From the NCBI GenBank assembly GCA_934089275.1, contig CAKOJJ010000004.1:6196-70195 (forward strand): a stretch of DNA of 64,000 nt, given 5' to 3'. A program made the position numbers and the translations under genes. The notes beneath the pieces are model-generated. The model made no database searches. It was given only the letters and a program-made list of their open reading frames with translations, and had not been told where the DNA came from. Positions 1 through 64,000 of this stretch are shown one piece after another. Source of the DNA: an uncultured Bacilli bacterium (GTDB taxonomy: Bacteria > Bacillota_I > Bacilli_A > RF39 > UBA660). Numbering within the stretch: position 1 is the stretch's first letter; every line of letters begins with the position of its first letter.

Positions 1-31
1 GATAACTCAAGCTTTAAAAAATAAAAAAATA

Positions 32-334
32 ATGATTCAACACTTACAAATCATTGATTATATTGGTGATTTTGCTGGTGAATTTGACGTAATACGATTA
101 ACAACTATCGCTGGAATCCAAATATTAAAAGATGAAAATTATCATGAATATAAAAGATATAATGAACATCAAAGCAGCTTTTATAATAAACCTGTTTGGG
201 ACACAGAAGAAGGCAGCATATACGAATTAGCACATGAACTACGAAAAAATGGTCAACATTTTCACCAAGATGATATTGATCTAGAAAATTTAAGATATTT
301 AAACTTTCTTAGATTAGGATTAATAAAGAAATAA
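32..334 (+). CDS. hypothetical protein
   Basis: 100-aa ORF followed by a hairpin terminator. No recognisable motif. Confidence 0.35.
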   Translation: MIQHLQIIDYIGDFAGEFDVIRLTTIAGIQILKDENYHEYKRYNEHQSSFYNKPVWDTEEGSIYELAHELRKNGQHFHQDDIDLENLRYLNFLRLGLIKK

Positions 335-352
335 AAAAATTTTTATAAAAAT

Positions 353-389
353 AAAACTACTTTATATAAAATTAAAAAGTAGTTTTTTA
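353..389 (+). terminator. rho-independent terminator
   Basis: AAAACTACTTT / AAAGTAGTTTT 11-bp stem followed by a T-run. Confidence 0.5.
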
Positions 390-423
390 TATTATCTTGA
401 AAATTTCAAGCTTATTATCAAAT

Positions 424-776
424 TGGTGGAGCCGGGGAGATTTGAACTCCCGTCCAAATTACTTTCAAAGTAGCGTCTACAGGTTTAGTTAGAAATAAAA
501 TTTCATAAGTACAAAAGCATCTAACAAACTAATACTTACTATCTTATAAATTATTCGTTCACGTCATATAAGAACTAACGTAAATATAAACCACATATAT
601 GAACCAATATTTTAACTGTGGATGATTAAAATACCAGCCTCCTTGCTAAATTTTAAGCAAATACTGGAGAAAAATTAAAACCTTTGTCAGTTAATTTTAA
701 GTTTTGCTATTTAAAGTATAGCTACTACCTGCAACTAAATCAAAACCATAATCTGTCGAAACCAAATTACGGCCCC
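424..776 (-). ncRNA. ssrA: tmRNA (SsrA)
   Basis: Minus-strand 5' end GGGGCCGTAATTTGGTTTCGACAG and 3' end GGACGGGAGTTCAAATCTCCCCGGCTCCACCA (T-arm plus acceptor plus CCA). The acceptor stem has a G3:U70 pair. The internal reading frame ends ...GGT TTT AAT TTT TCT CCA GTA TTT GCT TAA. Confidence 0.9.
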
Positions 777-816
777 AAGTAACTAAATAATACCACATAA
801 TGTGGTATTATTCAAA

Positions 817-1104
817 TTATTTTCCTAAATTACTTAAGTCAATTACATACTCTCCATCTTTTGTATATAGATACTTTTCTCTTGCGTATTTAGCTACATA
901 TTCAGGATCTTGTAATTTCTTTACATCATCTTCCAAATTTGCTTCGTCAGTTAATAAGGAAGTATAAACAGATTCAAGTCTTTCTTTCTCTTTTTTATTA
1001 TTATAGATTTTTTGCCATGTGTTAAAACAAGATAAAGTCATCATTCCAACTAATAAAATAAATGCAATCGCATATAAACACAGTCTCATTTTATATTTAT
1101 TCAT
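817..1104 (-). CDS. divIC: septum formation initiator, DivIC/FtsB family
   Basis: N-terminal TM helix, coiled coil and the DPEYVAKYAREKYLYTKDGE motif. Sits in the yabP-yabQ-divIC synteny. Confidence 0.75.
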   Translation of the reverse strand: MNKYKMRLCLYAIAFILLVGMMTLSCFNTWQKIYNNKKEKERLESVYTSLLTDEANLEDDVKKLQDPEYVAKYAREKYLYTKDGEYVIDLSNLGK

Positions 1105-1145
1105 GACAATTCCTCCTATTAATTATAATATAGCAAATTATCATT

Positions 1146-1412
1146 TTAAGTATTATATTTTCTCTTCAAAAAAGCCTTCTTTACACGATTTTTTACAATA
1201 TATCCAGTGTAAGTACCAATAAAAATTGATAAGCATACATAAAAGTTAAATATAAAATAATTATATCTATAACAAAAATATACCAAAGTTATAATAAATA
1301 TTATTGATAAGACAAATTTTAATATTTTATTTCTATTAATGAATAATTGATAGATTAGAGAAGCTATAATAGAAATACCTATTATTAATAACAAATAAAT
1401 TAATTGATTCAT
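1146..1412 (-). CDS. yabQ: small membrane protein, YabQ-like (spore cortex biosynthesis)
   Basis: 88-aa polytopic membrane ORF lying between yabP and divIC, as in B. subtilis. Confidence 0.5.
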   Translation of the reverse strand: MNQLIYLLLIIGISIIASLIYQLFINRNKILKFVLSIIFIITLVYFCYRYNYFIFNFYVCLSIFIGTYTGYIVKNRVKKAFLKRKYNT

Positions 1413-1681
1413 TTAAATAGCTTAGTAATAATAGAATCTCCTACTTTTTTATCTTCAGCATATACAAAAGAATCTATTGTACCTTTAATTGAAACATTAC
1501 CATCTATGGTATCCAACTTTATCATTTCAAGATTACTCCCTTTGATAAAAATATTTCCCATATTGCTTTCAAGCAAAAATTGTTTATCATCAAAGCTCAC
1601 AATTTTCTTTATACCACTTATAATTATATTTTTTCTTTCTACAATTTTTACTACATGATTAAGACTATTATTATTTTCCAT
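1409..1681 (-). CDS. yabP: sporulation protein YabP
   Basis: Repeated beta-strand pattern (IKGSNLEMIKLDTIDGNVSIKGTI) typical of YabP. Start moved to the ATG at 1681, which is preceded by AGGAGG. Confidence 0.75.
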   Translation of the reverse strand: MENNNSLNHVVKIVERKNIIISGIKKIVSFDDKQFLLESNMGNIFIKGSNLEMIKLDTIDGNVSIKGTIDSFVYAEDKKVGDSIITKLFK

Positions 1682-1739
1682 TATTATCCTCCTAGTAAAA
1701 TATATTTTTATTCCAAAAAAAAATTCACAAAATTGTGAA

Positions 1740-2018
1740 TTAATTTTCTGATTCAACTCTTTTAAGTTCTTCTTCGTACTCTTTTAAGATAGCATCAGTA
1801 AACATTTGTCTTGCTTCTTGATTAATTGGATGAGCTATATCTCTATATTCTCCAACTCCAGTTTGTTTACTTGGCATAGCTAAGAAAAGACCATTATCTC
1901 CTTCAAGAATTCTAATATCATGTACTACAAATTGATTATCTATAGTAACAGATGCAAATCCTCTCATTTTAGAATTTTCTTTTTCAACTACACGTACACG
2001 TACATTTGTAATTTCCAT
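1740..2018 (-). CDS. spoVG: septation protein SpoVG
   Basis: MEITNVRVR...[20 protein letters not shown]...FLAMPS is the canonical SpoVG sequence. Confidence 0.9.
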
Positions 2019-2079
2019 CCTGTTTCACCTCTCTATTATAATTCAATTTTAATACATAAATTGAAAAAAAGCAACAATT

Positions 2080-2844
2080 TTATCTAGGATAACCTACATA
2101 CATCATTCCATTACCAACAAGACCACCAATTCCATTTTTTCCATATTTTGTTTTATTCAATAGTTCTTTTATATCTAATCTTTTATTTTTATCAGTTAAA
2201 GCAATATTAACCGCGATAATTGCCGGATCTAATGCATGAATATTTACTCTTTTTGGACTGCTAGCAAAATTAGCTCCACTTTTAATTATGTCTTCATAAT
2301 CACTTTGACATGCCCCTGCAATTATTACAAGCTTTTCATGACTCTTTTCATACTCACGAGCTTTTAAAACTGATTTCATAAAATACTTAGAATTTTTATA
2401 TTTTGATAAATCACTTGTATTAGCAAGTTTTCCATAAAATGCATCATGTCCAGTTATTACTAAAATATCCGGTTTTATTTCATTTAAAAGATTATCAATT
2501 TTTTGAGGAACTTCGGATTCAGGAATTCTTTTACCAACTGCTAGTACTCCAGCAGATTTATAAAATGCTAAAGATTTATCAAGATAATCTTGATCACCAT
2601 CTATATGTAAAATTTTACCAGGAAGATAAAAGTATTCATCCCTGTCACCAGTTAATCTATCTACTTCTGGCATTTGTTCTTCTCTATGTTCAGTTTTCAC
2701 CAAATCTTCTAATGGAGAATCAGCATAAAGTCTAACATCCATACCTTTAAGATAAGCAACATTTCCTTCAATTTTCATTACTTTAAACACAACATCATTG
2801 TTGTGGCTTGTTCTTGTAACTGCATCACCTATTTGGATTTCCAT
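2080..2844 (-). CDS. yabG: sporulation-specific peptidase YabG
   Basis: ILHIDGD...VITGHDA...IIAGACQS motifs, and a position directly after rsmA as in B. subtilis. The ATG at 2844 is preferred over the GTG at 2853. Confidence 0.7.
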   Translation of the reverse strand: MEIQIGDAVTRTSHNNDVVFKVMKIEGNVAYLKGMDVRLYADSPLEDLVKTEHREEQMPEVDRLTGDRDEYFYLPGKILHIDGDQDYLDKSLAFYKSAGVLAVGKRIPESEVPQKIDNLLNEIKPDILVITGHDAFYGKLANTSDLSKYKNSKYFMKSVLKAREYEKSHEKLVIIAGACQSDYEDIIKSGANFASSPKRVNIHALDPAIIAVNIALTDKNKRLDIKELLNKTKYGKNGIGGLVGNGMMYVGYPR

Positions 2845-2899
2845 AAAAATCACCCAATATAGTATATGTGAAAATGCCTATTTAGTTAAAAAAAACTTG

Positions 2900-3679
2900 C
2901 TATAAAGTATTAGCAAGCTCAACAAATATTTCATACGACAATTCTTCAGATCTTGAAGAAAGAGAGTAACCATACTTAGTTAATACACCTTCAACCCTGT
3001 TTAAATCATAAGCTTTTAAGTTATTTCTAATATTCTTTCTTTTATATTGAAAAGAATCTTTAACAAGTTTATTAAATTTTTCAAATTCAACAGGTAGTAT
3101 ATTATCTTTTTTAACAAGTTTTATAACACTTGAGTCGACATTCGGAATTGGATAAAATTTAGTTCTAGAAACATCAAATAATTTCTTAATATCAAAATAA
3201 TAATTTAAAAGTACACTTATTGATCCATATTCTTTTGTTCCTGGCTTAGCAGAAAATCTTTCGGCCACCTCTTTTTGCACCATAAACACCATTTCTTTAA
3301 CATCTACTCTTGATTCAATAATCGATAAAATTATTGGTGTTGTTATATAATAAGGCAGATTTCCTATAATATATAGATTTCTATAATTGATTTTACTTAT
3401 ATCTTTTTGAATATCTCTTTTTAGAAAATCATCAAATATAATTTGAGTCTTATCATTTTTAATTTGATTTAAAGTGTTTTCTAAATCTTTATCTACTTCA
3501 TAACATATTAAATTCGAATTATATTTAACCAAATTTTTGGTAAGAGCTCCACTTCCCGGACCAATTTCTATAATTAAATCGTCTTCTGTCGGATTAATAG
3601 AAGATGTAATATTATTAATAATAGAGTTATCATTTAAAAAATTTTGACCGAATTTCTTCTTAAACACGTGTTTTTCCAT
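2900..3679 (-). CDS. rsmA: 16S rRNA (adenine1518/1519-N6)-dimethyltransferase RsmA/KsgA
   Basis: KKKFGQNFL start, EIGPGSGALT SAM motif and NLPYYITTPI motif. Confidence 0.9.
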   Translation of the reverse strand: MEKHVFKKKFGQNFLNDNSIINNITSSINPTEDDLIIEIGPGSGALTKNLVKYNSNLICYEVDKDLENTLNQIKNDKTQIIFDDFLKRDIQKDISKINYRNLYIIGNLPYYITTPIILSIIESRVDVKEMVFMVQKEVAERFSAKPGTKEYGSISVLLNYYFDIKKLFDVSRTKFYPIPNVDSSVIKLVKKDNILPVEFEKFNKLVKDSFQYKRKNIRNNLKAYDLNRVEGVLTKYGYSLSSRSEELSYEIFVELANTL

Positions 3680-3724
3680 AAAATCACCATATCACAAGTT
3701 TATCACAAAAAGAAAGGAAAGTAA

Positions 3725-4267
3725 TTATCTTTCCCATCCATTTCTTAAAACACCATAACTTATTTTATGTCTACCAATATTTTTAGCAGCATAATCTTCA
3801 GATTCAACAAGTAAATCTAAATCTGTTCCTAGAACACCACGATCAAGCACTATTGCTACAACTTTTTCGCCAGAAACATAATCAGCATCAAATGTTACAA
3901 TTGAACCACATTTTAAATTTTTACTTGATGCAACAATTCTAACATTACCATAATCGGCATCATTATATATAGTTGTTCCATCTGATACATCTTGTCCAGT
4001 ACATCCAAGTTTTCCACTACAAAGTGGACAATTAGCTCCATATCCTGTCAAATCTCCAGTAAATGTATCAAGAGGATAATATTTATCTTTCAATTGAATT
4101 TCATTTAGTTTATATGCCATTGCTGTTAAATCAATCGTTTTATTTAAATTTTCATTTGTTATTTTATCATTTAAATTAACCATGTTCACTTTTTGTATTA
4201 CAAACACTGAACAAATAATCAATATGATTTTAGTTGCTTTAATAAATTTGTTACTATCCTTAATCAT
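3725..4267 (-). CDS. 3D (MltA-like) domain protein, YabE/YuiC-like
   Basis: N-terminal TM helix and a C-terminal 3D-domain pattern (VAIVLDRG...DLDLL). Synteny with yabE. Confidence 0.6.
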   Translation of the reverse strand: MIKDSNKFIKATKIILIICSVFVIQKVNMVNLNDKITNENLNKTIDLTAMAYKLNEIQLKDKYYPLDTFTGDLTGYGANCPLCSGKLGCTGQDVSDGTTIYNDADYGNVRIVASSKNLKCGSIVTFDADYVSGEKVVAIVLDRGVLGTDLDLLVESEDYAAKNIGRHKISYGVLRNGWER

Positions 4268-4335
4268 ATAACCACCTTATATACTCATTTTAGCAAAAAT
4301 CAATATATAAGTAAACACTTTACACAAATTTTATA

Positions 4336-5094
4336 TTACTTTTTTATTCTATAAAGTTCTTGTACGTTCTTTTCAGTTATAGAAGATACTTCTTTTATGC
4401 TTATTCCTTTTAGATTAGCCAAATATTCAGCAATAGTTTTTATATATTTTGGTTCATTAGAATATTTTCTAAAAGGTTCTGGTGTTAAATAAGGTGAATC
4501 AGTCTCTAAAACAATTCTATCCAAAGGAATATTCTTTATAACTTGATCAATTTTAGAATTTTTAAAAGTCATAACTCCACCTACACCAAAATAGAAACCT
4601 AATTTAATAAATATATTAGCGGTTTCAAGACTACCGCTAAAGCAATGAATTACTCCGCGAACTTTAAACTTTTTGATAGAATTAATTGTATCTAATGTTG
4701 CTTCTCTAGAATGAACAACTACTGGTAAATTATACTTTTCAGCCAAAGCAAGTTGAAATTCAAAAACTTCGATCTGTTTATCACGATTATCTTTTGTATA
4801 ATAGTAATCAAGACCTATTTCCCCTATTGCTACCAACTTTTTATTATTGATATTGTCTTGAATAATTTTTTCGATTTTTTTATAATCATCGTCCATATCT
4901 TCAGGATGTATTCCAATACAGGCATATATATTTTCATATTCTTCAGAAGTTTTTAACACCTCCGGAATATTTTTTAGACTTGTAGCTGCATTTAAAATTG
5001 TATCCACATTATTATTTTTTGCAGATTCTATAACTTTATTAAAATCCTCAAAATATTCATTAAAAATATGTGCATGAGTATCTGTAAAATGCAT
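4336..5094 (-). CDS. tatD: TatD-family metal-dependent DNase/hydrolase
   Basis: DTHAH start, GEIGLDY, HSR and ETDSPYL motifs. Confidence 0.85.
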   Translation of the reverse strand: MHFTDTHAHIFNEYFEDFNKVIESAKNNNVDTILNAATSLKNIPEVLKTSEEYENIYACIGIHPEDMDDDYKKIEKIIQDNINNKKLVAIGEIGLDYYYTKDNRDKQIEVFEFQLALAEKYNLPVVVHSREATLDTINSIKKFKVRGVIHCFSGSLETANIFIKLGFYFGVGGVMTFKNSKIDQVIKNIPLDRIVLETDSPYLTPEPFRKYSNEPKYIKTIAEYLANLKGISIKEVSSITEKNVQELYRIKK

Positions 5095-5123
5095 AAAATG
5101 ACCTCCAATAAATAAGAAAGTGA

Positions 5124-6665
5124 TTACTCACTTTCCTTTTCTATTCTTGCAAATAATATTTCTGGTTTATTTAAGATAGTACCAGACTTAAATTGACCGA
5201 ATTCTTTAGTTGATTCATAAGAAGTTAGATCAGTATTAATTTGATTAAATATTTTTTCTGTTGTTTCAGGTATAAATGCTTGAAGATAAACAGTACAAAT
5301 TCTTATTGATTCAATTAAATTATATAACACTGTTTTTAATCTATCTTGTTTTGTTTCATCCTTTGCTAAAACCCAAGGTGTTGTATCATCAATATATTTA
5401 TTTGTTGCTCTTAGACAATTAAGTACTTCATCAATAGCGTCAGCTATTCTTAAATCATCCATTTTTTTCTTAAACAAATTAGGTAAAGCTTCAATTTTTT
5501 CTATCAAAGTAGCATCAACTTCTTCAGTAACATTTGTATTTTCAACTACACCGTCAAAGTATTTATGAGACATTGAAATAGTTCTATTAACAAGGTTTCC
5601 TAAAATATTAGCAAGATCACCATTTATTCTTTCAACAAGTAAATCTTCAGAGAAAACCCCATCACTTGCAAAAGGAATTTCATGTAAGAAGAAGTATCTT
5701 ATGGCATCTACTCCATATTTGTTAACTAGATCATCAGCATACACTAAATTACCTTTACTTTTACTCATCTTACCATCAGCCATTATTAACCAAGGATGAC
5801 CAAATACTTTTTCTGGAAGTGGTAAATCTAAACTCATTAGGAAACATGGCCAATAAATTGTATGAAATCTTACAATATCTTTTCCAATTAAATGTAAATT
5901 AGCTGGCCATAACTTCTTAAATTCATCTGTTTGATTATCAACATCATATCCAATGTTAGTAATATAATTAGTCAAAGCATCTAACCAAACATAAACAACA
6001 TGTTTTGGATCAAAATCTACCGGAATTCCCCAAGAGAAAGATGTACGAGAAACACATAAATCTTGAAGGCCAGGTTTAATAAAATTATTTAACATTTCGT
6101 TTTTTCTAGCATCAGGTTGAATAAAGTCTGGATGACTTTCAATATATTCAACTAATCTATCTTGATATTTAGATAATTTGAAAAAATAAGCTTCTTCACA
6201 TTTTTCTTGAACATCTCTGCCACAATCAGGGCATTTTCCATCAACTAATTGACTTTCAGTCCAAAAAGATTCGCAAGGTGTACAATACAATCCCTTATAT
6301 TCACCTTTATAGATATCACCTTTATCATACATTTTTTTAAATATATGTTGAACTACTTCTTCATGATGTTTATCAGTTGTTCTAACAAATTTATCATATG
6401 TTGTATTCATTAAATCCCAAATAGTTTTTATTTCTCCAGCAACTTTATCAACATATGCTTGTGGTTCAATTCCAGCTTCAGTTGATTTAATTTGAATTTT
6501 TTCTCCATGTTCATCAGTTCCAGTTTGGAAATAAACATCATAGCCTTCCAATCTTTTATTTCTAGCAATTGCATCAGCTAAAACAATTTCATAAGTATTT
6601 CCAATATGAGGTTTTGCAGATGTATAAGCAATAGCTGTACTGATATAATACTTTTCTTTTTCCAT
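5124..6665 (-). CDS. metG: methionine--tRNA ligase
   Basis: HIGN and KMSKS class-I motifs plus a CPxC...CPDC zinc knuckle. Start trimmed to the ATG at 6665 (MEKEKYYIST) downstream of the T-box terminator. Confidence 0.9.
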   Translation of the reverse strand: MEKEKYYISTAIAYTSAKPHIGNTYEIVLADAIARNKRLEGYDVYFQTGTDEHGEKIQIKSTEAGIEPQAYVDKVAGEIKTIWDLMNTTYDKFVRTTDKHHEEVVQHIFKKMYDKGDIYKGEYKGLYCTPCESFWTESQLVDGKCPDCGRDVQEKCEEAYFFKLSKYQDRLVEYIESHPDFIQPDARKNEMLNNFIKPGLQDLCVSRTSFSWGIPVDFDPKHVVYVWLDALTNYITNIGYDVDNQTDEFKKLWPANLHLIGKDIVRFHTIYWPCFLMSLDLPLPEKVFGHPWLIMADGKMSKSKGNLVYADDLVNKYGVDAIRYFFLHEIPFASDGVFSEDLLVERINGDLANILGNLVNRTISMSHKYFDGVVENTNVTEEVDATLIEKIEALPNLFKKKMDDLRIADAIDEVLNCLRATNKYIDDTTPWVLAKDETKQDRLKTVLYNLIESIRICTVYLQAFIPETTEKIFNQINTDLTSYESTKEFGQFKSGTILNKPEILFARIEKESE

Positions 6666-6884
6666 ATAAATTTTCCTTTCAATAAAAAAACATCCATAAC
6701 ATAGGAACGAACGTATCCGTGGTACCATCCTATTTTATGAATGTAATCATACACTTTTATCTTAACGCGACTTAAACGATTTAAACTCCAGACCCATTCG
6801 ATTATTTTACTAACTTATCTGCTCTCACCTAACCAGATTCTCTTATTAAAGTCTTCAAATAACTTCTTTCCTTCTTCGCTTAAC
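6666..6884 (-). promoter_or_regulatory. T-box leader (Met specifier) with promoter
   Basis: Minus strand has TTGAAT-17-TATATT (6919-6891). Stem I elements AGCGAAGA, AGAGA and GGTGAGA are present, with AGTA...CGAATGG (AUG specifier followed by a purine). The T-box core is GGATGGTACCACGG (plus-strand 6717-6730), followed by a U-run before the metG RBS. Confidence 0.75.
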
Positions 6885-6921
6885 GCCTTTAATATATCAC
6901 GTAAAAATAATTTATTCAAGT

Positions 6922-9900
6922 TTATTTTATCATATTTACAATTTCGTCAAGCAGTTTAACTTCATAATAAATGAAATGCTTATCTAAATTAATTTTTGGT
7001 AAACTTACATAAATTTTTTTCATTTTATAAGCAAGTCTAAATTTTGGATTTATGTTATATGCGATTAAAAATAGTTTATCTCCTTCAATTTTATTAGAGA
7101 CTTCCTCACTTAATTCTAATTCAATTAATGATTCTGTTTGTTTTACTCTTGTAATATTTAAAAGACGTGCAAGTTTTTCAAACCATTCTTCATACATATA
7201 TATTTCCATTTTTTCATCAACAACACCAAAACGATCTTCAATTTCCTCTTTAGCTTTCAATAAAGATTCTTCATCTTTAATTTCATTAATAATTTTATGG
7301 ATTTCAATTTTTATGTCTTCCTCTTTTACAAATGTATCATCTATATGATTTTCAACCTCAATAAGTGGATTAGCATCGTCTTCCTCTTCAACTACTTCAC
7401 CTTTTAAGCGTTTTATTTCATCATTAACCATTTGAGTATAAAGTTCAAGACCAACAGAGTCAACAAAGCCTGCTTGTTCACTTCCAAGTAAATCTCCTGC
7501 ACCTCTTATAGATAAATCTCGCATCGCGATTTTATAACCTGATCCAAGTTCAGTAAAATCTTTGATTGATTGAAGTCGTTTCTTTGCTGTTTCTGTTAAA
7601 ATTCTTGATGGTTTATACATTAAATAAGCATATGCAATTTTATCACTTCTTCCAACTCTTCCTCGAAGTTGGTATAGTTGAGAAAGTCCAAAATTATCTG
7701 CATCTATTATAATCAAAGTATTAACATTTGGTATATCAATACCAGTTTCTATGATAGTTGTACATAATAAAATATCATATTTATAATCAATATAATCACT
7801 TACCACTTTTTCAAGTTCATTCTTATCCATTTGACCATGAGCAATCGCAATTCTTGCTTCTGGTACTAATTTTTTTATCTTAGTAAGTTCATCTTCAATA
7901 CTTTGAACTTTATTGTAAAGAATAAACACTTGTCCATCTCTAGACATTTCTTTATAAATTGCATCTTTAATTAAAACATCATTTTCTTCCAAAACATAGG
8001 TTTGAACAGGATAACGATTTACTGGAGCTGTATCAATAATAGATAAATCTCGAAGACCACTCATTGCCATTTTTAAAGTTCTAGGTATTGGTGTGGCTGA
8101 TAAAGTAAGAACATTAACATTATTTTTTAACTCTTTTATTTTTTCTTTATGAGTTACACCAAATCTTTGTTCTTCATCAATAACAAGAAGCCCAAGATTT
8201 TTATAATCAATTTTATCATTAAGAAGTTTGTGTGTACCAAAAACAATATCAATATTTCCCTCTTTTAAACCTTTGATAATACGATTAGTTTCTTTAACAG
8301 ATACAAACCTATTAAGTAAAGCTATATTAATTGGATAATTTTTAAATCTTTCTAAAGCATTTTTGTATTGTTGTCTTGAAAGCAAAGTTGTTGGACAAAG
8401 ATAAGCTACTTGATGTCCATTCATAACTGTTTTGAACATTCCTCTAAACGCAACCTCAGTTTTACCAAATCCTACATCACCACATAAAAGTCTATCCATT
8501 GGAACTTTGGAAGAAAGATCATGTTTTAATTCCTTAATACATTTTTCTTGATCACTTGTTGCCGTATATTGAAAATAAGAATCAAATACCTCTTCTTCAG
8601 GATAAGTCTTATAAGCATCTCCAACTATATTATTTCTTGCTGCATATAATTTTATTAATTCTCCTGATATATCTTTTATCTTAGCTTTTACTTTCATCTT
8701 TGTTTTAGCCCAGTTTGTAGAATTCAATGAGTTTATTTTAGGCTTAACTCCATCAGCATCAGAAAATTTATATATTGAATTAATTTTTTCAACAGGAATA
8801 TATACTTTATCATTACCTGCATAATTTATTAGTATATAATCTCTTTGCATTCCATTTTTAGTTAAAGCTTTTATTCCACCATATATTCCTATTCCATTAC
8901 TTTGATGCACTACATAATCTCCAACTTTTAAATCATCAAAACTTTTAATTTTTCTTCCCAATTTATAAGAATTTTTATAGGTATTCACAACTTTTACATC
9001 ATCAATATCATATTCACTTATTACTGAATAGTTGTTGATTATAAAGCCTTCATTAACTTTTTTCTTTACTATATTAATTTCTCCATTAATAATAGTCCCT
9101 ATATTTACATGTTCAAACAAAGATTCAATTGAATTAATTTGTCTATCATTACTTAAATATATAATTAAAGTATTTTTCTTATAAGTTGACAATACATAAT
9201 CCTTTAAAGAATCATAATTTCCTTTGAATTTTATCATTGGCTTTGAATTATAACTGATGCTATCAGCATAATTATTAACTGTTTCTACACGCATAAAATT
9301 ATCAACCATAATTTCATCGTATTTATACATAAAGGCCTCATCTGTATTCTTAGATTCATTATAATCTTTAATATCTTCAAGAATTTTATTATAGCCATTC
9401 AGTATTTGATTTTCATCAACAAAAAAAGTAAACGGTTTATTCATATATTCATATAAAGAATTATATTGTTCAGTAGAAACTTCTGAAAATGGCATAAGTT
9501 TAAAACTAGAAACTTCATTTATTGATAACTGAGTCTCTTCATTAAAGAATCTAATAGAATCAATTTCATCTCCAAAAAATTCCAATCTTATCGGATGATC
9601 ACTTTCTATTGGAAATATATCTATGATATATCCACGTACAGCATACTCTCCAGTAGATGTTACAAGTGAATCTCGTGTGTATCCTAGTTTGTCTAAAAAG
9701 GATAATAGTTCATCTCTTTCATAAGTTTTACCCTTTTCTAATAGAAGTTCAAAGTTAGTAGATTCCTTAATTGATGGTAAAAATCTCAAATATCCCATTA
9801 AATTAGTAACAACTATACTGGAATGTTCTTTTAAATACTCTAAAGTTTCAAGACGACGCACTTTTAAATCAGGTGATATTGCAAGAGCAACTGATGCTAA

Positions 9901-10113
9901 AAAATCATCCATTGGAAAAAGACAGACATCGTCTGTATACGTTTTCAAACCTTGATATATTTTATTTGCATCATATAAAGTATTAGTAACTATCAAAACA
10001 TTTTTATGATTTTTATTATAATAATTCAAATAATATTGAATAGTTAATTCTTCAGTCAATCCGCAAACATGATATCCATTTTTATATTTAAAAATGTCAC
10101 TCAAAAAATCCAT
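6922..10113 (-). CDS. mfd: transcription-repair coupling factor Mfd
   Basis: 1063 aa with UvrB-homology N-terminus, CarD/RID domain, and SF2 helicase motifs GDVGFGKTEVA, DEEQRFG and QLRGRVGR. Confidence 0.95.
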   Translation of the reverse strand: MDFLSDIFKYKNGYHVCGLTEELTIQYYLNYYNKNHKNVLIVTNTLYDANKIYQGLKTYTDDVCLFPMDDFLASVALAISPDLKVRRLETLEYLKEHSSIVVTNLMGYLRFLPSIKESTNFELLLEKGKTYERDELLSFLDKLGYTRDSLVTSTGEYAVRGYIIDIFPIESDHPIRLEFFGDEIDSIRFFNEETQLSINEVSSFKLMPFSEVSTEQYNSLYEYMNKPFTFFVDENQILNGYNKILEDIKDYNESKNTDEAFMYKYDEIMVDNFMRVETVNNYADSISYNSKPMIKFKGNYDSLKDYVLSTYKKNTLIIYLSNDRQINSIESLFEHVNIGTIINGEINIVKKKVNEGFIINNYSVISEYDIDDVKVVNTYKNSYKLGRKIKSFDDLKVGDYVVHQSNGIGIYGGIKALTKNGMQRDYILINYAGNDKVYIPVEKINSIYKFSDADGVKPKINSLNSTNWAKTKMKVKAKIKDISGELIKLYAARNNIVGDAYKTYPEEEVFDSYFQYTATSDQEKCIKELKHDLSSKVPMDRLLCGDVGFGKTEVAFRGMFKTVMNGHQVAYLCPTTLLSRQQYKNALERFKNYPINIALLNRFVSVKETNRIIKGLKEGNIDIVFGTHKLLNDKIDYKNLGLLVIDEEQRFGVTHKEKIKELKNNVNVLTLSATPIPRTLKMAMSGLRDLSIIDTAPVNRYPVQTYVLEENDVLIKDAIYKEMSRDGQVFILYNKVQSIEDELTKIKKLVPEARIAIAHGQMDKNELEKVVSDYIDYKYDILLCTTIIETGIDIPNVNTLIIIDADNFGLSQLYQLRGRVGRSDKIAYAYLMYKPSRILTETAKKRLQSIKDFTELGSGYKIAMRDLSIRGAGDLLGSEQAGFVDSVGLELYTQMVNDEIKRLKGEVVEEEDDANPLIEVENHIDDTFVKEEDIKIEIHKIINEIKDEESLLKAKEEIEDRFGVVDEKMEIYMYEEWFEKLARLLNITRVKQTESLIELELSEEVSNKIEGDKLFLIAYNINPKFRLAYKMKKIYVSLPKINLDKHFIYYEVKLLDEIVNMIK

Positions 10114-10121
10114 ATTATCTC

Positions 10122-10667
10122 CTAATTGTATTTACTCATCAATTCTTGAATACTCAATTTACTAAAATCTTCAATTATTTTATCAACAATAGAAAAACTA
10201 TTTGATAAAGTATTTAATTCTTCTTTTGAAAATTTTGATAAAACGTAATCTTTAGTATCCATATTTCTATTATGTGCAATTCCAACTTTTATTCTAGCAA
10301 AAGATGTAGAATTTAAATATTTAATAATATCTTTTATTCCATTATGTCCACCACTTGAAGAATTAATCTTGATTCTTATTTTGCCAAACTCTAAATCCAT
10401 ATCGTCTTGAATAATTAGTACATCACTTAAATCTAACTTATAAAAATTTACAAAATCGTAAATAACTTTACCCGATAAATTCATATAACTTAAAGGTTTA
10501 ATAAAAATATATTTTTCTCCACCAATATTAGTTTCATAATATTCCGCATTAAATTTTTTAGAATATTTGACATTTCCTAAATAATGATCAAGTGACATAA
10601 AACCAATATTATGGCGAGTATTTTCATATTCTTTTCCTGGATTACCTAAACCAACTACTAATTTCAT
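10122..10667 (-). CDS. pth: peptidyl-tRNA hydrolase
   Basis: MKLVVGLGNPG...TRHNIGF...GGHNG motifs. Confidence 0.9.
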   Translation of the reverse strand: MKLVVGLGNPGKEYENTRHNIGFMSLDHYLGNVKYSKKFNAEYYETNIGGEKYIFIKPLSYMNLSGKVIYDFVNFYKLDLSDVLIIQDDMDLEFGKIRIKINSSSGGHNGIKDIIKYLNSTSFARIKVGIAHNRNMDTKDYVLSKFSKEELNTLSNSFSIVDKIIEDFSKLSIQELMSKYN

Positions 10668-10670
10668 TTT

Positions 10671-11393
10671 TTACCTCCCAAAAATACTTTGATATGTTTT
10701 GTTTTCATCAATATACACCGGTCGTTCTATTTTTACATAATCTTTTCCATTCAAAAGTGCTTCAATTAAAACAAGTGATGATTCTCCATTTCTATTATCA
10801 TAAACTGGAACAATAGATTTTATACCAAAATGATATTTTTTTAAACATTCAATAATATCCACAATTCGATAACTAGTATGTACTAAATAAAAATATCCAC
10901 CATTTTTTAAAGATGCAGCAGCAATGCGAACAACTTCGTCCAAATTAGTGCTTATCTCATGACGAGCTTTAGCAAGCACTTGATTATCATTTAATACCTT
11001 ATCATCATGATATATAAAATAAGGTGGATTACAAGTAACTATATCATATTTCTTTTTAGAATCAATATTTTTTATATCATCATTATAATAATTAATATTT
11101 GTTACATTATTTTTTTCAATAGACATTTTACCAAGTTCGTATATTTCAGGTTGTAATTCATATGCATCTATCTTTATTCTATCACCAAATTTTTTTGATA
11201 AAATCAAAGGAATAGGTGCATTACCTGAACATAAATCCAATACATTTTTAGCATTTTTTCTAACCCTAACAAACTCAGCTAATAAAACTGAGTCTACTGA
11301 AAATTTAAAATATTTACTATTTTGGTATATATACATATCATAATCATATAAATCATTTAATTCTGCTTGATTCATAAACACATTTATCTCCAT
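10671..11393 (-). CDS. SAM-dependent N6-adenine methyltransferase (YabB/TrmN6-like)
   Basis: DLCSGNAPIPL SAM motif and NPPY motif (VTCNPPYF). The start could be the internal ATG at 11375. Confidence 0.7.
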   Translation of the reverse strand: MEINVFMNQAELNDLYDYDMYIYQNSKYFKFSVDSVLLAEFVRVRKNAKNVLDLCSGNAPIPLILSKKFGDRIKIDAYELQPEIYELGKMSIEKNNVTNINYYNDDIKNIDSKKKYDIVTCNPPYFIYHDDKVLNDNQVLAKARHEISTNLDEVVRIAAASLKNGGYFYLVHTSYRIVDIIECLKKYHFGIKSIVPVYDNRNGESSLVLIEALLNGKDYVKIERPVYIDENKTYQSIFGR

Positions 11394-12138
11394 TTATTTC
11401 AACGGTATATTTTTTATTCAAAACATCAATTGAAACAACTCTTCCTTTTCCATCTGGAGTTTCTACATATTCTCCAACTTTAGGTAAAAGTTTTCTATGA
11501 CATGTATATACTTCATCTTCATATGCAAGACAACAAAGAAGTCTTCCGCAAGCTCCATTAATCTTGCTTGGATTTAATGCAATATTTTGGTTTTTGGCCA
11601 TATTAATACTGATTGTATCAATTCCATTTAAAAATGATGCACAACAAAGTGGTCTTCCACATTGACCTAAGCCACCTATTTCTTTAGATTTATCCCTAAC
11701 TCCTATTTGATGAAGTTCAATTCTCGTTTTATATTTTGAAGCAATCTCCTTTACAACATCTCGAAAGTCAATTCTTTCATCTGCAATAAAGTTAAACATC
11801 AATTGTTTTCTATCTAAAGTATAAGTTGCATCTAAAAGCTTCATATCAAGGTTTGCTTTTTTTACACATTCTCTTGCATAATCAAGTGCAATTTTAGCGT
11901 CTTTTAAATTAGTAAGATAATTATTGTAATCTTTTTTTGTTGATATTCTAATAACCGGTTTCATATCTTCTATATTAATATTTTTTGTTTCAGGGACATC
12001 AAGTTCATAAACTTTTGCAAATTGTTCCCCCTTTTCAGTTTCTACAACAACAGTTAATTTATTTTTTAAATCTAAATTATCATATTTAAAATAATATAAT
12101 TTACCAGTATCTTTAAATTTCACTCCACATATCTTCAT
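11353..12138 (-). CDS. ricT: PSP1-domain protein RicT/YaaT
   Basis: Cys-rich GQCGRPLCC...CGRLLCCL PSP1 signature. Synteny with holB. Confidence 0.8.
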   Translation of the reverse strand: MKICGVKFKDTGKLYYFKYDNLDLKNKLTVVVETEKGEQFAKVYELDVPETKNINIEDMKPVIRISTKKDYNNYLTNLKDAKIALDYARECVKKANLDMKLLDATYTLDRKQLMFNFIADERIDFRDVVKEIASKYKTRIELHQIGVRDKSKEIGGLGQCGRPLCCASFLNGIDTISINMAKNQNIALNPSKINGACGRLLCCLAYEDEVYTCHRKLLPKVGEYVETPDGKGRVVSIDVLNKKYTVEINGDKCVYESSRIK

Positions 12139-12142
12139 ATAT

Positions 12143-12988
12143 CTACTCCCATAACAATATCATTTTGTTTAATATCAATTCTTTATTTAAATTAAATTTA
12201 AATTCATTTTGTATTTGTTCAATTAATTTTATTCTCTTAGCTAAGATTAATATATCATTTGTATCAACACTTACTAATATTTTATCAATCATATTTTTAT
12301 CACAAGTAAGGCGTTTTAATAAATAATCATATTTTATTATATACACTTTTCTTAATATATCAAGTATAGTTTCAATCTCAACTCTTTCTTTTTTAGCAAT
12401 ATTTTTTATTTGATTCATCAAAACGTACTTTTTAGTAGAATTCAGTTTAAACGCTAAATCTAATGTTTCATCAACAAGTAGATATTGTTCATCATTAACA
12501 CTTAATAAATCTTGCAAACTTTCATAAGGATAAATAAGTTTAAAAATCTCGCATCTACTTTTAATAGTTGGTAGCATCTTAGAAATACTAGTTGTTATAA
12601 AAAAGCCAACAATATTTTTTTCAGGTTCTTCCAAAAATTTAAGAATTTTATTTGAAGCTGATATATTTAGTTTTTCAGCACTTTTTATTATATATATAGA
12701 ATAGCTTCCCATAACTGATGTTGTTGAAAATGAATCTAATATATTTTCAATTTGTACAACTTTAATATCCTTACCATCTGGTTCAACCGTAATTAAATCC
12801 GGAAAATTATTGTTATCAATTAAATTATCAAATTCATGATTAGTAATAACCTTCAAAATATTTAAAACATCATCATATGCCTTTTCTATATTATTTGTCT
12901 CAAACAAAAAAGCATGAGAATTTTTTTTCTCAAGGAATGATTTTTCTATGTTATCAATAATTGCTTCTTTGTTCATATTCATCACCAA
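12143..12988 (-). CDS. holB: DNA polymerase III delta-prime subunit
   Basis: HAFLF start-proximal motif, LKFLEEP and SRC motifs. Start codon is ambiguous. Confidence 0.7.
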   Translation of the reverse strand: MVMNMNKEAIIDNIEKSFLEKKNSHAFLFETNNIEKAYDDVLNILKVITNHEFDNLIDNNNFPDLITVEPDGKDIKVVQIENILDSFSTTSVMGSYSIYIIKSAEKLNISASNKILKFLEEPEKNIVGFFITTSISKMLPTIKSRCEIFKLIYPYESLQDLLSVNDEQYLLVDETLDLAFKLNSTKKYVLMNQIKNIAKKERVEIETILDILRKVYIIKYDYLLKRLTCDKNMIDKILVSVDTNDILILAKRIKLIEQIQNEFKFNLNKELILNKMILLWE

Positions 12989-13170
12989 TAAAATTTATAG
13001 GCAAGTATTCCATATATAATCAATCCAGGAAATCCTAAAATTGATGTTATAATTAAACTAAAATAATTGATTGGAACATAATAACCTATTTTAACCAATA
13101 TAATATTTAAACTATAAATTGTAATTGTTGAAAACACAAAGTTTTTTAACAATTTTTTTATTACTTTCAT
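12982..13170 (-). CDS. bofA: BofA-like small membrane protein (pro-sigmaK processing inhibitor)
   Basis: 62 aa with two TM helices and the LGFPGL motif. Position after recR as in B. subtilis. Confidence 0.55.
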   Translation of the reverse strand: MKVIKKLLKNFVFSTITIYSLNIILVKIGYYVPINYFSLIITSILGFPGLIIYGILAYKFYW

Positions 13171-13208
13171 GTTATCACCATATTACAATATATTTTAATA
13201 TAGTTATT

Positions 13209-13805
13209 TTATGATACTTCTTTTCTATCTAGAAGAGCTTGATCTAATGTTAGTGCATCAAGATAGTCAAGTTCCACTCCCATTGGAATTCCATAAGATA
13301 ATCTAGTTATCTTAACATTTTTATCTTCTAATATTTTTTTGATATACAAAGTTGTTGTTTTTCCTTCAATAGAAGATTTTAACGCAACAATTACTTCTGC
13401 GTTTTCAACGCCTTCCAACCTTTTAACTAAACCAGATAAATTGATATCTTCTGGATAAATACCATCCATTGGAGATATAAGTCCATTCAATACATGATAT
13501 TTTCCATTGAAGCTTCCAGATTTTTCAAACATAAATACACTTTTATAATCTTCAACAACACATATAAGATCATCACGTCGATGTTCATTTGCACAAATAT
13601 AACATTCGTCTTGATCAGTTAAATGTCCACAAATTTTACATCTATGCAATTTGCTTTTGCATTCCTTAATCGCATTTACAAAGTTATCAATATCTTCATC
13701 GCTTAATTCTAGTAAAGCTAAAGCATTTCTTTCAGCACTTTTTTCTCCAACGCCTGGTAATTTTTTAAATGACTCGATTACATTATTTAAACTACTTGGA
13801 TACAT
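13209..13805 (-). CDS. recR: recombination protein RecR
   Basis: LPGVGEKSA HhH motif, CxxC...CxIC zinc finger and Toprim domain. Confidence 0.95.
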   Translation of the reverse strand: MYPSSLNNVIESFKKLPGVGEKSAERNALALLELSDEDIDNFVNAIKECKSKLHRCKICGHLTDQDECYICANEHRRDDLICVVEDYKSVFMFEKSGSFNGKYHVLNGLISPMDGIYPEDINLSGLVKRLEGVENAEVIVALKSSIEGKTTTLYIKKILEDKNVKITRLSYGIPMGVELDYLDALTLDQALLDRKEVS

Positions 13806-13806
13806 A

Positions 13807-14106
13807 TTAAATCAAACCACCAAGTTGTTTACCATAAACGCCAAGCTTTGATTCAACATCACGTTCAATTTTAGAAATAGCATCATTGAAAGCTATCTTT
13901 ATCATATCTTCTAAAATATCTATATCTTCAACATCAAACTTTTCCATATTTTTAAACTTAACGTTTTTTAATTTTTTATCTCCGCTTAATACAACTTCAA
14001 CTAATTCTGAACTACCTGTATATTCAGTAGAATAAATTTCTTGTTGTTTTCTTTCTATATCTTTTTGCATTCTTTGGGCTTGTGCCATTAAATTATTCAT
14101 ATTCAT
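13807..14106 (-). CDS. ybaB: nucleoid-associated protein YbaB/EbfC
   Basis: About 100 aa, MQKDIERKQ...SGDKKLKNVKF pattern. Lies between dnaX and recR. Confidence 0.9.
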   Translation of the reverse strand: MNMNNLMAQAQRMQKDIERKQQEIYSTEYTGSSELVEVVLSGDKKLKNVKFKNMEKFDVEDIDILEDMIKIAFNDAISKIERDVESKLGVYGKQLGGLI

Positions 14107-14117
14107 AATATTTTCTC

Positions 14118-15701
14118 CTATTCCATATTTACATTATTTGAACCAAATATACTTTCAGCCAACTGACATGAATTATCATCTTTATTTATATAAATGGTTT
14201 CATCTATTAATTCATACTTTTTATCTTTATCATATGTTGATAAAAATTCTTTCCACTCTTGTTCATTTAAAAATAAAAATTTATATTCCTTATTTAAAAC
14301 TTTTTTAAACTGAATTTCAAGTTCATGTAGTTTTTTATTTCCAATTATTTTTGTGCTTTCACTTTTTGTTACAAGTAAAGCATAATCATTAGATACAATT
14401 TGAGGAATTGAATTCTTAACAATTGTTTTAAATTCTTTTAAATCGTTATTATCTAAGTACGTATAAAATTCTTTCCATGATTCCATAAATGCAAGCTTAT
14501 TTTCTTTACTTGCTGATACTAAGGTATTGTTTATTCTCGTATCAATAAATTCTTTTGTTACTTTATAATAACTAGAATCATTTGTTGTTAACATCTCATT
14601 TACGTCAACTTTAGTGTCTTTTGAAATTATTTCCCGGGAAATAATTTGATTAATATCACGACTGCTTAAATTTACTTCATCATCATTTATAAATGATACT
14701 AACTCTAACTCCAACATCAAGAATCCATTCGAGTTAGAATTAAGTTTTCCTAATAAATCATTAAGTGAATTAATTATTTTTTTCAATTGTTTAAAAGCAT
14801 TGTTACTTACATTTTTTTGTTTTAAGGCAATAGCTTTATTCAAAAAGTATTCAATCATTTTATCAAGCAATAGCTTAATATCAATACCACATTTTTTTAT
14901 ATCTGATAATTTTGTTAATAAATCATCTAAATTGTTATGAAGAATAGCAACATATAATCCTTCAATATCATCATCCGTAATCGTTCCATAGTTTTGTTTT
15001 AAAACATCTATATTTATTTCTTCACTAATCTTTGATAATTGATCCAAAATACTTAATGCATCTCTCATACAGCCATCTGATAAGAATGCAATTTCTGCCA
15101 AAGCATCATCTTCACTTTTTATATTTTCTTCTTCACATATTTTTTTCAAATGTTCCGTTATTTCATTCTTATCTATTCTTTGAAAATCAAATCTTTGGCA
15201 TCTTGATAAAACTGTAATTGGAACTTTTTGAATTTCTGTTGTAGCTAATATGAAAATAACATTGTGAGGTGGTTCTTCAAGTGTTTTTAAAAAAGCATTC
15301 CAAGCACTTGTTGATAACATATGTACCTCATCTATTATATATATTTTATATTTGCTATTAGTTGGAGCAATATTCACCGAATCAACTATATTTCTAATAT
15401 CATCGACGCTATTGTTACTTGCTGCATCTAGTTCAATTATATCTGGACTTTGATTAAAATTTTTGCAGTTTTCACATTCACCACAAGAAATACCATTTTG
15501 TGGATTCAAACAATTTAGTGCTCGTGCAAATATTTTTGCTGTACTTGTTTTACCTGTCCCTCTTGGTCCAGTAAATATATATGCATGAGCTATTTTATCA
15601 TTAATAATAGAATTCACTAATATTTTTTTTATAGAATCTTGACCAACCAAATGATTAAAATCAGCTGGTCTATATTTTCTGTATAACACCTTGTAGTCCA
15701 T
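14118..15701 (-). CDS. dnaX: DNA polymerase III subunit gamma/tau
   Basis: GPRGTGKTS Walker A, CxxCxxC zinc module, DEVHMLS and SRCQRF motifs. Confidence 0.95.
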   Translation of the reverse strand: MDYKVLYRKYRPADFNHLVGQDSIKKILVNSIINDKIAHAYIFTGPRGTGKTSTAKIFARALNCLNPQNGISCGECENCKNFNQSPDIIELDAASNNSVDDIRNIVDSVNIAPTNSKYKIYIIDEVHMLSTSAWNAFLKTLEEPPHNVIFILATTEIQKVPITVLSRCQRFDFQRIDKNEITEHLKKICEEENIKSEDDALAEIAFLSDGCMRDALSILDQLSKISEEINIDVLKQNYGTITDDDIEGLYVAILHNNLDDLLTKLSDIKKCGIDIKLLLDKMIEYFLNKAIALKQKNVSNNAFKQLKKIINSLNDLLGKLNSNSNGFLMLELELVSFINDDEVNLSSRDINQIISREIISKDTKVDVNEMLTTNDSSYYKVTKEFIDTRINNTLVSASKENKLAFMESWKEFYTYLDNNDLKEFKTIVKNSIPQIVSNDYALLVTKSESTKIIGNKKLHELEIQFKKVLNKEYKFLFLNEQEWKEFLSTYDKDKKYELIDETIYINKDDNSCQLAESIFGSNNVNME

Positions 15702-15736
15702 AAGCTTTCACCTGTATAAATTATATCATATTAGTT

Positions 15737-16150
15737 TTATCTCTTACAATTATCTTTAAAAAATTGTGTCAATAAATCCTTATATTTTAGAGATTTATTG
15801 TCAACATCTTGTATAATACATTTGTTCGTTTTGTTATATATTTTTTTATTTTCATTTCTAGGTATCAAATAATAAATATTTTTTATTCGAGCTTCTTTAA
15901 TAACATTCATGCACATATCACATGGTTCAAGCGTAACATAAAGATCACAGTCAAACAATCTAAAATCTTTTAATCTTTTATTAGCCTTGCTTATTGCCAT
16001 AATCTCAGCATGATTTATTGTTAAATGTTTTTGCATGCGACTATTATGAGCTTTAGAAATTATTTTATCATTTTTTACTATAAAAGCAGCAATTGGAACA
16101 TCATTATATTTTAAAGATTTTAAAGATTCTTTTATTAGTTTATCTATCAT
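15737..16150 (-). CDS. tadA: tRNA adenosine(34) deaminase TadA
   Basis: HAE...PCDMC deaminase motifs. Start trimmed to the ATG at 16150, which is preceded by GGAGGT. Confidence 0.85.
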   Translation of the reverse strand: MIDKLIKESLKSLKYNDVPIAAFIVKNDKIISKAHNSRMQKHLTINHAEIMAISKANKRLKDFRLFDCDLYVTLEPCDMCMNVIKEARIKNIYYLIPRNENKKIYNKTNKCIIQDVDNKSLKYKDLLTQFFKDNCKR

Positions 16151-16203
16151 AATTACCTCCAAAAAAATGTTGAAAACTTTATATATATTTAAATATAAAA
16201 AAA

Positions 16204-16274
16204 GCACACACAATTAGAGGCTGTTATGGCTGCTGTATTCCTACTCTGACCAAATTCCAACATAATTGTTGTGC
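16204..16274 (-). ncRNA. ffs: small (4.5S-like) SRP RNA
   Basis: Minus strand GCACAACAATTATG...GGTCAGAGTAGGAATACAGCAGCCATAACAG...TAATTGTGTGTGC forms a long hairpin. Its apex resembles the SRP domain IV consensus (GGUCAG..GGAA..CAGCAGCCAUAA). A U-run follows. Confidence 0.55.
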
Positions 16275-16370
16275 AAATTAATTATAGCAAAAAAGATAAC
16301 ATATAACAAGATAAAATGAGTGTACAAATTTTTAAAATTTGTTATTTTATTTAATTAATCTATATAATCA

Positions 16371-17224
16371 ATGTTTCACGTGAAACATATTAGCCTAAAC
16401 GTATAAGCTTAATGAAGTTTAAGCAATTATTTAATATATATTTAAATATAGCACTAAATTTAAAATTAACGTTTTATATGTTTAAATAATAAACTTTAAA
16501 TCTTATTGATATATTTTATATTTTTATAAAAAAAAACAGTAATGTTTCACGTGAAACATTACAAAATTTTACAAATAGAAACAGTTAAATAATAATTGAT
16601 AGTAAAAAACAGGTTGAATATTAGATAATTTATTATTTTTTACATGCTATGTTTCTCGTGAAACATAATTTAATTTATATTGTATTATAATTTCTATAAT
16701 CGTAATTTCTTATTTTGATATTATATTTGTTATTTTTTCATTTAATTCAATGTTTCACGTGAAACATTGAATTATTTTAAGGATGTTTATGAAATAACCA
16801 TCTACTTTTATTGTAAAAACTAAAATAAATATTATAATTTCATAAATATGTTTCACGTGAAACATATTTATTATATATATAAATCGCATTTTATTTTAAA
16901 TTAACAACTTATTTTATATTGAATTATTAAATATATATAAGTACATCAAATCAAAAAGCATATATATTTTAATGTTTCACGTGAAACATTAAAATAAAAT
17001 TAATTACTATCTCTTATTATTACAAAAAAATAGTAAAAATATAGTTATTAAAGCAATGTTTCACGTGAAACATTGCTTTATTCGTACAAATTACGAGTAA
17101 TTATTAATAATTCTATATGCTAAAGTTAATTTTAAAATTTTTTAATATTTATTTTATAGCTTCCACACATATACATAATTCGCCACGTTTCTGAATTTAT
17201 ATGTTTCACGTGAAACATATAAAT
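16371..17224. repeat. array of eight parS-type palindromes (ATGTTTCACGTGAAACAT)
   Basis: 16-mer cores lie at 16372, 16543, 16650 (one mismatch), 16751, 16849, 16973, 17057 and 17202. All match TGTTNCACGTGAAACA. Each sits in its own extended palindrome of up to 32 bp. There is no ORF of 60 aa or more between 16214 and 17318. Confidence 0.8.
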
Positions 17225-17318
17225 AAAGTTATTAATATAAATTTAAATTAATATGCAAATTTTTAAAATTTGTACATCTAAAATATTTGTTGAAAACTTT
17301 TGCATAAAAAAGAAGAAA

Positions 17319-19763
17319 CTATTCAGCTTCTTCTACTTCATTTTCAGTTTCTTCTTTATCTAAAATACTTATTGTTGAAACATATTGATTATCTTTTAAG
17401 TTTATAAGTTTTACTCCTTGAGTAACTCTTCCTAATTGAGATATTTGATCAATTCCCATTCTAATTGTCATTCCCGATTCAGTAATCATCAATAAATCTT
17501 TTTCATTGTTAACAATTTTATGAGCGATCATTTCACCATTTTTATCTGTTACGTTTAAAGCTTTAACTCCTTTGCTTCCACGCTTAGTCATACGATATTC
17601 GCTTATTAAAGTTTTCTTACCATATCCCAATTTAGTAACTATTAATAAATTGTCATCGTCATTTCCAACTTCCATTCCTGTACAAGAATATTGTCCATCA
17701 AGATTAATACCCTTAACTCCACTAGCAGTTCTACCCATTGGACGAATCTCGTTTTCATTAAATACAACCATACGACCTGAAGTAGATCCTAAGATAACTT
17801 TATTATTTCCGTCAGAAACCTTTACATCAATTAGTTCATCATCATCTTTTAATGATATAGCTATTTTTCCTGACGTACGTATGTTCGAATACTCCTCTAC
17901 TGACGTTTTCTTTACTAATCCATTCTTAGTAGCAAACATTAAATACTTACTATCATGTTCATTACTAATGCTTATAATTGAATTAATTTTCTCGCCCTTT
18001 TCAATTTGTAATAGATTTATGATCGGAAGTCCCTTGGCTTGTCTACTATATTCAGGGATTTCATAACCTTTTATACGATATACTTTACCTTTGTCCGTAA
18101 AGAATAAAATATAATCATGAGTTGATGCATTAACCAAATACTTAACGTAATCTTCCTCATTAGTAGTCATCCCTTTAATTCCTACACCGCCACGATGTTG
18201 AGATTTAAATGTAGATGATGCACATCTCTTGATATATCCCTTATCAGAAATAGTAACAATTATATCTTCTTGAGGAATTAATGATTCATCTTCAATATAA
18301 TCAATAGCAGTCATATCAATACTTGTTCTTCTATCATCAGCATATTTTGCCTTAATTTCAAGAAGTTCTTTCTTAATTATTTCTAATACTTTTTGCTCAC
18401 TCGCAAGTATTTCTCTTAATTCTTTAATTTGTTCAATTAAATCAGCAAGTTCATTTTCAATTTTATCTCTTTCAAGACCTGTTAATCTACGTAGTTTTAA
18501 TTCTAGAATAGCATTTGCTTGAATTTCATCAAATCCAAATCTTTGAATTAATTTTTCTCTTGCAATTACATCTGTTTCTGCTTCTTTAATAATTTTAATA
18601 ACTTCATCAATATTATCAAGAGCAATCTTATAGCCTTCTAAAATATGAACTCTTTCTTCTTTTTTCTTTAAGTCAAATTTAGTTCTTCTAATTATAACTT
18701 CTTTTTGGAAATCAATATATTTTGAAATAATTTCTTTAATGTTCAAAACTTTTGGAGTTCCATTATCAATCATCAAGAAAATAATACCAAATGTTGATTG
18801 TAATTGAGTATGTTTATATAAATTGTTCAAAACTACTTGAGGATTTGCTTCTTTTTTAAGAGTAATGATAATATTTACTCCTTTTTCAAGACTTGTTGCA
18901 TCATGATAATCAGCGATTCCTTCTAAAGTCTTATCTCTAACTAATTCACCTATTCTAGTTTTTAGATCAAATGTATTAATTCCATAAGGAAGCTCAGTAA
19001 TAACAATTCTATTTTTACCATTGTCCTCTTCTATTTCGGCCTTGCAACGAATTGTAATAGTTCCTCGACCAGTTTCATATGCCTTTTTAATACCACTGTT
19101 ACCTAAGATAATACCACCAGTTGGAAAATCTGGTCCTTTTAGTTTTTCCATTATTTCTGGAATAGTTATCTCATGATTATCGATATAAGCAACGCATCCA
19201 TCAATTACTTCTCCTAAATTATGAGGAGGAATATTTGTTGCCATACCAACAGCAATTCCCATCGTTCCATTTACTAAGATATTTGGAAATCTTGATGGTA
19301 AAACTTCAGGTTCAACCTCAGTTTCATCAAAGTTAGGAATCATATTAACAGTCTCTTTATTTAAATCACGAAGTAATTCAAGTGATATTTTTGCTAGACG
19401 AGATTCTGTATAACGCATTGCTGCTGCTCCATCACCATCCATGTTACCGAAGTTACCATGTCCATCAATTAACATGTGTCTATAACTAAAATCTTGAGCC
19501 ATTCTAACCATAGCTTCATATATAGAAGAATCTCCATGTGGATGATATTTTCCCATAACATCACCAACAACACGCGCACATTTACGATATTGCTTATCTG
19601 GTGTATAACCATTTTCATACATTGAATAAAGAATTCTTCTGTGAACTGGTTTTAATCCATCTCTTAAATCTGGTAAAGCTCTGGCAACGATTACACTCAT
19701 TGAATAGTCAAGAAATGATTCTTGAACTTCTTTAACTATATTATTTTGATTAACCTTATCCAT
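17319..19763 (-). CDS. gyrA: DNA gyrase subunit A
   Basis: Canonical N-terminus with the AMRYTE active-site tyrosine and a C-terminal beta-pinwheel. Confidence 0.97.
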
Positions 19764-19773
19764 ACCTTACCTC

Positions 19774-22780
<3,007 letters not shown>

Positions 22781-22884
22781 TTTTACCCCCTAATTTCAAT
22801 TTTAAAAGATTTTTAGTATTTTGTGTACTCCTATACACATATTAATTATACCATAATTTAAGGTACAAAAAAAGAAAAAATATC

Positions 22885-23337
22885 CTAATTTAGGTGTTTT
22901 TTCTTATATTCGGCTACTAATCTAAGCGTGTTATTATATTGATTATTTAAAATATAAAAAGATATATCAGCCTCAAAAAATATTCCATTAGAAAATTCAA
23001 TTATTCCCCTATTACTTTCACTATCTTTTAAGATATTTTTAATATTAATAAAATTAATCCAAGTACAAGATCTAAGCCTTGGAGATCTTGTTGGAAATAA
23101 TATAATATCGTTAATTTCACTGATAACCAATGGTTGTTTATATTTGTGTCCAACGTGGTAATTAGTGCTTTCTAGTCTACCATCTAATGAACTACCATAC
23201 ATAAGTGAATTCTTATTTATAATAGTTCTTGGACTGATTTCAACATCAAAAGTACTATTTTTTTCAATAATTGTTGCTTTACCCTTTCCATTTGGACATA
23301 TTGCCAAAGTATCATCTGTAATCATATAATCTTTCAT
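22885..23337 (-). CDS. ComK-family transcription factor homologue
   Basis: Alignable by eye to recalled B. subtilis ComK blocks: YGSSLDGR, YKQPLVI, ILFPTRSPRLRSCTWI, FSNG and ISFYILNNQ. Confidence 0.65.
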   Translation of the reverse strand: MKDYMITDDTLAICPNGKGKATIIEKNSTFDVEISPRTIINKNSLMYGSSLDGRLESTNYHVGHKYKQPLVISEINDIILFPTRSPRLRSCTWINFINIKNILKDSESNRGIIEFSNGIFFEADISFYILNNQYNNTLRLVAEYKKKHLN

Positions 23338-23440
23338 AAAACCCTCCTGACGAGGTTGTATACTAGCATACGTTTTTCAAAAAAAATGTCGAAAAAAAAG
23401 AAAATTACAAAAAATTGCAATTTTCTTTAATTTTATCGGC

Positions 23441-24562
23441 TTAATAAGTCTTTATAGGTAATATTAATTGAATTAATGACTCATCAGTAGCAGATTTTAA
23501 TATGATAGGTTTCGAATCCCCATTCATAAATATTGTTATATCATCACTTGAGAAAGTTTTTAATGCATCCATCATATACTTAGCACTGAAAGATATTGAA
23601 ATATCCTCCGAAGTATTCTTATCTATTTCAATATAATCCTCGACTTTTCCAATTTCAGAAGCAAATGATGATATTTCTAACATATTTTCTTTAGTTTCCA
23701 TCTTTATAATATTTTTTTCTTTGCTTTGAGCAAGTAAAGCAGCACGATCAATAGATGAGAATAAATCATTAAGTTTAGTAGTAATTATAAATATGAAATC
23801 ATTTGGAATAAATGATGAAGTATTTGGATAAGTTCCATTTAATAAGTTAGATTGGAAGTCAACATGCTCATATCTAAACAATATTTTGTTATTAAATACA
23901 TGGATTTCAACATTTTCTTCATTATCTTCTAATATTTTATCTAAATTATCAACATTTTTTCCAGGAATAACGATATCCACTGGTTCACTTATAGTTTGAT
24001 CTAAAATAATTGTCTTTTTAGCTAAACGATATGAATCAGTTGCAATTGCTTCTAAGACATTGCCATTAACTTTAATATTAATACCTGTAAGTAATGGACG
24101 TGATTCTTGAGTTGATATAGCAAATATTACTTGTTTAATTAATGTTTTTAATTCTGTTGCTTTTAAATTAATATATTCATCCTTTGTTTCTATATCTATT
24201 TGTGGATAATCTAAACTATTTAAACAATTTAAGTTATATTTACTATGTTCAGTGTAAATCATTATCTTTAAATCGTCAATAACTTCAAAGTTTACAACAT
24301 CACTTGGCATTTTTCTAATGATATCTATTAAAAATTTACTTTGAATAATGATTGTTCCTGTAGAATCAATGCTTTCTATTTTATCACTTGGGATAAATGA
24401 TTTAATAGTTAAATCTGTATCACTTGCCATTAATGTAAGTCCTTCATTAGTAAGTTCAAACTTTATTCCATTAAGTATTGGTATAATGTTTCTACTTGAT
24501 ATTGCTTTGCTTACATTCACTAATTGGTCTAAAATAATATTTTTCTTAATTTTAAATTTCAT
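23441..24562 (-). CDS. dnaN: DNA polymerase III beta sliding clamp
   Basis: 373 aa with three-domain clamp pattern. Follows dnaA. Confidence 0.95.
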   Translation of the reverse strand: MKFKIKKNIILDQLVNVSKAISSRNIIPILNGIKFELTNEGLTLMASDTDLTIKSFIPSDKIESIDSTGTIIIQSKFLIDIIRKMPSDVVNFEVIDDLKIMIYTEHSKYNLNCLNSLDYPQIDIETKDEYINLKATELKTLIKQVIFAISTQESRPLLTGINIKVNGNVLEAIATDSYRLAKKTIILDQTISEPVDIVIPGKNVDNLDKILEDNEENVEIHVFNNKILFRYEHVDFQSNLLNGTYPNTSSFIPNDFIFIITTKLNDLFSSIDRAALLAQSKEKNIIKMETKENMLEISSFASEIGKVEDYIEIDKNTSEDISISFSAKYMMDALKTFSSDDITIFMNGDSKPIILKSATDESLIQLILPIKTY

Positions 24563-24703
24563 ATAATATTCCTTCTTTCTTTTTTTATATTATTTTTATT
24601 ATTAGTGTTGAAAATGTTGAAAACCATGTTTACACCTTTATTTCCATACATTTTACACATTATTTTTCACTTTTAAGTGTTAATAACTTACAACTTATTA
24701 ACA
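24563..24703. promoter_or_regulatory. oriC part 2 (dnaA-dnaN spacer): DnaA boxes plus AT-rich unwinding candidate
   Basis: Tandem TGTTGAAAA boxes at 24606-24614 and 24615-24623, next to an almost pure A/T run at 24570-24600. Confidence 0.6.
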
Positions 24704-26053
24704 TTAATTCATGATTTTATCTTTAATTTTATTAATTTCTTCTCTTAGTTCTTCATCTTTTTTAAATGATTCCCCTATCTTATCACATGCATGGATAACT
24801 GTTGCGTGATCTCGGTTGAATTCAAGTCCTATTTTATCCAGTGTTTCCTCAGTTGTCATTTTACATAAGTAAATAGCAACTTGCCTTGCATGATTGATAA
24901 TCGCTGTTCGTTTCTTGCTTTTTAATGATTCTACTGTCAAGTCATAATACTCAGCAACAGCTTTTTGAATCTTTTGTATATTGTTCGTGATATACACGGA
25001 AGAACCTATATAATCTTTTAAAGCATCCTTTGCAAACTCTAAGTTGATTTCTTTTGGTGAGTACATTGCTGTTACAGCATATAAACGATTAATCGCACCT
25101 TCCAAGTGTCTTACGTCATTTTCACAGTTATTTGCAATATACTCTAAAACTTCCGGAGCTATAAGTTTACTAACTTCATGCCCAGCAATTTTATTTTTAA
25201 CTATCTTTAATCTAAGTTCATAATCTGGAGGCATTATATTAACTGTAAGTCCCCAAGTAAACCTTGTTCTTAAACGCTCTTCTAGTACTTTTAAGTCATC
25301 TGGACTTCTATCTGAAGATATAATTATCTGTTTATTTAAGCTATATAATTCATTAAAAGTATTAAAAAATTCATCTTGAGTTTTATTTGCACCACCTAAG
25401 AATTGAATATCATCTATTATTAAAACATCAACACTTCGATATTTTTCCTTAAAATGAGCAATCAGATCTAAATTATTATCATCTTTTCGATTTATCTGTG
25501 TAAAATCGGTAATAAAGCGTTCACTAGTAACGTAAAGCACGGTTTTATTAAGATTTTCCTTAACGAAATTACCAATTGCATGCATTAAATGTGTTTTACC
25601 TAACCCACTCTTTCCATATATAAAAAGTGGATTATAAAGTTTTCCAGGCTGCTCAGCAACAGATAAACCAACTGTCTGAGCAAGTCTATTTGAATTTCCT
25701 ACCACAAAGTTATCAAAAGTATAGTTAGGATTTAAATTGCTGTTATTATCTTTAAACTTCGGAATATCTATAACCGGTTCTTCAATAATAACCTCTTCTT
25801 CTTTAATATCATCCTTACAAATTACTTCAAAATCAAATTCATCATCACTTATTTCTTTTAAGACATCTTTAATAATATTTTCATAGTAATTATTAATATA
25901 GTCCTTTTTATACTTATTTGCTGCACATATCACCAAATTATGGTTATCCAAACTTATAATCTCAGCATCTTTAAACCAAGTGTTAAATGAAATATTATTT
26001 AACTTACTGCTAAGGACATTCAAAAAATTGTTCCAAAAATTCTCCTTCTCCAT
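24704..26053 (-). CDS. dnaA: chromosomal replication initiator DnaA
   Basis: GKSGLGKTHL Walker A, IDDIQFL Walker B and a C-terminal DNA-binding domain (DHATVIHA). Confidence 0.97.
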   Translation of the reverse strand: MEKENFWNNFLNVLSSKLNNISFNTWFKDAEIISLDNHNLVICAANKYKKDYINNYYENIIKDVLKEISDDEFDFEVICKDDIKEEEVIIEEPVIDIPKFKDNNSNLNPNYTFDNFVVGNSNRLAQTVGLSVAEQPGKLYNPLFIYGKSGLGKTHLMHAIGNFVKENLNKTVLYVTSERFITDFTQINRKDDNNLDLIAHFKEKYRSVDVLIIDDIQFLGGANKTQDEFFNTFNELYSLNKQIIISSDRSPDDLKVLEERLRTRFTWGLTVNIMPPDYELRLKIVKNKIAGHEVSKLIAPEVLEYIANNCENDVRHLEGAINRLYAVTAMYSPKEINLEFAKDALKDYIGSSVYITNNIQKIQKAVAEYYDLTVESLKSKKRTAIINHARQVAIYLCKMTTEETLDKIGLEFNRDHATVIHACDKIGESFKKDEELREEINKIKDKIMN

Positions 26054-26327
26054 TTAACCACCCTAATTCAAATTCGATTCTGTTTAACTAAATAAATTGT
26101 AAATCACTTTTGTTGAAAAATAAAGTACAATCTTAAAAAAATATGTTATCAACACGTTATCAACAAACTTATTAACAATTTATGTACTATAATAACGTAA
26201 AAAAAATGACTTTTCAACACTTTCAACAAATTATTTAAAAAAGTTTTCAAACGGTGGAAAAAGTTTTAAACAATTAACGTTGAAAAGTTGAAAACTGCTA
26301 AATTTACCGAAAATAACGCAAAAATAA
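26054..26327. promoter_or_regulatory. oriC part 1: DnaA-box cluster upstream of dnaA
   Basis: At least 9 boxes of type TTWTCAACA / TGTTGAAAA: 26111, 26146, 26157, 26211, 26220, 26253 (TTTTCCACC on the other strand), 26278 and 26286. Gene orientation switches here. Confidence 0.7.
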
Positions 26328-26390
26328 TTGACTTATACAACCTATTATTATATAATAACCTTGCTTTTGAGATGTGGAGGTGGAACAAGA

Positions 26391-26513
26391 ATGAAAAGAA
26401 CATTTCAACCAAATAATCGTAAAAAATCAAAAAAACATGGATTCTTTGCACGTAAAAATTCTAAGATACTAAAAACTAGAAGAGCAAAAGGAAGAAAAAT
26501 TTTAAGTAGATAA
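26391..26513 (+). CDS. rpmH: 50S ribosomal protein L34
   Basis: [18 protein letters not shown]...RRAKGRK. Promoter TTGACT-17-TATAAT at 26328-26356. Start trimmed from the track ORF. Confidence 0.93.
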
Positions 26514-26516
26514 TAT

Positions 26517-26537
26517 AAGCCACTTTTGTGGCTTTTT
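26517..26537 (+). terminator. rho-independent terminator/attenuator after rpmH
   Basis: AAGCCAC-TTTT-GTGGCTT followed by a T-run. Confidence 0.65.
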
Positions 26538-26565
26538 ATTCTATATGAAAAAAAGGAGGGTAATT

Positions 26566-26883
26566 ATGAAAAAATATGAAACAATTAAAGAACATAAGGA
26601 ATTTGATTATATAATCCATAAATGCCCTTACAAAAAAAGTAATAGTTTTATTATATATAATAAGGAAAGCGATTTTAATTATCCACGTTTTGGTATAGCT
26701 GTATCAAAAAAACTTGGAAATGCGGTTACACGTAATCGAGCTAAAAGGGTAGTTAGGGAATTAATCCATAATAACAAAAAGTTATTTAAAAATAATAAAG
26801 ATTATATTATAATAATTAAAAAAGGTCTTCTTGATTTATCTTATAAAGAATTAACTGATGAATTGATTAAGACATTAAGATAG
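26566..26883 (+). CDS. rnpA: RNase P protein component
   Basis: Basic about-105-aa protein (GIAVSKKLGNAVTRNRAKR) after rpmH. ATG at 26566 follows AGGAGGG. Confidence 0.9.
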   Translation: MKKYETIKEHKEFDYIIHKCPYKKSNSFIIYNKESDFNYPRFGIAVSKKLGNAVTRNRAKRVVRELIHNNKKLFKNNKDYIIIIKKGLLDLSYKELTDELIKTLR

Positions 26884-26891
26884 GTGGGAAT

Positions 26892-27821
26892 ATGAAAAAG
26901 AAGATATTTATTATAGTTGCAATCGTGTTAGTAACATTAACTGGTTGTAATAAAACTTTAGTAGATGGAGACAAGAAAAGAGTAATTGATGAAAAAACAG
27001 GTCAAAGTTTATCCGCAAATATTCTATGTTTACCAGAAGATGAAGAAATTTTAGCAAATTATCAAAAATACGAAGAGTACATGGATGTTAAATTAAGTGA
27101 TTTACCTAAATGTTCAGCTATGAAGGTTTACGACAAAAAATCTTACAACGGACTTTGGGTACAATTATTTGTCCGTCCACTTGCTTGGGTAATAATTAAT
27201 CTTGGTAAGCTTTTAGGAAATTATGGTGTATCTGTTATGGTAATTGGTATCATCATTAGATTAATAATGATGCCATTCAGTGCTAAAACAATCAAACAAC
27301 AAGAAAGCTTAAAGAAAGCTCAACCAGAATTAGAAAGAATTGAAAAAAAATATAAAGATCGTACAGATCAAGAAGCTATGATGCAAAAGAGTCAAGAAAC
27401 TTTGGCAATTTATAAAAAATATAATGTAAATCCAATGAGCAGTTGCTTGGTATCGTTTATTCAATTACCTTTATTCTTTGCATTCCTAGAAGCAATAAAT
27501 CGAGTACCTGCAATATTTGAAAACAACTTCTGGAAATTCCAATTAGGAACAACACCACTTGTTGGTATCAAAGAAGGAAATTATTATTACATAATTTTAA
27601 TAGTTTTAATTGTATTGTTTACAGCCTTATCATTTAAAATGACGATGGCTCAAACAAGTGCTACAACAGAAGGTGGAATTCAATCAAAATATATGATGAT
27701 ATTCATGACAGTATTCATTGGAATAGCATCAATTCAACTACCATCTGCTATTGCACTATATTGGGTAGTAACAAATGCATTTAATGTATTCCAAACAATA
27801 TTGTTTAAGAAAGTAGGTTAA
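26892..27821 (+). CDS. yidC: membrane insertase YidC/SpoIIIJ (lipoprotein)
   Basis: LTGC lipobox, multi-TM Oxa1 core (PMSSCLVSFIQLPLFFAF) and synteny. Confidence 0.9.
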   Translation: MKKKIFIIVAIVLVTLTGCNKTLVDGDKKRVIDEKTGQSLSANILCLPEDEEILANYQKYEEYMDVKLSDLPKCSAMKVYDKKSYNGLWVQLFVRPLAWVIINLGKLLGNYGVSVMVIGIIIRLIMMPFSAKTIKQQESLKKAQPELERIEKKYKDRTDQEAMMQKSQETLAIYKKYNVNPMSSCLVSFIQLPLFFAFLEAINRVPAIFENNFWKFQLGTTPLVGIKEGNYYYIILIVLIVLFTALSFKMTMAQTSATTEGGIQSKYMMIFMTVFIGIASIQLPSAIALYWVVTNAFNVFQTILFKKVG

Positions 27822-27825
27822 AATT

Positions 27826-28440
27826 ATGAAGTATGAAGTATTTGAAGGAAAAACAGAAGAAGAAGCAAAAGAAAAAGCATTAACTGGATTAAATATAAGT
27901 GAAAATGAATGTTTAATAAGAGTAGAAAAAATTCATACAGGACTTCTAAAAAAAGAATCATTTAGATTATACGTTTATAAACTAACTGATATAGTTGATT
28001 ATTTAAAGGAATACCTTGAATCAATTATAAGTGGTATGGGAATAAAAGTTTCTTTTGAATCGAAGATTAGAGATGAACAAATAACTATAAAAATGTATTC
28101 TGATAATAATAAAATACTTATCGGTCATAACGGTCAAACATTAACAGCTTTAACAACTATTTGTAAACAAGTAGTTATGAATGAAATAAAATGTTATCCA
28201 TATTTGATATTAGATGTAGAAAATTATAAAGAAAAACAAGTTAAATATTTAGAAAGACTTGCTAAAAATATCGCACGTGAAGTTAAATCAACTCATGAAC
28301 CAGTTGAACTTGAAAATATGAATTCTTATGAAAGAAGAGTAATTCATAATATTTTAACTGATGATAAATATGTTTATACTGAAAGTACTGGAGAAGAACC
28401 AAATAGACACGTAGTAATTAAACCTAAAGAGAATAAATAA
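27826..28440 (+). CDS. jag: Jag/KhpB RNA-binding protein (KH + R3H)
   Basis: C-terminal R3H pattern (MNSYERRVIHNIL...ESTGEEPNRHVVIKP). Synteny after yidC. Confidence 0.88.
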   Translation: MKYEVFEGKTEEEAKEKALTGLNISENECLIRVEKIHTGLLKKESFRLYVYKLTDIVDYLKEYLESIISGMGIKVSFESKIRDEQITIKMYSDNNKILIGHNGQTLTALTTICKQVVMNEIKCYPYLILDVENYKEKQVKYLERLAKNIAREVKSTHEPVELENMNSYERRVIHNILTDDKYVYTESTGEEPNRHVVIKPKENK

Positions 28441-28455
28441 TTCTCTTTTTTTTTT
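28428..28455 (+). terminator. rho-independent terminator
   Basis: AGAGAAT-AAATA-ATTCTCT followed by T9. Confidence 0.7.
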
Positions 28456-28501
28456 CAATTGTAAGTGTTAAAATATGAGTGTGTTTGAAGGAGGCCAAGT
28501 T

Positions 28502-29857
28502 ATGAACGAAAATATATGTGCAATATCGACTGCTTTAGGTGTTGGAGCAATTTCAATAGTTAGATGTTCTGGACCAGATGTAATAAATATTGTAAATAAA
28601 ATATTTAAGGGAACAAATTTAGAAAATGTTCCTAGTCATACTATTCATTATGGACATATCGTTGACGGGTATGATGTAATTGATGAAGTACTTGTAAGTG
28701 TAATGCGCGCTCCTAAAACTTTTACTAAGGAAGATGTAGTAGAAATAAACTGTCATGGTGGAATTTCTACAACAAACAAAGTATTAGAATTATTACTTGT
28801 GAGTGGTTGCCGTATGGCTACTCCTGGTGAATTTACTAAAAAAGCTTTTTTAAATGGTAGAATTGATTTAACTGAAGCTGAAGGAATTCAAGAACTTATT
28901 TCTTCAGAAGGAGAAGAAGCTAGAAAATATGCCATGAATAAAGTTGAAGGAAATCTAAAAAATATTATAAAATCCATAAGAGAAGAACTTGTTAATTTAA
29001 GCGCTGTTCTTGAAGTTAACTATGATTATCCAGAAGAAACTGATAATCCAGAAATGACTTATGATTTATTAAGTACTAAATTAAAAGCTATTGATGCGTC
29101 TTTAAAATCTCTAGTGAGTTCAACAGAAAACGTTCAATTTGTCTCAAATGGAATTGATTTAGCAATCATTGGAAAACCAAATGTAGGAAAAAGTAGTATT
29201 TTAAATCATTTAACTAACGAAAATAAAGCAATAGTTACCAATATTGCCGGAACAACAAGGGATGTTGTGTATGGATCCATATTTTTAAATGGGGTTAAAT
29301 TCAATTTAATTGACACAGCTGGAATAAGAGAAAGTGATGATTTAGTAGAACAAATAGGTGTAACACGTAGTAAAGAAGCGATTATGTCTTCAGATTTAGT
29401 TGTTTTTGTTTTAAACAACAATGAACCAATAACTCAAGAAGAATTAGATGTTATTAACACTGAAACTTCTGCTAAAAAAATAATTTTTATCAACAAGTGT
29501 GACCTTGAAGAGAAAATCAATTTGGATAAATTAAAGGATTATACGATTTGTTATGGAAATACAGTAGAAGCAAATGGTTTGGATTCATTAAAACAAACTA
29601 TAATAGAATTGTTTAATCTTGATGAATTAAAAAGTAAAAACTATAATTATTTATCAAATGCAAGACATATTGCTTTAGTAAAAGAAGCCGTTTCCGCTGT
29701 AGAAAACGGAATAGAATCTGCAGAAAATGGTCTTCCATTTGAAATGATTTCAGTTGATATAAATGAAGCATATGATCTTTTAGGAGAAATAATTGGAGCA
29801 GTTTATAAAGATGAATTGTTAGACACTTTATTTTCTAAATTTTGTCTAGGAAAGTAG
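28502..29857 (+). CDS. mnmE: tRNA modification GTPase MnmE
   Basis: GKPNVGKSS G1 motif, DTAGIR G3 motif and C-terminal FCLGK. ATG at 28502 follows GAAGGAGG. Confidence 0.95.
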   Translation: MNENICAISTALGVGAISIVRCSGPDVINIVNKIFKGTNLENVPSHTIHYGHIVDGYDVIDEVLVSVMRAPKTFTKEDVVEINCHGGISTTNKVLELLLVSGCRMATPGEFTKKAFLNGRIDLTEAEGIQELISSEGEEARKYAMNKVEGNLKNIIKSIREELVNLSAVLEVNYDYPEETDNPEMTYDLLSTKLKAIDASLKSLVSSTENVQFVSNGIDLAIIGKPNVGKSSILNHLTNENKAIVTNIAGTTRDVVYGSIFLNGVKFNLIDTAGIRESDDLVEQIGVTRSKEAIMSSDLVVFVLNNNEPITQEELDVINTETSAKKIIFINKCDLEEKINLDKLKDYTICYGNTVEANGLDSLKQTIIELFNLDELKSKNYNYLSNARHIALVKEAVSAVENGIESAENGLPFEMISVDINEAYDLLGEIIGAVYKDELLDTLFSKFCLGK

Positions 29858-29866
29858 GAATGACTT

Positions 29867-31741
29867 ATGAAATATGATGTAATAGTAGTTGGAGGCGGAC
29901 ATGCCGGTTGTGAAGCTGCATCTGCTGCTGCAAGATGTGGATGTTTTACAGCGCTTATCACTTCCAATTTAAAAAATATAGCTGATATGCCTTGTAATCC
30001 AAGTATTGGTGGAACAGCGAAAGGAATTGTTGTAAGGGAAGTAGATGCTTTAGGTGGTTTAATGGGGCGTGTAGCTGATATGTCTCATTTACAAATAAAA
30101 ATGCTAAATTCTAGTAAAGGTCCAGCTGTTAAAAGCCTTCGTGCTCAAGGAGATAAAATTACTTATCCTAAAAATATGGTAAATGAATTAAAAAAATTTG
30201 AAAACCTTGAAATAATAGAAGGAATGGTTGAGGATTTAATTGTTGAAGATAATTCTATTAAAGGAGTAATCTTGGATAATGGAGATAAATACTCTTGTAC
30301 ATCTTTAGTATTAACAACAGGAACATACTTAAAAAGTAAAATTTTAGTAGGGGATACTCATAAATACGAAGGACCTCATGGGGAAGTTAGCAGTAAACAT
30401 CTTTCTGATAAATTAAGAGCTCTTGGATTAGAAATTCAAAGATTAAAAACTGGAACTCCTCAAAGAATAGACCCAACAACAGTTGATTATTCAGTTTTAA
30501 CTGAGGAATTAGGTGATGATGAATTACTTGCATTCTCTTTTGATAGAAAACCGGATTATGATCCTAAAAAACAAAGAAAATGTTATTTAGTTTACACAAA
30601 TGAAGAAACTCATAAAATAATAAGAGATAATTTGGAAAAATCAGCAATGTATGGTGGTTATGCTGAAGGAATAGGTCCACGTTACTGTCCAAGTATTGAG
30701 GATAAAGTGGTTCGTTTTAAGGATAAAGAAAGACATCAATTATTTCTAGAACCTGAAAGTGATTTTTATCCAGATTTATATTTACAAGGTTTTTCAACAT
30801 CTATGCCAATAGACGTTCAAGAAAAAATGGTTCACAGTTTAAAAGGGTTAGAACATGCTAAAATATTAAAATATGCTTATGCAATTGAATATGATGCAAT
30901 CAATCCGTTACAAATGAAACCATCTTTGGAATCTAAGGTTATAAATGGATTATTTACTGCTGGTCAAATAAATGGTACAAGTGGGTATGAAGAAGCTGCT
31001 GGTCAAGGTATAATTGCTGGAATTAATGCAAGTCAAAAAGTAAAAGGTGAAGAACCTCTAATTTTAAAAAGAAATGAAGCTTATATCGGTGTATTAATTG
31101 ATGATTTAGTAACAAAGGGAACAAAAGAACCTTATAGATTATTAACTAGCCGTGCTGAATATCGTTTAGTTTTAAGACATGATAATGCTGATTTAAGATT
31201 AAGAAGCATTGGTTATAAATATGGTTCTGTAACCGAAGAACAAATGAATAATTTAAAACGAAAGAAAGAAAGTATTGCTTGTTTAAAAGATGAACTTGCA
31301 AACATTAAAGTTAATTCTCATAATGTTACTAAAGAAATACTAGAATCTTTAGAAACTGATACTTTTGAAGTAGGAATGAGTCTTTTAAATTTACTAAAAA
31401 GACCACAAATAAAAATAAGTATGTTAAAACCATACTTAGAAAATACTTATACAGATGAAGTTCTTGAAATAGTTGAAGTAGAAATTAAATATGCTGGTTA
31501 TATTGAAAAAACAAATCGTGAAATAGAAAAAATGTTAAAGTTAGAAAGTAAACAAATTCCTGATGATATTGATTATGATAAAGTATCCAATATTGCCAGT
31601 GAAGCTAAACAAAAATTAAAACAAATTCGTCCTCAAACTTTAGCTCAAGCAACACGTATAAGTGGAGTAAATTTAACAGATATATCTGTACTTTCAGTTT
31701 ATTTAAAAAAACATTATAGTAAGGATTTAAAAGATGAATAA
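29867..31741 (+). CDS. mnmG: tRNA uridine 5-carboxymethylaminomethyl modification enzyme MnmG
   Basis: YDVIVVGGGHAGCEA FAD motif. 624 aa. Confidence 0.96.
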   Translation: MKYDVIVVGGGHAGCEAASAAARCGCFTALITSNLKNIADMPCNPSIGGTAKGIVVREVDALGGLMGRVADMSHLQIKMLNSSKGPAVKSLRAQGDKITYPKNMVNELKKFENLEIIEGMVEDLIVEDNSIKGVILDNGDKYSCTSLVLTTGTYLKSKILVGDTHKYEGPHGEVSSKHLSDKLRALGLEIQRLKTGTPQRIDPTTVDYSVLTEELGDDELLAFSFDRKPDYDPKKQRKCYLVYTNEETHKIIRDNLEKSAMYGGYAEGIGPRYCPSIEDKVVRFKDKERHQLFLEPESDFYPDLYLQGFSTSMPIDVQEKMVHSLKGLEHAKILKYAYAIEYDAINPLQMKPSLESKVINGLFTAGQINGTSGYEEAAGQGIIAGINASQKVKGEEPLILKRNEAYIGVLIDDLVTKGTKEPYRLLTSRAEYRLVLRHDNADLRLRSIGYKYGSVTEEQMNNLKRKKESIACLKDELANIKVNSHNVTKEILESLETDTFEVGMSLLNLLKRPQIKISMLKPYLENTYTDEVLEIVEVEIKYAGYIEKTNREIEKMLKLESKQIPDDIDYDKVSNIASEAKQKLKQIRPQTLAQATRISGVNLTDISVLSVYLKKHYSKDLKDE

Positions 31742-32456
31742 AGAAGAATTTGTAAATGAATTATCTAAATTTGATATCAAAATAGATGATGAAACATTAG
31801 AAAAATTTAATATTTATATAGAAGAACTCTTAAAATATAATGAACACACAAATTTAACAGCAATAAGAGATTATGATTCGATTTTACTAAAACATTTTTT
31901 TGATTCTCTTATGATAGAAAGATTTTATGACTTTTCATCAGTAGAAACCTTACTTGATATTGGAACAGGTGCTGGATTTCCAGGCATGGTTTTAGCTATA
32001 ATGCATCCAAATATTAAAGTAACTTTATTAGATTCTAATAATAAAAAGTTGAAATTTCTAGAGTTATTAACAATAAAATTAGGTATAAAAAATGTTGAAA
32101 TAGTTCACGAAAGAGCTGAAGAGTTTGCAAAATTAAGAAGAGAATATTATGACGTTGTTACATCACGTGCTGTAAGTGACTTACAAATTTTATCTGAACT
32201 AAGTATACCTTTTTGTAAGTTAAATGGATATTTTATACCTCTTAAAGGTAATATTGATGATGAATTAAAAAGAAGTAACAAAATAATAGCTACGTTGGGT
32301 GGAAACATTGAAAAAACATTTACTTATAAATTAATAAAAGAGGATTCCCTTAGAAATATTATTTTAATTAAAAAGATAAAGAAAACTCCTGATAAGTATC
32401 CTCGTGCATATTCAAAAATTAAAAATGATGTTGAAAAAAGTAGTAAAATAAAGTAA
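31734..32456 (+). CDS. rsmG: 16S rRNA (guanine527-N7)-methyltransferase RsmG
   Basis: DIGTGAGFPG SAM motif. Synteny. Confidence 0.92.
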   Translation: MNKEEFVNELSKFDIKIDDETLEKFNIYIEELLKYNEHTNLTAIRDYDSILLKHFFDSLMIERFYDFSSVETLLDIGTGAGFPGMVLAIMHPNIKVTLLDSNNKKLKFLELLTIKLGIKNVEIVHERAEEFAKLRREYYDVVTSRAVSDLQILSELSIPFCKLNGYFIPLKGNIDDELKRSNKIIATLGGNIEKTFTYKLIKEDSLRNIILIKKIKKTPDKYPRAYSKIKNDVEKSSKIK

Positions 32457-32477
32457 TATTAGTATAGAATAATTGGG

Positions 32478-33596
32478 GTGAAGAACATGAAAATGGAATC
32501 ACAAATACAACTTATTAATATGGAAGATATAATTCCTAATAGATTTCAACCAAGACTTCGATTTTCTGAAGAAGGATTAGATGAACTTGCTGAATCTATA
32601 AAAGAACATGGAATTATTCAACCACTTGTTTTAAGAAGAGTTGGAAATAAATTTGAAATAATAGCAGGTGAGAGAAGGTTTAAAGCATCTGAATTAGCTG
32701 GATTAACTGCAGTTCCTGCAATAATAACTGATTTAGATGATAATGAATCGGCCGAAGTAGCTATAATTGAAAATACACATCGAAGAAATCTTTCAGCCAT
32801 TGAAGAAGCTAGATCTTATAAAAAACTTTTAGATAGAAAATATGTAACTCAAGATCAACTTGCAAAACGTTTAGGTACGAGTCAATCAACTTTAGCCAAT
32901 AAAATTCGTCTTTTAAGCTTAGCTCCAGAAGTTCAAGATGCTTTGATGAATGAAAAAATAAGCGAAAGACATGCAAGAAGTTTGCTTAAAGTAACTGATA
33001 AACTAAAACAAGTTGAATTATTAAACAAAATCATTACTGAGAGATGGACAGTAAAAAGACTTGATGATGAAATTCAAGATATTTTATCAAGTTATCAAAA
33101 CAGTAAGAACATAACTGGAGAAGTACATGCCAACAGTCAACTAGATGTTAATGTTAACGATATATTAAACAATTCTACTGATATTAGTACATCTAATGAA
33201 GTGAATTACTCATACACTGGTGACTCTAACGGTCAACCAACTAGTAAAAAAACATTTTTCTTTAACAATTTAGAAAATGAATCTGTTAATATGAATCCTG
33301 AAGCATCAATTGGATTTAATCCATTTAAAACGAGTGGTATAAACACAAATCCACTAATAAATGAGTTAGATGTTATTGATATTGATGAAGATGAAGAAAA
33401 TGAACCAAAACAACAAGAAGCTCAAAAACCAAAAACATATGGTGAACCTATTGTAGAAACAACAACAGAGATTGAAAATGAATTAAAGAAAATTATCAAT
33501 CTTGCCAATAAAAAATCTCAAAAAGTGAGATTTGAAGAATTTGATTTTGGAGACATGTATCAAATAGTTATTAAAGTAGACAAAAACGGCCATTAA
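32478..33596 (+). CDS. parB: ParB/Spo0J/Noc-family DNA-binding protein with a long low-complexity C-terminal region
   Basis: IPNRFQPR, IIAGERRFKAS and HTH QSTLANKIRLL...ISERHARSLL. The start could be the GTG at 32478 or the ATG at 32487 or 32493. No parA/soj gene is adjacent. Confidence 0.85.
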   Translation: MKNMKMESQIQLINMEDIIPNRFQPRLRFSEEGLDELAESIKEHGIIQPLVLRRVGNKFEIIAGERRFKASELAGLTAVPAIITDLDDNESAEVAIIENTHRRNLSAIEEARSYKKLLDRKYVTQDQLAKRLGTSQSTLANKIRLLSLAPEVQDALMNEKISERHARSLLKVTDKLKQVELLNKIITERWTVKRLDDEIQDILSSYQNSKNITGEVHANSQLDVNVNDILNNSTDISTSNEVNYSYTGDSNGQPTSKKTFFFNNLENESVNMNPEASIGFNPFKTSGINTNPLINELDVIDIDEDEENEPKQQEAQKPKTYGEPIVETTTEIENELKKIINLANKKSQKVRFEEFDFGDMYQIVIKVDKNGH

Positions 33597-33604
33597 GGTC
33601 GTTT

Positions 33605-35521
33605 TTATTTCATATAAGGACTTTGAGTTCCATTAATAAAGTAGAATAGTTCTTTTGATTTAGCATCATATTTTCCTGTTTTAGGATTCATTGGAATCGC
33701 GATGACATTTTCTGGTAAAGGATACCATTCATCATCTATTATATCTTCAGTAAAAGCATTAACGCTTCGAAGCCATATATCTTTTATTATTTTAGAATAA
33801 GTTTTAGGTATATCTTTATTTTGATCATTTCCAGCCCAAAAAATCGATAAAACATTGTTATTATAACCACTTATCCAATAATCATTATCGGTTGTTCCAC
33901 TTTTTAAAGCGTATTTTTGATTTAATTTTCCATTTAAATAAAGAACAGTAGGTGAATTATAATCGACATAATTATAATTATACGTATTTCTCATCATTTC
34001 ATTTAAAATATATAAAGCGTCATCATTTAAAACTTTTTCTTCTTTATTTTTATGAATATACAAGACATTACCATTAACATCTTCAATTTTATTTATAAAA
34101 TAAAGTTCTCTTTTGTAGCCATTACTTGCAAGTGTAGTATAAGCAGTTGCATAATCTAACATATTGATTTCACTAGCGCCTAAAGCAAGAGAAGGGTTAG
34201 GAGCTAAGTTTTCTTTTAATCCGCAGGTTTTTAAAGTATCAACTAAAGTATTCTCTCCTAAAAACAAATGTGTTTTAACAGCGTAAATATTATCAGAGTA
34301 GGCAAGAGCTAAAGCCATGGATATATCTTTATTAGCATATTTATTGCCATAGTTCGTAGGATTATAAACCTTGTTTTCTTGAAATACAAATGAAGTTTTT
34401 TCAGACTTAAATGTAGATGCTTCAGTCATACCACTATTTAAAGCCGCATAATATAAGAAAGGCTTTATTGTAGAACCAACATGTCTTTTTGATTTTAACA
34501 CTCTATTATATTGACTTTTAGAGTAATTTTTACCACCAGCTAAAGCAACTACCTTACCATTTCTTGGATTAACAACAATTCCAGCAACCTGATTATCATC
34601 ATCAAGAGTTTTAGCTTTTATTTCTTCATCCATTGCTTTTTGAGTATCTAAATCTAAATTAGTATATATTCTAATTCCTCCAGAATTAATTAATTTTTGT
34701 GGAATAGAAGTAATTTTAGAAAGCTCATCCAAAACAGCATCTTGATAGTACATTAAAGTACTTAAATTATTTGTAGTCTTTTTACCATATAAATTTAAAT
34801 TATCAAAATTAAGATTATCATACACTTCGTTTGTAATCGTGCCATTTTCTTTTAATACACTTTTTACTACGTTAACTCTTTTCATACAAGCTTCCATATT
34901 TGAAATAGGATTATAGTTATTTGGACTTTTAGGAATACCTGCTAAAATAATTGCTTCTTCATCTGTTAAATCACTAGGTTCTTTATTAAAATAATAATTA
35001 GCTGCATTTTTTATTCCATAAACTCCTTCTCCAAAATAAATTGTATTTAAATATCCCTCTAAAATTTCATCTTTAGAATAATGAGTTTCTAATTTTATTG
35101 TTAAAAACGCTTCTTCAATTTTTCTTTCCCAGGTTTGATCAAAAGTTAAATATAAGTTCTTTACATATTGCTGACTTATAGAAGAAGCACCAGCAAGTAT
35201 TTTTCCGGATTTTATATTGGTAAATAAAGTTTTTAAAATTCTTGGTATATCAAAACCTAAATGATGATAAAAATGTTGATCTTCAATAGAAATAATGTAT
35301 TTTAAAAATTTAGGATCTATTTCTTTTAAAGATACCCAGGCACTTTTATTGCTACCTTGATAAACAACATTATCTTTATTATCATATAAGTAGTATGAAT
35401 TAGCCGAATTTAAGGACATTGCTGGCATAAAATACGAATAAACATATATTCCGATAATTATAACTAAAGTACTGATGAAAAGAAGAATAGATATTTTAAA
35501 TAGGTTTTTTATGTGTTTCAT
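33605..35521 (-). CDS. class A penicillin-binding protein (GT51 transglycosylase + transpeptidase)
   Basis: EDQHFYHHLGFD, GASSISQQYVKN and RKIEEA GT51 motifs, with STIKP and SGTT-type transpeptidase motifs. N-terminal TM helix. Confidence 0.88.
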   Translation of the reverse strand: MKHIKNLFKISILLFISTLVIIIGIYVYSYFMPAMSLNSANSYYLYDNKDNVVYQGSNKSAWVSLKEIDPKFLKYIISIEDQHFYHHLGFDIPRILKTLFTNIKSGKILAGASSISQQYVKNLYLTFDQTWERKIEEAFLTIKLETHYSKDEILEGYLNTIYFGEGVYGIKNAANYYFNKEPSDLTDEEAIILAGIPKSPNNYNPISNMEACMKRVNVVKSVLKENGTITNEVYDNLNFDNLNLYGKKTTNNLSTLMYYQDAVLDELSKITSIPQKLINSGGIRIYTNLDLDTQKAMDEEIKAKTLDDDNQVAGIVVNPRNGKVVALAGGKNYSKSQYNRVLKSKRHVGSTIKPFLYYAALNSGMTEASTFKSEKTSFVFQENKVYNPTNYGNKYANKDISMALALAYSDNIYAVKTHLFLGENTLVDTLKTCGLKENLAPNPSLALGASEINMLDYATAYTTLASNGYKRELYFINKIEDVNGNVLYIHKNKEEKVLNDDALYILNEMMRNTYNYNYVDYNSPTVLYLNGKLNQKYALKSGTTDNDYWISGYNNNVLSIFWAGNDQNKDIPKTYSKIIKDIWLRSVNAFTEDIIDDEWYPLPENVIAIPMNPKTGKYDAKSKELFYFINGTQSPYMK

Positions 35522-35593
35522 TTCATCACCTTTTATTATAATGAGACAAAATAAGAAAAATATGATAAAATATCGGCAAGTAAGGAAGATTTT

Positions 35594-35929
35594 ATGGAAA
35601 AACTAAAATTTATTCTTCAAAGTGATGGAGTAGATGCCATTAATCGCGAAGCAAATTATTATATAAAAGATAATATAATTAAATTTAAAATAGACAAAAC
35701 TGTATATGAATATGACTTAAATAAAGATATTTTAAAAAAAAGTGATGAATCTATATTATCAATGGATTTTCTGAATCTTTTAATTGTAATAACTTTAAAA
35801 GAAAACGACTATAGTTTTGATATTCCTATATTTAATGTTTTAATTGAAAAAGAGGAACACATAATAAAAATTAGTTATGATATAGAAGAGGATAAAATGA
35901 CTAATAAACGTATAATTATAGAATATTAA
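35594..35929 (+). CDS. hypothetical protein
   Basis: 111-aa ORF with no recognisable motif. Confidence 0.35.
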   Translation: MEKLKFILQSDGVDAINREANYYIKDNIIKFKIDKTVYEYDLNKDILKKSDESILSMDFLNLLIVITLKENDYSFDIPIFNVLIEKEEHIIKISYDIEEDKMTNKRIIIEY

Positions 35930-36040
35930 TTATTTATATTGACAAGCAATAATTATATGATAAAATTATTATTGTTTTAAGTATTAATGACAAATTATTT
36001 TATTCATGCATATAATGCAAGTGAATATAAGGAGGAAAAT

Positions 36041-36472
36041 ATGAAAACAATTAAATTAAGTGATGAAGAATTAGAAACTATGTCACACACTGATGTAGCT
36101 TATATGATATTAAAAGAAAACGGAAGTAAAATGACAATTCAAGACTTATTTAAATCAGTTATTGAATTAATGCATCTTCCTGAATCTTATTTTGAAAGTA
36201 AAATAGCAGACTTCTTTGGTCTTCTTACTACTGATAAAAGATTTATAATGTTAGAGAAAGGTTATTGGGATCTTTCAGATAATCATTCTAAGAAAGTAGT
36301 AATCGAATCTGACGATGATGAAGAAGAAGTAATCGCAGATGAAGAAGATGAAGAATGTTTAGACGAAGATGATGTTAACTATGATGAAACAGTAGTTGAC
36401 GATGATGATGAAGACGACGATTTAAAGGATTTAGTTATAATAGATGATGTAGAAGAAACAGAAGCAATGTAG
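36041..36472 (+). CDS. rpoE: RNA polymerase delta subunit RpoE
   Basis: HARE-HTH N-domain (DVAYMILKENG...FFGLLTTDKRFI) plus a polyacidic tail. ATG at 36041 follows AAGGAGG. Confidence 0.85.
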   Translation: MKTIKLSDEELETMSHTDVAYMILKENGSKMTIQDLFKSVIELMHLPESYFESKIADFFGLLTTDKRFIMLEKGYWDLSDNHSKKVVIESDDDEEEVIADEEDEECLDEDDVNYDETVVDDDDEDDDLKDLVIIDDVEETEAM

Positions 36473-36490
36473 AAAAATTTAGGTGGGTAT

Positions 36491-37546
36491 ATGATAGATA
36501 GATTAAATATAATAGTTAGTAGATATAATGAAATTCAAGAAGAGTTATTAAAGCCTGAAATATTAGGAGATTACTCTAAAATGAAAACATTATCTAAAGA
36601 GAAAAGTGATCTTGAAGAAATCGTAAAAAAATATGATGAATATAAAGAAACACAAAAAAGAATAGATGATGCTAAAGTATTAATAAATGATCCAGAGATG
36701 CATGATTTAGCTGAAATGGAACTAGATGAAGCAACTGAAAATCTAAAAACTATCACTCATGAACTAGAAATCCTTTTAATTCCTAAAGATGAAAATGATG
36801 GAAAAAATATTATTATGGAAATTCGTGGAGCTGCTGGAGGAGACGAAGCCAATATATTTGCCGGAGATTTATACAGAATGTATTCTAGGTATGCAGAAAA
36901 ACAAGGTTGGAAAATTGAAGTAACAAATGAAGTTGAAGGTACAGCTGGAGGATACTCACAAATTGAATTTATGATTAAAGGTGAAAATGTTTATTCTAAA
37001 TTAAAATTTGAAAGTGGTTCTCATCGAGTTCAAAGAGTACCTGAAACGGAATCACAAGGAAGAATTCAAACATCAACAGCTACAGTTGCTGTAATGCCAG
37101 AAGCTGAAGAATTTGATTATGAATTGGATATGAATGAAATTAGAATTGATATAACTCGTTCAAGCGGATGTGGTGGACAAGGAGTAAATACTACTGACTC
37201 TGCCGTTAGACTTACTCATATTCCAACAGGTATAATTGTTTACAGCCAAACAGAGAGAAGTCAAATCAGAAATAAAGAAAAAGCTATACAAATTATGAAA
37301 ACTCGTTTATATGATTTAAAACTTCGTGAAAAAGAAGAAGCTGAAGGTCAAGATAGAAGAAATAAAATTGGAACTGGAGATCGTTCTGAAAAGATAAGAA
37401 CATATAATTATCCACAAAATCGTGTAACTGATCATAGAATAGGCTTTTCTGTTATGAATCTTGATCGTGTAATGGACGGAGATTTAGATGCAATTATTGA
37501 TGCATTAATAACTGAAGATCAAAGAAGAAAACTAGAAAATAATTAA
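36491..37546 (+). CDS. prfA: peptide chain release factor 1
   Basis: GGQ motif (SSGCGGQGVNTTDSAVR) and PET-type tripeptide (VPETESQGR). Confidence 0.95.
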   Translation: MIDRLNIIVSRYNEIQEELLKPEILGDYSKMKTLSKEKSDLEEIVKKYDEYKETQKRIDDAKVLINDPEMHDLAEMELDEATENLKTITHELEILLIPKDENDGKNIIMEIRGAAGGDEANIFAGDLYRMYSRYAEKQGWKIEVTNEVEGTAGGYSQIEFMIKGENVYSKLKFESGSHRVQRVPETESQGRIQTSTATVAVMPEAEEFDYELDMNEIRIDITRSSGCGGQGVNTTDSAVRLTHIPTGIIVYSQTERSQIRNKEKAIQIMKTRLYDLKLREKEEAEGQDRRNKIGTGDRSEKIRTYNYPQNRVTDHRIGFSVMNLDRVMDGDLDAIIDALITEDQRRKLENN

Positions 37547-37548
37547 TT

Positions 37549-38364
37549 TTGTTGGGACTGATAACTTTGAAAATAAGTGAATATAAAAAATTAAAAGAAA
37601 AAGAAATAAGTTTAACTTTGTTAAATACACTTATTTCTGCTTTTTTTTATAAAAAAGATGATAACTATGAGTTAACAAAAGAAGATTTAACTCTTTTAAA
37701 TAGCAAAATAGAAGAAATAAAAAGCGGAAAACCAATACAATATGTTATTGGAAATGTTGATTTCTATGGTTATATTTTTGATGTTAATGAAAATGTATTA
37801 ATTCCACGATTTGAAACAGAAACATTGGTTGAAAAAACACTTAACTATATACAAAAATATTTTAATAAGAAAGTAGATATAGTTGATTTAGGAACCGGTT
37901 CAGGATGTATTGCAATTACTCTAAAGAAAAAAATTGATTGTAATGTTGATGCCGTTGATATTTCTTCCTCTGCTTTAAAGGTGGCTAAAGAAAATGCTAA
38001 AAAAAATAATGTTAATATTAATTTTATTGAAGGTGATATGTTAAAGCCTTTAGATAAAAAGTATGATGTTATTATTTCAAATCCACCATACATTGATCCT
38101 GAAGAAGAAATTATGGACATTGTTAAAGATAATGAACCAAGTTTAGCATTATATGCTTTAGATCATGGAATGTATTATTATAAAGAAATAATAAAAAATG
38201 CTAAAGAGTATTTAAATGCACGTTTTATAATTGCTTTTGAAATAGGATATAAACAAGGTGAAGAACTTCAAATGTTTGCCAAAAAATATTTCTCAGATGC
38301 AATTATTTCCGTAGAAAACGATTTATCCGAAAAAAATAGATATTTATTCATTATAAGTGAATAA
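37549..38364 (+). CDS. prmC: release-factor glutamine methyltransferase PrmC/HemK
   Basis: DLGTGSGCIA and NPPY motifs. Follows prfA. Confidence 0.9.
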   Translation: MLGLITLKISEYKKLKEKEISLTLLNTLISAFFYKKDDNYELTKEDLTLLNSKIEEIKSGKPIQYVIGNVDFYGYIFDVNENVLIPRFETETLVEKTLNYIQKYFNKKVDIVDLGTGSGCIAITLKKKIDCNVDAVDISSSALKVAKENAKKNNVNINFIEGDMLKPLDKKYDVIISNPPYIDPEEEIMDIVKDNEPSLALYALDHGMYYYKEIIKNAKEYLNARFIIAFEIGYKQGEELQMFAKKYFSDAIISVENDLSEKNRYLFIISE

Positions 38365-38406
38365 ATTTTTTTATTTGGCCTCATATAGATAGTAGAGGTG
38401 GAAATA

Positions 38407-38934
38407 ATGAAAAAAATATTAATTATAGTAGCAGCATTGATGATTGTAGTTGTAAATAATAAATCAAAAGATGATTTAATAATACCAGATGCATCCATAC
38501 GTTTTAGAGTAATTGCCAATAGCAACACTTTAGAGGATATAACTGAAAAAAATAAATTAAGTAATTATTTAGATTCTAAAATATTTGAATTTATTAAAAA
38601 TAGTACTTCAGCAACTGAAGCTAAACAAACTTTAACAGCTAATAAAACTAAAATATCATCAATTATCGATGAATATTTATTGAATAACAGAATAGATTAT
38701 GGTTATGAATTATCAATTGGAGAAAATTATTTTCCAACAAAATATTATAAAGGAATAAAATATAATGCAGGATATTATGATTCTGTTGTTGTTAAATTAG
38801 GTTCATCTAGCGGAATGAATTGGTGGTGTGTTATTTATCCTCCACTTTGTTTAATTGATGAGGAAAATAATAAAGATATTGAATATACTTCTTTAATAAA
38901 AGAAGTAATGGAAAAGTACAAAAATCGTTTATAA
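38407..38934 (+). CDS. spoIIR: stage II sporulation protein R
   Basis: Signal/TM segment followed by IRFRVIANSN... and a C-terminal NWWCVIYPPLC motif. Confidence 0.8.
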   Translation: MKKILIIVAALMIVVVNNKSKDDLIIPDASIRFRVIANSNTLEDITEKNKLSNYLDSKIFEFIKNSTSATEAKQTLTANKTKISSIIDEYLLNNRIDYGYELSIGENYFPTKYYKGIKYNAGYYDSVVVKLGSSSGMNWWCVIYPPLCLIDEENNKDIEYTSLIKEVMEKYKNRL

Positions 38935-39009
38935 TTGACAAATTCATCCATCATATTCGTCTTGAATAATAAATATATTAATAATATAATTATATTAAGA
39001 TGAAATTAG

Positions 39010-40272
39010 GTGAAAATATTGAAAAAATTAGTTATTGAAGGTGGTCGTGACATAAGCGGTACAATAAAAATAAGTGGAGCCAAAAACTCCGTTGTTGCCC
39101 TTATACCTGCAAGTATTTTGACCAGTGGAAGATGTGTCATAACCAATGTTCCAGACATATCTGATGTTAAAATACTAATCGATATGATGAAAGAATTAGG
39201 TTCAATTATTACATTTGAAAATGAAACTATTACAATTGATAACCGCTACGTTAAAAACAAAAAGATTACAGAGGAATATGCCAGTAAATTACGCGCTTCT
39301 TATTACTTCATGGGATCTTTAATAGGTAAATTTCATGAAGCTGAAATCGCTTATCCAGGAGGATGTGTGATAGGATCAAGACCAATAAATTATCACATAG
39401 AATCATTTAAAAAAATGGGAATAAATGTTAAAAATGTTGATGCACATTATAAAATGAAAACAAAAGATCTAAAAGGTAATGAATTTTATTTTGATTTTCC
39501 ATCAGTTGGAGCAACAATTAACATTATGTTAGCAGCGGTTCTTGCTAAAGGGAAGACTGTTATTTATAATGCAGCTAAAGAACCAGAAATTGCAAACGTC
39601 GCTTCATTTTTGAATTCTATGGGAGCTAAAGTTCTTGGAGCAGGAACATCTACTATTGAAATAATAGGAGTAGAAGAATTACACGATGGTTTTGTTGAGG
39701 TAATTCCGGATAGAATAGAAGCAGGAACATATATTTTAATTGGAGCGTTAATTGGTAAAAATTTAAAAATCGAGAACATTATTGAGCAACATATATCATC
39801 ACTTTTACATAAATTAAAACAAGCTGGTGTAAAATATAAAATAAAGAATAATACAATTGAAATTTCTAAAACGGAACATCTAAAATCTGTAGACGTCAAA
39901 ACAACAGTTTACCCAGGATTTCCAACAGATTTGGGCCAACCAATGTCAACTTTCTTAACTCAATGTGAAGGTGAGTCATTATTTGAAGAAACAATTTATG
40001 AAAATAGATTAAGACATGTTCCACATTTAAATTCCATGGGAGCAAATATACAAGCATTCGATAAAAAAGCCATAATTATAGGCAAAACTCCTCTTACAGG
40101 TCGAAAAGTAAAAGCTACAGATTTACGTGCTGGAGCAAGCATGCTAGTTGCCGGACTTATTGCTACTGGAACAACAGAAATTCAAAATATTGAACATCTT
40201 TTAAGAGGATATGAAAGAATCGTTGAAAAACTCGAAAGTGTTGGTGTAAATATTAAACTCATAGATGAATAA
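39010..40272 (+). CDS. murA: UDP-N-acetylglucosamine 1-carboxyvinyltransferase
   Basis: ISGAKNS start region, active-site GGCxIGxRPI (PGGCVIGSRPIN). 420 aa. Confidence 0.93.
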   Translation: MKILKKLVIEGGRDISGTIKISGAKNSVVALIPASILTSGRCVITNVPDISDVKILIDMMKELGSIITFENETITIDNRYVKNKKITEEYASKLRASYYFMGSLIGKFHEAEIAYPGGCVIGSRPINYHIESFKKMGINVKNVDAHYKMKTKDLKGNEFYFDFPSVGATINIMLAAVLAKGKTVIYNAAKEPEIANVASFLNSMGAKVLGAGTSTIEIIGVEELHDGFVEVIPDRIEAGTYILIGALIGKNLKIENIIEQHISSLLHKLKQAGVKYKIKNNTIEISKTEHLKSVDVKTTVYPGFPTDLGQPMSTFLTQCEGESLFEETIYENRLRHVPHLNSMGANIQAFDKKAIIIGKTPLTGRKVKATDLRAGASMLVAGLIATGTTEIQNIEHLLRGYERIVEKLESVGVNIKLIDE

Positions 40273-40361
40273 AAAATAGTTGAAAATTATTTCATTTATG
40301 TTATACTATTAACTAGTGAATTTCTATAACTATGTTTAGTTATGGCGGAAGGAGGATTTAA

Positions 40362-40568
40362 ATGAAAGCAAATTTACATCCAAAACAAGTTAAATGTACT
40401 TTTAAATGTGCATGTGGAGCTACATTTGAAGCAATGAGTAACAAAGAAGAACAATTACTTGAAGTATGTTCTGAATGTCATCCATTCTATACAGGAGCTC
40501 AAGGAAAACGTAAAAAAACTGGTAAAATTGAACAATTTAACAAAAAATATAATATTAATAAAGATTAA
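40362..40568 (+). CDS. rpmE: 50S ribosomal protein L31
   Basis: MKANLHPK..., CxC...CSECHPFYTG. Confidence 0.93.
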   Translation: MKANLHPKQVKCTFKCACGATFEAMSNKEEQLLEVCSECHPFYTGAQGKRKKTGKIEQFNKKYNINKD

Positions 40569-40576
40569 TTGTAAAG

Positions 40577-40605
40577 AATTAGACACTTATGTGTCTAATT
40601 TTTTA
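40577..40605 (+). terminator. rho-independent terminator
   Basis: AATTAGACAC-TTAT-GTGTCTAATT followed by a T-run. Confidence 0.75.
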
Positions 40606-40627
40606 TTGTATGGTAAAATATGAATAG

Positions 40628-41632
40628 GTGATTATTTTGAGCAAAGTAACATATTTAGTAAAAAGAATAGGTAAAATGAATTTTGGTAATATGTTTAAAA
40701 CAATAGATATGGTTCATGAAAAAAATCATAAATTTAAACCTTTTATCTTTTTTGATGTTGTTTGGTGCGGTTTAAAGTATCAAGCAGGTTATGTGGATTA
40801 TTATCAATTTGAAATGTATAAAATGAATGGTAAAGAAAGAAAAACGATTATTACAAGAGGAATCAACAATGCTATTTGTAAAAAATACAATGATCCATCA
40901 TCGATCTACAAATTTGAAGATAAATGTGTATTTAATGAAATATTTAATGAATACTTAAATCGTGATTGGTTAAAACTAACAGGAGATAATCTAAGTGAAT
41001 TTAAGAAATTCATAAGAAAACACTCAACTATTATTGTAAAACCAGTTGGACTATCTTGTGGTAAAGGTGTAGAAAAAATCGATACTACCAAGTTCAGTGC
41101 TGAAGAATTATATAATAATCTAATAAAAAATAATCAAATATTGGTAGAAGAAGTAGCTAAGCAAAACAAAGTTTTAAACGATTTATATCCACTTTCAGTT
41201 AACACTTTAAGAGTGGTAACATTAAATAAGAAAGTAGTTACCGCATATCTTAGAATCGGAAATGCTGGTAATGTGGTGGATAACTTCAATCATGGTGGAA
41301 TGGTTACGGCAGTTGATGTAGAAACTGGTGTAATAAACTACGAAGCAATCGATAAAAGTAAAAATGTTTATTCGGTTCATCCATTCACTAATAAGAAAAT
41401 AGTTGGAGTAAAAATACCAATGTGGGAAAAGGTAAAAAAACTATGTGTAGATGCTTGTGAAAAAGTCCCCGAAGTAGGATATATAGCTTGGGATGTTTGT
41501 TTAGGAGAGGATAAACCATGTTTAATAGAAGGAAATGATTTTCCAGGACATGATTTATATCAATTACCAGTTCACAGAGATGGTAATATTGGACTATTAC
41601 CAGTATTTAAAAAAGCAATGGAGGAAAAATAA
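40628..41632 (+). CDS. ATP-grasp family protein (TupA-like / sugar-transfer-associated type)
   Basis: KPVGLSCGKGV, RVVTL and NFNHGG...EGNDFPG ATP-grasp pattern. Family assignment is from memory. Confidence 0.55.
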   Translation: MIILSKVTYLVKRIGKMNFGNMFKTIDMVHEKNHKFKPFIFFDVVWCGLKYQAGYVDYYQFEMYKMNGKERKTIITRGINNAICKKYNDPSSIYKFEDKCVFNEIFNEYLNRDWLKLTGDNLSEFKKFIRKHSTIIVKPVGLSCGKGVEKIDTTKFSAEELYNNLIKNNQILVEEVAKQNKVLNDLYPLSVNTLRVVTLNKKVVTAYLRIGNAGNVVDNFNHGGMVTAVDVETGVINYEAIDKSKNVYSVHPFTNKKIVGVKIPMWEKVKKLCVDACEKVPEVGYIAWDVCLGEDKPCLIEGNDFPGHDLYQLPVHRDGNIGLLPVFKKAMEEK

Positions 41633-42072
41633 TGAAAATAGGAATTGCAACAGATCATAATGGAGTAAATGAAAAAAAAGTAATAATTGATCACTTAAAA
41701 AGTTTTGGAATAGATGTTGTTGATTATAGTAAAGAAAATTATCCAACTGATGACTATCCCGTTTTTGCTTTTAAAGTAGCAAATGCTATTAAAGATAAAG
41801 AAGTTGATTTAGGTATTTTGTTATGTGGAACAGGAATAGGTATGAGTATTGCCGCTAATAAAGTACATGGAATTCGCTGTGCTAGAGTTTGTTCTGTAAG
41901 TGATGCTCATTTAGCAAAATTTCATAACAATGCCAATATAATTGCAATGAGTTATAAAGAACCAATGGCAAACCTTTTAGATATGATAGATGAATTTATA
42001 AAAACGGATTTTGCCGGAGAAGAAAGACACGTTAGAAGAATAAAAATGATTGAGGATATTGATCATGATTAA
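41632..42072 (+). CDS. rpiB: ribose-5-phosphate isomerase B
   Basis: MKIGIATDH...LLCGTGIGMSIAANK LacAB/RpiB signature. Confidence 0.9.
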   Translation: MKIGIATDHNGVNEKKVIIDHLKSFGIDVVDYSKENYPTDDYPVFAFKVANAIKDKEVDLGILLCGTGIGMSIAANKVHGIRCARVCSVSDAHLAKFHNNANIIAMSYKEPMANLLDMIDEFIKTDFAGEERHVRRIKMIEDIDHD

Positions 42073-42256
42073 ATTAATGATTTATGCTATTTGTATTCTT
42101 GCATCCACTTTTGCAGTATCAGGAATTAACTTTGATCCGATAATAAAAAAGAACCATATTTGGGAAGCAAGATTTTTGTCGATCATTTTTATTCTATGTT
42201 TGAGTTATATTTTAGCATCTTTTTTATATGATTTAATGAGTATATCAATTATATAG
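42065..42256 (+). CDS. small membrane protein (DUF1146/YwzB-like)
   Basis: Two TM helices. Positioned near murA/spoIID as ywzB is in B. subtilis. Confidence 0.45.
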   Translation: MIKLMIYAICILASTFAVSGINFDPIIKKNHIWEARFLSIIFILCLSYILASFLYDLMSISII

Positions 42257-42265
42257 GAGGATGTT

Positions 42266-43171
42266 ATGAAAATCTTAACTTATTCGTCAGTACCAATCTT
42301 AGTAGTATATCTAGGGTTGTTTTTTTATAATTACAACGCCTCATTTAAAAAAGATGATTTCTTTGAAAGTATGCCAAAACTAGAAGAAAAGGTAAAAGAC
42401 ACAGAAAAAACGCCAGTAGTAGATGAAACATTAGAAAACTATATCATTGGTGTAGTTTCTTGTGAAATGCCAGCATCTTTCAATATCGAAGCTTTAAAAG
42501 CTCAAGCAGTAGCTGCAAGAACATTTGCTTATTATAAAATAAATAAAGAAAATTTTAATGAAGCAAACTTAGCAAAAGCAACCGATCAATGCTATATCGA
42601 TGAAAATGCAATGAAAGAAAAATGGGGAAATACTTATGATAAGTATAAAGAAATAGTTGTATCAGCTGTAAAAGCTACTGAAGGAGAAATTTTAAAGAAA
42701 AATAACGAGTTGTTTAAAACATATTACTTTTCAACATCAAATGGCTATACAGAAGATGCTATAACTGTATTTAAAAATAATGACATTACATCAGTTTCCT
42801 CTCCATGGGATAAAGATACAAGTGGTTATAAAAAAGTAGCAACATTTACTAAAGAAGAGTTAATTCAAAAATTAGGATCATTTAATACAATAACTATTCA
42901 AAAAAGAAATAAAACTAATCATGTTGAACAAGTTTCTGTTGATGCTAAAACTTATACTGGTATAGAATTCAGAAAGTTACTTGGTTTAAGAAGTACGGAT
43001 TTCACGATTGACTTTACTGAAGATAAGATAAATATAACAACATATGGTTATGGACATGGAGTTGGTATGAGTCAAACCGGAGCTAATGAACTTGCCAAAC
43101 AAAATAAAGATTATAAGTATATTTTAAGTTATTATTATAATACTCAAGAATTTTCTAATATTTATGTATAA
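42266..43171 (+). CDS. spoIID: stage II sporulation protein D (lytic transglycosylase)
   Basis: LEXYIXGVVSCEMP, ALKAQAVAARTFA, YFSTSNGYTE and GHGVGMSQTGA motifs. Confidence 0.9.
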   Translation: MKILTYSSVPILVVYLGLFFYNYNASFKKDDFFESMPKLEEKVKDTEKTPVVDETLENYIIGVVSCEMPASFNIEALKAQAVAARTFAYYKINKENFNEANLAKATDQCYIDENAMKEKWGNTYDKYKEIVVSAVKATEGEILKKNNELFKTYYFSTSNGYTEDAITVFKNNDITSVSSPWDKDTSGYKKVATFTKEELIQKLGSFNTITIQKRNKTNHVEQVSVDAKTYTGIEFRKLLGLRSTDFTIDFTEDKINITTYGYGHGVGMSQTGANELAKQNKDYKYILSYYYNTQEFSNIYV

Positions 43172-43215
43172 TTTTTAAATATTCGCGAACACTTTCTATT
43201 AGGAAGGTGGAAAAT

Positions 43216-43848
43216 ATGAAGAGAAGAAGATTAAAATCTTGGGTTGTAACTAGCTTATTTATTTTACTTATTGCAGGTTTAGTAGGAATAACAATAGGAG
43301 TATCCAAAAGCATTATCAAATCAATGAATGTAGATAATAATTCATATGTTTTAAGGGACATTGCTAACTACTATTTACCAGTGAACTCAGAAATTGAAAA
43401 TATAATTAAACGTCCTTTCAGTGATGAAAGTGTAAACATCCACATCAATTTCTATGATGCAAACAGTGATGAAGAAACTAAAAGCAAATCTCTAATAAAA
43501 TATGAAAGAACATATTTACCAAATACAGGTGTACTATATGGTAGTGAAAAATCATTTGATGTACTTGCCGTATTTGAAGGTGAAGTCATAAAAGTTGACG
43601 AAGATGAAATGTTTGGTAAAACAGTTGAAATCAAACATAAAAATAATTTAACTAGTAAATATTCAAGTCTTTCAAGTGTAAATGTTAATGTTGGAGATAC
43701 AGTACAAGTTGGAGAAGTAATAGGTAAAAGTGGAAACAATAAAATCGTTTCAGTAAGTCAAAATATGTTATTATGTGAATTAATATATAATGGTGAGTAT
43801 GTAAATCCAGAAAAATACTTCAATACTAAAATTGAAGAGATGAATTAA
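43216..43848 (+). CDS. degenerate M23/LytM-domain membrane protein (SpoIIQ-like)
   Basis: N-terminal TM helix. LytM fold pattern GKTVEIKHKNNLTSKYSSLSS..V.VGD.V..GEVIG without the HxH metal ligands. Confidence 0.5.
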   Translation: MKRRRLKSWVVTSLFILLIAGLVGITIGVSKSIIKSMNVDNNSYVLRDIANYYLPVNSEIENIIKRPFSDESVNIHINFYDANSDEETKSKSLIKYERTYLPNTGVLYGSEKSFDVLAVFEGEVIKVDEDEMFGKTVEIKHKNNLTSKYSSLSSVNVNVGDTVQVGEVIGKSGNNKIVSVSQNMLLCELIYNGEYVNPEKYFNTKIEEMN

Positions 43849-43906
43849 TATAAAAAATATATATGTAAAACTAACTGATAAATACATATATACATACTCC
43901 GATAAA

Positions 43907-44359
43907 ATGAAAAGATATGATTCTAAATACATTAAAAATGGAACTGTTGATGACGTATTTAAACTGATAGACTATTTAAATAAAATATTAGAAAAAAATA
44001 TCTTTAAGATAAAATATACTTTTATTTTAGATACTCTTCTTTCCAACAGTGATCTTTTCACTTTTAAATATGTATTTGAATCTATGGGATTAATTAACTA
44101 TAAAATAATAAATGACTTAGATATAATAAAAAATCATGTAACAGATAATAATATAATAATTATGAATTGGTCTAGTTCTATAAATTATTGTTTTAAATTA
44201 AAAGATGAAATAGTTGTAAATAAATATAATACTAATGTAATAAATAGTTTGGATAAAGATTATATTTTAATGATTGGAGATACAAATATTTCAGCTAAAA
44301 TAAAAAAGCCCATATATAAATATGAGCATGAAGAATTGGTAATATTTAATTATTTATAA
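43907..44359 (+). CDS. hypothetical protein
   Basis: 150-aa ORF with no recognisable motif. Confidence 0.35.
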   Translation: MKRYDSKYIKNGTVDDVFKLIDYLNKILEKNIFKIKYTFILDTLLSNSDLFTFKYVFESMGLINYKIINDLDIIKNHVTDNNIIIMNWSSSINYCFKLKDEIVVNKYNTNVINSLDKDYILMIGDTNISAKIKKPIYKYEHEELVIFNYL

Positions 44360-44393
44360 ATATTATCTTTTTTTTGGTATAATAATTATAAAC

Positions 44394-44491
44394 AAAAAAA
44401 ACGAAGCAGTCCCCCTGAGAACTGCTTCAAAGAATAAAAAGGGGTTGGCTAGTGTGATACTAGCACCAATTCGCCTGTAAGTGAATTGGTA
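44394..44491 (-). ncRNA. candidate small RNA 1 (C-rich motif, own promoter and terminator)
   Basis: Minus strand has TTGACA (44526-44521)-17-TAGTAT. Two hairpins follow (ACCAATTC/GAATTGGT and GCTAGT/ACTAGC), then single-stranded CAACCCCUUUUU. The terminator is GAAGCAGT/ACTGCTTC followed by U9. Confidence 0.45.
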
Positions 44492-44566
44492 CTACATATA
44501 CTAATCGATTTGGGTATTTTTGTCAACACTTTTTTGACTTTTTTTAAAAAATTTTATGGAGGAAAT

Positions 44567-46552
44567 ATGGAACTAGAAAATGTGAAAGGAATTGGTCCAA
44601 AAACAAAAGAATTATTGAACAAATTAAACATATATAATGTGGATGAATTAGTAAGATATTATCCTTATCGTTATAACGTTTATAGTCCAACTAATATACT
44701 TGATCATGAAGATGAACAAATATGTGTAACTGGTATTATTGAAAGTGTTCCAAAGTTAAGCTACATAAAAAGAAACTTAAATAAAATTGGATTCACATTT
44801 TTGACTTCAAATATTAGATGTAATGTTGTGATTTTTAATCGAGCTTTCATAAATAGATTTTTAATAGTTGGAAAACCTATTACTTTAGTAGGTAAATATA
44901 AAAAAGATAAAAATCAATTTATTGCCAGTGATATAAAACTTACACCGATATATAAAACTGAAGTAGAACCAGTGTATCATTTAATAAGTGGATTAAAAAC
45001 ATCAACACTTGAAAATAGTATAAAATCAATTCTTCAAAGTGATATAAAAATAAATGAAATAATACCTGAATATATAAACGAAGAATATAATTTTATTTCA
45101 AGTAAAGATGCAATTAAGGAACTACACTTTCCAACAAGTTTAGAAGAAACAAAGAAAGCGAATTTAAAATTGAAATACGAAGAATTATTTGAATTCTTAT
45201 TTAAAATAAATATTATCAAATATCGTGATCAATTATTTAATGATTATGTGATAAAACACGTTGATGATGAAATGCTTGCTAATGTAAAAAAAATGATTCC
45301 TTTTAGTTTAACAAAAGACCAAGAAGAAGCTTTAAATGAAATCGTAAAGGACTTTAATAGTTTTAAAAGAATGAATAGACTTGTTATGGGTGATGTAGGT
45401 TGTGGTAAAACCATAGTTGCTTTTATAGCAGTTCTTTTAAATCTAGAATGTGGATATCAAAGTGCCATTTTAGCTCCAACAGAAGTATTAGCAGTTCAAC
45501 ATTATGATAACTTTAAAAACCTTTTTCCAAATGTAAGAACTGAATTGCTTGTTGGAAGTAAAACAAAGAAACAAAAGGAAGTATTAAAAGAAAAACTTAA
45601 GAATGGAGAAATAGATGTCCTTATTGGAACTCATGCTATGTTAGAAGACGATGTAGAGTTTGAAAATATTGGATTAGTTGTAACTGATGAACAACACCGT
45701 TTTGGTGTTAATCAGAGAAAAAGTTTACAAAATAAAGGTGAGTTTGTTGATGTGCTTTATCTTTCTGCAACGCCAATACCAAGAACTTATGCTTTAACTA
45801 TATACGGAGATATGGATATATCTATAATTAAAGAAAAACCAGCAGGAAGAAAAGAAATAAAAACTACGGTTTTGAAATTTAGTGAGTTAGATAAAGTCAT
45901 ATCTTCAATAGAAGAAGAGGTAAAAAATGGACATCAAGTGTACGTTGTTGCTCCTTTAATTGAAGAAAGTGAATCAGATCTTAATGATGTAAATACAATA
46001 TATGATTTATTAAGTAAAAATTTAAAAAACATAAGAATTGATATATTACATGGTAAGATGAAAAATGTTGATAAAGATAAAGTTATTAACAATTTTAAAG
46101 AAGGAAACTTAGATTTAATAATTTCTACAACGGTAATTGAAGTAGGAGTAGATGTTAAAAATGCAACACTAATGGTTATATTTAATGCTGAACGTTTTGG
46201 ACTTGCAACTTTACACCAATTAAGAGGAAGAGTTGGAAGAAACAGTTTGGAATCAAAGTGTATTTTAATAAGTGATCAAGAAAAGGAAAGACTTCATGTA
46301 TTAGAAGAAAGCAATGATGGCTTTTATGTATCTGAAATGGATTTTAAAATGCGTGGAAGTGGAGATTTATTTGGTATTAGACAAAGTGGAGATATGATAT
46401 TCAAAATAGCTGATATTAAAAAAGATTATAAAATTCTTGTTCAATGTAAAAAAGACGTTGATGCCTTTATTTTGGATAATATTGAAAATAGTTTTAGAAA
46501 TTACAAATACTATAATATCATTTTAAATAGTTTAATGAACAATAATGATTAG
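44567..46552 (+). CDS. recG: ATP-dependent DNA helicase RecG
   Basis: Wedge domain plus SF2 motifs GDVGCGKT, DEQHRFG and QLRGRVGR. Start trimmed to the ATG at 44567 after GGAGG. Confidence 0.93.
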   Translation: MELENVKGIGPKTKELLNKLNIYNVDELVRYYPYRYNVYSPTNILDHEDEQICVTGIIESVPKLSYIKRNLNKIGFTFLTSNIRCNVVIFNRAFINRFLIVGKPITLVGKYKKDKNQFIASDIKLTPIYKTEVEPVYHLISGLKTSTLENSIKSILQSDIKINEIIPEYINEEYNFISSKDAIKELHFPTSLEETKKANLKLKYEELFEFLFKINIIKYRDQLFNDYVIKHVDDEMLANVKKMIPFSLTKDQEEALNEIVKDFNSFKRMNRLVMGDVGCGKTIVAFIAVLLNLECGYQSAILAPTEVLAVQHYDNFKNLFPNVRTELLVGSKTKKQKEVLKEKLKNGEIDVLIGTHAMLEDDVEFENIGLVVTDEQHRFGVNQRKSLQNKGEFVDVLYLSATPIPRTYALTIYGDMDISIIKEKPAGRKEIKTTVLKFSELDKVISSIEEEVKNGHQVYVVAPLIEESESDLNDVNTIYDLLSKNLKNIRIDILHGKMKNVDKDKVINNFKEGNLDLIISTTVIEVGVDVKNATLMVIFNAERFGLATLHQLRGRVGRNSLESKCILISDQEKERLHVLEESNDGFYVSEMDFKMRGSGDLFGIRQSGDMIFKIADIKKDYKILVQCKKDVDAFILDNIENSFRNYKYYNIILNSLMNNND

Positions 46553-46556
46553 GTGA

Positions 46557-47003
46557 ATTTATGAAAAAGATAGAATTGGAATAGAAAGTTATAAGTATCA
46601 ATTAGAGGAATATTTACTATCAATTGATGGAATAGCAGATGTAAAAAAAGACTAAAGAGGATATAACTTCTTTATTACAGTTACTTATGATGAAAGAAAA
46701 ATGTTTATTGAAAGAATAGAAAAGGAAATATTGTTATATATTGATAGGTTAAATATTCCATTAATTGTATCTTTTAACAAGTTTGAAGATAATGAAGTAA
46801 TAAAAGAAATAGTTATTGATGATGGATGCTGTGAATTTTGTATGAAAGGTAATGCAGAAAATTTATCTAAAATAGATGGAATAGGTTCATTTTCGTTTGA
46901 TCAAGATGGTGGTTACTTCGATGTTCATACTAAGCTTGGATATAATCCAAATAAAATAAGTGAAGAAAAATTAAAAGAGATAGAATCAAGTTTAGAAGCT
47001 TAA
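46557..47003 (+). pseudogene. possibly disrupted small gene (two HMA-like ...IDGI... modules)
   Basis: The frame of ORF 46701-47003 stays open upstream to 46557, except for an in-frame TAA at 46653-46655. The only upstream ATG (46561) is in another frame, across an A5 run. Confidence 0.3.
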
Positions 47004-47070
47004 CGTCAATAAGGATAAAATAGTTATTAAACATATTGACAGATTTTTAAAATTTGTATATCATTATATG

Positions 47071-47174
47071 TAGCATGATAGACTCCCTATCATGCCGATA
47101 TATCTAACGATTTTAACAATGTTAGTATATCAACCAAAACCCCCTGGCCATCCTTTATGGATGGCACTTTTTTT
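47071..47174 (+). ncRNA. candidate small RNA 2 (sibling of sRNA 1)
   Basis: TTGACA (47036-47041)-17-TATCAT promoter and the same TATATGTAG start region as sRNA 1. A 9-bp hairpin GCATGATAG/CTATCATGC follows, then single-stranded CAACCAAAACCCCCU. The terminator is GCCATCC/GGATGGC followed by T7. Confidence 0.45.
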
Positions 47175-47363
47175 ATGCAAATATAATTTATTTTGTAGTG
47201 TAATGTATTTTTGACAACTACTAGATTCAACGAAAAAAATGGAATTGGTTTAAGCCAATGTTTATAAGGGCTTATGAGCATATAGGAGAATGAAAACAAT
47301 TCATAGGTGCAACTCGGAAATGAGTTTTGTTAAAAAAGCATGGTATAATATAGTTAATAAGAG

Positions 47364-48029
47364 GTGTTTCCCGTGTGTAAATGGGAAAATATTCAAACTA
47401 AAACTGAATTAAAATTTGTATTTGAGATTATAAAGGAAAAAATAGGAGATAGTAGTATTAAAAGAATTTTTTCCTTCGATGATGCTATTCCTAGAAAAAA
47501 TAATAATAAAATAGAATATAACACATTAGAAGAACCACTATATATTTTATTTGATAATGATTATTGCTTAATAATAGAGTTTACTAATTATTCAAGCATC
47601 TACCTTGATTATAAAAAAATAACGCTCGAAGAAATAAAACAAGCCATTGAAAATGTTTCAAATAGAGATATTGATTATTTAAATAATTATCATAGAATTC
47701 ACGGATGGGATTTTGATGATAATCGAAATAGAATTGAAGATAGTTTTGGAATGAAAGAAATTATTGAAATACATGGAAACTATGATAAGATAAGGGATAT
47801 TCAAATAGATGGATTCAATGATTCATACGAAAAATGGATAAGTAATGGTAGAAGTTCATCAATGATTACTATTCCGGCTGGTGGTGATTATTTTAAGTCC
47901 ATAAAATTTATATTAAATAATGGCATTAAAATAAAAATGCGTCCTCAGGATGCTGAAATGGATGGCTATTATGATTTAATAATAGAAGATGGTAATAACA
48001 TAATAAAATATAGAAATGATGAAATATAA
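47364..48029 (+). CDS. hypothetical protein
   Basis: 221-aa ORF with a TGnTATAAT promoter upstream. No recognisable motif. Confidence 0.4.
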   Translation: MFPVCKWENIQTKTELKFVFEIIKEKIGDSSIKRIFSFDDAIPRKNNNKIEYNTLEEPLYILFDNDYCLIIEFTNYSSIYLDYKKITLEEIKQAIENVSNRDIDYLNNYHRIHGWDFDDNRNRIEDSFGMKEIIEIHGNYDKIRDIQIDGFNDSYEKWISNGRSSSMITIPAGGDYFKSIKFILNNGIKIKMRPQDAEMDGYYDLIIEDGNNIIKYRNDEI

Positions 48030-48120
48030 TATATCGTAAAAAACAAAACTAAAACTATGTTTTAATTGGCTATCTGATAGTTCTGTAGTATTCTATAAGA
48101 CAGGTGAAGGTTATAGAATC

Positions 48121-48435
48121 TCATGACCTAAAAATGCTTTTTGGTACTATAAAAGTGTAATAATTAATTGCAGAAATGTAATTAAATATTACACTTCTTT
48201 TTATTATGATTGAAGTGATTGGATAACGTATGCTTTTTAGAGATAAAGTTCTCGTCAACAAAAGTGTTATCCAACCTTCACATAATATATTCGTTTTGTT
48301 GGCAATTGAGTTGGCAAACTGTAGTGCGAATAATGATTTACCGACTTTAGGTTTAGATACTAGGAGGTACACACAACAATCCTCTTTTTTTATATAATAG
48401 CCCCCTGAAGAGAGCGGATGCATAATCCTTCTCAT
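48121..48435 (-). pseudogene. remnant of a P-loop (DnaB/RepA AAA_25-like) mobile-element gene
   Basis: Only a short stretch, LLVSKPKVGKSLFALQFANSIA, resembles a Walker A region; the rest is low complexity. Its 5' end is duplicated at 61897-61935. Confidence 0.3.
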
Positions 48436-48545
48436 TTTTTTGCCCGTATTTATGGGGCTTTTTCAATTGTGATAGTACTCTCAAAAGAGAGCTAGGTACC
48501 ATTTAGGTACCATTTTTATAAAATGAGCCTTTTTTTATGTGTTTT

Positions 48546-49658
48546 TTAATCTAATTTATCTATTAAATTAACAACTTCAGATAGAGCAGAATTGAATAAA
48601 TGAGTGTACGTATTTAAAGTCTCTTCTATCTTCGTATGCCCTAAATACTTGGCTACAACGGCGATGTTGGCACCATTATTAACAAGTAGAGATGCACATG
48701 AATGTCTGAAGTCGTGAATTCTTATTTGTTTGACTCCTGCAAGAGAGCAATTTCTGTTTTTGATATCCCTAATAGTATTACTAGCAACAGGGAAAGCATC
48801 TCCGCAAACAAAATAGTTATCATTGAAACCATGTATCTTTGAATCCTCTTCTTTAAGCCTTTTAAGGTCTTCTAAGAGCTTTTTATTGATAGGCAGGGTT
48901 CTTATACTACTACGAGTCTTTGGAGTGGAGAATTCGAATGATTTAACACCACCACCACGATCTGTAATTTGTTTGTTAACTGATAAAGTTTTTTTGACTA
49001 AATCTATATTAGACCAGGTTAATCCTCTGAGTTCTCCTTTTCTTAATCCACAGTAGTAAAGTATTTCAAACATAACTCTATGTTTAAGATTATTCTCAAC
49101 AGATAAGAACTGTTTAAATTCATCATATGTGAAATATAACATTTCTTTTTGAATATCTGAAGATGATGAAAATTTAGTCATCTTAGAATATACTTTAGTA
49201 AGATTAAAATCATACCATGTCATAGCATAGTTAAGAACAGACTTTAAGAACTTTAAGATTTCATTTTTATATCTTGTTGATAAATTACTAGCATTAATCT
49301 CTTTCTTCCAATTATCATAATGATTAATGTTGAAATTTTTTAACTTAACATTTAGTAAGCTCTTCAGGTAGTTCTTTTTATTTCCATAGTTATATAGAGT
49401 AGTAGGTTTAACTTCAATAGTAGAAGTCCTATTATCTACAAATAGATCAATCATTTCATCAAGTGTAATTTTATCTTGGTTCTCATGATTGTATAATTTC
49501 ATTCTAAATGCAAGTTCTGCTTCTTCAGCTTCTTTCTTAGTAGCATATTTACCAGACTTGTATTGTTTATTTCTTCCATCTAAGTCTTGATATCTTAATT
49601 TAAAGAACCAGACTCTGCCATCTTTAGTTTTGCCTTCTTTAGCTTTATAAACTCCCAT
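48546..49658 (-). CDS. tyrosine-type site-specific integrase
   Basis: Phage-integrase N-terminal SAM-like domain. Catalytic R...HDFRH...LGH...Y (TYTHL) pattern. Confidence 0.9.
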   Translation of the reverse strand: MGVYKAKEGKTKDGRVWFFKLRYQDLDGRNKQYKSGKYATKKEAEEAELAFRMKLYNHENQDKITLDEMIDLFVDNRTSTIEVKPTTLYNYGNKKNYLKSLLNVKLKNFNINHYDNWKKEINASNLSTRYKNEILKFLKSVLNYAMTWYDFNLTKVYSKMTKFSSSSDIQKEMLYFTYDEFKQFLSVENNLKHRVMFEILYYCGLRKGELRGLTWSNIDLVKKTLSVNKQITDRGGGVKSFEFSTPKTRSSIRTLPINKKLLEDLKRLKEEDSKIHGFNDNYFVCGDAFPVASNTIRDIKNRNCSLAGVKQIRIHDFRHSCASLLVNNGANIAVVAKYLGHTKIEETLNTYTHLFNSALSEVVNLIDKLD

Positions 49659-49729
49659 TATATCGTTTCTTTCTTGTTAGAATTGCAACGAATAAGAATG
49701 GATATCTATGTAAGATCATATCAGGTGAA

Positions 49730-50095
49730 ATGATTCCATATACAACAGAAGAACTTTGTAGAAAGACTAATACATCATTAAGTGACTTCAAAAGAAGATT
49801 AAAAAGACTTAAAGAAGTAGGATTAGTGGAACTAAAAGATGATATGTTATATATAGAAGAAGCACTTAATTACACCAATCAAACAGTAGGTGCTAAAAAG
49901 AAACAAGAGCAAAGAAAAAAGAAAAAGGACAAAATTCCACTTGATTGTCCACCAGATATAGATAAAGAAATAGAAGAAGAAAAAGAAATAAGAGATAAGA
50001 AAAAAGAAGAAAGAGGAAAGAGTTTAGATATAGAACTACAACAAGAAGAAGATAATACTGATTTCGATAGTTTATTGAATTATTATTCACACTAA
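49730..50095 (+). CDS. truncated phage replisome-organizer-like protein (N-terminal domain fragment)
   Basis: MIPYTTEELCRKTN...LKRLKEVGLVEL matches the C-terminal half of the replisome organizer wHTH. The frame stays open upstream into the integrase gene without a start codon. Lys/Glu-rich tail. Confidence 0.5.
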   Translation: MIPYTTEELCRKTNTSLSDFKRRLKRLKEVGLVELKDDMLYIEEALNYTNQTVGAKKKQEQRKKKKDKIPLDCPPDIDKEIEEEKEIRDKKKEERGKSLDIELQQEEDNTDFDSLLNYYSH

Positions 50096-50236
50096 TAATG
50101 TAGACATTTATTGAGGAGTCCCCCCTAGGGTACTCTCTTTTTATTTGAGTAAATTTCTACACCCACAGCCCACCTATATTTACACAAAAAAATATTTTCC
50201 GTGAGTTTTTTGGAAAATGACATTAAAAAAGAGTAA

Positions 50237-50560
50237 TTAATACTCAATTTTTTTAAAAGTTAAAGGATCTTCACTTATTACTTCTAATGCATATTTAATC
50301 CTTAAAAGTTTTCCAACTTCTGTAGATACATTTACTTCATTTATTTCTGTGATGTTTAAAATATCTCTTGCTGAATTGAATTCTTGCATCCACGTTGTCT
50401 CATACATAGCATGTCGATAATAAGCATTAGCTATATAATAAGAAATAACCTCAGGAAGTATATAACATTCTAGATATTCATCATAGTTGTCAACAAATGG
50501 TTTTAATACTTTAATATATTCCTCATCCGTTATATCTTCTCCAGTCTCAGGTCTAATCAT
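50237..50560 (-). CDS. hypothetical protein (paralogue of 61440-61754)
   Basis: Shares ...ITDEE(Y/F)... and overall length and pattern with the 104-aa ORF at 61440-61754. ATG at 50560 follows GGAGGTG. Confidence 0.45.
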   Translation of the reverse strand: MIRPETGEDITDEEYIKVLKPFVDNYDEYLECYILPEVISYYIANAYYRHAMYETTWMQEFNSARDILNITEINEVNVSTEVGKLLRIKYALEVISEDPLTFKKIEY

Positions 50561-50690
50561 ATTCACCTCCAAATATTGTTCTATTAATCACTTATTAATA
50601 ACTATATTACAAGTATAATAATCTATTAAAATAAGGTTCCTAAGTATTATATAAATATGTTATAATTATTAAGGAAGATAGGAGGCTAAC

Positions 50691-51569
50691 ATGAAAAAAG
50701 AAGTAATTAGTTCACCAATACGTTGGGCTGGTTCAAAGAAAAAACTCCTAAATGAAATGCTTGAAAAACCCTTTAAAAGAAAGAAGAAAAACTATGTTGA
50801 ATGTTTTCTAGGATCAGGCGTCGTATTATTAAATGTTATTAATAATAATGAGGAATTAGAATATGAAAACTTTTATGTAAATGATATTAATTCAAACATT
50901 ATTAATTTTTATATTCTTTTACAAAAAAATCCTGACTATCTTATAAATACTATAAAACCTTTGAGTGAAAAGTATAACAGTTTATCTATAAATGAAAAAT
51001 CTGATTTATTCTATGAAATCAGAAATAGATTTAATCGTTCTGAAGACTCAAATGAGAAGTCAATATATTTTTATTTTTTGATGAAAACGGGATTTAATGG
51101 CGTTTATAGAGAAAATAGCAAAGGCTATTTTAATGTGCCGTTTGGAAGAAAAGAAAAAATAATAATAGATGATAATTATTTATATACAATATCTAGGTTA
51201 ATAAAGAGGGTTAAGTTTTATAATTTGCCATTTGAAGAATTTCTAAATAAATTGAACAAAAAAGGTATTTTAGAGGATTCTTTTGTGTATTGTGATCCGC
51301 CATACTTACCAGATGATTTGCTAGTTTATCAAAAGCAAATGCTTTATACAAAAGATTCGTTTAATCACGAAAAATTCTTTGATATAATCAATGAAATGAA
51401 AATTGATAATATAATGATTTCAATGTCTGAATCTAAAATCGCAGATAAGATATATAATCATAATCCATTTTACAAAATAGATGTAAGAAATATTATTAGA
51501 GTTATTAATCCAAAAAAACTATTCTCATCAAAAGAAATAGCTTACATTAATTACAGAATAGAGGAGTGA
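50691..51569 (+). CDS. D12-class (Dam-like) N6-adenine DNA methyltransferase
   Basis: RWAGSKKKL N-terminus, FLGSG (FxGxG) then DPPY (VYCDPPYLP), which is the alpha-group motif order. Confidence 0.85.
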   Translation: MKKEVISSPIRWAGSKKKLLNEMLEKPFKRKKKNYVECFLGSGVVLLNVINNNEELEYENFYVNDINSNIINFYILLQKNPDYLINTIKPLSEKYNSLSINEKSDLFYEIRNRFNRSEDSNEKSIYFYFLMKTGFNGVYRENSKGYFNVPFGRKEKIIIDDNYLYTISRLIKRVKFYNLPFEEFLNKLNKKGILEDSFVYCDPPYLPDDLLVYQKQMLYTKDSFNHEKFFDIINEMKIDNIMISMSESKIADKIYNHNPFYKIDVRNIIRVINPKKLFSSKEIAYINYRIEE

Positions 51570-51626
51570 AAAAACACTCTTTTTTTATACAAAAAAGGAA
51601 ATAAACATAAAATATTATGAAAATAT

Positions 51627-51655
51627 TTGACAAATATTGTTCTTTTTGGTATATT
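51627..51655 (+). promoter_or_regulatory. sigma-A type promoter of the four-gene GHKL operon
   Basis: TTGACA-17 nt-TATATT. Confidence 0.6.
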
Positions 51656-51678
51656 TTAAGCGAATGGAGGAAATGTTT

Positions 51679-51894
51679 ATGGATGTTAAAAAAGAAAATT
51701 TTAAAAGAATTGCAGAAAACAGAGTTAGCAAGATTATTGATTTAATATCTAAATTACATAATTTATCAAACACTTCATTTTATGAGTATACTGATGAACA
51801 AATAGATAAGATTTTTGATAGTATACAGAAAGAACTTGATAAGCAAAAAGCCGAGTTTAAAAAATCAAAAAACAAAAGGAGAATAGAATTATAG
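51679..51894 (+). CDS. small coiled-coil protein, first gene of the GHKL operon
   Basis: 71 aa from the ATG at 51679, 8 nt after GGAGG. The track start at 51637 lies inside the promoter. Confidence 0.5.
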   Translation: MDVKKENFKRIAENRVSKIIDLISKLHNLSNTSFYEYTDEQIDKIFDSIQKELDKQKAEFKKSKNKRRIEL

Positions 51895-51906
51895 GAGGTA
51901 ATTAAT

Positions 51907-53862
51907 ATGTTTGATAAAATTTTTAACAATAAAAAGAGTGATCCTGTTTGGCAATTTATTACAAATGGAAATGCTGATATGAATAGTGTAGAATCTACCG
52001 ATACTGAAAGCTTTCAAAAAGTTCCAATTGATTCTTTAGCAAGAGAATTAACACAAAACTCATTGGATGCAAGAGCAGGTGAAAAGCCAGCTGTAATAGA
52101 ATTTAAGACTTTCACTATGAGAACTATTGATATTCCAGGAATAAAAGAATTGAAAGATGAAATATCTGCTTGTATTAATTTTTATCCTGAAACTACTATG
52201 TATCATAGAATGTTTAAAAAAATGTTAGATGAATTAGAAAAAGAAAATATTTTATGTTTAAGAATAAGTGATTTTAATACTTCAGGATTAGATGGAGTGG
52301 CAAGTAATAAAAATATGACACCTTTTAATTTTCTAGTAAAAGGTAATGGATTCTCAAGTAAAAAAGGTGCTAATAGCGGTGGTTCTAAAGGAATGGGAAA
52401 ATTCTCTACCTTTTTATCTAGTAGCATTCATACAGTTTTTTACTCAACTCTAAATCAAAATAAAGAAAAAGGATATATGGGAGTAGTAAAACTTGGTGCT
52501 AGAGAAATAGATGATGATTCAGGATTAATGACAACTGGAAAAGGATATTTCAGCATAGGCGAAAGAATTTCACCAATTTTAGAAGATCTAAATCTTGATA
52601 AAGATTTTAAGAGGGAAAAAGATGATGTTGGAACTGATGTTTATGTTTTAGGTTTCAAAAAACCTTCAAATTGGGAAACACAAATTATTGCAAAAGTATT
52701 AGATAGTTTTATGGTTGCAATTGATAGTGGAGATTTAGAAGTTAAAGTTGAAGATAAAGGAATTATTAATAAAGAAACTTTACAATCTTTTGTTTATGAA
52801 ACAAAGTTCTATAAAGTAGATAAAAGAAATATAGAAAGTCAATATGAATTACTACATGATAAATTTGTTCATTCAAAAGAAGTTGATATTCATGGTAGAG
52901 GAACAATAGAGTTTAAACTTAAAGAATATCATAGAGAAGAACGTGAAAAAGCTACTAATAAATGTATAATGATAAGACATCCATACATGAAAATTAAAGA
53001 TTTAACAATAGGATATCCAGTAGCTGCTAGTGCCATGTGTATTATTAAAGAAAATGAACTTAATCAAATGCTAAAAAATATTGAAAATGCAGAACATACA
53101 AATTGGGAACCAAAAAGAATAGAAACAATAACTGGCGATCCGTTAATGGAAAAAGAAATGAGAAGAATTTTAAGTGATATAAAAGATGAATTGGATAAGT
53201 TTGTGTTAGAAGCTCTATTGTCAGGAAAATCAGAAAGAATTGATTTAGAATTTGCAGGAGATTTTCTTCCTGACTTAAGCACTGGTGATGATAACGCATC
53301 TATTCAACAAGAACCTATTCCTGATATTCCAAATGTTGGTGAAGTTGAGAGAATTAAAGATAATAATAAGTTTGGAACAGTTGAAGATGAAAATGCAAAT
53401 TCAATTACTCCAGATATTGGAAGTCATAGTGAAGAAGGCGATGAATCAATTATTCCTGATGGTAATAATTCCAGTGGTTCTGGTGATGTTCATGAAGGAG
53501 AAAATGAAACTGGATTTAATCCAGAAGGAGATGATGTAGTTATGAGAAAAGTTCGTTTAAGCAATTTAAAGCCAAAAGTATTAATGCTTGACAAGAAAAA
53601 TGGAAAATATTTAATTACATTTAAAGCACCAGATAACATCTCTTCTGCCGAATTGGAATTCTATTATTTAGATGATAATGATCAAAAGTATATTCCTACA
53701 ATTAAGGCTGCTAGAATTAATAATGGGCAATGTAATATAGAAGACAATAAAATCGTTGGATTCACTATGAAAAAAGATGAAGTAATAAAACTCGAACTTG
53801 AAACTGATTTGAATGATATATATGCATGTGAGGTGAAGGTCTATGCCAAAGTTAGCGAATAA
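51907..53862 (+). CDS. GHKL (Bergerat-fold) ATPase, MutL/MORC-like N-terminal domain, with acidic linker and C-terminal beta-rich domain
   Basis: N-box ELTQNSLDA (compare MutL ELVENSLDA), LRISDFNTSGL (DxGxG-like), GGSKGMGKFS (G2 box) and VGTDVYVLGF (GT motif). Confidence 0.75.
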   Translation: MFDKIFNNKKSDPVWQFITNGNADMNSVESTDTESFQKVPIDSLARELTQNSLDARAGEKPAVIEFKTFTMRTIDIPGIKELKDEISACINFYPETTMYHRMFKKMLDELEKENILCLRISDFNTSGLDGVASNKNMTPFNFLVKGNGFSSKKGANSGGSKGMGKFSTFLSSSIHTVFYSTLNQNKEKGYMGVVKLGAREIDDDSGLMTTGKGYFSIGERISPILEDLNLDKDFKREKDDVGTDVYVLGFKKPSNWETQIIAKVLDSFMVAIDSGDLEVKVEDKGIINKETLQSFVYETKFYKVDKRNIESQYELLHDKFVHSKEVDIHGRGTIEFKLKEYHREEREKATNKCIMIRHPYMKIKDLTIGYPVAASAMCIIKENELNQMLKNIENAEHTNWEPKRIETITGDPLMEKEMRRILSDIKDELDKFVLEALLSGKSERIDLEFAGDFLPDLSTGDDNASIQQEPIPDIPNVGEVERIKDNNKFGTVEDENANSITPDIGSHSEEGDESIIPDGNNSSGSGDVHEGENETGFNPEGDDVVMRKVRLSNLKPKVLMLDKKNGKYLITFKAPDNISSAELEFYYLDDNDQKYIPTIKAARINNGQCNIEDNKIVGFTMKKDEVIKLELETDLNDIYACEVKVYAKVSE

Positions 53863-54760
53863 GAATTATCCATATCCAATTATTACAAAAGATGCCTCAT
53901 TGAGTTCATATAATGGTATATCATATTCATTTTCTTTTGAAAAAGAAACAAATGAAACTCAACTAATATTAAAAAATGCCAAAATAGAAACAGACAGTAA
54001 AAGTTTAATTAATTTATTAAAAGAGAATAAAGTTAAGGCAGTTGTGTTTGTTTCATGCACTAAAACATATTTTAGATATACAACAGAAATTGGAACAGAA
54101 CCAAGAGATATTGTTTTGAAACTAAGTGATTTGAAAGATAAAGTTACTATTTCAGCATATGTATTTGCAAATGAAGAACTTGTCGAATATAAAAGTGATG
54201 AATGTAATGAATATTACAAAGATTATAGCTTTGATATAGATAAATATTGTTTATTTGCTATTGATGATGGATATAAATTGCCAGTAGAATATGATGATTA
54301 TAGTGATAAAAAAGTTTCATCAATATTTAGTGTTGCTGAAATTGAGGAAGATGTAGATAGATTAATAAAAGTTTATCCTGAAGAAAAAAATATTGTTATA
54401 GCTATACCCAAAAAAGAGTGTGAAGATTATTATAATATGAAAGATTTAGAAGATTATTCAGCTTTGTTTTTATCTTTACTTGGATGTCCAGCATTAACCA
54501 CTTGTTTGAATGAGCTTCAAAAAGAGGGAAAAGCTATTGAAGAAATAGTAGAGCAATATTCATGGTTTAAAACAATAGTTAAAACATATAAAAGAATAAA
54601 TGGCGTTGATTTAGATGATAGTTTATTTGAGCAAATGAATTGCTTTGAATTCTCCCAACAAGCATTGGGAAATTGCAATGTTACAGCAATATCAACAATA
54701 TTAACTAATTATCAAAAAGCCGTTAAATCAGCTAATGAAGATGAGGAGGAAAGTGAATAA
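53843..54760 (+). CDS. hypothetical protein, third gene of the GHKL operon
   Basis: 305-aa ORF overlapping the upstream stop by 20 nt. No motif recognised. Confidence 0.55.
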   Translation: MPKLANKNYPYPIITKDASLSSYNGISYSFSFEKETNETQLILKNAKIETDSKSLINLLKENKVKAVVFVSCTKTYFRYTTEIGTEPRDIVLKLSDLKDKVTISAYVFANEELVEYKSDECNEYYKDYSFDIDKYCLFAIDDGYKLPVEYDDYSDKKVSSIFSVAEIEEDVDRLIKVYPEEKNIVIAIPKKECEDYYNMKDLEDYSALFLSLLGCPALTTCLNELQKEGKAIEEIVEQYSWFKTIVKTYKRINGVDLDDSLFEQMNCFEFSQQALGNCNVTAISTILTNYQKAVKSANEDEEESE

Positions 54761-55563
54761 TGAGTAAAATAAATATAGAATATACAACTGATAATACAGT
54801 AAGTTATTTACATACAAATCCTGACTTTGTTAAGAAAAAAGTTAACGATAATATATATGATTCAAGTTGGTTAAATGAATCATTAAACGATCAACCATTT
54901 ATTCCGTTAAAATATAAAGTAGAAGATTTTGATTTGAAACTAGATGCTAATGACAATTACAATAAAGTAATGATAGATAATGCAATTACATTATATGAAA
55001 GCCTAAAAGATTTACCAAGAAGGCTTTTGACAGAAGAAAGATTTTGGCTATGGATTACATTTAAGAAATGTTATAGAGCATCAATTCAAAGCATGGGAGA
55101 TAGGATAGAAGGACAATGGATTTTTACAAGAGGAATTCCGAGAAGTATATGGTTTAATGTTCATTCTAGAAGTTATTTTTGGGTTGAATGCACAGTGAAA
55201 GATGATTCAAATGACAAATATGAATATACAAAATTCGCTTTGGAAAAAATAGAAAGAATAAGGAATTTAACATTTGATTCTAATAAACCTAAAAATATAA
55301 TTTATAATGCTGTTAGAGCAGAAAAAGCTATATATGATAAATATTCTAAAAACCCTGAATATGAAGAAGTCTATAAAAAATGTGAATCAGGTAGTTTAGG
55401 ACTTAATATCTATGAAAAAATAAGAAAAGATATTTCTTTATATGGTAGTGTTAGATTACTAAGTGTAATGTCAGATGAAGATATATTCAAATTTGTATAT
55501 AATAAAATAGAAAAGATAATATTAGAAGTAAAGAATGGTAATACAAGCATTCTTTCAAAATAA
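54760..55563 (+). CDS. hypothetical protein, fourth gene of the GHKL operon
   Basis: 267-aa ORF with TAATG stop/start overlap. Trp/Arg-rich central block (RFWLWITF...RSIWFNVHSRSYFWVE). No family recognised. Confidence 0.55.
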   Translation: MSKINIEYTTDNTVSYLHTNPDFVKKKVNDNIYDSSWLNESLNDQPFIPLKYKVEDFDLKLDANDNYNKVMIDNAITLYESLKDLPRRLLTEERFWLWITFKKCYRASIQSMGDRIEGQWIFTRGIPRSIWFNVHSRSYFWVECTVKDDSNDKYEYTKFALEKIERIRNLTFDSNKPKNIIYNAVRAEKAIYDKYSKNPEYEEVYKKCESGSLGLNIYEKIRKDISLYGSVRLLSVMSDEDIFKFVYNKIEKIILEVKNGNTSILSK

Positions 55564-55564
55564 A

Positions 55565-55590
55565 AAAGATACATCAATTTGTATCTTTTT
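55565..55590. terminator. bidirectional hairpin between convergent genes
   Basis: AAAGATACA / TGTATCTTT stem flanked by A- and T-runs. Overlaps the stop of the C5-methyltransferase gene. Confidence 0.55.
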
Positions 55591-56827
55591 CTTGTTCTAT
55601 GATTTTTTCTAATTCTATTCCAATTCTTTCAATTATTCCAACTACCAATGCATTTCCCATCATGAAATTTCTTTTTTTATCACTCATACCTGTATTAGTC
55701 CAATTATCTGGGAAGCAATTAATTCTTTCACATTCAACTGGTGTTAATAGTCTAATTTTTTTAGTTTTATAGTCTTCTACTATATGAGTAGTTCTACTAA
55801 CTCCACCTTCGCTAGTTAGCATAGTTCTAGCTGGAGCTTCTAAATTATCAGGACATGGCATAGCACCTTCAGTATAGAAATATTCTTCTCCGTTAGGTTT
55901 AACTCTTGGGATTCTTTTACCACCTTTTAAGTATTCAAACTTTTTATAAGCTTCATCACTAAGGAAGAATTTTTTATCAACTTCATCGTGTAAGATGATA
56001 TTTTTTAAAGGATATATTTCATCACAATCAGAGGCAACTTTTGAAGTATATACTTTACCGTTCATCATAACACCTGAATTATAAAATTGTGATTTAAATT
56101 TATCGCTTACTTCAACTAAATCTTTAAAAGAATCTTTTGATAAATTAGCTGTGTTAAATTCTAACTCAGTATCTTTAATAGGAAATTGTTTAACAAACAT
56201 TCCATCTTTAAAAATTATATCTTTAGGATTACTCTTTGAAAGTGATTTATAATACTCTGTAGATTTATGATAAGCAAAGATAAATACTCTTCTTCTTTTT
56301 TGCGGTAAACCGTATTCTCCAGCATTAATTACTCTCCATTGGACAGCATATCCATTATCCATGAAACTTCTTAATATAATACCGAAATCTCTACCTCTTT
56401 GTTTAGCAGGAGATAATAATAATCTATCAACGTTTTCTAATAATACAAATGGTGGTTTTTTAGCTTTTAATATATCATTGATAGCCCACCAAAGAACTCC
56501 TTTTTTGCCCTCAATACCTTTACTATTTGAAAGTGTTTGAGCAACAGAGTAATCTTGACATGGAAATCCACCAACTAAAAGTGTATGATTTGGAATTTCT
56601 TTTTTCTTAACTTGGAATATATCAACGTTACTTGCATCTTTGTCACCAAATCTTTTAACATAACAATCAAAAGCTTCTTGTGTTTTAGTAGATGGTTCCC
56701 ATTGATTAGCCCACACAAATTTCCAATCTCCATTTTCTTTAACTTTATTATTTTTTAATTCAACTTTATTTAAACCACACCTAAATCCACCAACACCAGC
56801 AAATAATTCTACTACAGTTTTCTCCAT
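55574..56827 (-). CDS. DNA (cytosine-5)-methyltransferase (M.Sau3AI-like)
   Basis: Motif I FAGVGGF, motif IV GGFPCQDYS, motif VI ENV, motif VIII QKRRRVFI and motif X GNALVV. Confidence 0.92.
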   Translation of the reverse strand: MEKTVVELFAGVGGFRCGLNKVELKNNKVKENGDWKFVWANQWEPSTKTQEAFDCYVKRFGDKDASNVDIFQVKKKEIPNHTLLVGGFPCQDYSVAQTLSNSKGIEGKKGVLWWAINDILKAKKPPFVLLENVDRLLLSPAKQRGRDFGIILRSFMDNGYAVQWRVINAGEYGLPQKRRRVFIFAYHKSTEYYKSLSKSNPKDIIFKDGMFVKQFPIKDTELEFNTANLSKDSFKDLVEVSDKFKSQFYNSGVMMNGKVYTSKVASDCDEIYPLKNIILHDEVDKKFFLSDEAYKKFEYLKGGKRIPRVKPNGEEYFYTEGAMPCPDNLEAPARTMLTSEGGVSRTTHIVEDYKTKKIRLLTPVECERINCFPDNWTNTGMSDKKRNFMMGNALVVGIIERIGIELEKIIEQEKDTN

Positions 56828-56999
56828 GATTTTCTACCTCCTGACATTGTCTAAATCCTCTAAATATATTATAATATATTTGATTGGAAAGATCAACTTT
56901 TGACTTATATTATTATATAATAATAAATAAAAAAGATTAATCTTATAATTATATTTTAAACTAATTTTTTGATTAAAACAAGATCGAAAGGAGAATTTT

Positions 57000-58385
57000 A
57001 TGAAAAAAGGTAGATTATACAATAGACAGGAAATACAATTAATATCTAAATCAGCAATTGGTAAATCAATAAATGATATTATGAATGAAGAAGTAATTAC
57101 AATTGGTGAGAATAATATTTCTAATAAAGGAAGTTTAGGACAACTTGTAGAGCAATTCTTATTTGGTATGGAGAATAATAGCGAATCAGAACCTGATTTT
57201 ATGCCAGCTGGTATAGAATTAAAAGTAACTCCTTATAAAAAAATAAAAGGTGGAAAATTATCTGCAAAGGAAAGATTAGTTTTAAATATTATAAATTATA
57301 TGGATGAATACAAGAATGATTTTGAGAATAGTCATTTTTGGTTTAAAAATAAAGCTATTCAATTATTATGGTATTTATGGGAACCAAATAAAGATACGAA
57401 AGATTTAAAAATAACACATGAAAAGCTATTAGAATTAACAGAAAATGAAGATTTAAATCAGATAAAAGAGGATTGGGAATACATAATTAATAAAATAAAA
57501 GAAGGAAAAGCTCATGAAATATCAGAAGCAGATACAATGTATTTAGGAGCTTGTTCTAAGGGTGCAAATGCTAGTTCGGTTCGTGAACAACCATTTAGTG
57601 ATATACCAGCTATGCAAAGAGCGTTTTGTTTTAAAAATTCTTATATGACTCAGTTAGTTAGAAAGTATATTGGTGATTATTCTGATGTAGAAAAAATCCT
57701 TAAGGGTACAACCAATACATTTAATGAATTTATTGATAACGTAATTAATAAATATAAAGGTAAATCTCAAAATGAATTGATGAAAGAATTTGATATAGAT
57801 TCATCTGCTAAGAATATTAATAATATGATTGTTAGTAGAATGTTTAATGTAAAAAGTAAATTAGCTGAAACAGAAGAATTTCAAAAAGCTAATATTGTTC
57901 CAAGAACTATTAGAATTGAAGAAAATGGTAGAATTAAAGAATCACTTTCTTTTCCAGCATTTAAATTTACTGATATAGTAGAACAAGATTGGGAATCATG
58001 TGATTTAAGAGAAGAATTGGAAACAACTAAATATATGTTTTTTGTGTTTAAAAAAGAAAAAGATGATTATATATTTAAAGGTATTAAGTTATGGAATATG
58101 CCAGAAATGGATATAGAAACATCAGTTATGGAAATGTGGAAGAAAACATATAACACAATTAAAAGTGGAAATATTGTTAGATATATTAAAGATGGTAAGA
58201 GAAAAACTAACTTCGTAGGAATGAGTGAAAACGAAGTTTGCCATGTAAGACCTCATGGAAGAGATTCAAAAGATACATTTAAATTACCAGTAGCTGATAA
58301 ATTAACAAAAGCAACTGAATATACTAAACAATGCTTTTGGATTAATAATAGTTATATTAAAGAAATATTTAAAGAATTTCTTTAA
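57000..58385 (+). CDS. type II restriction endonuclease, MutH/Sau3AI family (GATC-type)
   Basis: NKGSLGQLVEQFLFG...SEPDF...GIELKVTP and IKEDWEYI blocks match the MutH catalytic core (D...ELK). The size fits two-domain Sau3AI. Divergent from the C5 methyltransferase gene. Confidence 0.85.
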   Translation: MKKGRLYNRQEIQLISKSAIGKSINDIMNEEVITIGENNISNKGSLGQLVEQFLFGMENNSESEPDFMPAGIELKVTPYKKIKGGKLSAKERLVLNIINYMDEYKNDFENSHFWFKNKAIQLLWYLWEPNKDTKDLKITHEKLLELTENEDLNQIKEDWEYIINKIKEGKAHEISEADTMYLGACSKGANASSVREQPFSDIPAMQRAFCFKNSYMTQLVRKYIGDYSDVEKILKGTTNTFNEFIDNVINKYKGKSQNELMKEFDIDSSAKNINNMIVSRMFNVKSKLAETEEFQKANIVPRTIRIEENGRIKESLSFPAFKFTDIVEQDWESCDLREELETTKYMFFVFKKEKDDYIFKGIKLWNMPEMDIETSVMEMWKKTYNTIKSGNIVRYIKDGKRKTNFVGMSENEVCHVRPHGRDSKDTFKLPVADKLTKATEYTKQCFWINNSYIKEIFKEFL

Positions 58386-58432
58386 TGTGTCTATTTGTGT
58401 ATATATATAAATTAGTGTGATATAATGTTTAT

Positions 58433-58558
58433 ACATCTTATAAAGAGAGATTGAGGGACTAGCCTTATGAAATCTCACCAACCTATTGAGTTAGGTGGTA
58501 AAGCTAGATCTATAAGGTAACTTTTATTAATACTTAGAGTTACTCTAAGTTTTTTTTT
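58433..58558 (+). promoter_or_regulatory. SAM-I-like riboswitch (P4-less variant) with intrinsic terminator
   Basis: The leader TCTTATAAAGAGAGATTGAGGGACTAGCCTTATGAAATCTCACCAACC...TTAGGTGGTAAAGCTAGATCTATAAGG matches the S-box core. P1 is CTTATA/TATAAG and P2 is GAGAU/AUCUC. P3 has a bulged A. The pseudoknot is CUAGC/GCUAG. Terminator ACTTAGAG-TTA-CTCTAAGT followed by T8. A TGaTATAAT promoter lies at 58418-58426. Confidence 0.75.
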
Positions 58559-58616
58559 ACTCCTTTATAAGATTAGGAAGGAGGATTGTATAATATTAAT
58601 ACCTTTTCAAAAAGAA

Positions 58617-58796
58617 ATGGATAAAGAACGATGGATAATAATAAATAGATTTCAAAAAAAGTATAAGACAAGTAAAGAAAAGGAAGAAGCCTTAAAAAAA
58701 ATGGTAAATAAAGATATTAATTTTCTAATTTATTGTTCTGATAATTTATATGCAAATATTTTTTATTCTAAGTTTTTAAAAAAAGAAGAAAAATGA
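58617..58796 (+). CDS. small hypothetical protein (59 aa, not in the ORF track)
   Basis: ATG at 58617 to TGA at 58794-58796, translating MDKERWIIINRFQKKYKTSKEKEEALKKMVNKDINFLIYCSDNLYANIFYSKFLKKEEK. The GGAGG at 58580-58584 lies about 30 nt upstream, so the true start is uncertain. Confidence 0.35.
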   Translation: MDKERWIIINRFQKKYKTSKEKEEALKKMVNKDINFLIYCSDNLYANIFYSKFLKKEEK

Positions 58797-58821
58797 TAAA
58801 ATAAATGTGAGGAGTGGTGCT

Positions 58822-59067
58822 ATGAAAGATGATTTATTTAATTATTTGGTAGCTACTGATACTTTAGATGAGTTTTTGGGTAAGAAACCTATAATTATTT
58901 CAAATAAAGTAAAATGTATAAATTGTGGTGAAATAATAGAATCTAAAACAATAAATGATTTTAAAAGATGTTCTTGTGGAAAAATTGCTATTGATGGTGG
59001 TAAAGAATATTTAAAAAGAATTGGAAATGAAGAGGATTATATTGAATTAAGTGAAGTAGAAGAATAA
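58822..59067 (+). CDS. small zinc-ribbon protein
   Basis: CINCG...CSCG four-Cys ribbon followed by IDGGKEYLKRIG. ATG at 58822 follows GAGGAG. Confidence 0.55.
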   Translation: MKDDLFNYLVATDTLDEFLGKKPIIISNKVKCINCGEIIESKTINDFKRCSCGKIAIDGGKEYLKRIGNEEDYIELSEVEE

Positions 59068-59068
59068 A

Positions 59069-59137
59069 TGCGTCACTTGCGTCACTTGATTATAGGGGAG
59101 TACTAAATTTAAGTGTCACAAGTGTCATAAGTGTCAT
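59069..59137. repeat. 9-bp-periodic AAGTG/CACTT repeat set (2 inverted + 3 direct)
   Basis: TGCGTCACT x2 at 59069-59086, then AAGTGTCAC, AAGTGTCAT and AAGTGTCAT at 59111-59137. Confidence 0.6.
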
Positions 59138-59139
59138 TG

Positions 59140-59162
59140 GCTAGATAAATCTAGCTTTTTTT
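59140..59162 (+). terminator. weak rho-independent terminator
   Basis: GCTAGA-TAAA-TCTAGC followed by T7. Immediately followed by a TGgTATAAT promoter at 59164-59172. Confidence 0.5.
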
Positions 59163-59202
59163 GTGGTATAATATATTAAATTAATTCTTTTTGGGAGGTT
59201 GT

Positions 59203-61392
59203 ATGATACAAGAAATAAAACTTAAAGATGTAGCTACTTATAAGGACGAAAAATTAACATCAAAAAAAATTAATTTTATATATGGAAATAACGGAACTGG
59301 AAAAACGACAATTTCTAGATTTATAGAGAATCCAAATGAGTTAAAATTTAGTAAATCTAAAATTAATTTTGACGAAACTGGTGAATGTAATAAATTAATT
59401 TATAATCAAGATTTTGTGAAAATTAATTTTAATCCAGAAACAGGACTAAGAGGTATATATACTTTTGGTGAAGAATCAGAAGAAAAATATAAACTTATTG
59501 AAAAATTAAAGAAAGAAAAAGATGAATTAAAAATAAAACTTATACAGAATAAAACAAAAATTGACAATATGAACAATAGTATTATTGATATTAAAAATAA
59601 AGCTACTAATAAATTATGGGATACTTTAAAAAAGAAATATTGCGACAATACTCCTGAATTGTACAAAGGATATTTAGGGAAAAAAGACCAATTTTTTTCT
59701 AAATGTATTAGTGTGGAATATACTGATGATGTTTTAGATAATGACAAGATTGTCAAAGAATATAATTTATTATATAAGGAAGAACCTATAGAAAAGAAAT
59801 TATTACAATCTGTAGATTTTACTTCAATTGTTCCTATTAAAAATAGTGAAATATTTCAAACTGAAATTATTGAAAATAAAGATATTAAGTTGTCAAAATT
59901 GATTGATGATTTAAATAATGGTAATTGGGTTGAAGAAGGTCTATCATATTTAGATCATTCAGATAATAAATGCCCATTTTGCCAACAAGACATTACAAAA
60001 GAATTTATTAATAAAATATATGGACTTTATGATGGAAAATATAAAAAAGAAAAAGATGAGTTTTTTCTTAAAAGAAATTCTTTAATATATAAAATAGATG
60101 AATTTAAGAATTTTATATTAGAAAATGCTTTATTAATAGATGATTCTGAATTGATTGCAAATATTAATTTATATTTTGATAAAGCATTAGAAGAATTATC
60201 AAAAAAAGAAAATGATTTAAAATATAAATGTAGTTTTCCTGAAAATGATGAAATTTTTGATAGAATTGAAAAAAAGATAACCGATGTAAATAAATTAATA
60301 ACTGAAAATAATAATAAAATTAAAGAAATATCTACAAGTAGACAAAAATTATCAGATAATGCATGGAAATTTTTAAGAAATAGTTGTGAACTTGAATTGA
60401 AAGAATACTTTAAAGAAACGGAAAAAAACAATATAGAGTTAAAAAAGGTTATTGAAGATAATGAAAAGATTAATACTAGTATTCAAGAAATTGATGTTGA
60501 AATCAAAAAATTAGAGGATTCTATTACAAGTATCACAAAGACAATTACGCAAATTAATACAACTTTAGAAAAATTCAATTTTACTAATTTTAAATTAAAA
60601 GGAAATGAAGATCATTTAACATATTCAATTATTCGCCCTGATGGTTCTAACGCATCTTCAACATTAAGTGAAGGGGAATTCAGTTTTATTTCATTTTTAT
60701 ATTTTTATAATCTTATTTTTGGCAGTAGAACGAGAAGTGGATTAGAAGAAAATCATATTTTAGTAATCGATGATCCTGTAACCAGTATGGATAGCAATAC
60801 TTTATTTATTATTAGTACTCTTGTACGAGAATTGATAGAATTATGTTTGAATGACAGAAGACATATAAAACAAATATTTATTTTTTCTCATAATTTATAT
60901 TTTTTTAAGGAAGTTGCATATGGATATGATGATGCAAGAAAGAGATTAAATAGGGAAAATGTTGAATTTGCAGTTGTTTCTAAAGTTAATGGAGAATCAC
61001 AAATAAAATCATTTGGTTGCACAAATACAATCAAAACATCATATGAATTATTGTGGAATAAATTGAGAGAAAAAGAATTTGATGATGATTCAATTCAAAA
61101 TACTATGAGAAGAGTTTTAGAACAGTTCTTAAAAATGATTGATTATGGTGGACCAAATAATCGTAATACAGAATTAATAAATATGTTTGATGATATTGAT
61201 AAACCTATTGTTAAATCCTTATTAAGTTATATTAATGACGGTTCTCATAGTATTATGGACGACTTATATATATCACGTGATGCAACAGCTAATGAAAATG
61301 CCTTGAAAATTTTCAAACAAATATTTATAAAATTGGGCTTTAAAAATCATTATAATAGAATGATGAATGAAACCGAAGAAGAAGATAAATAA
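59203..61392 (+). CDS. AAA_13-type ABC-like ATPase, RloC/PrrC-like anticodon nuclease candidate
   Basis: GNNGTGKTT Walker A, CPFCQQ zinc hook, long coiled coil, LSEGEFSF signature and ILVIDDPVTSMD Walker B. C-terminal RRVLEQF ... NDGSHS matches the R-x3-E ... H pattern of PrrC/RloC nuclease domains. Confidence 0.7.
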   Translation: MIQEIKLKDVATYKDEKLTSKKINFIYGNNGTGKTTISRFIENPNELKFSKSKINFDETGECNKLIYNQDFVKINFNPETGLRGIYTFGEESEEKYKLIEKLKKEKDELKIKLIQNKTKIDNMNNSIIDIKNKATNKLWDTLKKKYCDNTPELYKGYLGKKDQFFSKCISVEYTDDVLDNDKIVKEYNLLYKEEPIEKKLLQSVDFTSIVPIKNSEIFQTEIIENKDIKLSKLIDDLNNGNWVEEGLSYLDHSDNKCPFCQQDITKEFINKIYGLYDGKYKKEKDEFFLKRNSLIYKIDEFKNFILENALLIDDSELIANINLYFDKALEELSKKENDLKYKCSFPENDEIFDRIEKKITDVNKLITENNNKIKEISTSRQKLSDNAWKFLRNSCELELKEYFKETEKNNIELKKVIEDNEKINTSIQEIDVEIKKLEDSITSITKTITQINTTLEKFNFTNFKLKGNEDHLTYSIIRPDGSNASSTLSEGEFSFISFLYFYNLIFGSRTRSGLEENHILVIDDPVTSMDSNTLFIISTLVRELIELCLNDRRHIKQIFIFSHNLYFFKEVAYGYDDARKRLNRENVEFAVVSKVNGESQIKSFGCTNTIKTSYELLWNKLREKEFDDDSIQNTMRRVLEQFLKMIDYGGPNNRNTELINMFDDIDKPIVKSLLSYINDGSHSIMDDLYISRDATANENALKIFKQIFIKLGFKNHYNRMMNETEEEDK

Positions 61393-61439
61393 TCTTATAT
61401 ATGAAAACTAGATGATTGAGTTCATCTAGTTTTATTATT

Positions 61440-61754
61440 CTATAATTTAATCATTTGTGATGTTTTTCTATCAACTATCTTTAACTTATATTTATCTTTT
61501 AATATTTTATCTAATTTATCATAATTAAATATTCCATCAAGTAATGAATCAGTAAATCTAGTTAATGCTGAATTGACTTGTTGCTCTAATGTACATTCCC
61601 ACAATGCACTCATTTCATATCCTATAGCTAAGTAATGTGCAACATATTCATACATATATTTTATTAAGTATTTATCCATTTTTTTATCAAATGGAATTAT
61701 TATGTTTAAAAACTCTTCATCAGTGATATTACCACAACTATTTTTCCTTATCAT
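61440..61754 (-). CDS. hypothetical protein (paralogue of 50237-50560)
   Basis: 104 aa with the shared ITDEEF block. An operator-like palindrome lies upstream. Confidence 0.45.
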   Translation of the reverse strand: MIRKNSCGNITDEEFLNIIIPFDKKMDKYLIKYMYEYVAHYLAIGYEMSALWECTLEQQVNSALTRFTDSLLDGIFNYDKLDKILKDKYKLKIVDRKTSQMIKL

Positions 61755-62189
61755 TTTAATTCCTTCCTTTTCATTTTACCCATCAGCCACCCATCAATTT
61801 TAGTGAATTTTGATGGGTAGAATTTTACTTTTTTAAACTGTAAGTCTTGAAAAACGTTGATTTTACAGGGTTTTATACCATCGATCTATGTGCTAATAGC
61901 CACCCCCCCTGAAGAGAACGAAAGTTCTCATTTTTGAAGTATAATTTCTTTTTTTATTTATATAAACAACCATATTTTTTATCATTTAAAGAAACAAGAA
62001 TTATTATAAAATTGTTCAATTTTTAGAAAGCCATTTTTTTACACTGTATTCCGAGTTTCTAACTTGCTTATATCTTGCTTAAATTCTATCTAAAGTACAA
62101 GATTCCATATCTATTGCTATATTTATACATATTTAAATAATGACTTTTTGCTAGAAAATTGATACAATAAATTTAGAAAGTTGGTTACT

Positions 62190-62438
62190 ATGAGAGAAAT
62201 ACAAATTAACAGAATTTATAAACATTTTAAAGGAGACTATTATTTAGTTGTTGATATTGGAACCTATTCAGAAACACTAGAAAAATGTGTTATCTATAGA
62301 AAATTGTATGAAGACGGAGCTTTATGGATTAGACCACTGAATAACTTTTTAAGTGAAGTAGATCATGAAAAATATCCAGATGTTAAACAAAAGTATAAAT
62401 TTGAACTTCAAGAAATTGAAAGTGTAGTAAAGAGGTAA
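62190..62438 (+). CDS. DUF1653-like small protein
   Basis: YKHFKGDYYLVV...VIYRKLYEDGALWIRP pattern. Family name is from memory. Confidence 0.5.
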   Translation: MREIQINRIYKHFKGDYYLVVDIGTYSETLEKCVIYRKLYEDGALWIRPLNNFLSEVDHEKYPDVKQKYKFELQEIESVVKR

Positions 62439-62441
62439 ATA

Positions 62442-62750
62442 ATGAAAACAATTACAGTATGCGGAAGTTTAAGATTTTATAAAGAAATTGTAGAAATAGC
62501 TTTAAAAATGGAATTAGAAGGGAATTGTATGTTAGTTCCAATATACAATCCGTATAATACGGATAAAGATTCATTTACTGAAGAAGAAATGAAAATGATT
62601 TCTAAAATGCATTATGAAAAAATAAAACTATCTGATGCAATTTTAGTAGTAAATGTTGATGGTTATATAGGTAGTAGTACAAGTAAAGAGATAGAATACG
62701 CTAAAGCACTTAATAAAGAAATTCTTTACTATAGTGATTTAACTAAATAA
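62442..62750 (+). CDS. hypothetical protein (possibly nucleoside 2-deoxyribosyltransferase-like fold)
   Basis: 102-aa ORF with the MKTITVCGSLRF...VVNVDGYIGSSTSKEIEYA pattern. Weak assignment. Confidence 0.35.
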   Translation: MKTITVCGSLRFYKEIVEIALKMELEGNCMLVPIYNPYNTDKDSFTEEEMKMISKMHYEKIKLSDAILVVNVDGYIGSSTSKEIEYAKALNKEILYYSDLTK

Positions 62751-62768
62751 TGAAAGAGTGAGGTTTAT

Positions 62769-63539
62769 ATGAAGAAAAAGAATATAGAAGCAATGATTTT
62801 AATAATAATTATTCTTATTTTGATTTCAATCATCTTTGTTTTAATTAAAAATAAAAATGATAATAAGCAAGAAACAAAACAAGAGACATATGTTGCATAT
62901 GTAAAAATTAATCCGCTTGTGAAACTAACATTTGATGTAAACTATGAATGCGATAAAAAAAACAAATGTAAAGCTTTAGACAATAAAATTACTAACATTG
63001 ATTTATTAAATGATGATGCTAAAAATATATATTCTAGTTTAGAATATAAGAATAAAAATTTAGAATCTTTAGTTTCAACTTTAATAGATGTAGCTGATGA
63101 AAACGGTAAAGATATTAGTAAAGTAACTATTACTTCGACTTATGAGTTTGATGAACAAGACTTAACTAAAAAGATATTAGAGAATTTAACAACAACTAAA
63201 AGAGTTGAAATAAGTTATAACTATCAAAAAACTATTGATGAAAGTAGTTTGATAGAAACAACTTCATCACCAACAACTACAACTAAAGCAACTACAGAAA
63301 AAACTACTTCTAAATGTGTAAGTAAAAAATTTAAAAAGAAATTTACTTATGCTTATAAAACACAGGAAGAATGCAAAAAACAAGGCAACAATGACTTCAA
63401 TAATATGACTGATAATGTTGATGATAGCATTTTCTCATATGGATGTGAAGCTGTTAAAGATGACTGTGGAGACACATGGTATGGAGTAGTTTTCTATAAA
63501 TGGTCAGAAGAAAAAGGAGAATATCCATATTATTACTAA
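62769..63539 (+). CDS. membrane-anchored/secreted hypothetical protein
   Basis: N-terminal TM helix, Thr-rich linker and Cys-containing C-terminal module. Confidence 0.45.
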   Translation: MKKKNIEAMILIIIILILISIIFVLIKNKNDNKQETKQETYVAYVKINPLVKLTFDVNYECDKKNKCKALDNKITNIDLLNDDAKNIYSSLEYKNKNLESLVSTLIDVADENGKDISKVTITSTYEFDEQDLTKKILENLTTTKRVEISYNYQKTIDESSLIETTSSPTTTTKATTEKTTSKCVSKKFKKKFTYAYKTQEECKKQGNNDFNNMTDNVDDSIFSYGCEAVKDDCGDTWYGVVFYKWSEEKGEYPYYY

Positions 63540-63606
63540 AATTAGCTTAATTGCTAATTTTTTTATATTTTTATGATATACTCTAAATATAAAAGGAGAA
63601 TCATAA

Positions 63607-64000
63607 ATGAAAAGTGTCGAATTAAGAAAAGAACCAAATGACAATTTTAGAAATTGGATTATAGAAGAGTGGAAGCATCACAATACAGTTGATCCATTTT
63701 ATCAATTAAAAATAATAAAACCACAGGATTTAACTTTTAATGATAATGAAAAATATTATAAAATCATATATGAGAAACAAGAAATTGGGTTTATAGGCTT
63801 AAAAGTATATGATGATGAGATTTATATATATCGTTTTCTTATTGATAAAAAATTTAGAGGAAAAGGCATTGGCACCGAAGTATTAAATTTAATAATTGAT
63901 CGCGCAAGGTATGAAAACAAAGATATTTCATTAGATGTATTTGAAAAAAATGAAGCAAAAAAATTATATGAACGAGTTGGATTTAAGAATCGTTATACAA
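63607..64000 (+). CDS. GNAT-family N-acetyltransferase (3' partial, runs off the window)
   Basis: Manual translation from the ATG at 63607 (after AAAGGAGAA) gives ...YIYRFLIDKKFRGKGIGTEVLNLIIDRA..., which is GNAT motif A. Confidence 0.6.
   Translation, partial: MKSVELRKEPNDNFRNWIIEEWKHHNTVDPFYQLKIIKPQDLTFNDNEKYYKIIYEKQEIGFIGLKVYDDEIYIYRFLIDKKFRGKGIGTEVLNLIIDRARYENKDISLDVFEKNEAKKLYERVGFKNRYT

Follow-up and report, generated by a model that had tools for sequence, protein, structure and literature searches.

A dense origin-proximal array of parS sites with mirror-symmetric flanks downstream of gyrA in uncultured low-GC Bacilli

Chromosomal parS sites are the nucleation points of ParB, a CTP-dependent clamp that, according to one review, spreads from them and recruits SMC; the review also describes species that lack ParA and in which ParB-parS works mainly with SMC (PMC7333895). 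In Corynebacterium glutamicum, ten parS sites lie within 35 kb and nine of these are intergenic (PMC7083940). A second kind of centromere is sopC of plasmid F, which has 12 direct repeats, each 43 bp long and containing a 16-bp inverted repeat to which SopB binds (PMC3177203). Template switching is documented to perfect palindromes (PMC7202029, PMC3820800, PMC8794818); it has been described as a hotspot of mutation or a source of RNA hairpins, with no report at parS.

Here we analysed a 64-kb stretch of DNA from an uncultured Bacilli bacterium (the window), which carries an array of eight parS sites next to gyrA. Like the parS sites of C. glutamicum, Bacillus subtilis, Streptomyces and Pseudomonas, they share the same 16-bp consensus, are origin-proximal and are present in multiple redundant copies. 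As in other chromosomal parS clusters, they are expected to nucleate ParB and, via ParB, SMC (PMC7083940, PMC7333895). Unlike those of C. glutamicum, the eight sites occupy ~850 bp of one gene-free gap and are roughly 40 times denser. The locus also differs from known parS clusters in its position between gyrA and the SRP RNA gene, which is fixed throughout the clade while copy number varies between strains, in site-specific mirror-symmetric flanks, in the NBS sites mixed in by relatives and, over the 64-kb window, in having no nearby parA or parS-type parB. A preliminary description of this DNA had taken chromosomal parS sites to be usually few and scattered, which leaves out known clusters such as the ten sites in 35 kb of Corynebacterium (PMC7083940).

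The array resembles sopC in being a dedicated non-coding set of palindromes for a ParB-family protein, with binding predicted here, that would form one centromere (PMC3177203). In contrast to sopC, a homogeneous, plasmid-borne tandem repeat beside sopAB, it is chromosomal and lies away from par genes, its spacings are irregular (84-171 bp), its spacers are mutually unrelated and its motif is that of chromosomal parS. Streptococcus pneumoniae and Staphylococcus aureus share the absence of ParA, which here holds within the origin window; they have few scattered parS sites instead of an array.

Anatomy and genomic setting of the array

Direct analysis of the window located seven exact parS cores, TGTTTCACGTGAAACA, starting at 16372, 16543, 16751, 16849, 16973, 17057 and 17202, and an eighth, TGTTTCTCGTGAAACA, at 16650, with one central mismatch (CTCGTG). 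The same holds against the chromosomal parS consensus tGTTNCACGTGAAACa, which seven cores match exactly and one with a single mismatch. All are of the G1/A6 type, and the NBS-type core ATTTCCCGGGAAAT (A1/C6) is absent from the window's array. The preliminary description had counted eight cores and no further copy in the window; a scan at up to two mismatches agreed, placing all eight at 16372-17217 and none elsewhere in the 64 kb (0.01 expected from shuffles). The centre-to-centre distances (171, 107, 101, 98, 124, 84 and 145 bp) and the symmetry beyond the 16-mer (1, 4, 2, 8, 7, 8, 8 and 7 bp per arm, so that the palindromes span 18-32 bp) were likewise as described. The sites and their surroundings are as follows; strand is given where a feature has one.

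14629..14642, exact NBS motif ATTTCCCGGGAAAT inside dnaX, on rare codons TCC and CGG; the single NBS of the window
16189-16285, minus strand, SRP RNA gene, flanking the array
16281..16309, minus strand, promoter-like site (TTGTTA, 17-nt spacer, TG-TATAAT) immediately preceding the SRP RNA gene; one boundary of the array
16325..16341, bracket palindrome CAAATTTTTAAAATTTG, copy 1, between the array and the SRP RNA gene
16371..16388, parS site 1, exact core 16372-16387 in an 18-bp palindrome (extension 1), nearest the SRP RNA gene
16539..16562, parS site 2, exact core 16543-16558 in a 24-bp palindrome (extension 4)
16648..16667, parS site 3, core 16650-16665 with one central mismatch, CTCGTG (extension 2)
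16743..16774, parS site 4, exact core 16751-16766 in a 32-bp perfect palindrome, TAATTCAA, core, TTGAATTA
16842..16871, parS site 5, exact core 16849-16864 in a 30-bp perfect palindrome
16965..16996, parS site 6, exact core 16973-16988 in a 32-bp perfect palindrome
17049..17080, parS site 7, exact core 17057-17072 in a 32-bp perfect palindrome, TAAAGCAA, core, TTGCTTTA
17195..17224, parS site 8, exact core 17202-17217 in a 30-bp perfect palindrome
17256..17272, bracket palindrome CAAATTTTTAAAATTTG, copy 2, between the array and gyrA
17311..17334, minus strand, intrinsic terminator of gyrA, a hairpin with T-run over the stop codon; upstream (transcriptional) boundary of the array
17319-19763, minus strand, gyrA, flanking the array
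26054..26544, presumed oriC, between dnaA and rpmH, where the GC skew switches
32478..33596, plus strand, Noc-like gene (probable start ATG 32487), the sole ParB-family gene of the window

The tract is the largest ORF-free gap of the window, where the median gap is 71.5 bp. Its largest ORF has 44 aa, in keeping with the earlier statement that it holds none of 60 aa or more, and the array spacers have a GC content of 14.7%. Feature annotation, with Rfam for the SRP RNA, confirmed the location between gyrA and SRP RNA/tadA. The neighbours of the array are gyrA, the SRP RNA gene, tadA and dnaX, with no adjoining parA-parB operon of the sopC kind. The GC-skew switch and the divergent dnaA and rpmH genes place oriC at ~26.1-26.5 kb, which supports the distance of ~9 kb given previously; clustering of DnaA boxes was uninformative in DNA of such high AT content. 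The terminator of gyrA is unchanged among close relatives. The SRP-RNA-side bracket palindrome is specific to the genus, and its offset from the last parS site is fixed.

Within the tract, no Rfam family was found besides the neighbouring SRP RNA, and promoter-like sites were not enriched (11 found, 16.7 expected). A terminator-like hairpin with T-run occurs at one of the eight sites (16543, minus strand). This site scores as such because its palindrome is followed on the minus strand by a T-run, which is missing from the other seven sites.

Conservation and recombination of the locus

Sites of the parS and/or NBS type immediately follow gyrA in 77 of 80 genome loci of related uncultured low-GC Bacilli (GyrA at least 66% identical), and two of the three exceptions are contigs that end at gyrA. 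A metagenome scan with GyrA returned loci with the same pattern. None of 14 outgroup loci (GyrA 51% identical, GC 40-53%) had parS or NBS downstream of gyrA. The parS cores are kept across loci with 61-99% GyrA identity. The earlier reading as a dedicated set of canonical parS cores near oriC was supported, and the non-coding array is conserved at this locus in the clade.

Across the contigs examined, the arrays hold between 1 and 13 sites per locus at periods of 26 to about 200 bp, and they are pure parS, pure NBS or interleaved. Some relatives have homogeneous, sopC-like arrays with periods of 26-39 bp. In some relatives it is common for the core to be asymmetric at its N positions (TGTTCCACGTGAAACA and the like; 63 copies). 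The array region is a frequent break point of MAG contigs. A look-up of the exact YbaB protein of the window, by which strain-level contigs were sought, returned no record.

When the window was compared with its relative L006, the cores had 0 differences in 112 positions, while the flanks differed at 15% and the spacers at 31%, with an additional 236 gap columns. Among close relatives spacer divergence is 31-33%, and in the most diverged comparisons the flanks change at about half the spacer rate. The cores are under strong purifying selection, and the spacers are free to drift. In several strains, hybrid sites combine the left flank of one site with the right flank of a later site, and the intervening DNA is deleted (L005 at 8847, L084 at 6353, L087 at 6344, L138 at 6521, L088 at 6147 and L002 at 7662). 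Such junctions indicate that homologous recombination from core to core changes the number of sites. Site 8 of the window looks like a recombinant of two sites found in relatives, one that would have regained its symmetry since.

Symmetry of the flanks

As an empirical null for symmetry, flank halves were re-paired from the 281 unique sites of the clade. Extensions of at least 7 bp were observed at 36 of these sites and expected at 1.26 (p ~0.0045 per site); for at least 5 bp the numbers were 69 and 6.7. From the per-site value, five such extensions among the eight sites of the window would arise by chance with a probability of ~1e-10. The excess under this null is limited to flank positions 2-7. 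The earlier estimate of a match probability of ~0.3 per position was slightly low (empirically 0.31-0.44), and its conclusion that extensions of 7-8 bp are not due to chance stands. NBS sites, too, exceed expectation outside their conserved AAATT flanks, though less strongly (13 sites with 7 bp or more, 3.2 expected), so that flank symmetry is not tied to a single protein. No flank symmetry is seen in arrays that consist of recently duplicated units.

ParB contacts past the 16-mer had been offered as one cause of the symmetry. This was not borne out, the symmetric sequence varying from site to site. Re-pairing keeps any position-specific preference yet abolishes the symmetry effect, and the explanation was rejected. 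The extended motif is confined to position 1 (A/T, 97%) and to positions 2-3, where preferences are weak. An effect of edge versus interior position was also considered: the genus of the window has asymmetric outer sites, but over 29 complete arrays the effect was absent (means of 3.2 and 3.4, p = 0.29), and the idea was dropped.

At orthologous sites of close relatives, pairing of the flanks is kept at 83-90%, where 48-50% is expected at 32-33% spacer divergence (p 1e-4 to 1e-8); the orthologs were selected for similar flanks (9 of 14 or better), so that this estimate is biased upward. Three flank positions underwent compensatory swaps. Orthologs of site 7, for example, changed from g:c to a:t at flank position 4 and from a:t to t:a at flank position 7. 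The flanks hence co-vary symmetrically, a point that the preliminary description had put up for checking, and the opposite outcome named there, symmetry lost in close relatives while the cores are kept, did not materialise. Mirror symmetry of these private flanks is actively maintained.

The pattern is that expected from quasipalindrome template switching: the arms evolve in concert around a perfect seed, symmetry extends from this seed independently of sequence, and apparent compensatory substitutions are predicted (PMC7202029, PMC3820800, PMC8794818). The unpolarised differences between strains that raise symmetry are single changes, found on one arm or the other; one template switch would instead be expected to alter a block of several bases on the same arm.

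A Noc-like ParB paralogue and its NBS sites

The Noc-like gene directly follows rsmG, where noc-soj-spo0J usually sit, and parA is not adjacent. Its product carries Q/K/S/R at the four specificity positions, which is the NBS type. In deep mutational scanning, parS-specific variants invariably had R173, and variants with Q173/R201 were NBS-specific (PMC7383237). The Noc-like protein is accordingly predicted to bind NBS and not parS. It lacks the N-terminal membrane (amphipathic) helix, has a conserved C-terminal extension of 170 aa, stays below the curated Noc cut-off (273.5 vs 315 bits) and has the DNA-contact residue K171 replaced by T, I, V or M. The same single-gene arrangement is found in a relative whose Noc-like protein is 59% identical.

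With B. subtilis Spo0J as tblastn query, the Noc-like gene alone was matched, and neither the window nor the examined loci yielded a parS-type ParB (R173/G201). The 64-kb window contains no soj gene and no ParA Walker motif KGGxGK[ST]. Pfam scans of 30 ORFs, 20 of them beyond the origin-proximal 32-40 kb, gave no canonical ParB or ParA, nor was either found around an orthologue of the Noc-like gene in the same neighbourhood. Since the only ParB-family gene of the window has NBS-type residues, a parS-binding ParB would have to be encoded elsewhere, outside the 64 kb.

Lying ~1.7 kb past the array, the dnaX NBS is kept throughout the clade. In many relatives exact NBS sites are interleaved with parS in tight composite units, 44 of 66 NBS-to-parS distances being below 70 bp. 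The locus is thereby similar to the Noc-NBS system of Bacilli in its Noc-like paralogue after rsmG, the exact NBS in the window and the many NBS in relatives. It departs from that system in the parS-type (G1/A6) cores of the window's array, in the missing helix and sub-cut-off score of the protein, and in the NBS of relatives, which are gathered in an origin-proximal array and paired with parS. In B. subtilis the NBS sites are dispersed. A literature search on ParB or parS in this clade found nothing.

Interpretation and alternative explanations

We consider it probable that the tract is a dedicated origin-proximal loading array for the clamp of a parS-specific ParB and that the symmetry of its flanks comes from hairpin-templated correction. 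It would be a non-transcribed, centromere-like chromosomal element, fixed directly downstream of gyrA throughout this clade of low-GC gut Bacilli. With several perfect sites in ~850 bp, many ParB dimers would be nucleated at one place and would then spread or slide onto the adjoining origin DNA. Since parA is missing from the 64-kb window, the array more likely serves to organise the origin or to recruit SMC than to support ParA-driven transport, and SMC might be loaded there. The Noc-like paralogue would bind NBS instead, both the dnaX site of this window and the sites that many relatives intersperse with parS. We infer ParB binding, the role of SMC and the mode of correction from the sequence patterns and from the described systems.

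The most likely source of the flank symmetry is hairpin- or cruciform-templated correction, either quasipalindrome template switching or intrastrand mismatch repair, by which one arm would be copied onto the other. The cores, which are under selection, would thereby stay perfect, and the copying would run on for a few bases into the flanks. It cannot be overwhelming, since asymmetric N-position cores are common in some relatives. The preliminary description had instead suggested selection for cruciforms; the symmetry is non-random, and such selection is possible, though it would be indistinguishable from the known palindrome-perfecting template-switch mutation.

A possible, though doubtful, variant keeps the ParB-loading array and has the extended palindromes themselves under selection, as cruciforms in AT-rich, negatively supercoiled origin DNA or as hairpins behind the fork. 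Their junctions or ssDNA loops might help to load ParB or SMC, they might act as roadblocks that retain clamps, or they might insulate the array from transcription. Single changes on either arm, including symmetry-raising ones on both, together with flanks that evolve more slowly than the spacers, fit selection on symmetry equally well. The site-specific symmetric lengths are stable between strains, pairing is far above the neutral expectation, and the spacers of 14.7% GC favour opening. By prediction, the extensions make the single-strand hairpins more stable, at -9 to -12.7 kcal/mol instead of -4.5. The GC-rich CACGTG centre, however, disfavours cruciform extrusion, and the duplex 16-mer that ParB reads would be lost in a cruciform. 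Many arrays of relatives are asymmetric, with an extension of 0-1 (L012, L044, L053, L094, L131, L160), and recombinant sites that lack symmetry persist in wild strains. One site with its T-run scores as a terminator, but it is one of eight, and a literature search found no link between parS and cruciforms. We think it unlikely that parS and NBS, often in fixed NBS-parS units, form a composite centromere in which a Noc-derived paralogue, without its former membrane helix and with a newly gained C-terminal domain, serves as second clamp beside ParB or as sole ParB and the flanks are selected as extruded hairpins or cruciforms.

Still less probable is that there is no separate ParB and that the Noc-like protein, as the only ParB-family member, binds both parS and NBS and took over the centromere role. 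Consistent with this are the single gene at the noc-soj-spo0J position in the window and in the 59%-identical relative, the missing membrane helix, the C-terminal extension, the low Noc score, the replaced K171 and the NBS-parS composite units. The scanning data on R173 and Q173/R201 (PMC7383237) speak against it, the single-gene picture covers the window and the gyrA-region loci, and two distinct exact motifs conserved in the same genomes argue for two specificities. Repeats unrelated to segregation (REP/MITE-like elements, RNA hairpins or an assembly artefact) that match parS by accident are very improbable and largely refuted. The hairpins are predicted to be stable, and many MAG contigs end here, so repeats do trouble assemblers. 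Yet the preliminary description's own counter-case, REP-like dispersal, was not seen: there is no copy elsewhere in the 64 kb, and no parS in the gyrA gene or the ~6-kb upstream flank of the 80 related loci. The sites have the exact ParB consensus, invariant against drifting spacers, assemblies made independently from many samples agree on the order of the sites and on their unique flanks, and the tract lacks Rfam matches and an enrichment of promoter-like sites.

In practical terms, the array marks the origin region in these genomes and is a frequent break point of MAG assembly. Variation in parS number, clustering of sites and the evolutionary drivers of clustering are named as open questions in a review (PMC7333895). 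The clade provides a natural series on parS clustering, with one fixed locus and varying counts, periods and parS/NBS mixes, to which the recombination junctions visible between strains add. It also provides a clean case of a protein-binding palindrome whose flanks evolve in concert although the protein should not read them, which bears on whether 'compensatory' evolution of inverted repeats reflects function or mutational mechanism.

A parS array between gyrA and the SRP RNA gene

The parS core TGTTTCACGTGAAACA, a 16-mer at which ParB nucleates, occurs in the window as seven exact copies and one copy with a single central mismatch, all within 16372-17217. A motif scan allowing up to two mismatches found no further core in the 64 kb outside this tract (shuffle expectation 0.01), confirming the eight cores of the preliminary description, which had noted no further copy in the window. 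The tract of 1105 bp is the largest ORF-free gap of the window (median gap 71.5 bp). No ORF longer than 44 aa was found in it, in agreement with the earlier claim that it has no ORF of 60 aa or more, and the spacers between the parS sites have a GC content of 14.7%. The array and its borders comprise the following features:

16189-16285, SRP RNA gene
16281-16309, TG-extended promoter of the SRP RNA gene, one border of the array
16325-16341 and 17256-17272, 17-bp palindrome CAAATTTTTAAAATTTG, bracketing the array on both sides
16539-16562, palindrome of parS site 2 with its 4-bp extension; read on the minus strand it is followed by TGTTTTTTTT and has the score of an intrinsic terminator
17311-17334, minus strand, gyrA stop and terminator, the other border

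Past the SRP RNA gene the gene order is tadA, dnaX, ybaB, recR. The array is located on the left replichore. dnaA and rpmH diverge at ~26.1-26.5 kb, coincident with a sign change in GC skew, which places the array ~9 kb from the presumed origin and supports the distance to oriC proposed before.

Promoter-like matches are not enriched within the tract, and the only terminator-like parS site in it is 16543 with its T-run, which is retained in the close relatives L005 and L006 (gyrA-downstream loci from related genomes). The array appears to occupy a transcriptionally quiet pocket. The bracketing palindrome CAAATTTTTAAAATTTG lies at fixed offsets from the array in all close relatives (members of the genus) and is not present in more distant ones; a one-mismatch copy was also found at 47040. 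Possible roles are those of a boundary, a binding site or a piece of a duplicated promoter region. Further along the window, an island (48546-61392) encodes a tyrosine integrase, a Dam-like methyltransferase, a DUF6339 protein, a C5 cytosine methyltransferase, a MutH/Sau3AI-like nuclease and an AAA_13 ATPase; it is probably a restriction-modification or defence element that became integrated. Inside the island, a gap of 805 bp precedes the ATPase gene and contains a SAM riboswitch (60 bits; 58435-58518, plus strand); a gene of this type is not a usual partner of S-box leaders.

Conservation and turnover of the sites

A GyrA search gathered 80 related genome loci, all from low-GC gut Bacilli that are uncultured; the names given on deposition include 'Firmicutes bacterium CAG:582', 'Bacilli bacterium' and 'Candidatus Fimihabitans'. 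We take this clade to be the GTDB order RF39; one member is placed by NCBI in Mycoplasmatota incertae sedis. The genome under study (27% GC), likewise placed near Mycoplasmatota by NCBI-style names, carries the sporulation-type genes spoIIR (38398-38934), spoIID (42266-43171) and an M23 peptidase gene (43207-43848).

Of the 80 loci, 77 have sites for ParB (parS) and/or for Noc (NBS, a variant of the same palindrome class) directly after gyrA; among the other three, two are contigs that stop at gyrA. Neither motif was found in the gyrA gene or its upstream flank (~6 kb per locus) in these 80 loci, nor after gyrA in 14 outgroup loci (0/14; GyrA 51% identical, GC 40-53%). A metagenome scan with GyrA, which supplied these outgroup loci, revealed a matching pattern. 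Spacing between parS sites in the related loci peaks at 30-39 bp and 90-110 bp. In at least 22 of the 80 loci, the MAG contig stops within ~600 bp past gyrA, inside the array (L001, L009, L013, L022, L024, L027, L030, L034, L035, L043, L044, L059, L060, L073, L078 and others). The locus is thus a systematic assembly break point, and the site counts from MAGs (1-13 per locus) are lower bounds; collapse or truncation of MAG arrays may occur.

Comparison of the window with L006 (99% GyrA identity) gave identical cores (0/112 differences), a divergence of 15% in the flanks up to 8 bp from the core and of 31% in the spacers, and 236 gap columns; such strain comparisons are phylogenetically non-independent and unpolarised as to ancestral state. 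Where GyrA identity is 95-96%, between the two subgroups of this genus, spacers are no longer alignable and cores are perfect. The number of sites per strain ranges from 4 to 9. Hybrid sites, which have on the left the flank of one ancestral site and on the right that of a later site, with the interval between them deleted, were found at L005 8847, L084 6353, L087 6344, L138 6521, L088 6147 and L002 7662 (locus and position). Together with the varying site number, they indicate that cores serve as recombination substrates and that copy number is fluid.

Symmetry of the flanks

The symmetry continues beyond the core by 1, 4, 2, 8, 7, 8, 8 and 7 bp per arm at sites 1-8, with a flank sequence private to each site and perfect palindromes reaching 32 bp, exactly as first described. 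Predicted single-strand hairpin stability is -9 to -12.7 kcal/mol with the extensions and -4.5 without. As a null, the flank halves of 281 unique sites were re-paired, which preserves position-specific base preference. Extensions of ≥5 bp were observed 69 times (6.7 expected), those of ≥7 bp 36 times (1.3 expected). The excess is limited to flank positions 2-7, counted outward from the core; the extended motif itself consists of position 1 (A..T, 97%) and, with a weak preference, positions 2-3, and nothing further. NBS sites have a conserved AAATT/AATTT flank and a weaker excess beyond it (≥7 bp: 13 observed, 3.2 expected).

At orthologous sites of strains with 32-33% spacer divergence, paired flank positions were still paired in 83-90% of cases compared to 48-50% under independent change (p 1e-4 to 1e-8), a figure to be read with the caveat that these sites were selected through flank similarity. 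Compensatory swaps were seen at site 17057 (g:c to a:t at flank position 4, a:t to t:a at position 7) and at a site lost from the window (a:t to t:a at position 3). Hybrid formation abolishes symmetry immediately, and site 17202 looks like a hybrid that regained 7 bp of symmetry by one change per arm. Arrays of recently duplicated units showed no symmetry. Judged from these sequence patterns, flank symmetry is real, independent of sequence, and maintained.

Base-for-base complementarity at arbitrary sequence requires a process that compares both arms. Hairpin- or cruciform-templated correction would match one arm to the other, and quasipalindrome template switching extends and homogenises inverted repeats (PMC7202029, PMC3820800, PMC8794818). 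The rival explanation, that the flanks are selected for an extruded structure, is very much alive: changes are single-base and on either arm, and flanks diverge somewhat more slowly than spacers. However, many relatives have working arrays without symmetric flanks, and extrusion of a cruciform would destroy the duplex site. Since NBS sites display symmetry too, and since correction would also hold the selected cores perfect, we rank templated correction somewhat higher.

NBS sites, a Noc-like protein and the proposed role of the array

Two features of the window relate to Noc:

14629-14642, exact NBS ATTTCCCGGGAAAT, inside dnaX (14118-15701, minus strand)
32478-33596, plus strand, sole ParB-family gene of the window, directly after rsmG; Noc-like paralogue of ~370 aa that the clade as a whole conserves

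With its flanks AAATT/AATTT the dnaX site makes a 24-bp palindrome that is perfect throughout. The peptide IISREII is encoded there with the rare codons TCC (15/416 Ser) and CGG (2/267 Arg), and most relatives keep the site, ~1.7 kb past the array; codon choice and conservation suggest selection at the DNA level. The site fits a functional Noc-type specificity. The arrays of many relatives interleave exact NBS sites with parS, the NBS often lying 22-37 or 50-69 bp to the gyrA side of a parS (44/66 distances <70 bp). Composite arrays with fixed distances, for example NBS-27-parS, NBS-58/59-parS or parS-47-NBS-28-parS, lie 0-2.5 kb after gyrA in L038, L069, L078, L094, L143, L021 and others. L073 contains NBS sites alone, with a 71-bp period, up to the contig end.

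By homology, the product of 32478-33596 resembles Noc more closely than Spo0J (E-values of PDB matches: Noc 1e-58 to 1e-50, Spo0J 5e-46). It scores 273.5 bits with the NCBIfam Noc model, under the 315-bit cut-off, and 172 with the generic ParB model. Its residues at specificity positions 173, 179, 184 and 201 (Caulobacter ParB numbering) are Q, K, S and R. Among variants built on Caulobacter ParB as scaffold, every parS-specific one has R173, and Q173 with R201 reads NBS (PMC7383237). All inspected orthologues have Q, K and R at 173, 179 and 201, with 184 variable; all lack the N-terminal membrane helix of Noc and carry a conserved extension of 170 aa at the C-terminus. Position 171 has T, I, V or M in place of K across these Noc-like proteins. 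The protein further has an acidic linker, a conserved C-terminal SLFFNNLENE motif and an EEFxFDxxYQ end. The order of rsmG, the Noc-like gene and an opposite-strand penicillin-binding protein gene is kept in a relative (protein 59% identical). The conservation of two exact motifs next to each other implies two specificities, and from these we infer a separate parS-type ParB encoded outside the window. No ParA-type Walker motif was found in the 64-kb window.

In its presumed function the array is like chromosomal parS clusters such as that of C. glutamicum, with ten parS sites across 35 kb (PMC7083940), and in form it resembles sopC of plasmid F (PMC3177203). It differs from these systems in its density, its clade-wide fixed position between gyrA and the SRP RNA gene, the copy-number turnover among strains, the maintained private symmetric flanks, the lack of par genes close by and the NBS sites mixed in among relatives. 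The literature searched contained no description of such an array, its flanks or the parS sites of this clade.

On the strength of the observed motif, placement, conservation and constraint, and of presumed ParB binding, we interpret the tract as a dedicated ParB-loading, centromere-like array. Dense perfect sites would increase the loading of ParB clamps beside oriC. As there is no local ParA, the output would probably be origin organisation and SMC recruitment (PMC7333895).

Follow-up and report, generated by a model that had tools for sequence, protein, structure and literature searches.

Within a 64,000-nucleotide stretch of DNA from an uncultured Bacilli bacterium (hereafter the window), four tightly coupled genes raise the question of whether they form a defence system and, if so, of which kind. 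A preliminary description placed this operon, built on a GHKL ATPase, in an island marked by an integrase, and that picture was borne out, the island being rich in defence genes as well. The operon is very probably an intact member of a Bacillota cassette listed by PADLOC as the phage-defence candidate PDC-M33. This listing is refined here in two respects, by a 71-aa leader that is conserved and by close linkage to a DNA methyltransferase, which in the window is the upstream Dam-family gene.

Organization of the operon

Promoter, four coupled ORFs, overlaps and terminator hairpin, as first described, were all recovered by ORF, promoter and folding analyses. The four ORFs are intact, lie on the plus strand and encode 71, 651, 305 and 267 aa. 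The small ORF (51637..51894) gives a 71-aa reading from the ATG at 51679, 7 nt 3' of GGAGGA, and is separated by 12 nt from the gene of protein A (51907..53862), which overlaps that of protein B (53843..54760) by 20 nt; the latter is joined to the gene of protein C (54760..55563) by a TAATG overlap. The promoter, TTGACA-17-TATATT with a TG-extended -10 (51627-51655, plus strand), is the top sigma-70-like site in 50000-57000, with 11/12 matches plus the TG extension. Its region is kept in three relatives with 98%, 74% and 64% identity in protein A; two of them have TTGACA as the -35 hexamer, and the 64% relative has TTTGCA. At the other end, a terminator hairpin common to the operon and the convergent dcm gene (55563-55590, plus strand) consists of AAAAAGATACA-TCAATT-TGTATCTTTTT and further T residues. 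It folds with -11 kcal/mol (z = -3.8 against shuffles) and was missed by the consensus scan because its stem has few G-C pairs; the dcm stop codon falls inside its loop. Another terminator-like hairpin, GAGTG-A6-CACTC then T7, stands 3' of the Dam-family gene (51564..51586, plus strand; listed on the minus strand by the terminator scan); the 98% and 74% relatives retain it, and the 64% relative has a degraded form.

Membership in PDC-M33

The preliminary description suggested a PADLOC search and a survey of gene neighbourhoods, and both were run. The PADLOC-DB v2 models PDC-M33A, PDC-M33B and PDC-M33C match the three large proteins end to end and in the same order (8.7e-129, 3.5e-51 and 2.7e-19, respectively), and protein C belongs to DUF6339, so that the claim of a match to no named system is not supported. 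It stands in so far as no experimentally characterised system was matched. PDC-M33 corresponds to cassette CAS_00129 in a set of 145 "guilt-by-embedding" predictions and has candidate status only (Payne et al., bioRxiv 10.1101/2024.01.29.577857). Its PADLOC model comprises three genes, to which the window adds the 71-aa leader; the PADLOC models and the entry in the paper's supplement give neither this leader, nor the methyltransferase linkage, nor an optional sigma-70-region-4 protein.

In the neighbourhood survey, A, B and C travel together and keep a colinear order at each of the 80 species loci for which enough sequence was available. Since there are more than 1,200 full-length homologues of protein A, and at least 542 loci encode a relative of it among 185,579 species genomes (one genome per species), the occurrence of the family is far beyond chance. 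At 34 of the 80 loci there is a further protein, about 860 aa long and with sigma-70 region 4, whose gene the window's operon lacks.

The four proteins

By the fold of its predicted model, protein A is a GHKL ATPase. The AlphaFold model (pLDDT 75) shows a GHKL ATPase N-domain followed by a middle/transducer domain at residues ~14-440, a low-confidence Asp/Glu/Gly-rich segment at 441-546 (pLDDT below 50) and a C-terminal beta-sandwich at 546-650; the last two correspond to the acidic linker and beta-rich domain proposed earlier. All four Bergerat motifs that had been claimed were located in the translation, i.e., ELTQNSLDA (47-55), LRISDFNTSGL (118-128), GGSKGMGKFS (158-167) and VGTDVYVLGF (241-250). 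Among 77 orthologues, 27-48% identical to the window protein, E47, N51, D54, D122, G127, G159, G162, G164, K165, R357 and E393xxxH397 are invariant and K362 is nearly so, which covers the residues of the ATP site. The label "MutL/MORC-like" is only approximate: no MutL or HATPase model of Pfam or NCBIfam matches protein A, and its best Foldseek matches are Hsp90/TRAP1, Topo VI-B, ParE and SMCHD1 (E 6.6e-7 to 1e-3). No nuclease was found among the structural matches of the predicted model.

Protein B is probably a non-catalytic adaptor, judging from its model and alignment. The model (pLDDT 87) contains an N-terminal PYP motif, a beta-sandwich region at ~28-189 and a helical bundle at 190-304, and its sole structural matches are weak ones of FnIII/cytokine-receptor-like type, with no nuclease fold among them. 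P12, S160, F162, P216, W241 and Q272 are invariant, and no acidic or histidine residue is. The earlier expectation that the effector is one of the two partner proteins is thus not supported for B. Glu71 is present in about 90% of the family, and the window's protein, like that of its whole clade, has Ser; we list this change against the best explanation offered below.

Protein C is Trp/Arg-rich, and DUF6339 (Pfam 6.6e-20) is its sole domain family. N20 and W96 are invariant, and N74, Y79, L85, R94, R128, R137, D147 and D235 nearly so. The DUF6339 family forms 121 representative clusters, mostly of about 250 aa, and no further domains were found in its longer members; protein C has no relatives in the PDB and none in Pfam beyond DUF6339. 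It is a candidate for a DNA-recognition or effector subunit, and a core nuclease of the cassette may still lie in it.

The leader (51679..51894) has no significant match in Pfam, NCBIfam, PADLOC or PHROG. Its homologues are located immediately 5' of the cassette in at least 54 of the 80 species loci and share the motif NFKRIAExRxNKIIDxIxxLxNLSNxSxYEYT. The leader gene is a conserved fourth component of the cassette, new with respect to the PADLOC listing.

Neighbourhood and methyltransferase linkage

The operon lies between the neighbours first proposed for it. Upstream, a D12-class Dam-family N6-adenine DNA methyltransferase (50691..51569, plus strand; Pfam MethyltransfD12 6.5e-40) scores 172 bits against a cut-off of 115 with the NCBIfam model TIGR00571 dam, and no endonuclease gene is beside it. 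Downstream, the C5-methyltransferase gene dcm (55574-56827, minus strand; NCBIfam TIGR00675, 246 bits) and a Sau3AI-family MutH-like endonuclease on the plus strand (57000-58385; 518 bits with NCBIfam restrict_Sau3AI, whose cut-off is 300) constitute a Sau3AI-type type II R-M pair (55574..58385). A putative integrase ORF (48546-49658, minus strand) is identified solely by phmmer matches to ORFs annotated as Phage_integrase at related loci. Within the clade of the window, the R-M pair accompanies the cassette, and the seven-gene block Dam-small-A-B-C-Dcm-Sau3AI is kept in three loci (L089, L092 and L093) with differing flanks. A Veillonella locus (L041) has Dam, Dcm and Sau3AI downstream of C. 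The Sau3AI-type enzyme is confined to the window's clade plus one of the 80 species loci. Elsewhere, GmrSD, Cas9, Vsr and Schlafen-type helicases are encoded next to the cassette; on a conjugative Lactococcus plasmid it is accompanied by AbiG and an AlwI R-M system, and in a Clostridium innocuum prophage it occupies an integrase-proximal slot with a methyltransferase close by.

Recurrent linkage to DNA methyltransferases was overlooked in the preliminary description. In a survey of Dam- and Dcm-type genes, 48 of the 80 species loci carry one within 2 kb of the cassette; when only loci with full context are counted, 34 of 48 have such a gene. The 80 loci have 52 Dam/Dcm genes in total; none is more than 2 kb from the cassette edge, 34 come within 500 bp of it, and the 625 kb of flanks 2-10 kb away contain no such gene. 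Their position varies, i.e., upstream on the same strand, upstream and divergent, or downstream, and in two loci (L060 and L064) the gene is embedded between the leader gene and A. About 20 loci, the window being of this kind, have a Dam gene that abuts the operon and has no recognised endonuclease partner. Because this linkage is tight and recurrent, it suggests a functional tie between the cassette and the upstream Dam-like gene, which would then be more than a chance neighbour. In about 30% of the full-context loci, a Dam/Dcm gene is absent nearby and the flanks are unrelated (e.g., Anaeroplasmataceae loci by priA); therefore, a methyltransferase in cis is not obligatory. Members of the Dcm-linked clade have methyltransferases that form part of whole type II R-M systems (Dcm-NgoFVII fusions, AlwI/FokI-like enzymes), which fits plain embedding beside R-M systems equally well.

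Comparison with known systems

The Mza system (MzaABCDE) combines a GHKL ATPase of MutL-like type with MzaA, a member of the sigma-70 family. The ~860-aa accessory protein of PDC-M33 relatives matches MzaA weakly (NCBIfam 8e-10, well below the family cut-off and in the region 4 HTH only). However, A, B and C match none of the PADLOC Mza models, the Z1 and AIPR proteins are absent here, and the window's operon has no sigma-like gene. With MutL-MutH-Dam the window shares a GHKL ATPase, a MutH-fold endonuclease (Sau3AI family) and a Dam-family methylase encoded together, but protein A has neither a MutL C-terminal domain nor a MutL family match, MutS is absent, and the MutH-like neighbour has the narrow distribution given above.

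A further comparison is with the paraMORC GHKL ATPases of R-M operons, above all paraMORC2, a Gram-positive GHKL family predicted to act in R-M systems, of which ExxxH is the stated hallmark (Iyer, Abhiman and Aravind 2008, PMC2292703). By the published description, protein A resembles it in having a GHKL domain and a second domain with the invariant ExxxH at its C-terminal end, in Gram-positive spread and in its links to Vsr and to Dam/Dcm methylases. In contrast, the helicases and RE-fold nucleases stressed as paraMORC partners (PMC2292703) are mostly absent here, and the fixed partners are B and the DUF6339 protein. The validated defence protein VcSduA (Shedu, paraMORC3) depends on a GHKL ATPase for its activity (PMC12137116). 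This ATPase is fused to a PD-(D/E)xK nuclease (DUF4263), whereas protein A ends in a beta-sandwich and a nuclease was found in neither A nor B. For a methylase-gated module, the closest experimentally supported analogue is AbiR of Lactococcus lactis pKR223, a multi-gene system and a precedent for the reading favoured below, which flanks the Sau3AI-isoschizomer R-M system LlaKR2I, needs the R-M methylase, is toxic without it and includes a sigma-70-like protein of ~820 aa (review PMC13064643). AbiR differs in its other parts, ParB-like and Snf2/endonuclease proteins, and lacks a GHKL ATPase; a tblastn search of a plasmid collection returned no lactococcal or AbiR-like locus.

Possible modes of action

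We tentatively favour the reading that the cassette is an ATP-driven DNA-surveillance module with DNA methylation as the self mark, an idea that is plausible and still short of probable. Somewhat doubtful, though the most serious competitor, is an autonomous, methylation-independent defence of abortive-infection or sensor type, in which the Hsp90-like ATPase would be the sensor of a phage protein or nucleic acid, C would be a toxic effector, and the methyltransferase neighbours would reflect a mere habit of insertion in or beside R-M systems. Chaperone-type GHKL proteins are indeed the top structural matches of A, the family was found through embedding in other defence systems, many adjacent methyltransferases have their own endonuclease, and A-B-C stand alone amid unrelated genes in the ~30% of full-context loci mentioned above. 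A mere habit of insertion is, however, hard to reconcile with a linkage so extremely tight and methyltransferase-specific, or with the ~20 endonuclease-less Dam genes directly abutting the operon. By established Sau3AI biology, moreover, the window's Sau3AI system, which has its own C5-methylase, would not need the Dam gene.

The cassette might instead be an auxiliary motor that serves the type II restriction enzyme next to it. As a MutL-like activator or by looping DNA, A would then stimulate this endonuclease (in the window, the MutH-like homologue of Sau3AI), in a layout that would mirror MutL-MutH-Dam mismatch repair. The joint movement of Dam, cassette, C5-methylase and MutH-like enzyme as one block in the window's clade, the equal gene set in Veillonella, the lack of a detected nuclease in A and B, and the DNA looping between recognition and cleavage sites proposed for paraMORCs in R-M operons (Iyer et al., PMC2292703) agree with this. 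Nevertheless, partner endonucleases are structurally unrelated (DUF6996-type, NgoFVII PLD-type, AlwI/FokI-type, BglII-type and MutH-type), and many loci have none, so that a specific protein-protein partnership is unlikely to be general; with the Sau3AI-type enzyme so restricted, we regard this explanation as improbable. A shade less probable again is a role outside defence, in DNA repair, chromosome or plasmid maintenance or mobile-element stabilisation, with the GHKL motor acting on host DNA. Repair and topology enzymes are among the GHKL proteins, priA, guaA and similar housekeeping genes flank some loci, and no phenotype of the cassette has been reported, but its spread over species genomes is patchy, plasmids and a prophage carry it, defence genes are its consistent neighbours, and the block of the window's clade sits in differing flanks.

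In the favoured surveillance reading, protein A would be a dimerising GHKL ATPase of paraMORC type, working as a motor or clamp on DNA by analogy with MutL, Topo VI-B, MORC and SMCHD1. Protein B would serve as the beta-sandwich and helical adaptor without catalysis, protein C would provide DNA recognition or the effector, and the ~860-aa sigma-70 region 4 protein of many relatives could be a further source of DNA recognition. As neither A nor B contains a detectable nuclease, interference would be either non-nucleolytic, by a replication or transcription block (cf. BREX or MORC-type silencing), or exerted via a neighbouring restriction enzyme, which in the window would be the MutH-like Sau3AI homologue. 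Host DNA would thus carry the mark of the adjacent methyltransferase, and incoming DNA without this mark would be acted upon.

Operon structure and assignment to PDC-M33

The operon is intact and lies on the forward strand. A small leader ORF at 51637-51894 (+), with a 71-aa reading from the ATG at 51679, 7 nt after GGAGGA, is followed by the genes of three larger proteins of 651, 305 and 267 aa, called here A (51907-53862, +), B (53843-54760, +) and C (54760-55563, +), which together form the cassette. A gap of 12 nt separates leader and A, A and B overlap by 20 nt, and B and C share 1 nt in a TAATG junction. The promoter, TTGACA-17-TATATT (51627-51655, +; 11 of 12 matches, with a TG-extended -10 box), is the top sigma-70-like site within 50000-57000. 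It begins 58 bp after the end of the Dam-family methyltransferase gene (50691-51569, +), which carries its own hairpin and T7 run (51564-51586, +). At the 3′ end, the convergent dcm gene (55574-56827, -) has its stop codon in the loop of a hairpin at 55563-55590 (+; -11 kcal/mol, z = -3.8). The ORF sizes, junctions, promoter and terminator of the preliminary description were thus all recovered. The upstream hairpin, the promoter region and nearby AATATT hexamers are largely kept in three relatives, with protein A identities of 98%, 74% and 64%; two of these have TTGACA as their -35 hexamer, and the 64% relative has TTTGCA there and a degraded upstream hairpin. The hexamer occurs three times in the window (starts 51611, 51622 and 51633; span 51611-51638), at an exact 11-bp spacing flanking the -35 box, and is nearly fully conserved in the same relatives. 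Judged from sequence, this trio could be a candidate operator, perhaps bound by the 71-aa leader protein.

The operon is very probably a member of PDC-M33 in a defence-type context. In PADLOC-DB v2, where PDC stands for "phage defence candidate", A matches PDC-M33A (8.7e-129; residues 15-647 on profile positions 5-625 of 627), B matches PDC-M33B (3.5e-51; residues 4-288 on positions 3-281 of 289) and C matches PDC-M33C (2.7e-19), and the adjacent window genes A>>B>>C follow the order FAM_02818>>FAM_02838>>FAM_01881. The same order defines PDC-M33 as cassette CAS_00129, listed with number 98 among 145 explicitly untested candidates that were derived from genes nested within BREX, DISARM and type I R-M systems (bioRxiv 10.1101/2024.01.29.577857). 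The view of the operon as an uncharacterised defence candidate still stands, but the operon is already catalogued and not nameless. Among the three large proteins, C alone has a Pfam match (DUF6339, 6.6e-20), and Pfam and NCBIfam scans returned none for A or B. A PHROGs search gave no significant match, PDB chains, queried with A, B and C both as single sequences and as profiles, matched at chance level only, and no paper on PDC-M33 or DUF6339 was found in full-text literature searches. The cassette itself is thus already known from its PDC-M33 listing, and the general proposal that places paraMORC GHKL ATPases in R-M operons goes back to 2008; the refinements added here are the fourth gene, the methyltransferase linkage, a sigma-like accessory protein, the ExxxH link to paraMORC2 and a non-catalytic B.

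Protein A

Full-length homologues of A number more than 1,200, none with a precomputed Pfam domain. The AlphaFold model of A (28-sequence alignment, pLDDT 75) consists of a confident N-terminal two-domain module (residues ~14-440), a low-confidence stretch (441-546) and a C-terminal beta-sandwich (546-650). Foldseek against the PDB aligned it with Hsp90/TRAP1, Topo VI-B, the ParE ATPase and SMCHD1 (E 6.6e-7 to 1e-3, 430-470 aligned columns), at low TM-scores of 0.24-0.32 that are attributed to differing domain orientations. Because of these matches, A is taken to be a GHKL ATPase with a middle/transducer domain; as modelled, it is a GHKL ATPase by fold, which the sequence searches had not revealed.

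The GHKL motifs of the window protein, namely the N-box (E47/N51/D54), G1 (D122/G127), G2 (G158-K165) and motif IV (G242/D244), are invariant or nearly so among 77 orthologues from different species that are 27-48% identical. Residues R46, E47, Q50, N51, S52, D54, A55, R119, S121, D122, T125, G127, G159, S160, G162, G164, K165, T181, G242, D244, R357, M361, E393, H397 and W400 are invariant in this set, and K362 is conserved in 76 of the 77. This conservation shows strong purifying selection on the predicted GHKL ATP site, and the four Bergerat motifs recognized earlier are present at their residues. The second domain carries the invariant E393-N-x-x-H397 at its C-terminal end. ExxxH is the signature of paraMORC2, a mostly cyanobacterial and Gram-positive group with a predicted R-M role (Iyer, Abhiman and Aravind; PMC2292703). 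By this motif, rather than by comparison with reference paraMORC2 sequences, A is plausibly a paraMORC2 member.

The earlier label of A, a MutL/MORC-like GHKL ATPase, holds for the GHKL fold and motifs but not for MutL. The MutL signature, a DNA_mis_repair transducer joined to a C-terminal dimerisation/endonuclease domain, is not that of A, which has no Pfam or NCBIfam match and ends in a beta-sandwich, and MutL is absent from its top structural matches. An acidic linker and a beta-rich C-terminus had also been described, and both regions appear in the model, but the linker (window 53230-53545, residues ~441-546) is not mere filler. In this stretch, where model confidence is low, P475, G505, P517, G519, N521 and G536 are invariant or nearly so, in a pattern resembling PDIGxHxExGExSxxPEGxNxGSGGxxHxGxNExG. 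It may be a docking or metal-binding peptide.

Proteins B, C and the leader

The model of B (45-sequence alignment, pLDDT 87) shows beta-strands over residues 28-189 and a helical bundle over 190-304. Its Foldseek matches were all weak and of the FnIII/cytokine-receptor type (E at least 2e-3), with no nuclease among them. The invariant residues of B are P12, S160, F162, P216, W241 and Q272, none of them acidic or histidine. Assignment to the Toprim or PD-(D/E)xK folds, suggested by E71, 'DDG' and 'IEK', was rejected because these positions are not conserved and the model is a beta-sandwich; all of the window's clade has Ser, Thr or Asn in place of Glu71, and most of the family has 'GKQ' in place of 'DDG'. 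B is best read, from its model, as a non-catalytic protein acting as an adaptor, which speaks against the earlier proposal of an effector among the two partner proteins as far as B is concerned.

In C, N20 and W96 are invariant, and N74, Y79, L85, R94, R128, R137, D147 and D235 nearly so. When 1.84 billion representative proteins were searched in full with HMMER, only 121 clusters of C came back, mostly of ~250 aa, and no other defence-related domain was seen in the longer members. No relatives were found in the PDB or in other Pfam families, and when all 55 members of the C alignment were scanned against Pfam with E values up to 1, no second family recurred among them. A ParB-like C, hinted at by a G-x-R-R motif and by analogy with AbiRii, finds no sequence support in the Pfam scan and is kept as a lead. 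Homologues of the leader lie directly upstream of the cassette in at least 54 of the 80 loci sampled and share the strongly conserved motif NFKRIAExRxNKIIDxIxxLxNLSNxSxYEYT; by this conservation, the predicted 71-aa protein is a real component of the system.

Neighbourhoods and methyltransferase linkage

Gene neighbourhoods were compared in 80 loci, each from the genome of a different species, taken from a set of matching loci that numbers at least 542; the sample covered Bacilli, Erysipelotrichaceae, Anaeroplasmataceae, Veillonella, Clostridia, Enterococcus and Ligilactobacillus. In all 80, A-B-C is colinear. The linkage of the cassette to methyltransferases is tight. Dam-family genes (33 loci) and Dcm-family genes (22) are found within 6 kb in 53 loci jointly. 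A phmmer survey located 52 Dam/Dcm genes, all at most 2 kb from the cassette edge and 34 of them within 500 bp, and none in 625 kb of flank 2-10 kb away. Where the full context is available, 34 of 48 loci have such a gene nearby. Its position varies, from upstream on the same strand or divergent to downstream, and in two loci (L060, L064) it stands between leader and A. The Dam gene is paired in ~13 loci with a DUF6996/6997/7226 protein classed by PADLOC as a type II endonuclease (1.8e-83), and in ~20, as in the window, no endonuclease partner is recognised for it. The Dcm partners are parts of complete R-M units, as Dcm-NgoFVII fusions or with AlwI/FokI-like enzymes and Vsr. In the window's clade, a seven-gene block Dam-small-A-B-C-Dcm-Sau3AI is conserved in three further loci (L089, L093, L092) within differing flanks, and the same set recurs in a Veillonella locus (L041).

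In five loci (L062, L068, L078, L079, L088), a C5-methyltransferase, an NgoFVII-type PLD endonuclease and a B3-like DNA-binding domain form single polypeptides of 680-697 aa, with the domain content checked by Pfam on the L062 protein (L062:11086-13128, -). The fusion gene is convergent with the cassette end, 14-40 bp apart in four loci and ~840 bp in L079. Several of these loci have a small gene beyond the fusion, and the L088 copy is an HTH protein.

A sigma-like protein of ~860-1,100 aa is encoded directly adjacent to the cassette on the same strand in 34 of the 80 loci, between leader and A in 21 and after C in 13; the window is without this gene. The protein carries a sigma-70 region 4 domain, and one member also an RNA polymerase alpha-CTD-like segment. 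The rest of the protein showed no known domain (L088:9652-12861, L014:1289-3871), and its matches to MzaA are weak and confined to the HTH.

Mobility and the surrounding island

The cassette is mobile and has defence-gene neighbours. It is present on a conjugative L. lactis plasmid, adjoining both AbiGI/GII and an AlwI R-M system with a Dam-family methylase, and on L. salivarius megaplasmids. L. lactis pS127 is among the carriers of a native copy. The temperate Clostridium innocuum phage NatCom_9291 (L097, PV036421.1, 1907-8274) carries small-A-B-C beside its integrase; its version of C has 354 aa, and a DNA methyltransferase lies 1 kb downstream. A search of IMG/VR yielded 5 relatives only; the cassette is therefore not typical of phages. 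Further along the window, a 733-aa AAA_13 ATPase (59191-61392, +) matches the untested PADLOC candidate PDC-S06 end to end (9.2e-196), besides weaker LmuB and PrrC matches, and is preceded by two small ORFs (58617-58796 and 58807-59067), the second with CxxC...CxC spacing. Counting PDC-S06 as well as PDC-M33, at least two uncharacterised candidates lie in the island, along with two methyltransferases. Two small minus-strand paralogues (50237-50572, - and 61440-61754, -; 31% identity, E 4e-14) bracket the stretch that runs from Dam to the AAA_13 gene and may be island boundary markers or regulators. L089 has a 103-aa minus-strand gene at the equivalent upstream position, a likeness by position.

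Possible mechanism and comparison with known systems

Methylation-gated DNA surveillance is the reading that we tentatively prefer for the cassette, and the window does possess a genetically linked methyltransferase. The methyltransferase would supply the self mark, A would dimerise on ATP and then act on DNA, C, together with the sigma-like protein where present, would recognise DNA, and interference would be either non-nucleolytic or carried out by a neighbouring endonuclease. The best experimental precedent for such gating is lactococcal AbiR, which flanks a Sau3AI-isoschizomer R-M system, has a sigma-70-like subunit, requires the methylase of the adjoining R-M and is toxic without it (review PMC13064643). 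Its sigma-70-like protein (AbiRi), like MzaA of Mza, is similar in size to the accessory protein. The remaining AbiR proteins are unlike those of the cassette, and the window's operon encodes none of the sigma-70-like, ParB-like and Snf2/endonuclease set; tblastn of the accessory protein against a plasmid collection found no lactococcal or AbiR-like locus. In Mza, MzaB-E include GHKL, Z1 and AIPR proteins. The operon is not Mza, as A, B and C match PDC-M33 models alone in PADLOC and the only MzaA-like signal is the HTH of the accessory protein, whose gene the window lacks.

A methylation-independent sensor or an abortive-infection system would need no linked methyltransferase, and ~30% of full-context loci have no nearby Dam/Dcm gene and unrelated flanking genes; set against the tight linkage elsewhere, this alternative is somewhat unlikely. 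The Sau3AI-type endonuclease (57000-58385, +) of the window's R-M pair (55574-58385) is a MutH homologue (Pfam MutH 2.3e-30), and its neighbours include a GHKL ATPase and a Dam-family methylase. The combination is reminiscent of MutL-MutH-Dam mismatch repair, but apart from one Veillonella locus it occurs only in the window's clade, and a role of the cassette as a MutL-like accessory to the adjacent endonuclease is quite improbable. For a cassette that keeps company with defence genes, a non-defence function is very improbable. A narrower form of methylation gating would make PDC-M33 a nuclease-free immune system: its paraMORC-type GHKL ATPase would clamp or compact invading DNA that lacks methylation, and DUF6339 and, in many lineages, a sigma-70-like promoter-binding subunit would provide the targeting; in this full form the proposal is unlikely.

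Significance

GHKL/MORC-type ATPases were predicted in 2008 to have R-M-like roles and to be ancestors of eukaryotic MORC silencers, and no characterised stand-alone multi-gene cassette of this type was found in the literature searched. The PDC-M33 family is common in gut and rumen Bacillota and also occurs on dairy Lactococcus plasmids and in one prophage. It is compact, with four or five genes and no nuclease detected in modelled A and B. If it is not methylation-gated, the family would be one more uncharacterised island cassette. If the nuclease-free proposal is true, the family would be the bacterial equivalent of epigenetic silencing by MORC/SMCHD1 and would be related in mechanism to BREX. 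If the cassette proves toxic without its methylase and its protection methylation-dependent, it would offer a tractable model of a GHKL motor that reads an epigenetic mark and silences foreign DNA.

Follow-up and report, generated by a model that had tools for sequence, protein, structure and literature searches.

A SAM-I-class riboswitch without P4 ahead of a small two-gene cassette in a bacterial defence island

The RNA encoded at 58435-58518 of the window, the window being the whole 64-kb stretch of DNA that was analysed, is a true member of the SAM-I class of riboswitches in a natural form that lacks P4. Together with the terminator that follows, it probably works as an OFF switch on an autonomous cassette of two genes, a small open reading frame (ORF) and a gene encoding a DUF7695 protein, in a response to low SAM that concerns the supply or the economy of SAM. 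SAM-I is among the best understood of RNA switches and its regulon is thought to be that of sulfur, methionine and SAM metabolism. What is new here is the cargo and the context of the switch, not its architecture. The elements of the leader are as follows.

58418..58426 (+): extended -10 promoter TGaTATAAT, read from the sequence
58435..58518 (+): P4-less SAM-I-class aptamer, from the RF00162 score, covariation and the unconstrained MFE fold
58435-42 with 58511-18 (+): P1
58447-51 with 58472-76 (+): P2a (P2a/P2b with k-turn-like GA/UGAA)
58455-57 with 58463-65 (+): P2b
58477-85 with 58492-99 (+): P3, with A58481 bulged
58459-62 with 58504-07 (+): pseudoknot between the P2 loop and J3/4, CUAG with CUAG, 4 bp
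58513..58524 (+): 5' arm of the antiterminator, UAAGGUAACUUU, pairing with 58536-58547, from covariation and folding
58532..58559 (+): intrinsic terminator with an 8-bp stem, UUA loop and U run, from a terminator scan
58536-58547 (+): 3' arm of the antiterminator, AGAGUUACUCUA, lying within the terminator (end of its 5' strand, loop and start of its 3' strand)

The match to RF00162 (SAM-I) on the + strand at 58435-58518 scores 60.4 bits against a gathering threshold of 44.4 in Rfam cmscan, with an E-value of 1.7e-11 for the whole 64-kb window, which bears out an earlier note on this DNA that had placed a SAM-I-like aptamer here and had named covariance models as the check. The alignment follows the model from end to end, but model positions ~77-97, those of P4, are deleted. 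Moving 3' from P3 there is AAAG, the pseudoknot strand CUAG, AUC and then the 3' strand of P1, with only G-CUAG-AUC between P3 and that strand, so the lack of P4 and the AUC spacer are as the note had described them, and so are the helices, the bulged A, the k-turn elements and the pseudoknot, all of which are present. The strongly conserved nucleotides of the SAM-I core are all matched in the Rfam alignment (CUUAU, AAGAG, GA-GGA, UGAA, CAACC, AGGUG and AA). These matches, along with the finding of the same RNA upstream of a SAM synthetase-like gene in related loci, suggest that the aptamer binds SAM. The extended -10 element TGaTATAAT that had been pointed out at 58418-26 is indeed in the sequence, with TGnTATAAT or TATAAT at an equal distance from P1 in most relatives. 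A simple -35/-10 scan made no call at 58418-58426 because the -35 is weak, and transcription likely starts just 5' of P1.

The lack of P4 does not exclude membership of SAM-I, because natural P4-less sequences have been reported in the Rfam SAM-I alignment, mainly from one group of Actinomycetota (PMC12714719). The P4-less architecture is a known kind of variation, which is now seen in low-GC gut bacteria. With SAM-I (RF00162) the RNA has in common P1, P2 with its k-turn elements, P3, the pseudoknot between the P2 loop and J3/4, the core nucleotides, the OFF logic of a terminator and an antiterminator, a home in low-GC Gram-positive-type genomes and, in some members of the family, the control of a SAM synthetase-like gene. 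It differs in that P4 is absent, and absent in low-GC gut bacteria rather than mainly in Actinomycetota (PMC12714719), in that the constant cargo is a 68-aa protein, and in that the second cargo in the window is a protein of defence islands.

A resemblance to SAM-IV or SAM-I/IV architectures had also been suggested, and this does not hold. Both families (RF00634 and RF01725) belong to the same clan, with a common ligand-binding core, and SAM-IV is likewise without P4 inside the junction, but SAM-IV adds a P5 hairpin 3' of P1 and a second pseudoknot, PK-2 (PMC6890682), whereas in the window only the terminator hairpin comes after P1. SAM-I/IV has an unsplit P2 and no PK-1 (PMC6890682), whereas here P2 is split into P2a and P2b (GA...UGAA) and PK-1 is present and co-varying. 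The loop of P3 varies among relatives (UUGAGU, UUAAGU, UUUAGU, UUAAAU, UUAGAU) without a matching change downstream, and a SAM-IV-like form with PK-2 was rejected on this lack of co-variation and on the lack of any equivalent of P5/PK-2. In the Rfam clan competition SAM-I is the best match, scoring above the other members of the clan.

Relatives of the riboswitch were gathered by fetching loci through both of the downstream proteins, the small ORF and DUF7695. The same leader is found in 38 loci, which reduce to 18 distinct leaders and 14 distinct aptamers, and P4 is absent from 14 of the 14. Ten representative relatives score 59-70 bits on RF00162, all above threshold, and in nearly all variants, the window included, the unconstrained MFE fold is the P4-less three-way junction followed by the terminator. 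Pairing is kept in 99.7% of the cells of the 14-sequence alignment. Double changes, altering both sides of a pair, are seen in five pairs (three of P2 and one each of P3 and the pseudoknot) and back the helices P1, P2a/P2b and P3, with 0-1 such pairs in slid controls (a single cell); the aptamers are 95% identical on average, so that a small number of independent events may account for the covariation. In the locus L132 the pseudoknot CUAGC/GCUAG has become CCAGC/GCUGG, the double change being U26C/A72G, which is found in both L132 and L133. The covarying pairs of the aptamer, though perhaps the product of few events, all lie at expected places.

The strong terminator that the earlier note had read behind the aptamer is called by the scan at 58532-58550, followed by a T run, with 0.0 sites expected in shuffles, and its stems vary among relatives yet remain paired. 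The antiterminator had been read as CUAUAAG with CUUAGAG, a pairing that contains an A-G mismatch and finds no support, and it is replaced by the pairing of 58513-24 with 58536-47. The 5' arm of this helix takes in the final 6 nt on the 3' side of P1 together with the linker. In the window the helix has 12 positions with one A-C mismatch, and in L116-type leaders it has 12 perfect pairs. The nucleotide at 58517, G or A, co-varies with C or U at 58543 in 18 of 18 leaders (11 G-C and 7 A-U), an exchange that is neutral for P1, where the same position pairs with U as G-U or A-U. The helix also forms in folds in which the 5' strand of P1 is blocked.

Taken together the aptamer, the terminator and the supported antiterminator point to an ordinary transcriptional OFF switch of the terminator type with standard S-box logic, as the earlier note had proposed apart from the choice of antiterminator strands. 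When SAM is high, the binding of ligand would stabilise P1 (58435-42 with 58511-18), and with P1 stabilised the hairpin at 58532-58550 and its U-tract would terminate transcription. When SAM is low, the 3' strand of P1 and the linker (58513-24) would pair with 58536-47, which would destroy the terminator and let transcription go on.

The defence-island context that had been described for the riboswitch is confirmed, its neighbours being Dam and Dcm methyltransferases, a type II restriction endonuclease (REase) with a MutH domain, and an AAA_13/PrrC-like ATPase. Downstream of the leader the following features are found.

58590..58796 (+): small ORF of 68 codons, four-helix protein family, from the family alignment and AF2
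58822..59067 (+): DUF7695 zinc-ribbon protein, 81 aa, with the N-terminal extension MKDDLFNYLVATDTLDEFLG and its own SD GAGGAG (PF24749, 90.5 bits)
59070..59138 (+): imperfect inverted repeat of tandem 9-mers, end of the conserved block and left edge of a variable slot
59139..59162 (+): second intrinsic terminator, predicted end of the riboswitch-controlled unit, from the terminator scan (59139-59156) and the fold
59164-72: promoter of the AAA_13 gene itself, TGgTATAAT

Comparison with sister loci by BLASTN gives a conserved block at 55.6-59.13 kb, which takes in Dcm, the MutH-type REase, the riboswitch, the small ORF and DUF7695, then a variable slot at 59131-61377 and a second conserved flank at 61378-61919, with homology breaking at 59128-59137 and at 61378. 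The slot holds AAA_13/PDC-S06 in the window, L081 and L119, AbiA (RT-HEPN) in L087, a 204-aa protein in L122 and other genes in L105 and L129. The inverted repeat at 59070-59138 is kept whichever gene comes next, and has a fold of -27.1 kcal/mol with a z of -2.85. A further locus, L092, has only 58373-59067 in common with the window, a stretch that begins at the promoter, ends with the stop codon of DUF7695 and is 81% identical, and there the flanks are two N6_N4 methyltransferases to the left and, to the right, SSB, a resolvase, RecA and an integrase. This narrow shared block and the exchangeable slot argue that the cassette is an autonomous module, 58373-59067, and that the RloC-like gene is independent of it.

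In the window the riboswitch-controlled unit is predicted to be a cassette of two genes, the small ORF and DUF7695, ending at the putative terminator 59139-62. The AAA_13/RloC-like gene appears to lie outside the control of the switch, with a terminator (59139-59156) before it, its own promoter at 59164-72 and a place in a swappable slot, and these features contradict a reading in which the switch triggers the RloC-like nuclease. In L122, L124 and L129 an SD is all that separates the cassette from the slot gene behind it, there being neither a terminator nor a promoter. Control of the slot gene by read-through is possible in these three loci, and it is not expected in this window.

The first cargo gene encodes a new family of protein, 68 aa in length and of four helices. 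The family is under purifying selection, judging by its alignment (...DIxFLIYCSDNLYANIFYSKFLKK), and the AlphaFold (AF2) model is confident, with a pLDDT of 93. Searches of Pfam, PADLOC, PHROGs, PDB sequences, PDB folds and BFVD gave no match to the small protein, the confident AF2 models of the cargo proteins had no meaningful matches in PDB or BFVD, and longer proteins that carry the small-ORF domain, which are possible fusions, had no matches in Pfam. Riboswitch and small ORF are constant partners, the aptamer being found in 11 of the 11 lineages in which upstream sequence can be read; a distant relative of the small protein is without a SAM riboswitch. The ATG that the family conserves 5 nt behind GGAGG is replaced in this window by ATA at 58590, and the next ATG in frame, at 58617, is without an SD. 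Translation of the first cargo gene may be poor here because of this ATA.

A cassette carried by phages or plasmids was also considered, and no sign of one was seen in IMG/VR, INPHARED or PLSDB. Relatives of the small ORF were found neither in IMG/VR nor amongst the INPHARED phages nor in PLSDB, and the junction motif of the cassette is absent from IMG/VR, the matches of cassette DNA in a few phages being limited to the core of DUF7695. In other lineages the unit of riboswitch and small ORF adjoins unrelated genes, such as those for a pilin-like protein, ABC exporters and a LysR regulator.

Some related operons have a further gene. In L113 and in L132/L133 the same unit of riboswitch and small ORF includes a gene for a SAM synthetase-like (MetK-like) protein of 260 aa, which keeps the catalytic MetK motifs SHPDK, DTGxTxRK and GGxxHGKDxSKxD and has as its best match in PDB the methionine adenosyltransferase of Ureaplasma. 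A SAM synthetase gene is a classic target of SAM-I. L115 has the same pair of small ORF and MetK-like gene behind a leader that is interrupted by an insertion and shows no aptamer, the association with the MetK-like gene being limited to three lineages (L113, L132 and L115) of which L115 is the one with the interrupted leader. That no sulfur or SAM gene is under the switch applies to the window, whose cargo, the small ORF and DUF7695, includes no recognised gene of methionine, cysteine or SAM metabolism, but not to the relatives L113 and L132, which add the MetK-like gene. The earlier note had also proposed a survey of homologous cassettes, with a consistent link to methionine metabolism rather than to defence loci to count against its view, and the MetK-like gene of L113, L132 and L115 goes part of the way against that view. 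Of the 11 lineages with the unit, 9 do not adjoin R-M (restriction-modification) genes.

The short MetK belongs to PHROG 1569 and is found in 36 phage records, the phage proteins being 60-70% identical to the MetK-like protein of L113 and L132. In phages the gene is followed immediately by adenine and cytosine DNA methyltransferases, and no leader, riboswitch or small ORF was found at these phage loci. The phage system thus differs in having neither riboswitch nor small ORF, and the window differs from it in having no MetK-like gene.

The second cargo gene, DUF7695, is in general a protein of defence and toxin-antitoxin (TA) islands, on which the literature search found no paper. Its AF2 model has a zinc-ribbon-like beta core with a pLDDT of ~90, residues 1-15 are below 50 and the N-terminal extension is predicted to be disordered. 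DUF7695 has a wide distribution: reference genomes contain 376 loci, and several large phages carry it too. Its neighbours in reference genomes include an AAA ATPase in 23 loci, AbiEi/AbiEii, HipA, Fic, XRE regulators and Dcm. On metagenomic contigs DUF7695 without the riboswitch lies directly behind methyltransferase or SNF2-helicase genes in R-M-like operons. The riboswitch as a general feature of DUF7695 was rejected: it is absent from 80 of the 80 reference-genome loci fetched, as searched by regex, nhmmer and a custom model, and from the metagenomic loci L093-L103, and Rfam gave no match in the long gaps that border DUF7695 in reference genomes. Amongst the riboswitch units it is the DUF7695-bearing version alone that adjoins R-M genes.

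For the small protein a part in the response to low SAM, by way of SAM supply or SAM economy, is the most economical reading, because the riboswitch consistently accompanies it and some genomes place it in one operon with a SAM synthetase-like gene. We infer that the cassette would be a part of the cell's low-SAM response, supplying or saving SAM and probably serving DNA methylation. In this lineage the unit would have gained DUF7695 from the repertoire of defence islands, and its place is now behind an R-M system. The pairing of MetK with methyltransferases in phages and the two R-M-adjacent contexts of the cassette that bears DUF7695 make a link to DNA methylation likely. It could be argued that the loss of P4 ended the binding of SAM or changed the ligand, leaving a constitutive attenuator or a switch for some other signal, since P4 is absent here and, as PMC12714719 reports from Heppell 2011, the shortening or loss of P4 lowers affinity for SAM. 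However, 14 distinct sequences conserve the core, the k-turn elements and the pseudoknot and show compensatory changes, the relatives that were tested pass the curated Rfam threshold and the same RNA precedes a SAM synthetase-like gene, whilst P4-less designs and natural variants are described as responsive to SAM (Trausch 2014 and Heppell 2011, as cited in PMC12714719), and such decay or re-purposing is highly improbable.

Other readings tie the switch to immunity. The earlier note had it sensing the depletion of SAM by phages, for example by SAM lyases, and turning on a backup defence. The cargo would in that case be an effector or an activator of the RloC-like nuclease. Under the OFF logic the cargo would indeed be made when SAM falls, the cassette lies between an R-M system and a gene of the abortive-infection type, DUF7695 is generally found in defence/TA islands and often upstream of AAA ATPases, and L122, L124 and L129 have no terminator or promoter before the slot gene. 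Yet in the window AAA_13 is isolated by a terminator and a separate promoter, the slot gene varies (AAA_13, AbiA, the 204-aa protein and others) while the cassette is fixed, the small ORF is also found in contexts other than defence and beside the MetK-like gene, and neither cargo protein resembles a toxin or a nuclease. Plain methionine starvation would also fire the switch, which would be costly in a trigger of abortive infection, and a sensor of this kind is decidedly unlikely. The cassette might instead guard the cell against its own R-M system, as with low SAM the methyltransferase could not protect new DNA from a MutH/Sau3AI-type endonuclease that does not depend on SAM, and the cargo might restrain the endonuclease or help the methyltransferase and so prevent self-restriction. 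The DUF7695-bearing cassette is in two unrelated contexts that are both directly downstream of R-M genes (Dcm and the REase in the lineage of the window, two N6_N4 methyltransferases in L092), DUF7695 without the riboswitch is likewise directly behind methyltransferase or helicase genes of R-M-like operons, and in phages the short MetK partner goes with DNA methyltransferases. These independent contexts are only two, however, an interaction of the cargo with the REase or the methyltransferase is purely hypothetical, units of riboswitch and small ORF without DUF7695 do not adjoin R-M genes, and in reference genomes DUF7695 is more often with AbiE, HipA, Fic and AAA-ATPase genes than with R-M, so a guard against self-restriction is unlikely. 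The support for both of these readings is weak and circumstantial. A broader form, which is rather unlikely, would have the cassette as a SAM-gated accessory of mobile R-M/defence modules, in which SAM drained by a phage SAM lyase or by starvation would open the switch and the small proteins would neutralise a phage factor that depletes SAM or inhibits MetK, or would restrain the endonuclease and prime the slot gene.

If the broader form were true, anti-phage immunity would here be coupled to an RNA that senses a metabolite, an arrangement not described before; the literature search found no paper that links a SAM riboswitch to defence islands. The response to low SAM, as the preferred reading, already makes for an unusual regulon, in which a well-supported SAM-I aptamer stands before a 68-aa protein that is sometimes accompanied by a phage-type short SAM synthetase and sometimes by a defence-island zinc-ribbon protein directly behind R-M genes. 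It also provides a functional handle on two protein families, both of which would be made at low SAM, and it suggests a connection between the availability of SAM and immunity based on DNA methylation. A riboswitch inside a defence island, it should be cautioned, need not control the defence gene next to it.

Between the terminator and the small ORF lie three further elements.

58560-65 (+): anti-SD CUCCUU
58563-73 (+): second copy of the P1 3' strand, CUUUAUAAGAU, with a UAUAAG element kept in most leaders
58578-84 (+): SD AAGGAGG

A second, translational layer of control, in which the anti-SD and the distal copy of the P1 3' strand would take part, was rejected as a general feature, being absent in L109, L110 and L116 and not predicted by the MFE. 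The hairpin of anti-SD and SD (58560..58584) is itself present in the MFE, and a translational layer is plausible in the lineage of the window alone.

The riboswitch cassette lies among defence genes that are bracketed by a pair of paralogous ORFs, with the tmRNA and small SRP RNA genes of the window indicating, from the sequence, that this stretch is chromosomal. The features concerned are:

424-776 (-), tmRNA gene (111 bits)
16189-16285 (-), small SRP RNA gene (56 bits)
50237-50572 (-), small ORF, left-hand paralogue
50691-55563, Dam-type D12 methyltransferase, then the three PDC-M33 genes A, B and C
58560-58584, P1 3' strand sequence repeated as CUUUAUAAGAU, between terminator and SD
58822-58881, N-terminal module of the DUF7695 protein, MKDDLFNYLVATDTLDEFLG
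59070-59138, imperfect inverted repeat of tandem 9-mers, GCGTCACTT twice and then AAGTGTCAY three times
59131-61377, swappable defence-gene slot, flanks conserved on both sides
61440-61754 (-), small ORF, right-hand paralogue

The two paralogues are 32% identical (E 6e-15), no family match was found for either, and between them they enclose Dam, PDC-M33, the Dcm/REase genes, the cassette and the RloC-like ATPase gene AAA_13. PDC-M33 is a candidate defence system whose C gene is DUF6339, and at the position of Dam and PDC-M33 sister loci carry instead a DEAD helicase paired with a NERD/AAA_19 helicase. To the right of the cassette the variable slot is occupied in the window by AAA_13/PDC-S06, in one sister locus by AbiA (RT-HEPN), and in others by a 204-aa protein, a 130-aa protein or a set of 307-aa and 278-aa proteins. 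Its conserved right flank is the right-hand paralogue and its left edge is the inverted repeat, which is conserved irrespective of the gene that follows and folds at -27 kcal/mol (z -2.85). The repeat might act in recombination, serve as an array of operators or function as RNA. Further right of the slot, CBASS and other systems are found in some loci.

Within the leader of the cassette, CUUUAUAAGAU is perfectly complementary to the 5' strand of P1, the closing helix of the aptamer, together with the P1-P2 junction J1/2, and it overlaps an anti-SD, CUCCUU, that is able to pair with AAGGAG. By its pairing potential this region might form a second, translational control layer, with conservation of the arrangement not seen in all lineages. 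The start of the small ORF, the first cargo gene, is also unusual, with ATA at 58590-58592, 5 nt 3' of GGAGG, where 17 of 17 other distinct leaders have the conserved start as ATG or GTG. As the next in-frame ATG (58617) is without an SD, the small ORF may be weakly translated in the window, or the ATA may be an assembly error.

The module MKDDLFNYLVATDTLDEFLG that begins the DUF7695 protein recurs at L132 3333-3539 and in proteins P0057-P0059, where it is joined to unrelated C-terminal parts. It is predicted by AlphaFold to be disordered and thus may be a docking peptide. In a layout conserved among many of the reference-genome DUF7695 loci (L001-L032), a gap of ~400 nt precedes DUF7695 and one of ~570 nt separates it from a following gene for a 414-449-aa AAA ATPase. 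No Rfam match was found in these gaps in the 6 loci sampled, so they may hold small ORFs or unknown RNAs.

At three relative loci the small ORF is paired with a gene for a 260-aa SAM synthetase-like protein:

L132 6207-6989
L113 5207-5989
L115 654-1436

This protein keeps the catalytic motifs at a length ~120 aa below any solved MetK and belongs to PHROG 1569, annotated as 'unknown function'. DNA methyltransferases lie directly downstream of its gene in 36 phage records, and in some bacteria the gene appears, on sequence, to be under riboswitch control. In L115 (1-660) the leader of the operon is broken by a repeat-rich insertion of ~620 nt, with the 20-nt leader tail CTATAAGATGTAGAAAGGAG duplicated on both sides, a pattern like that left by recombination or when a target site is duplicated.
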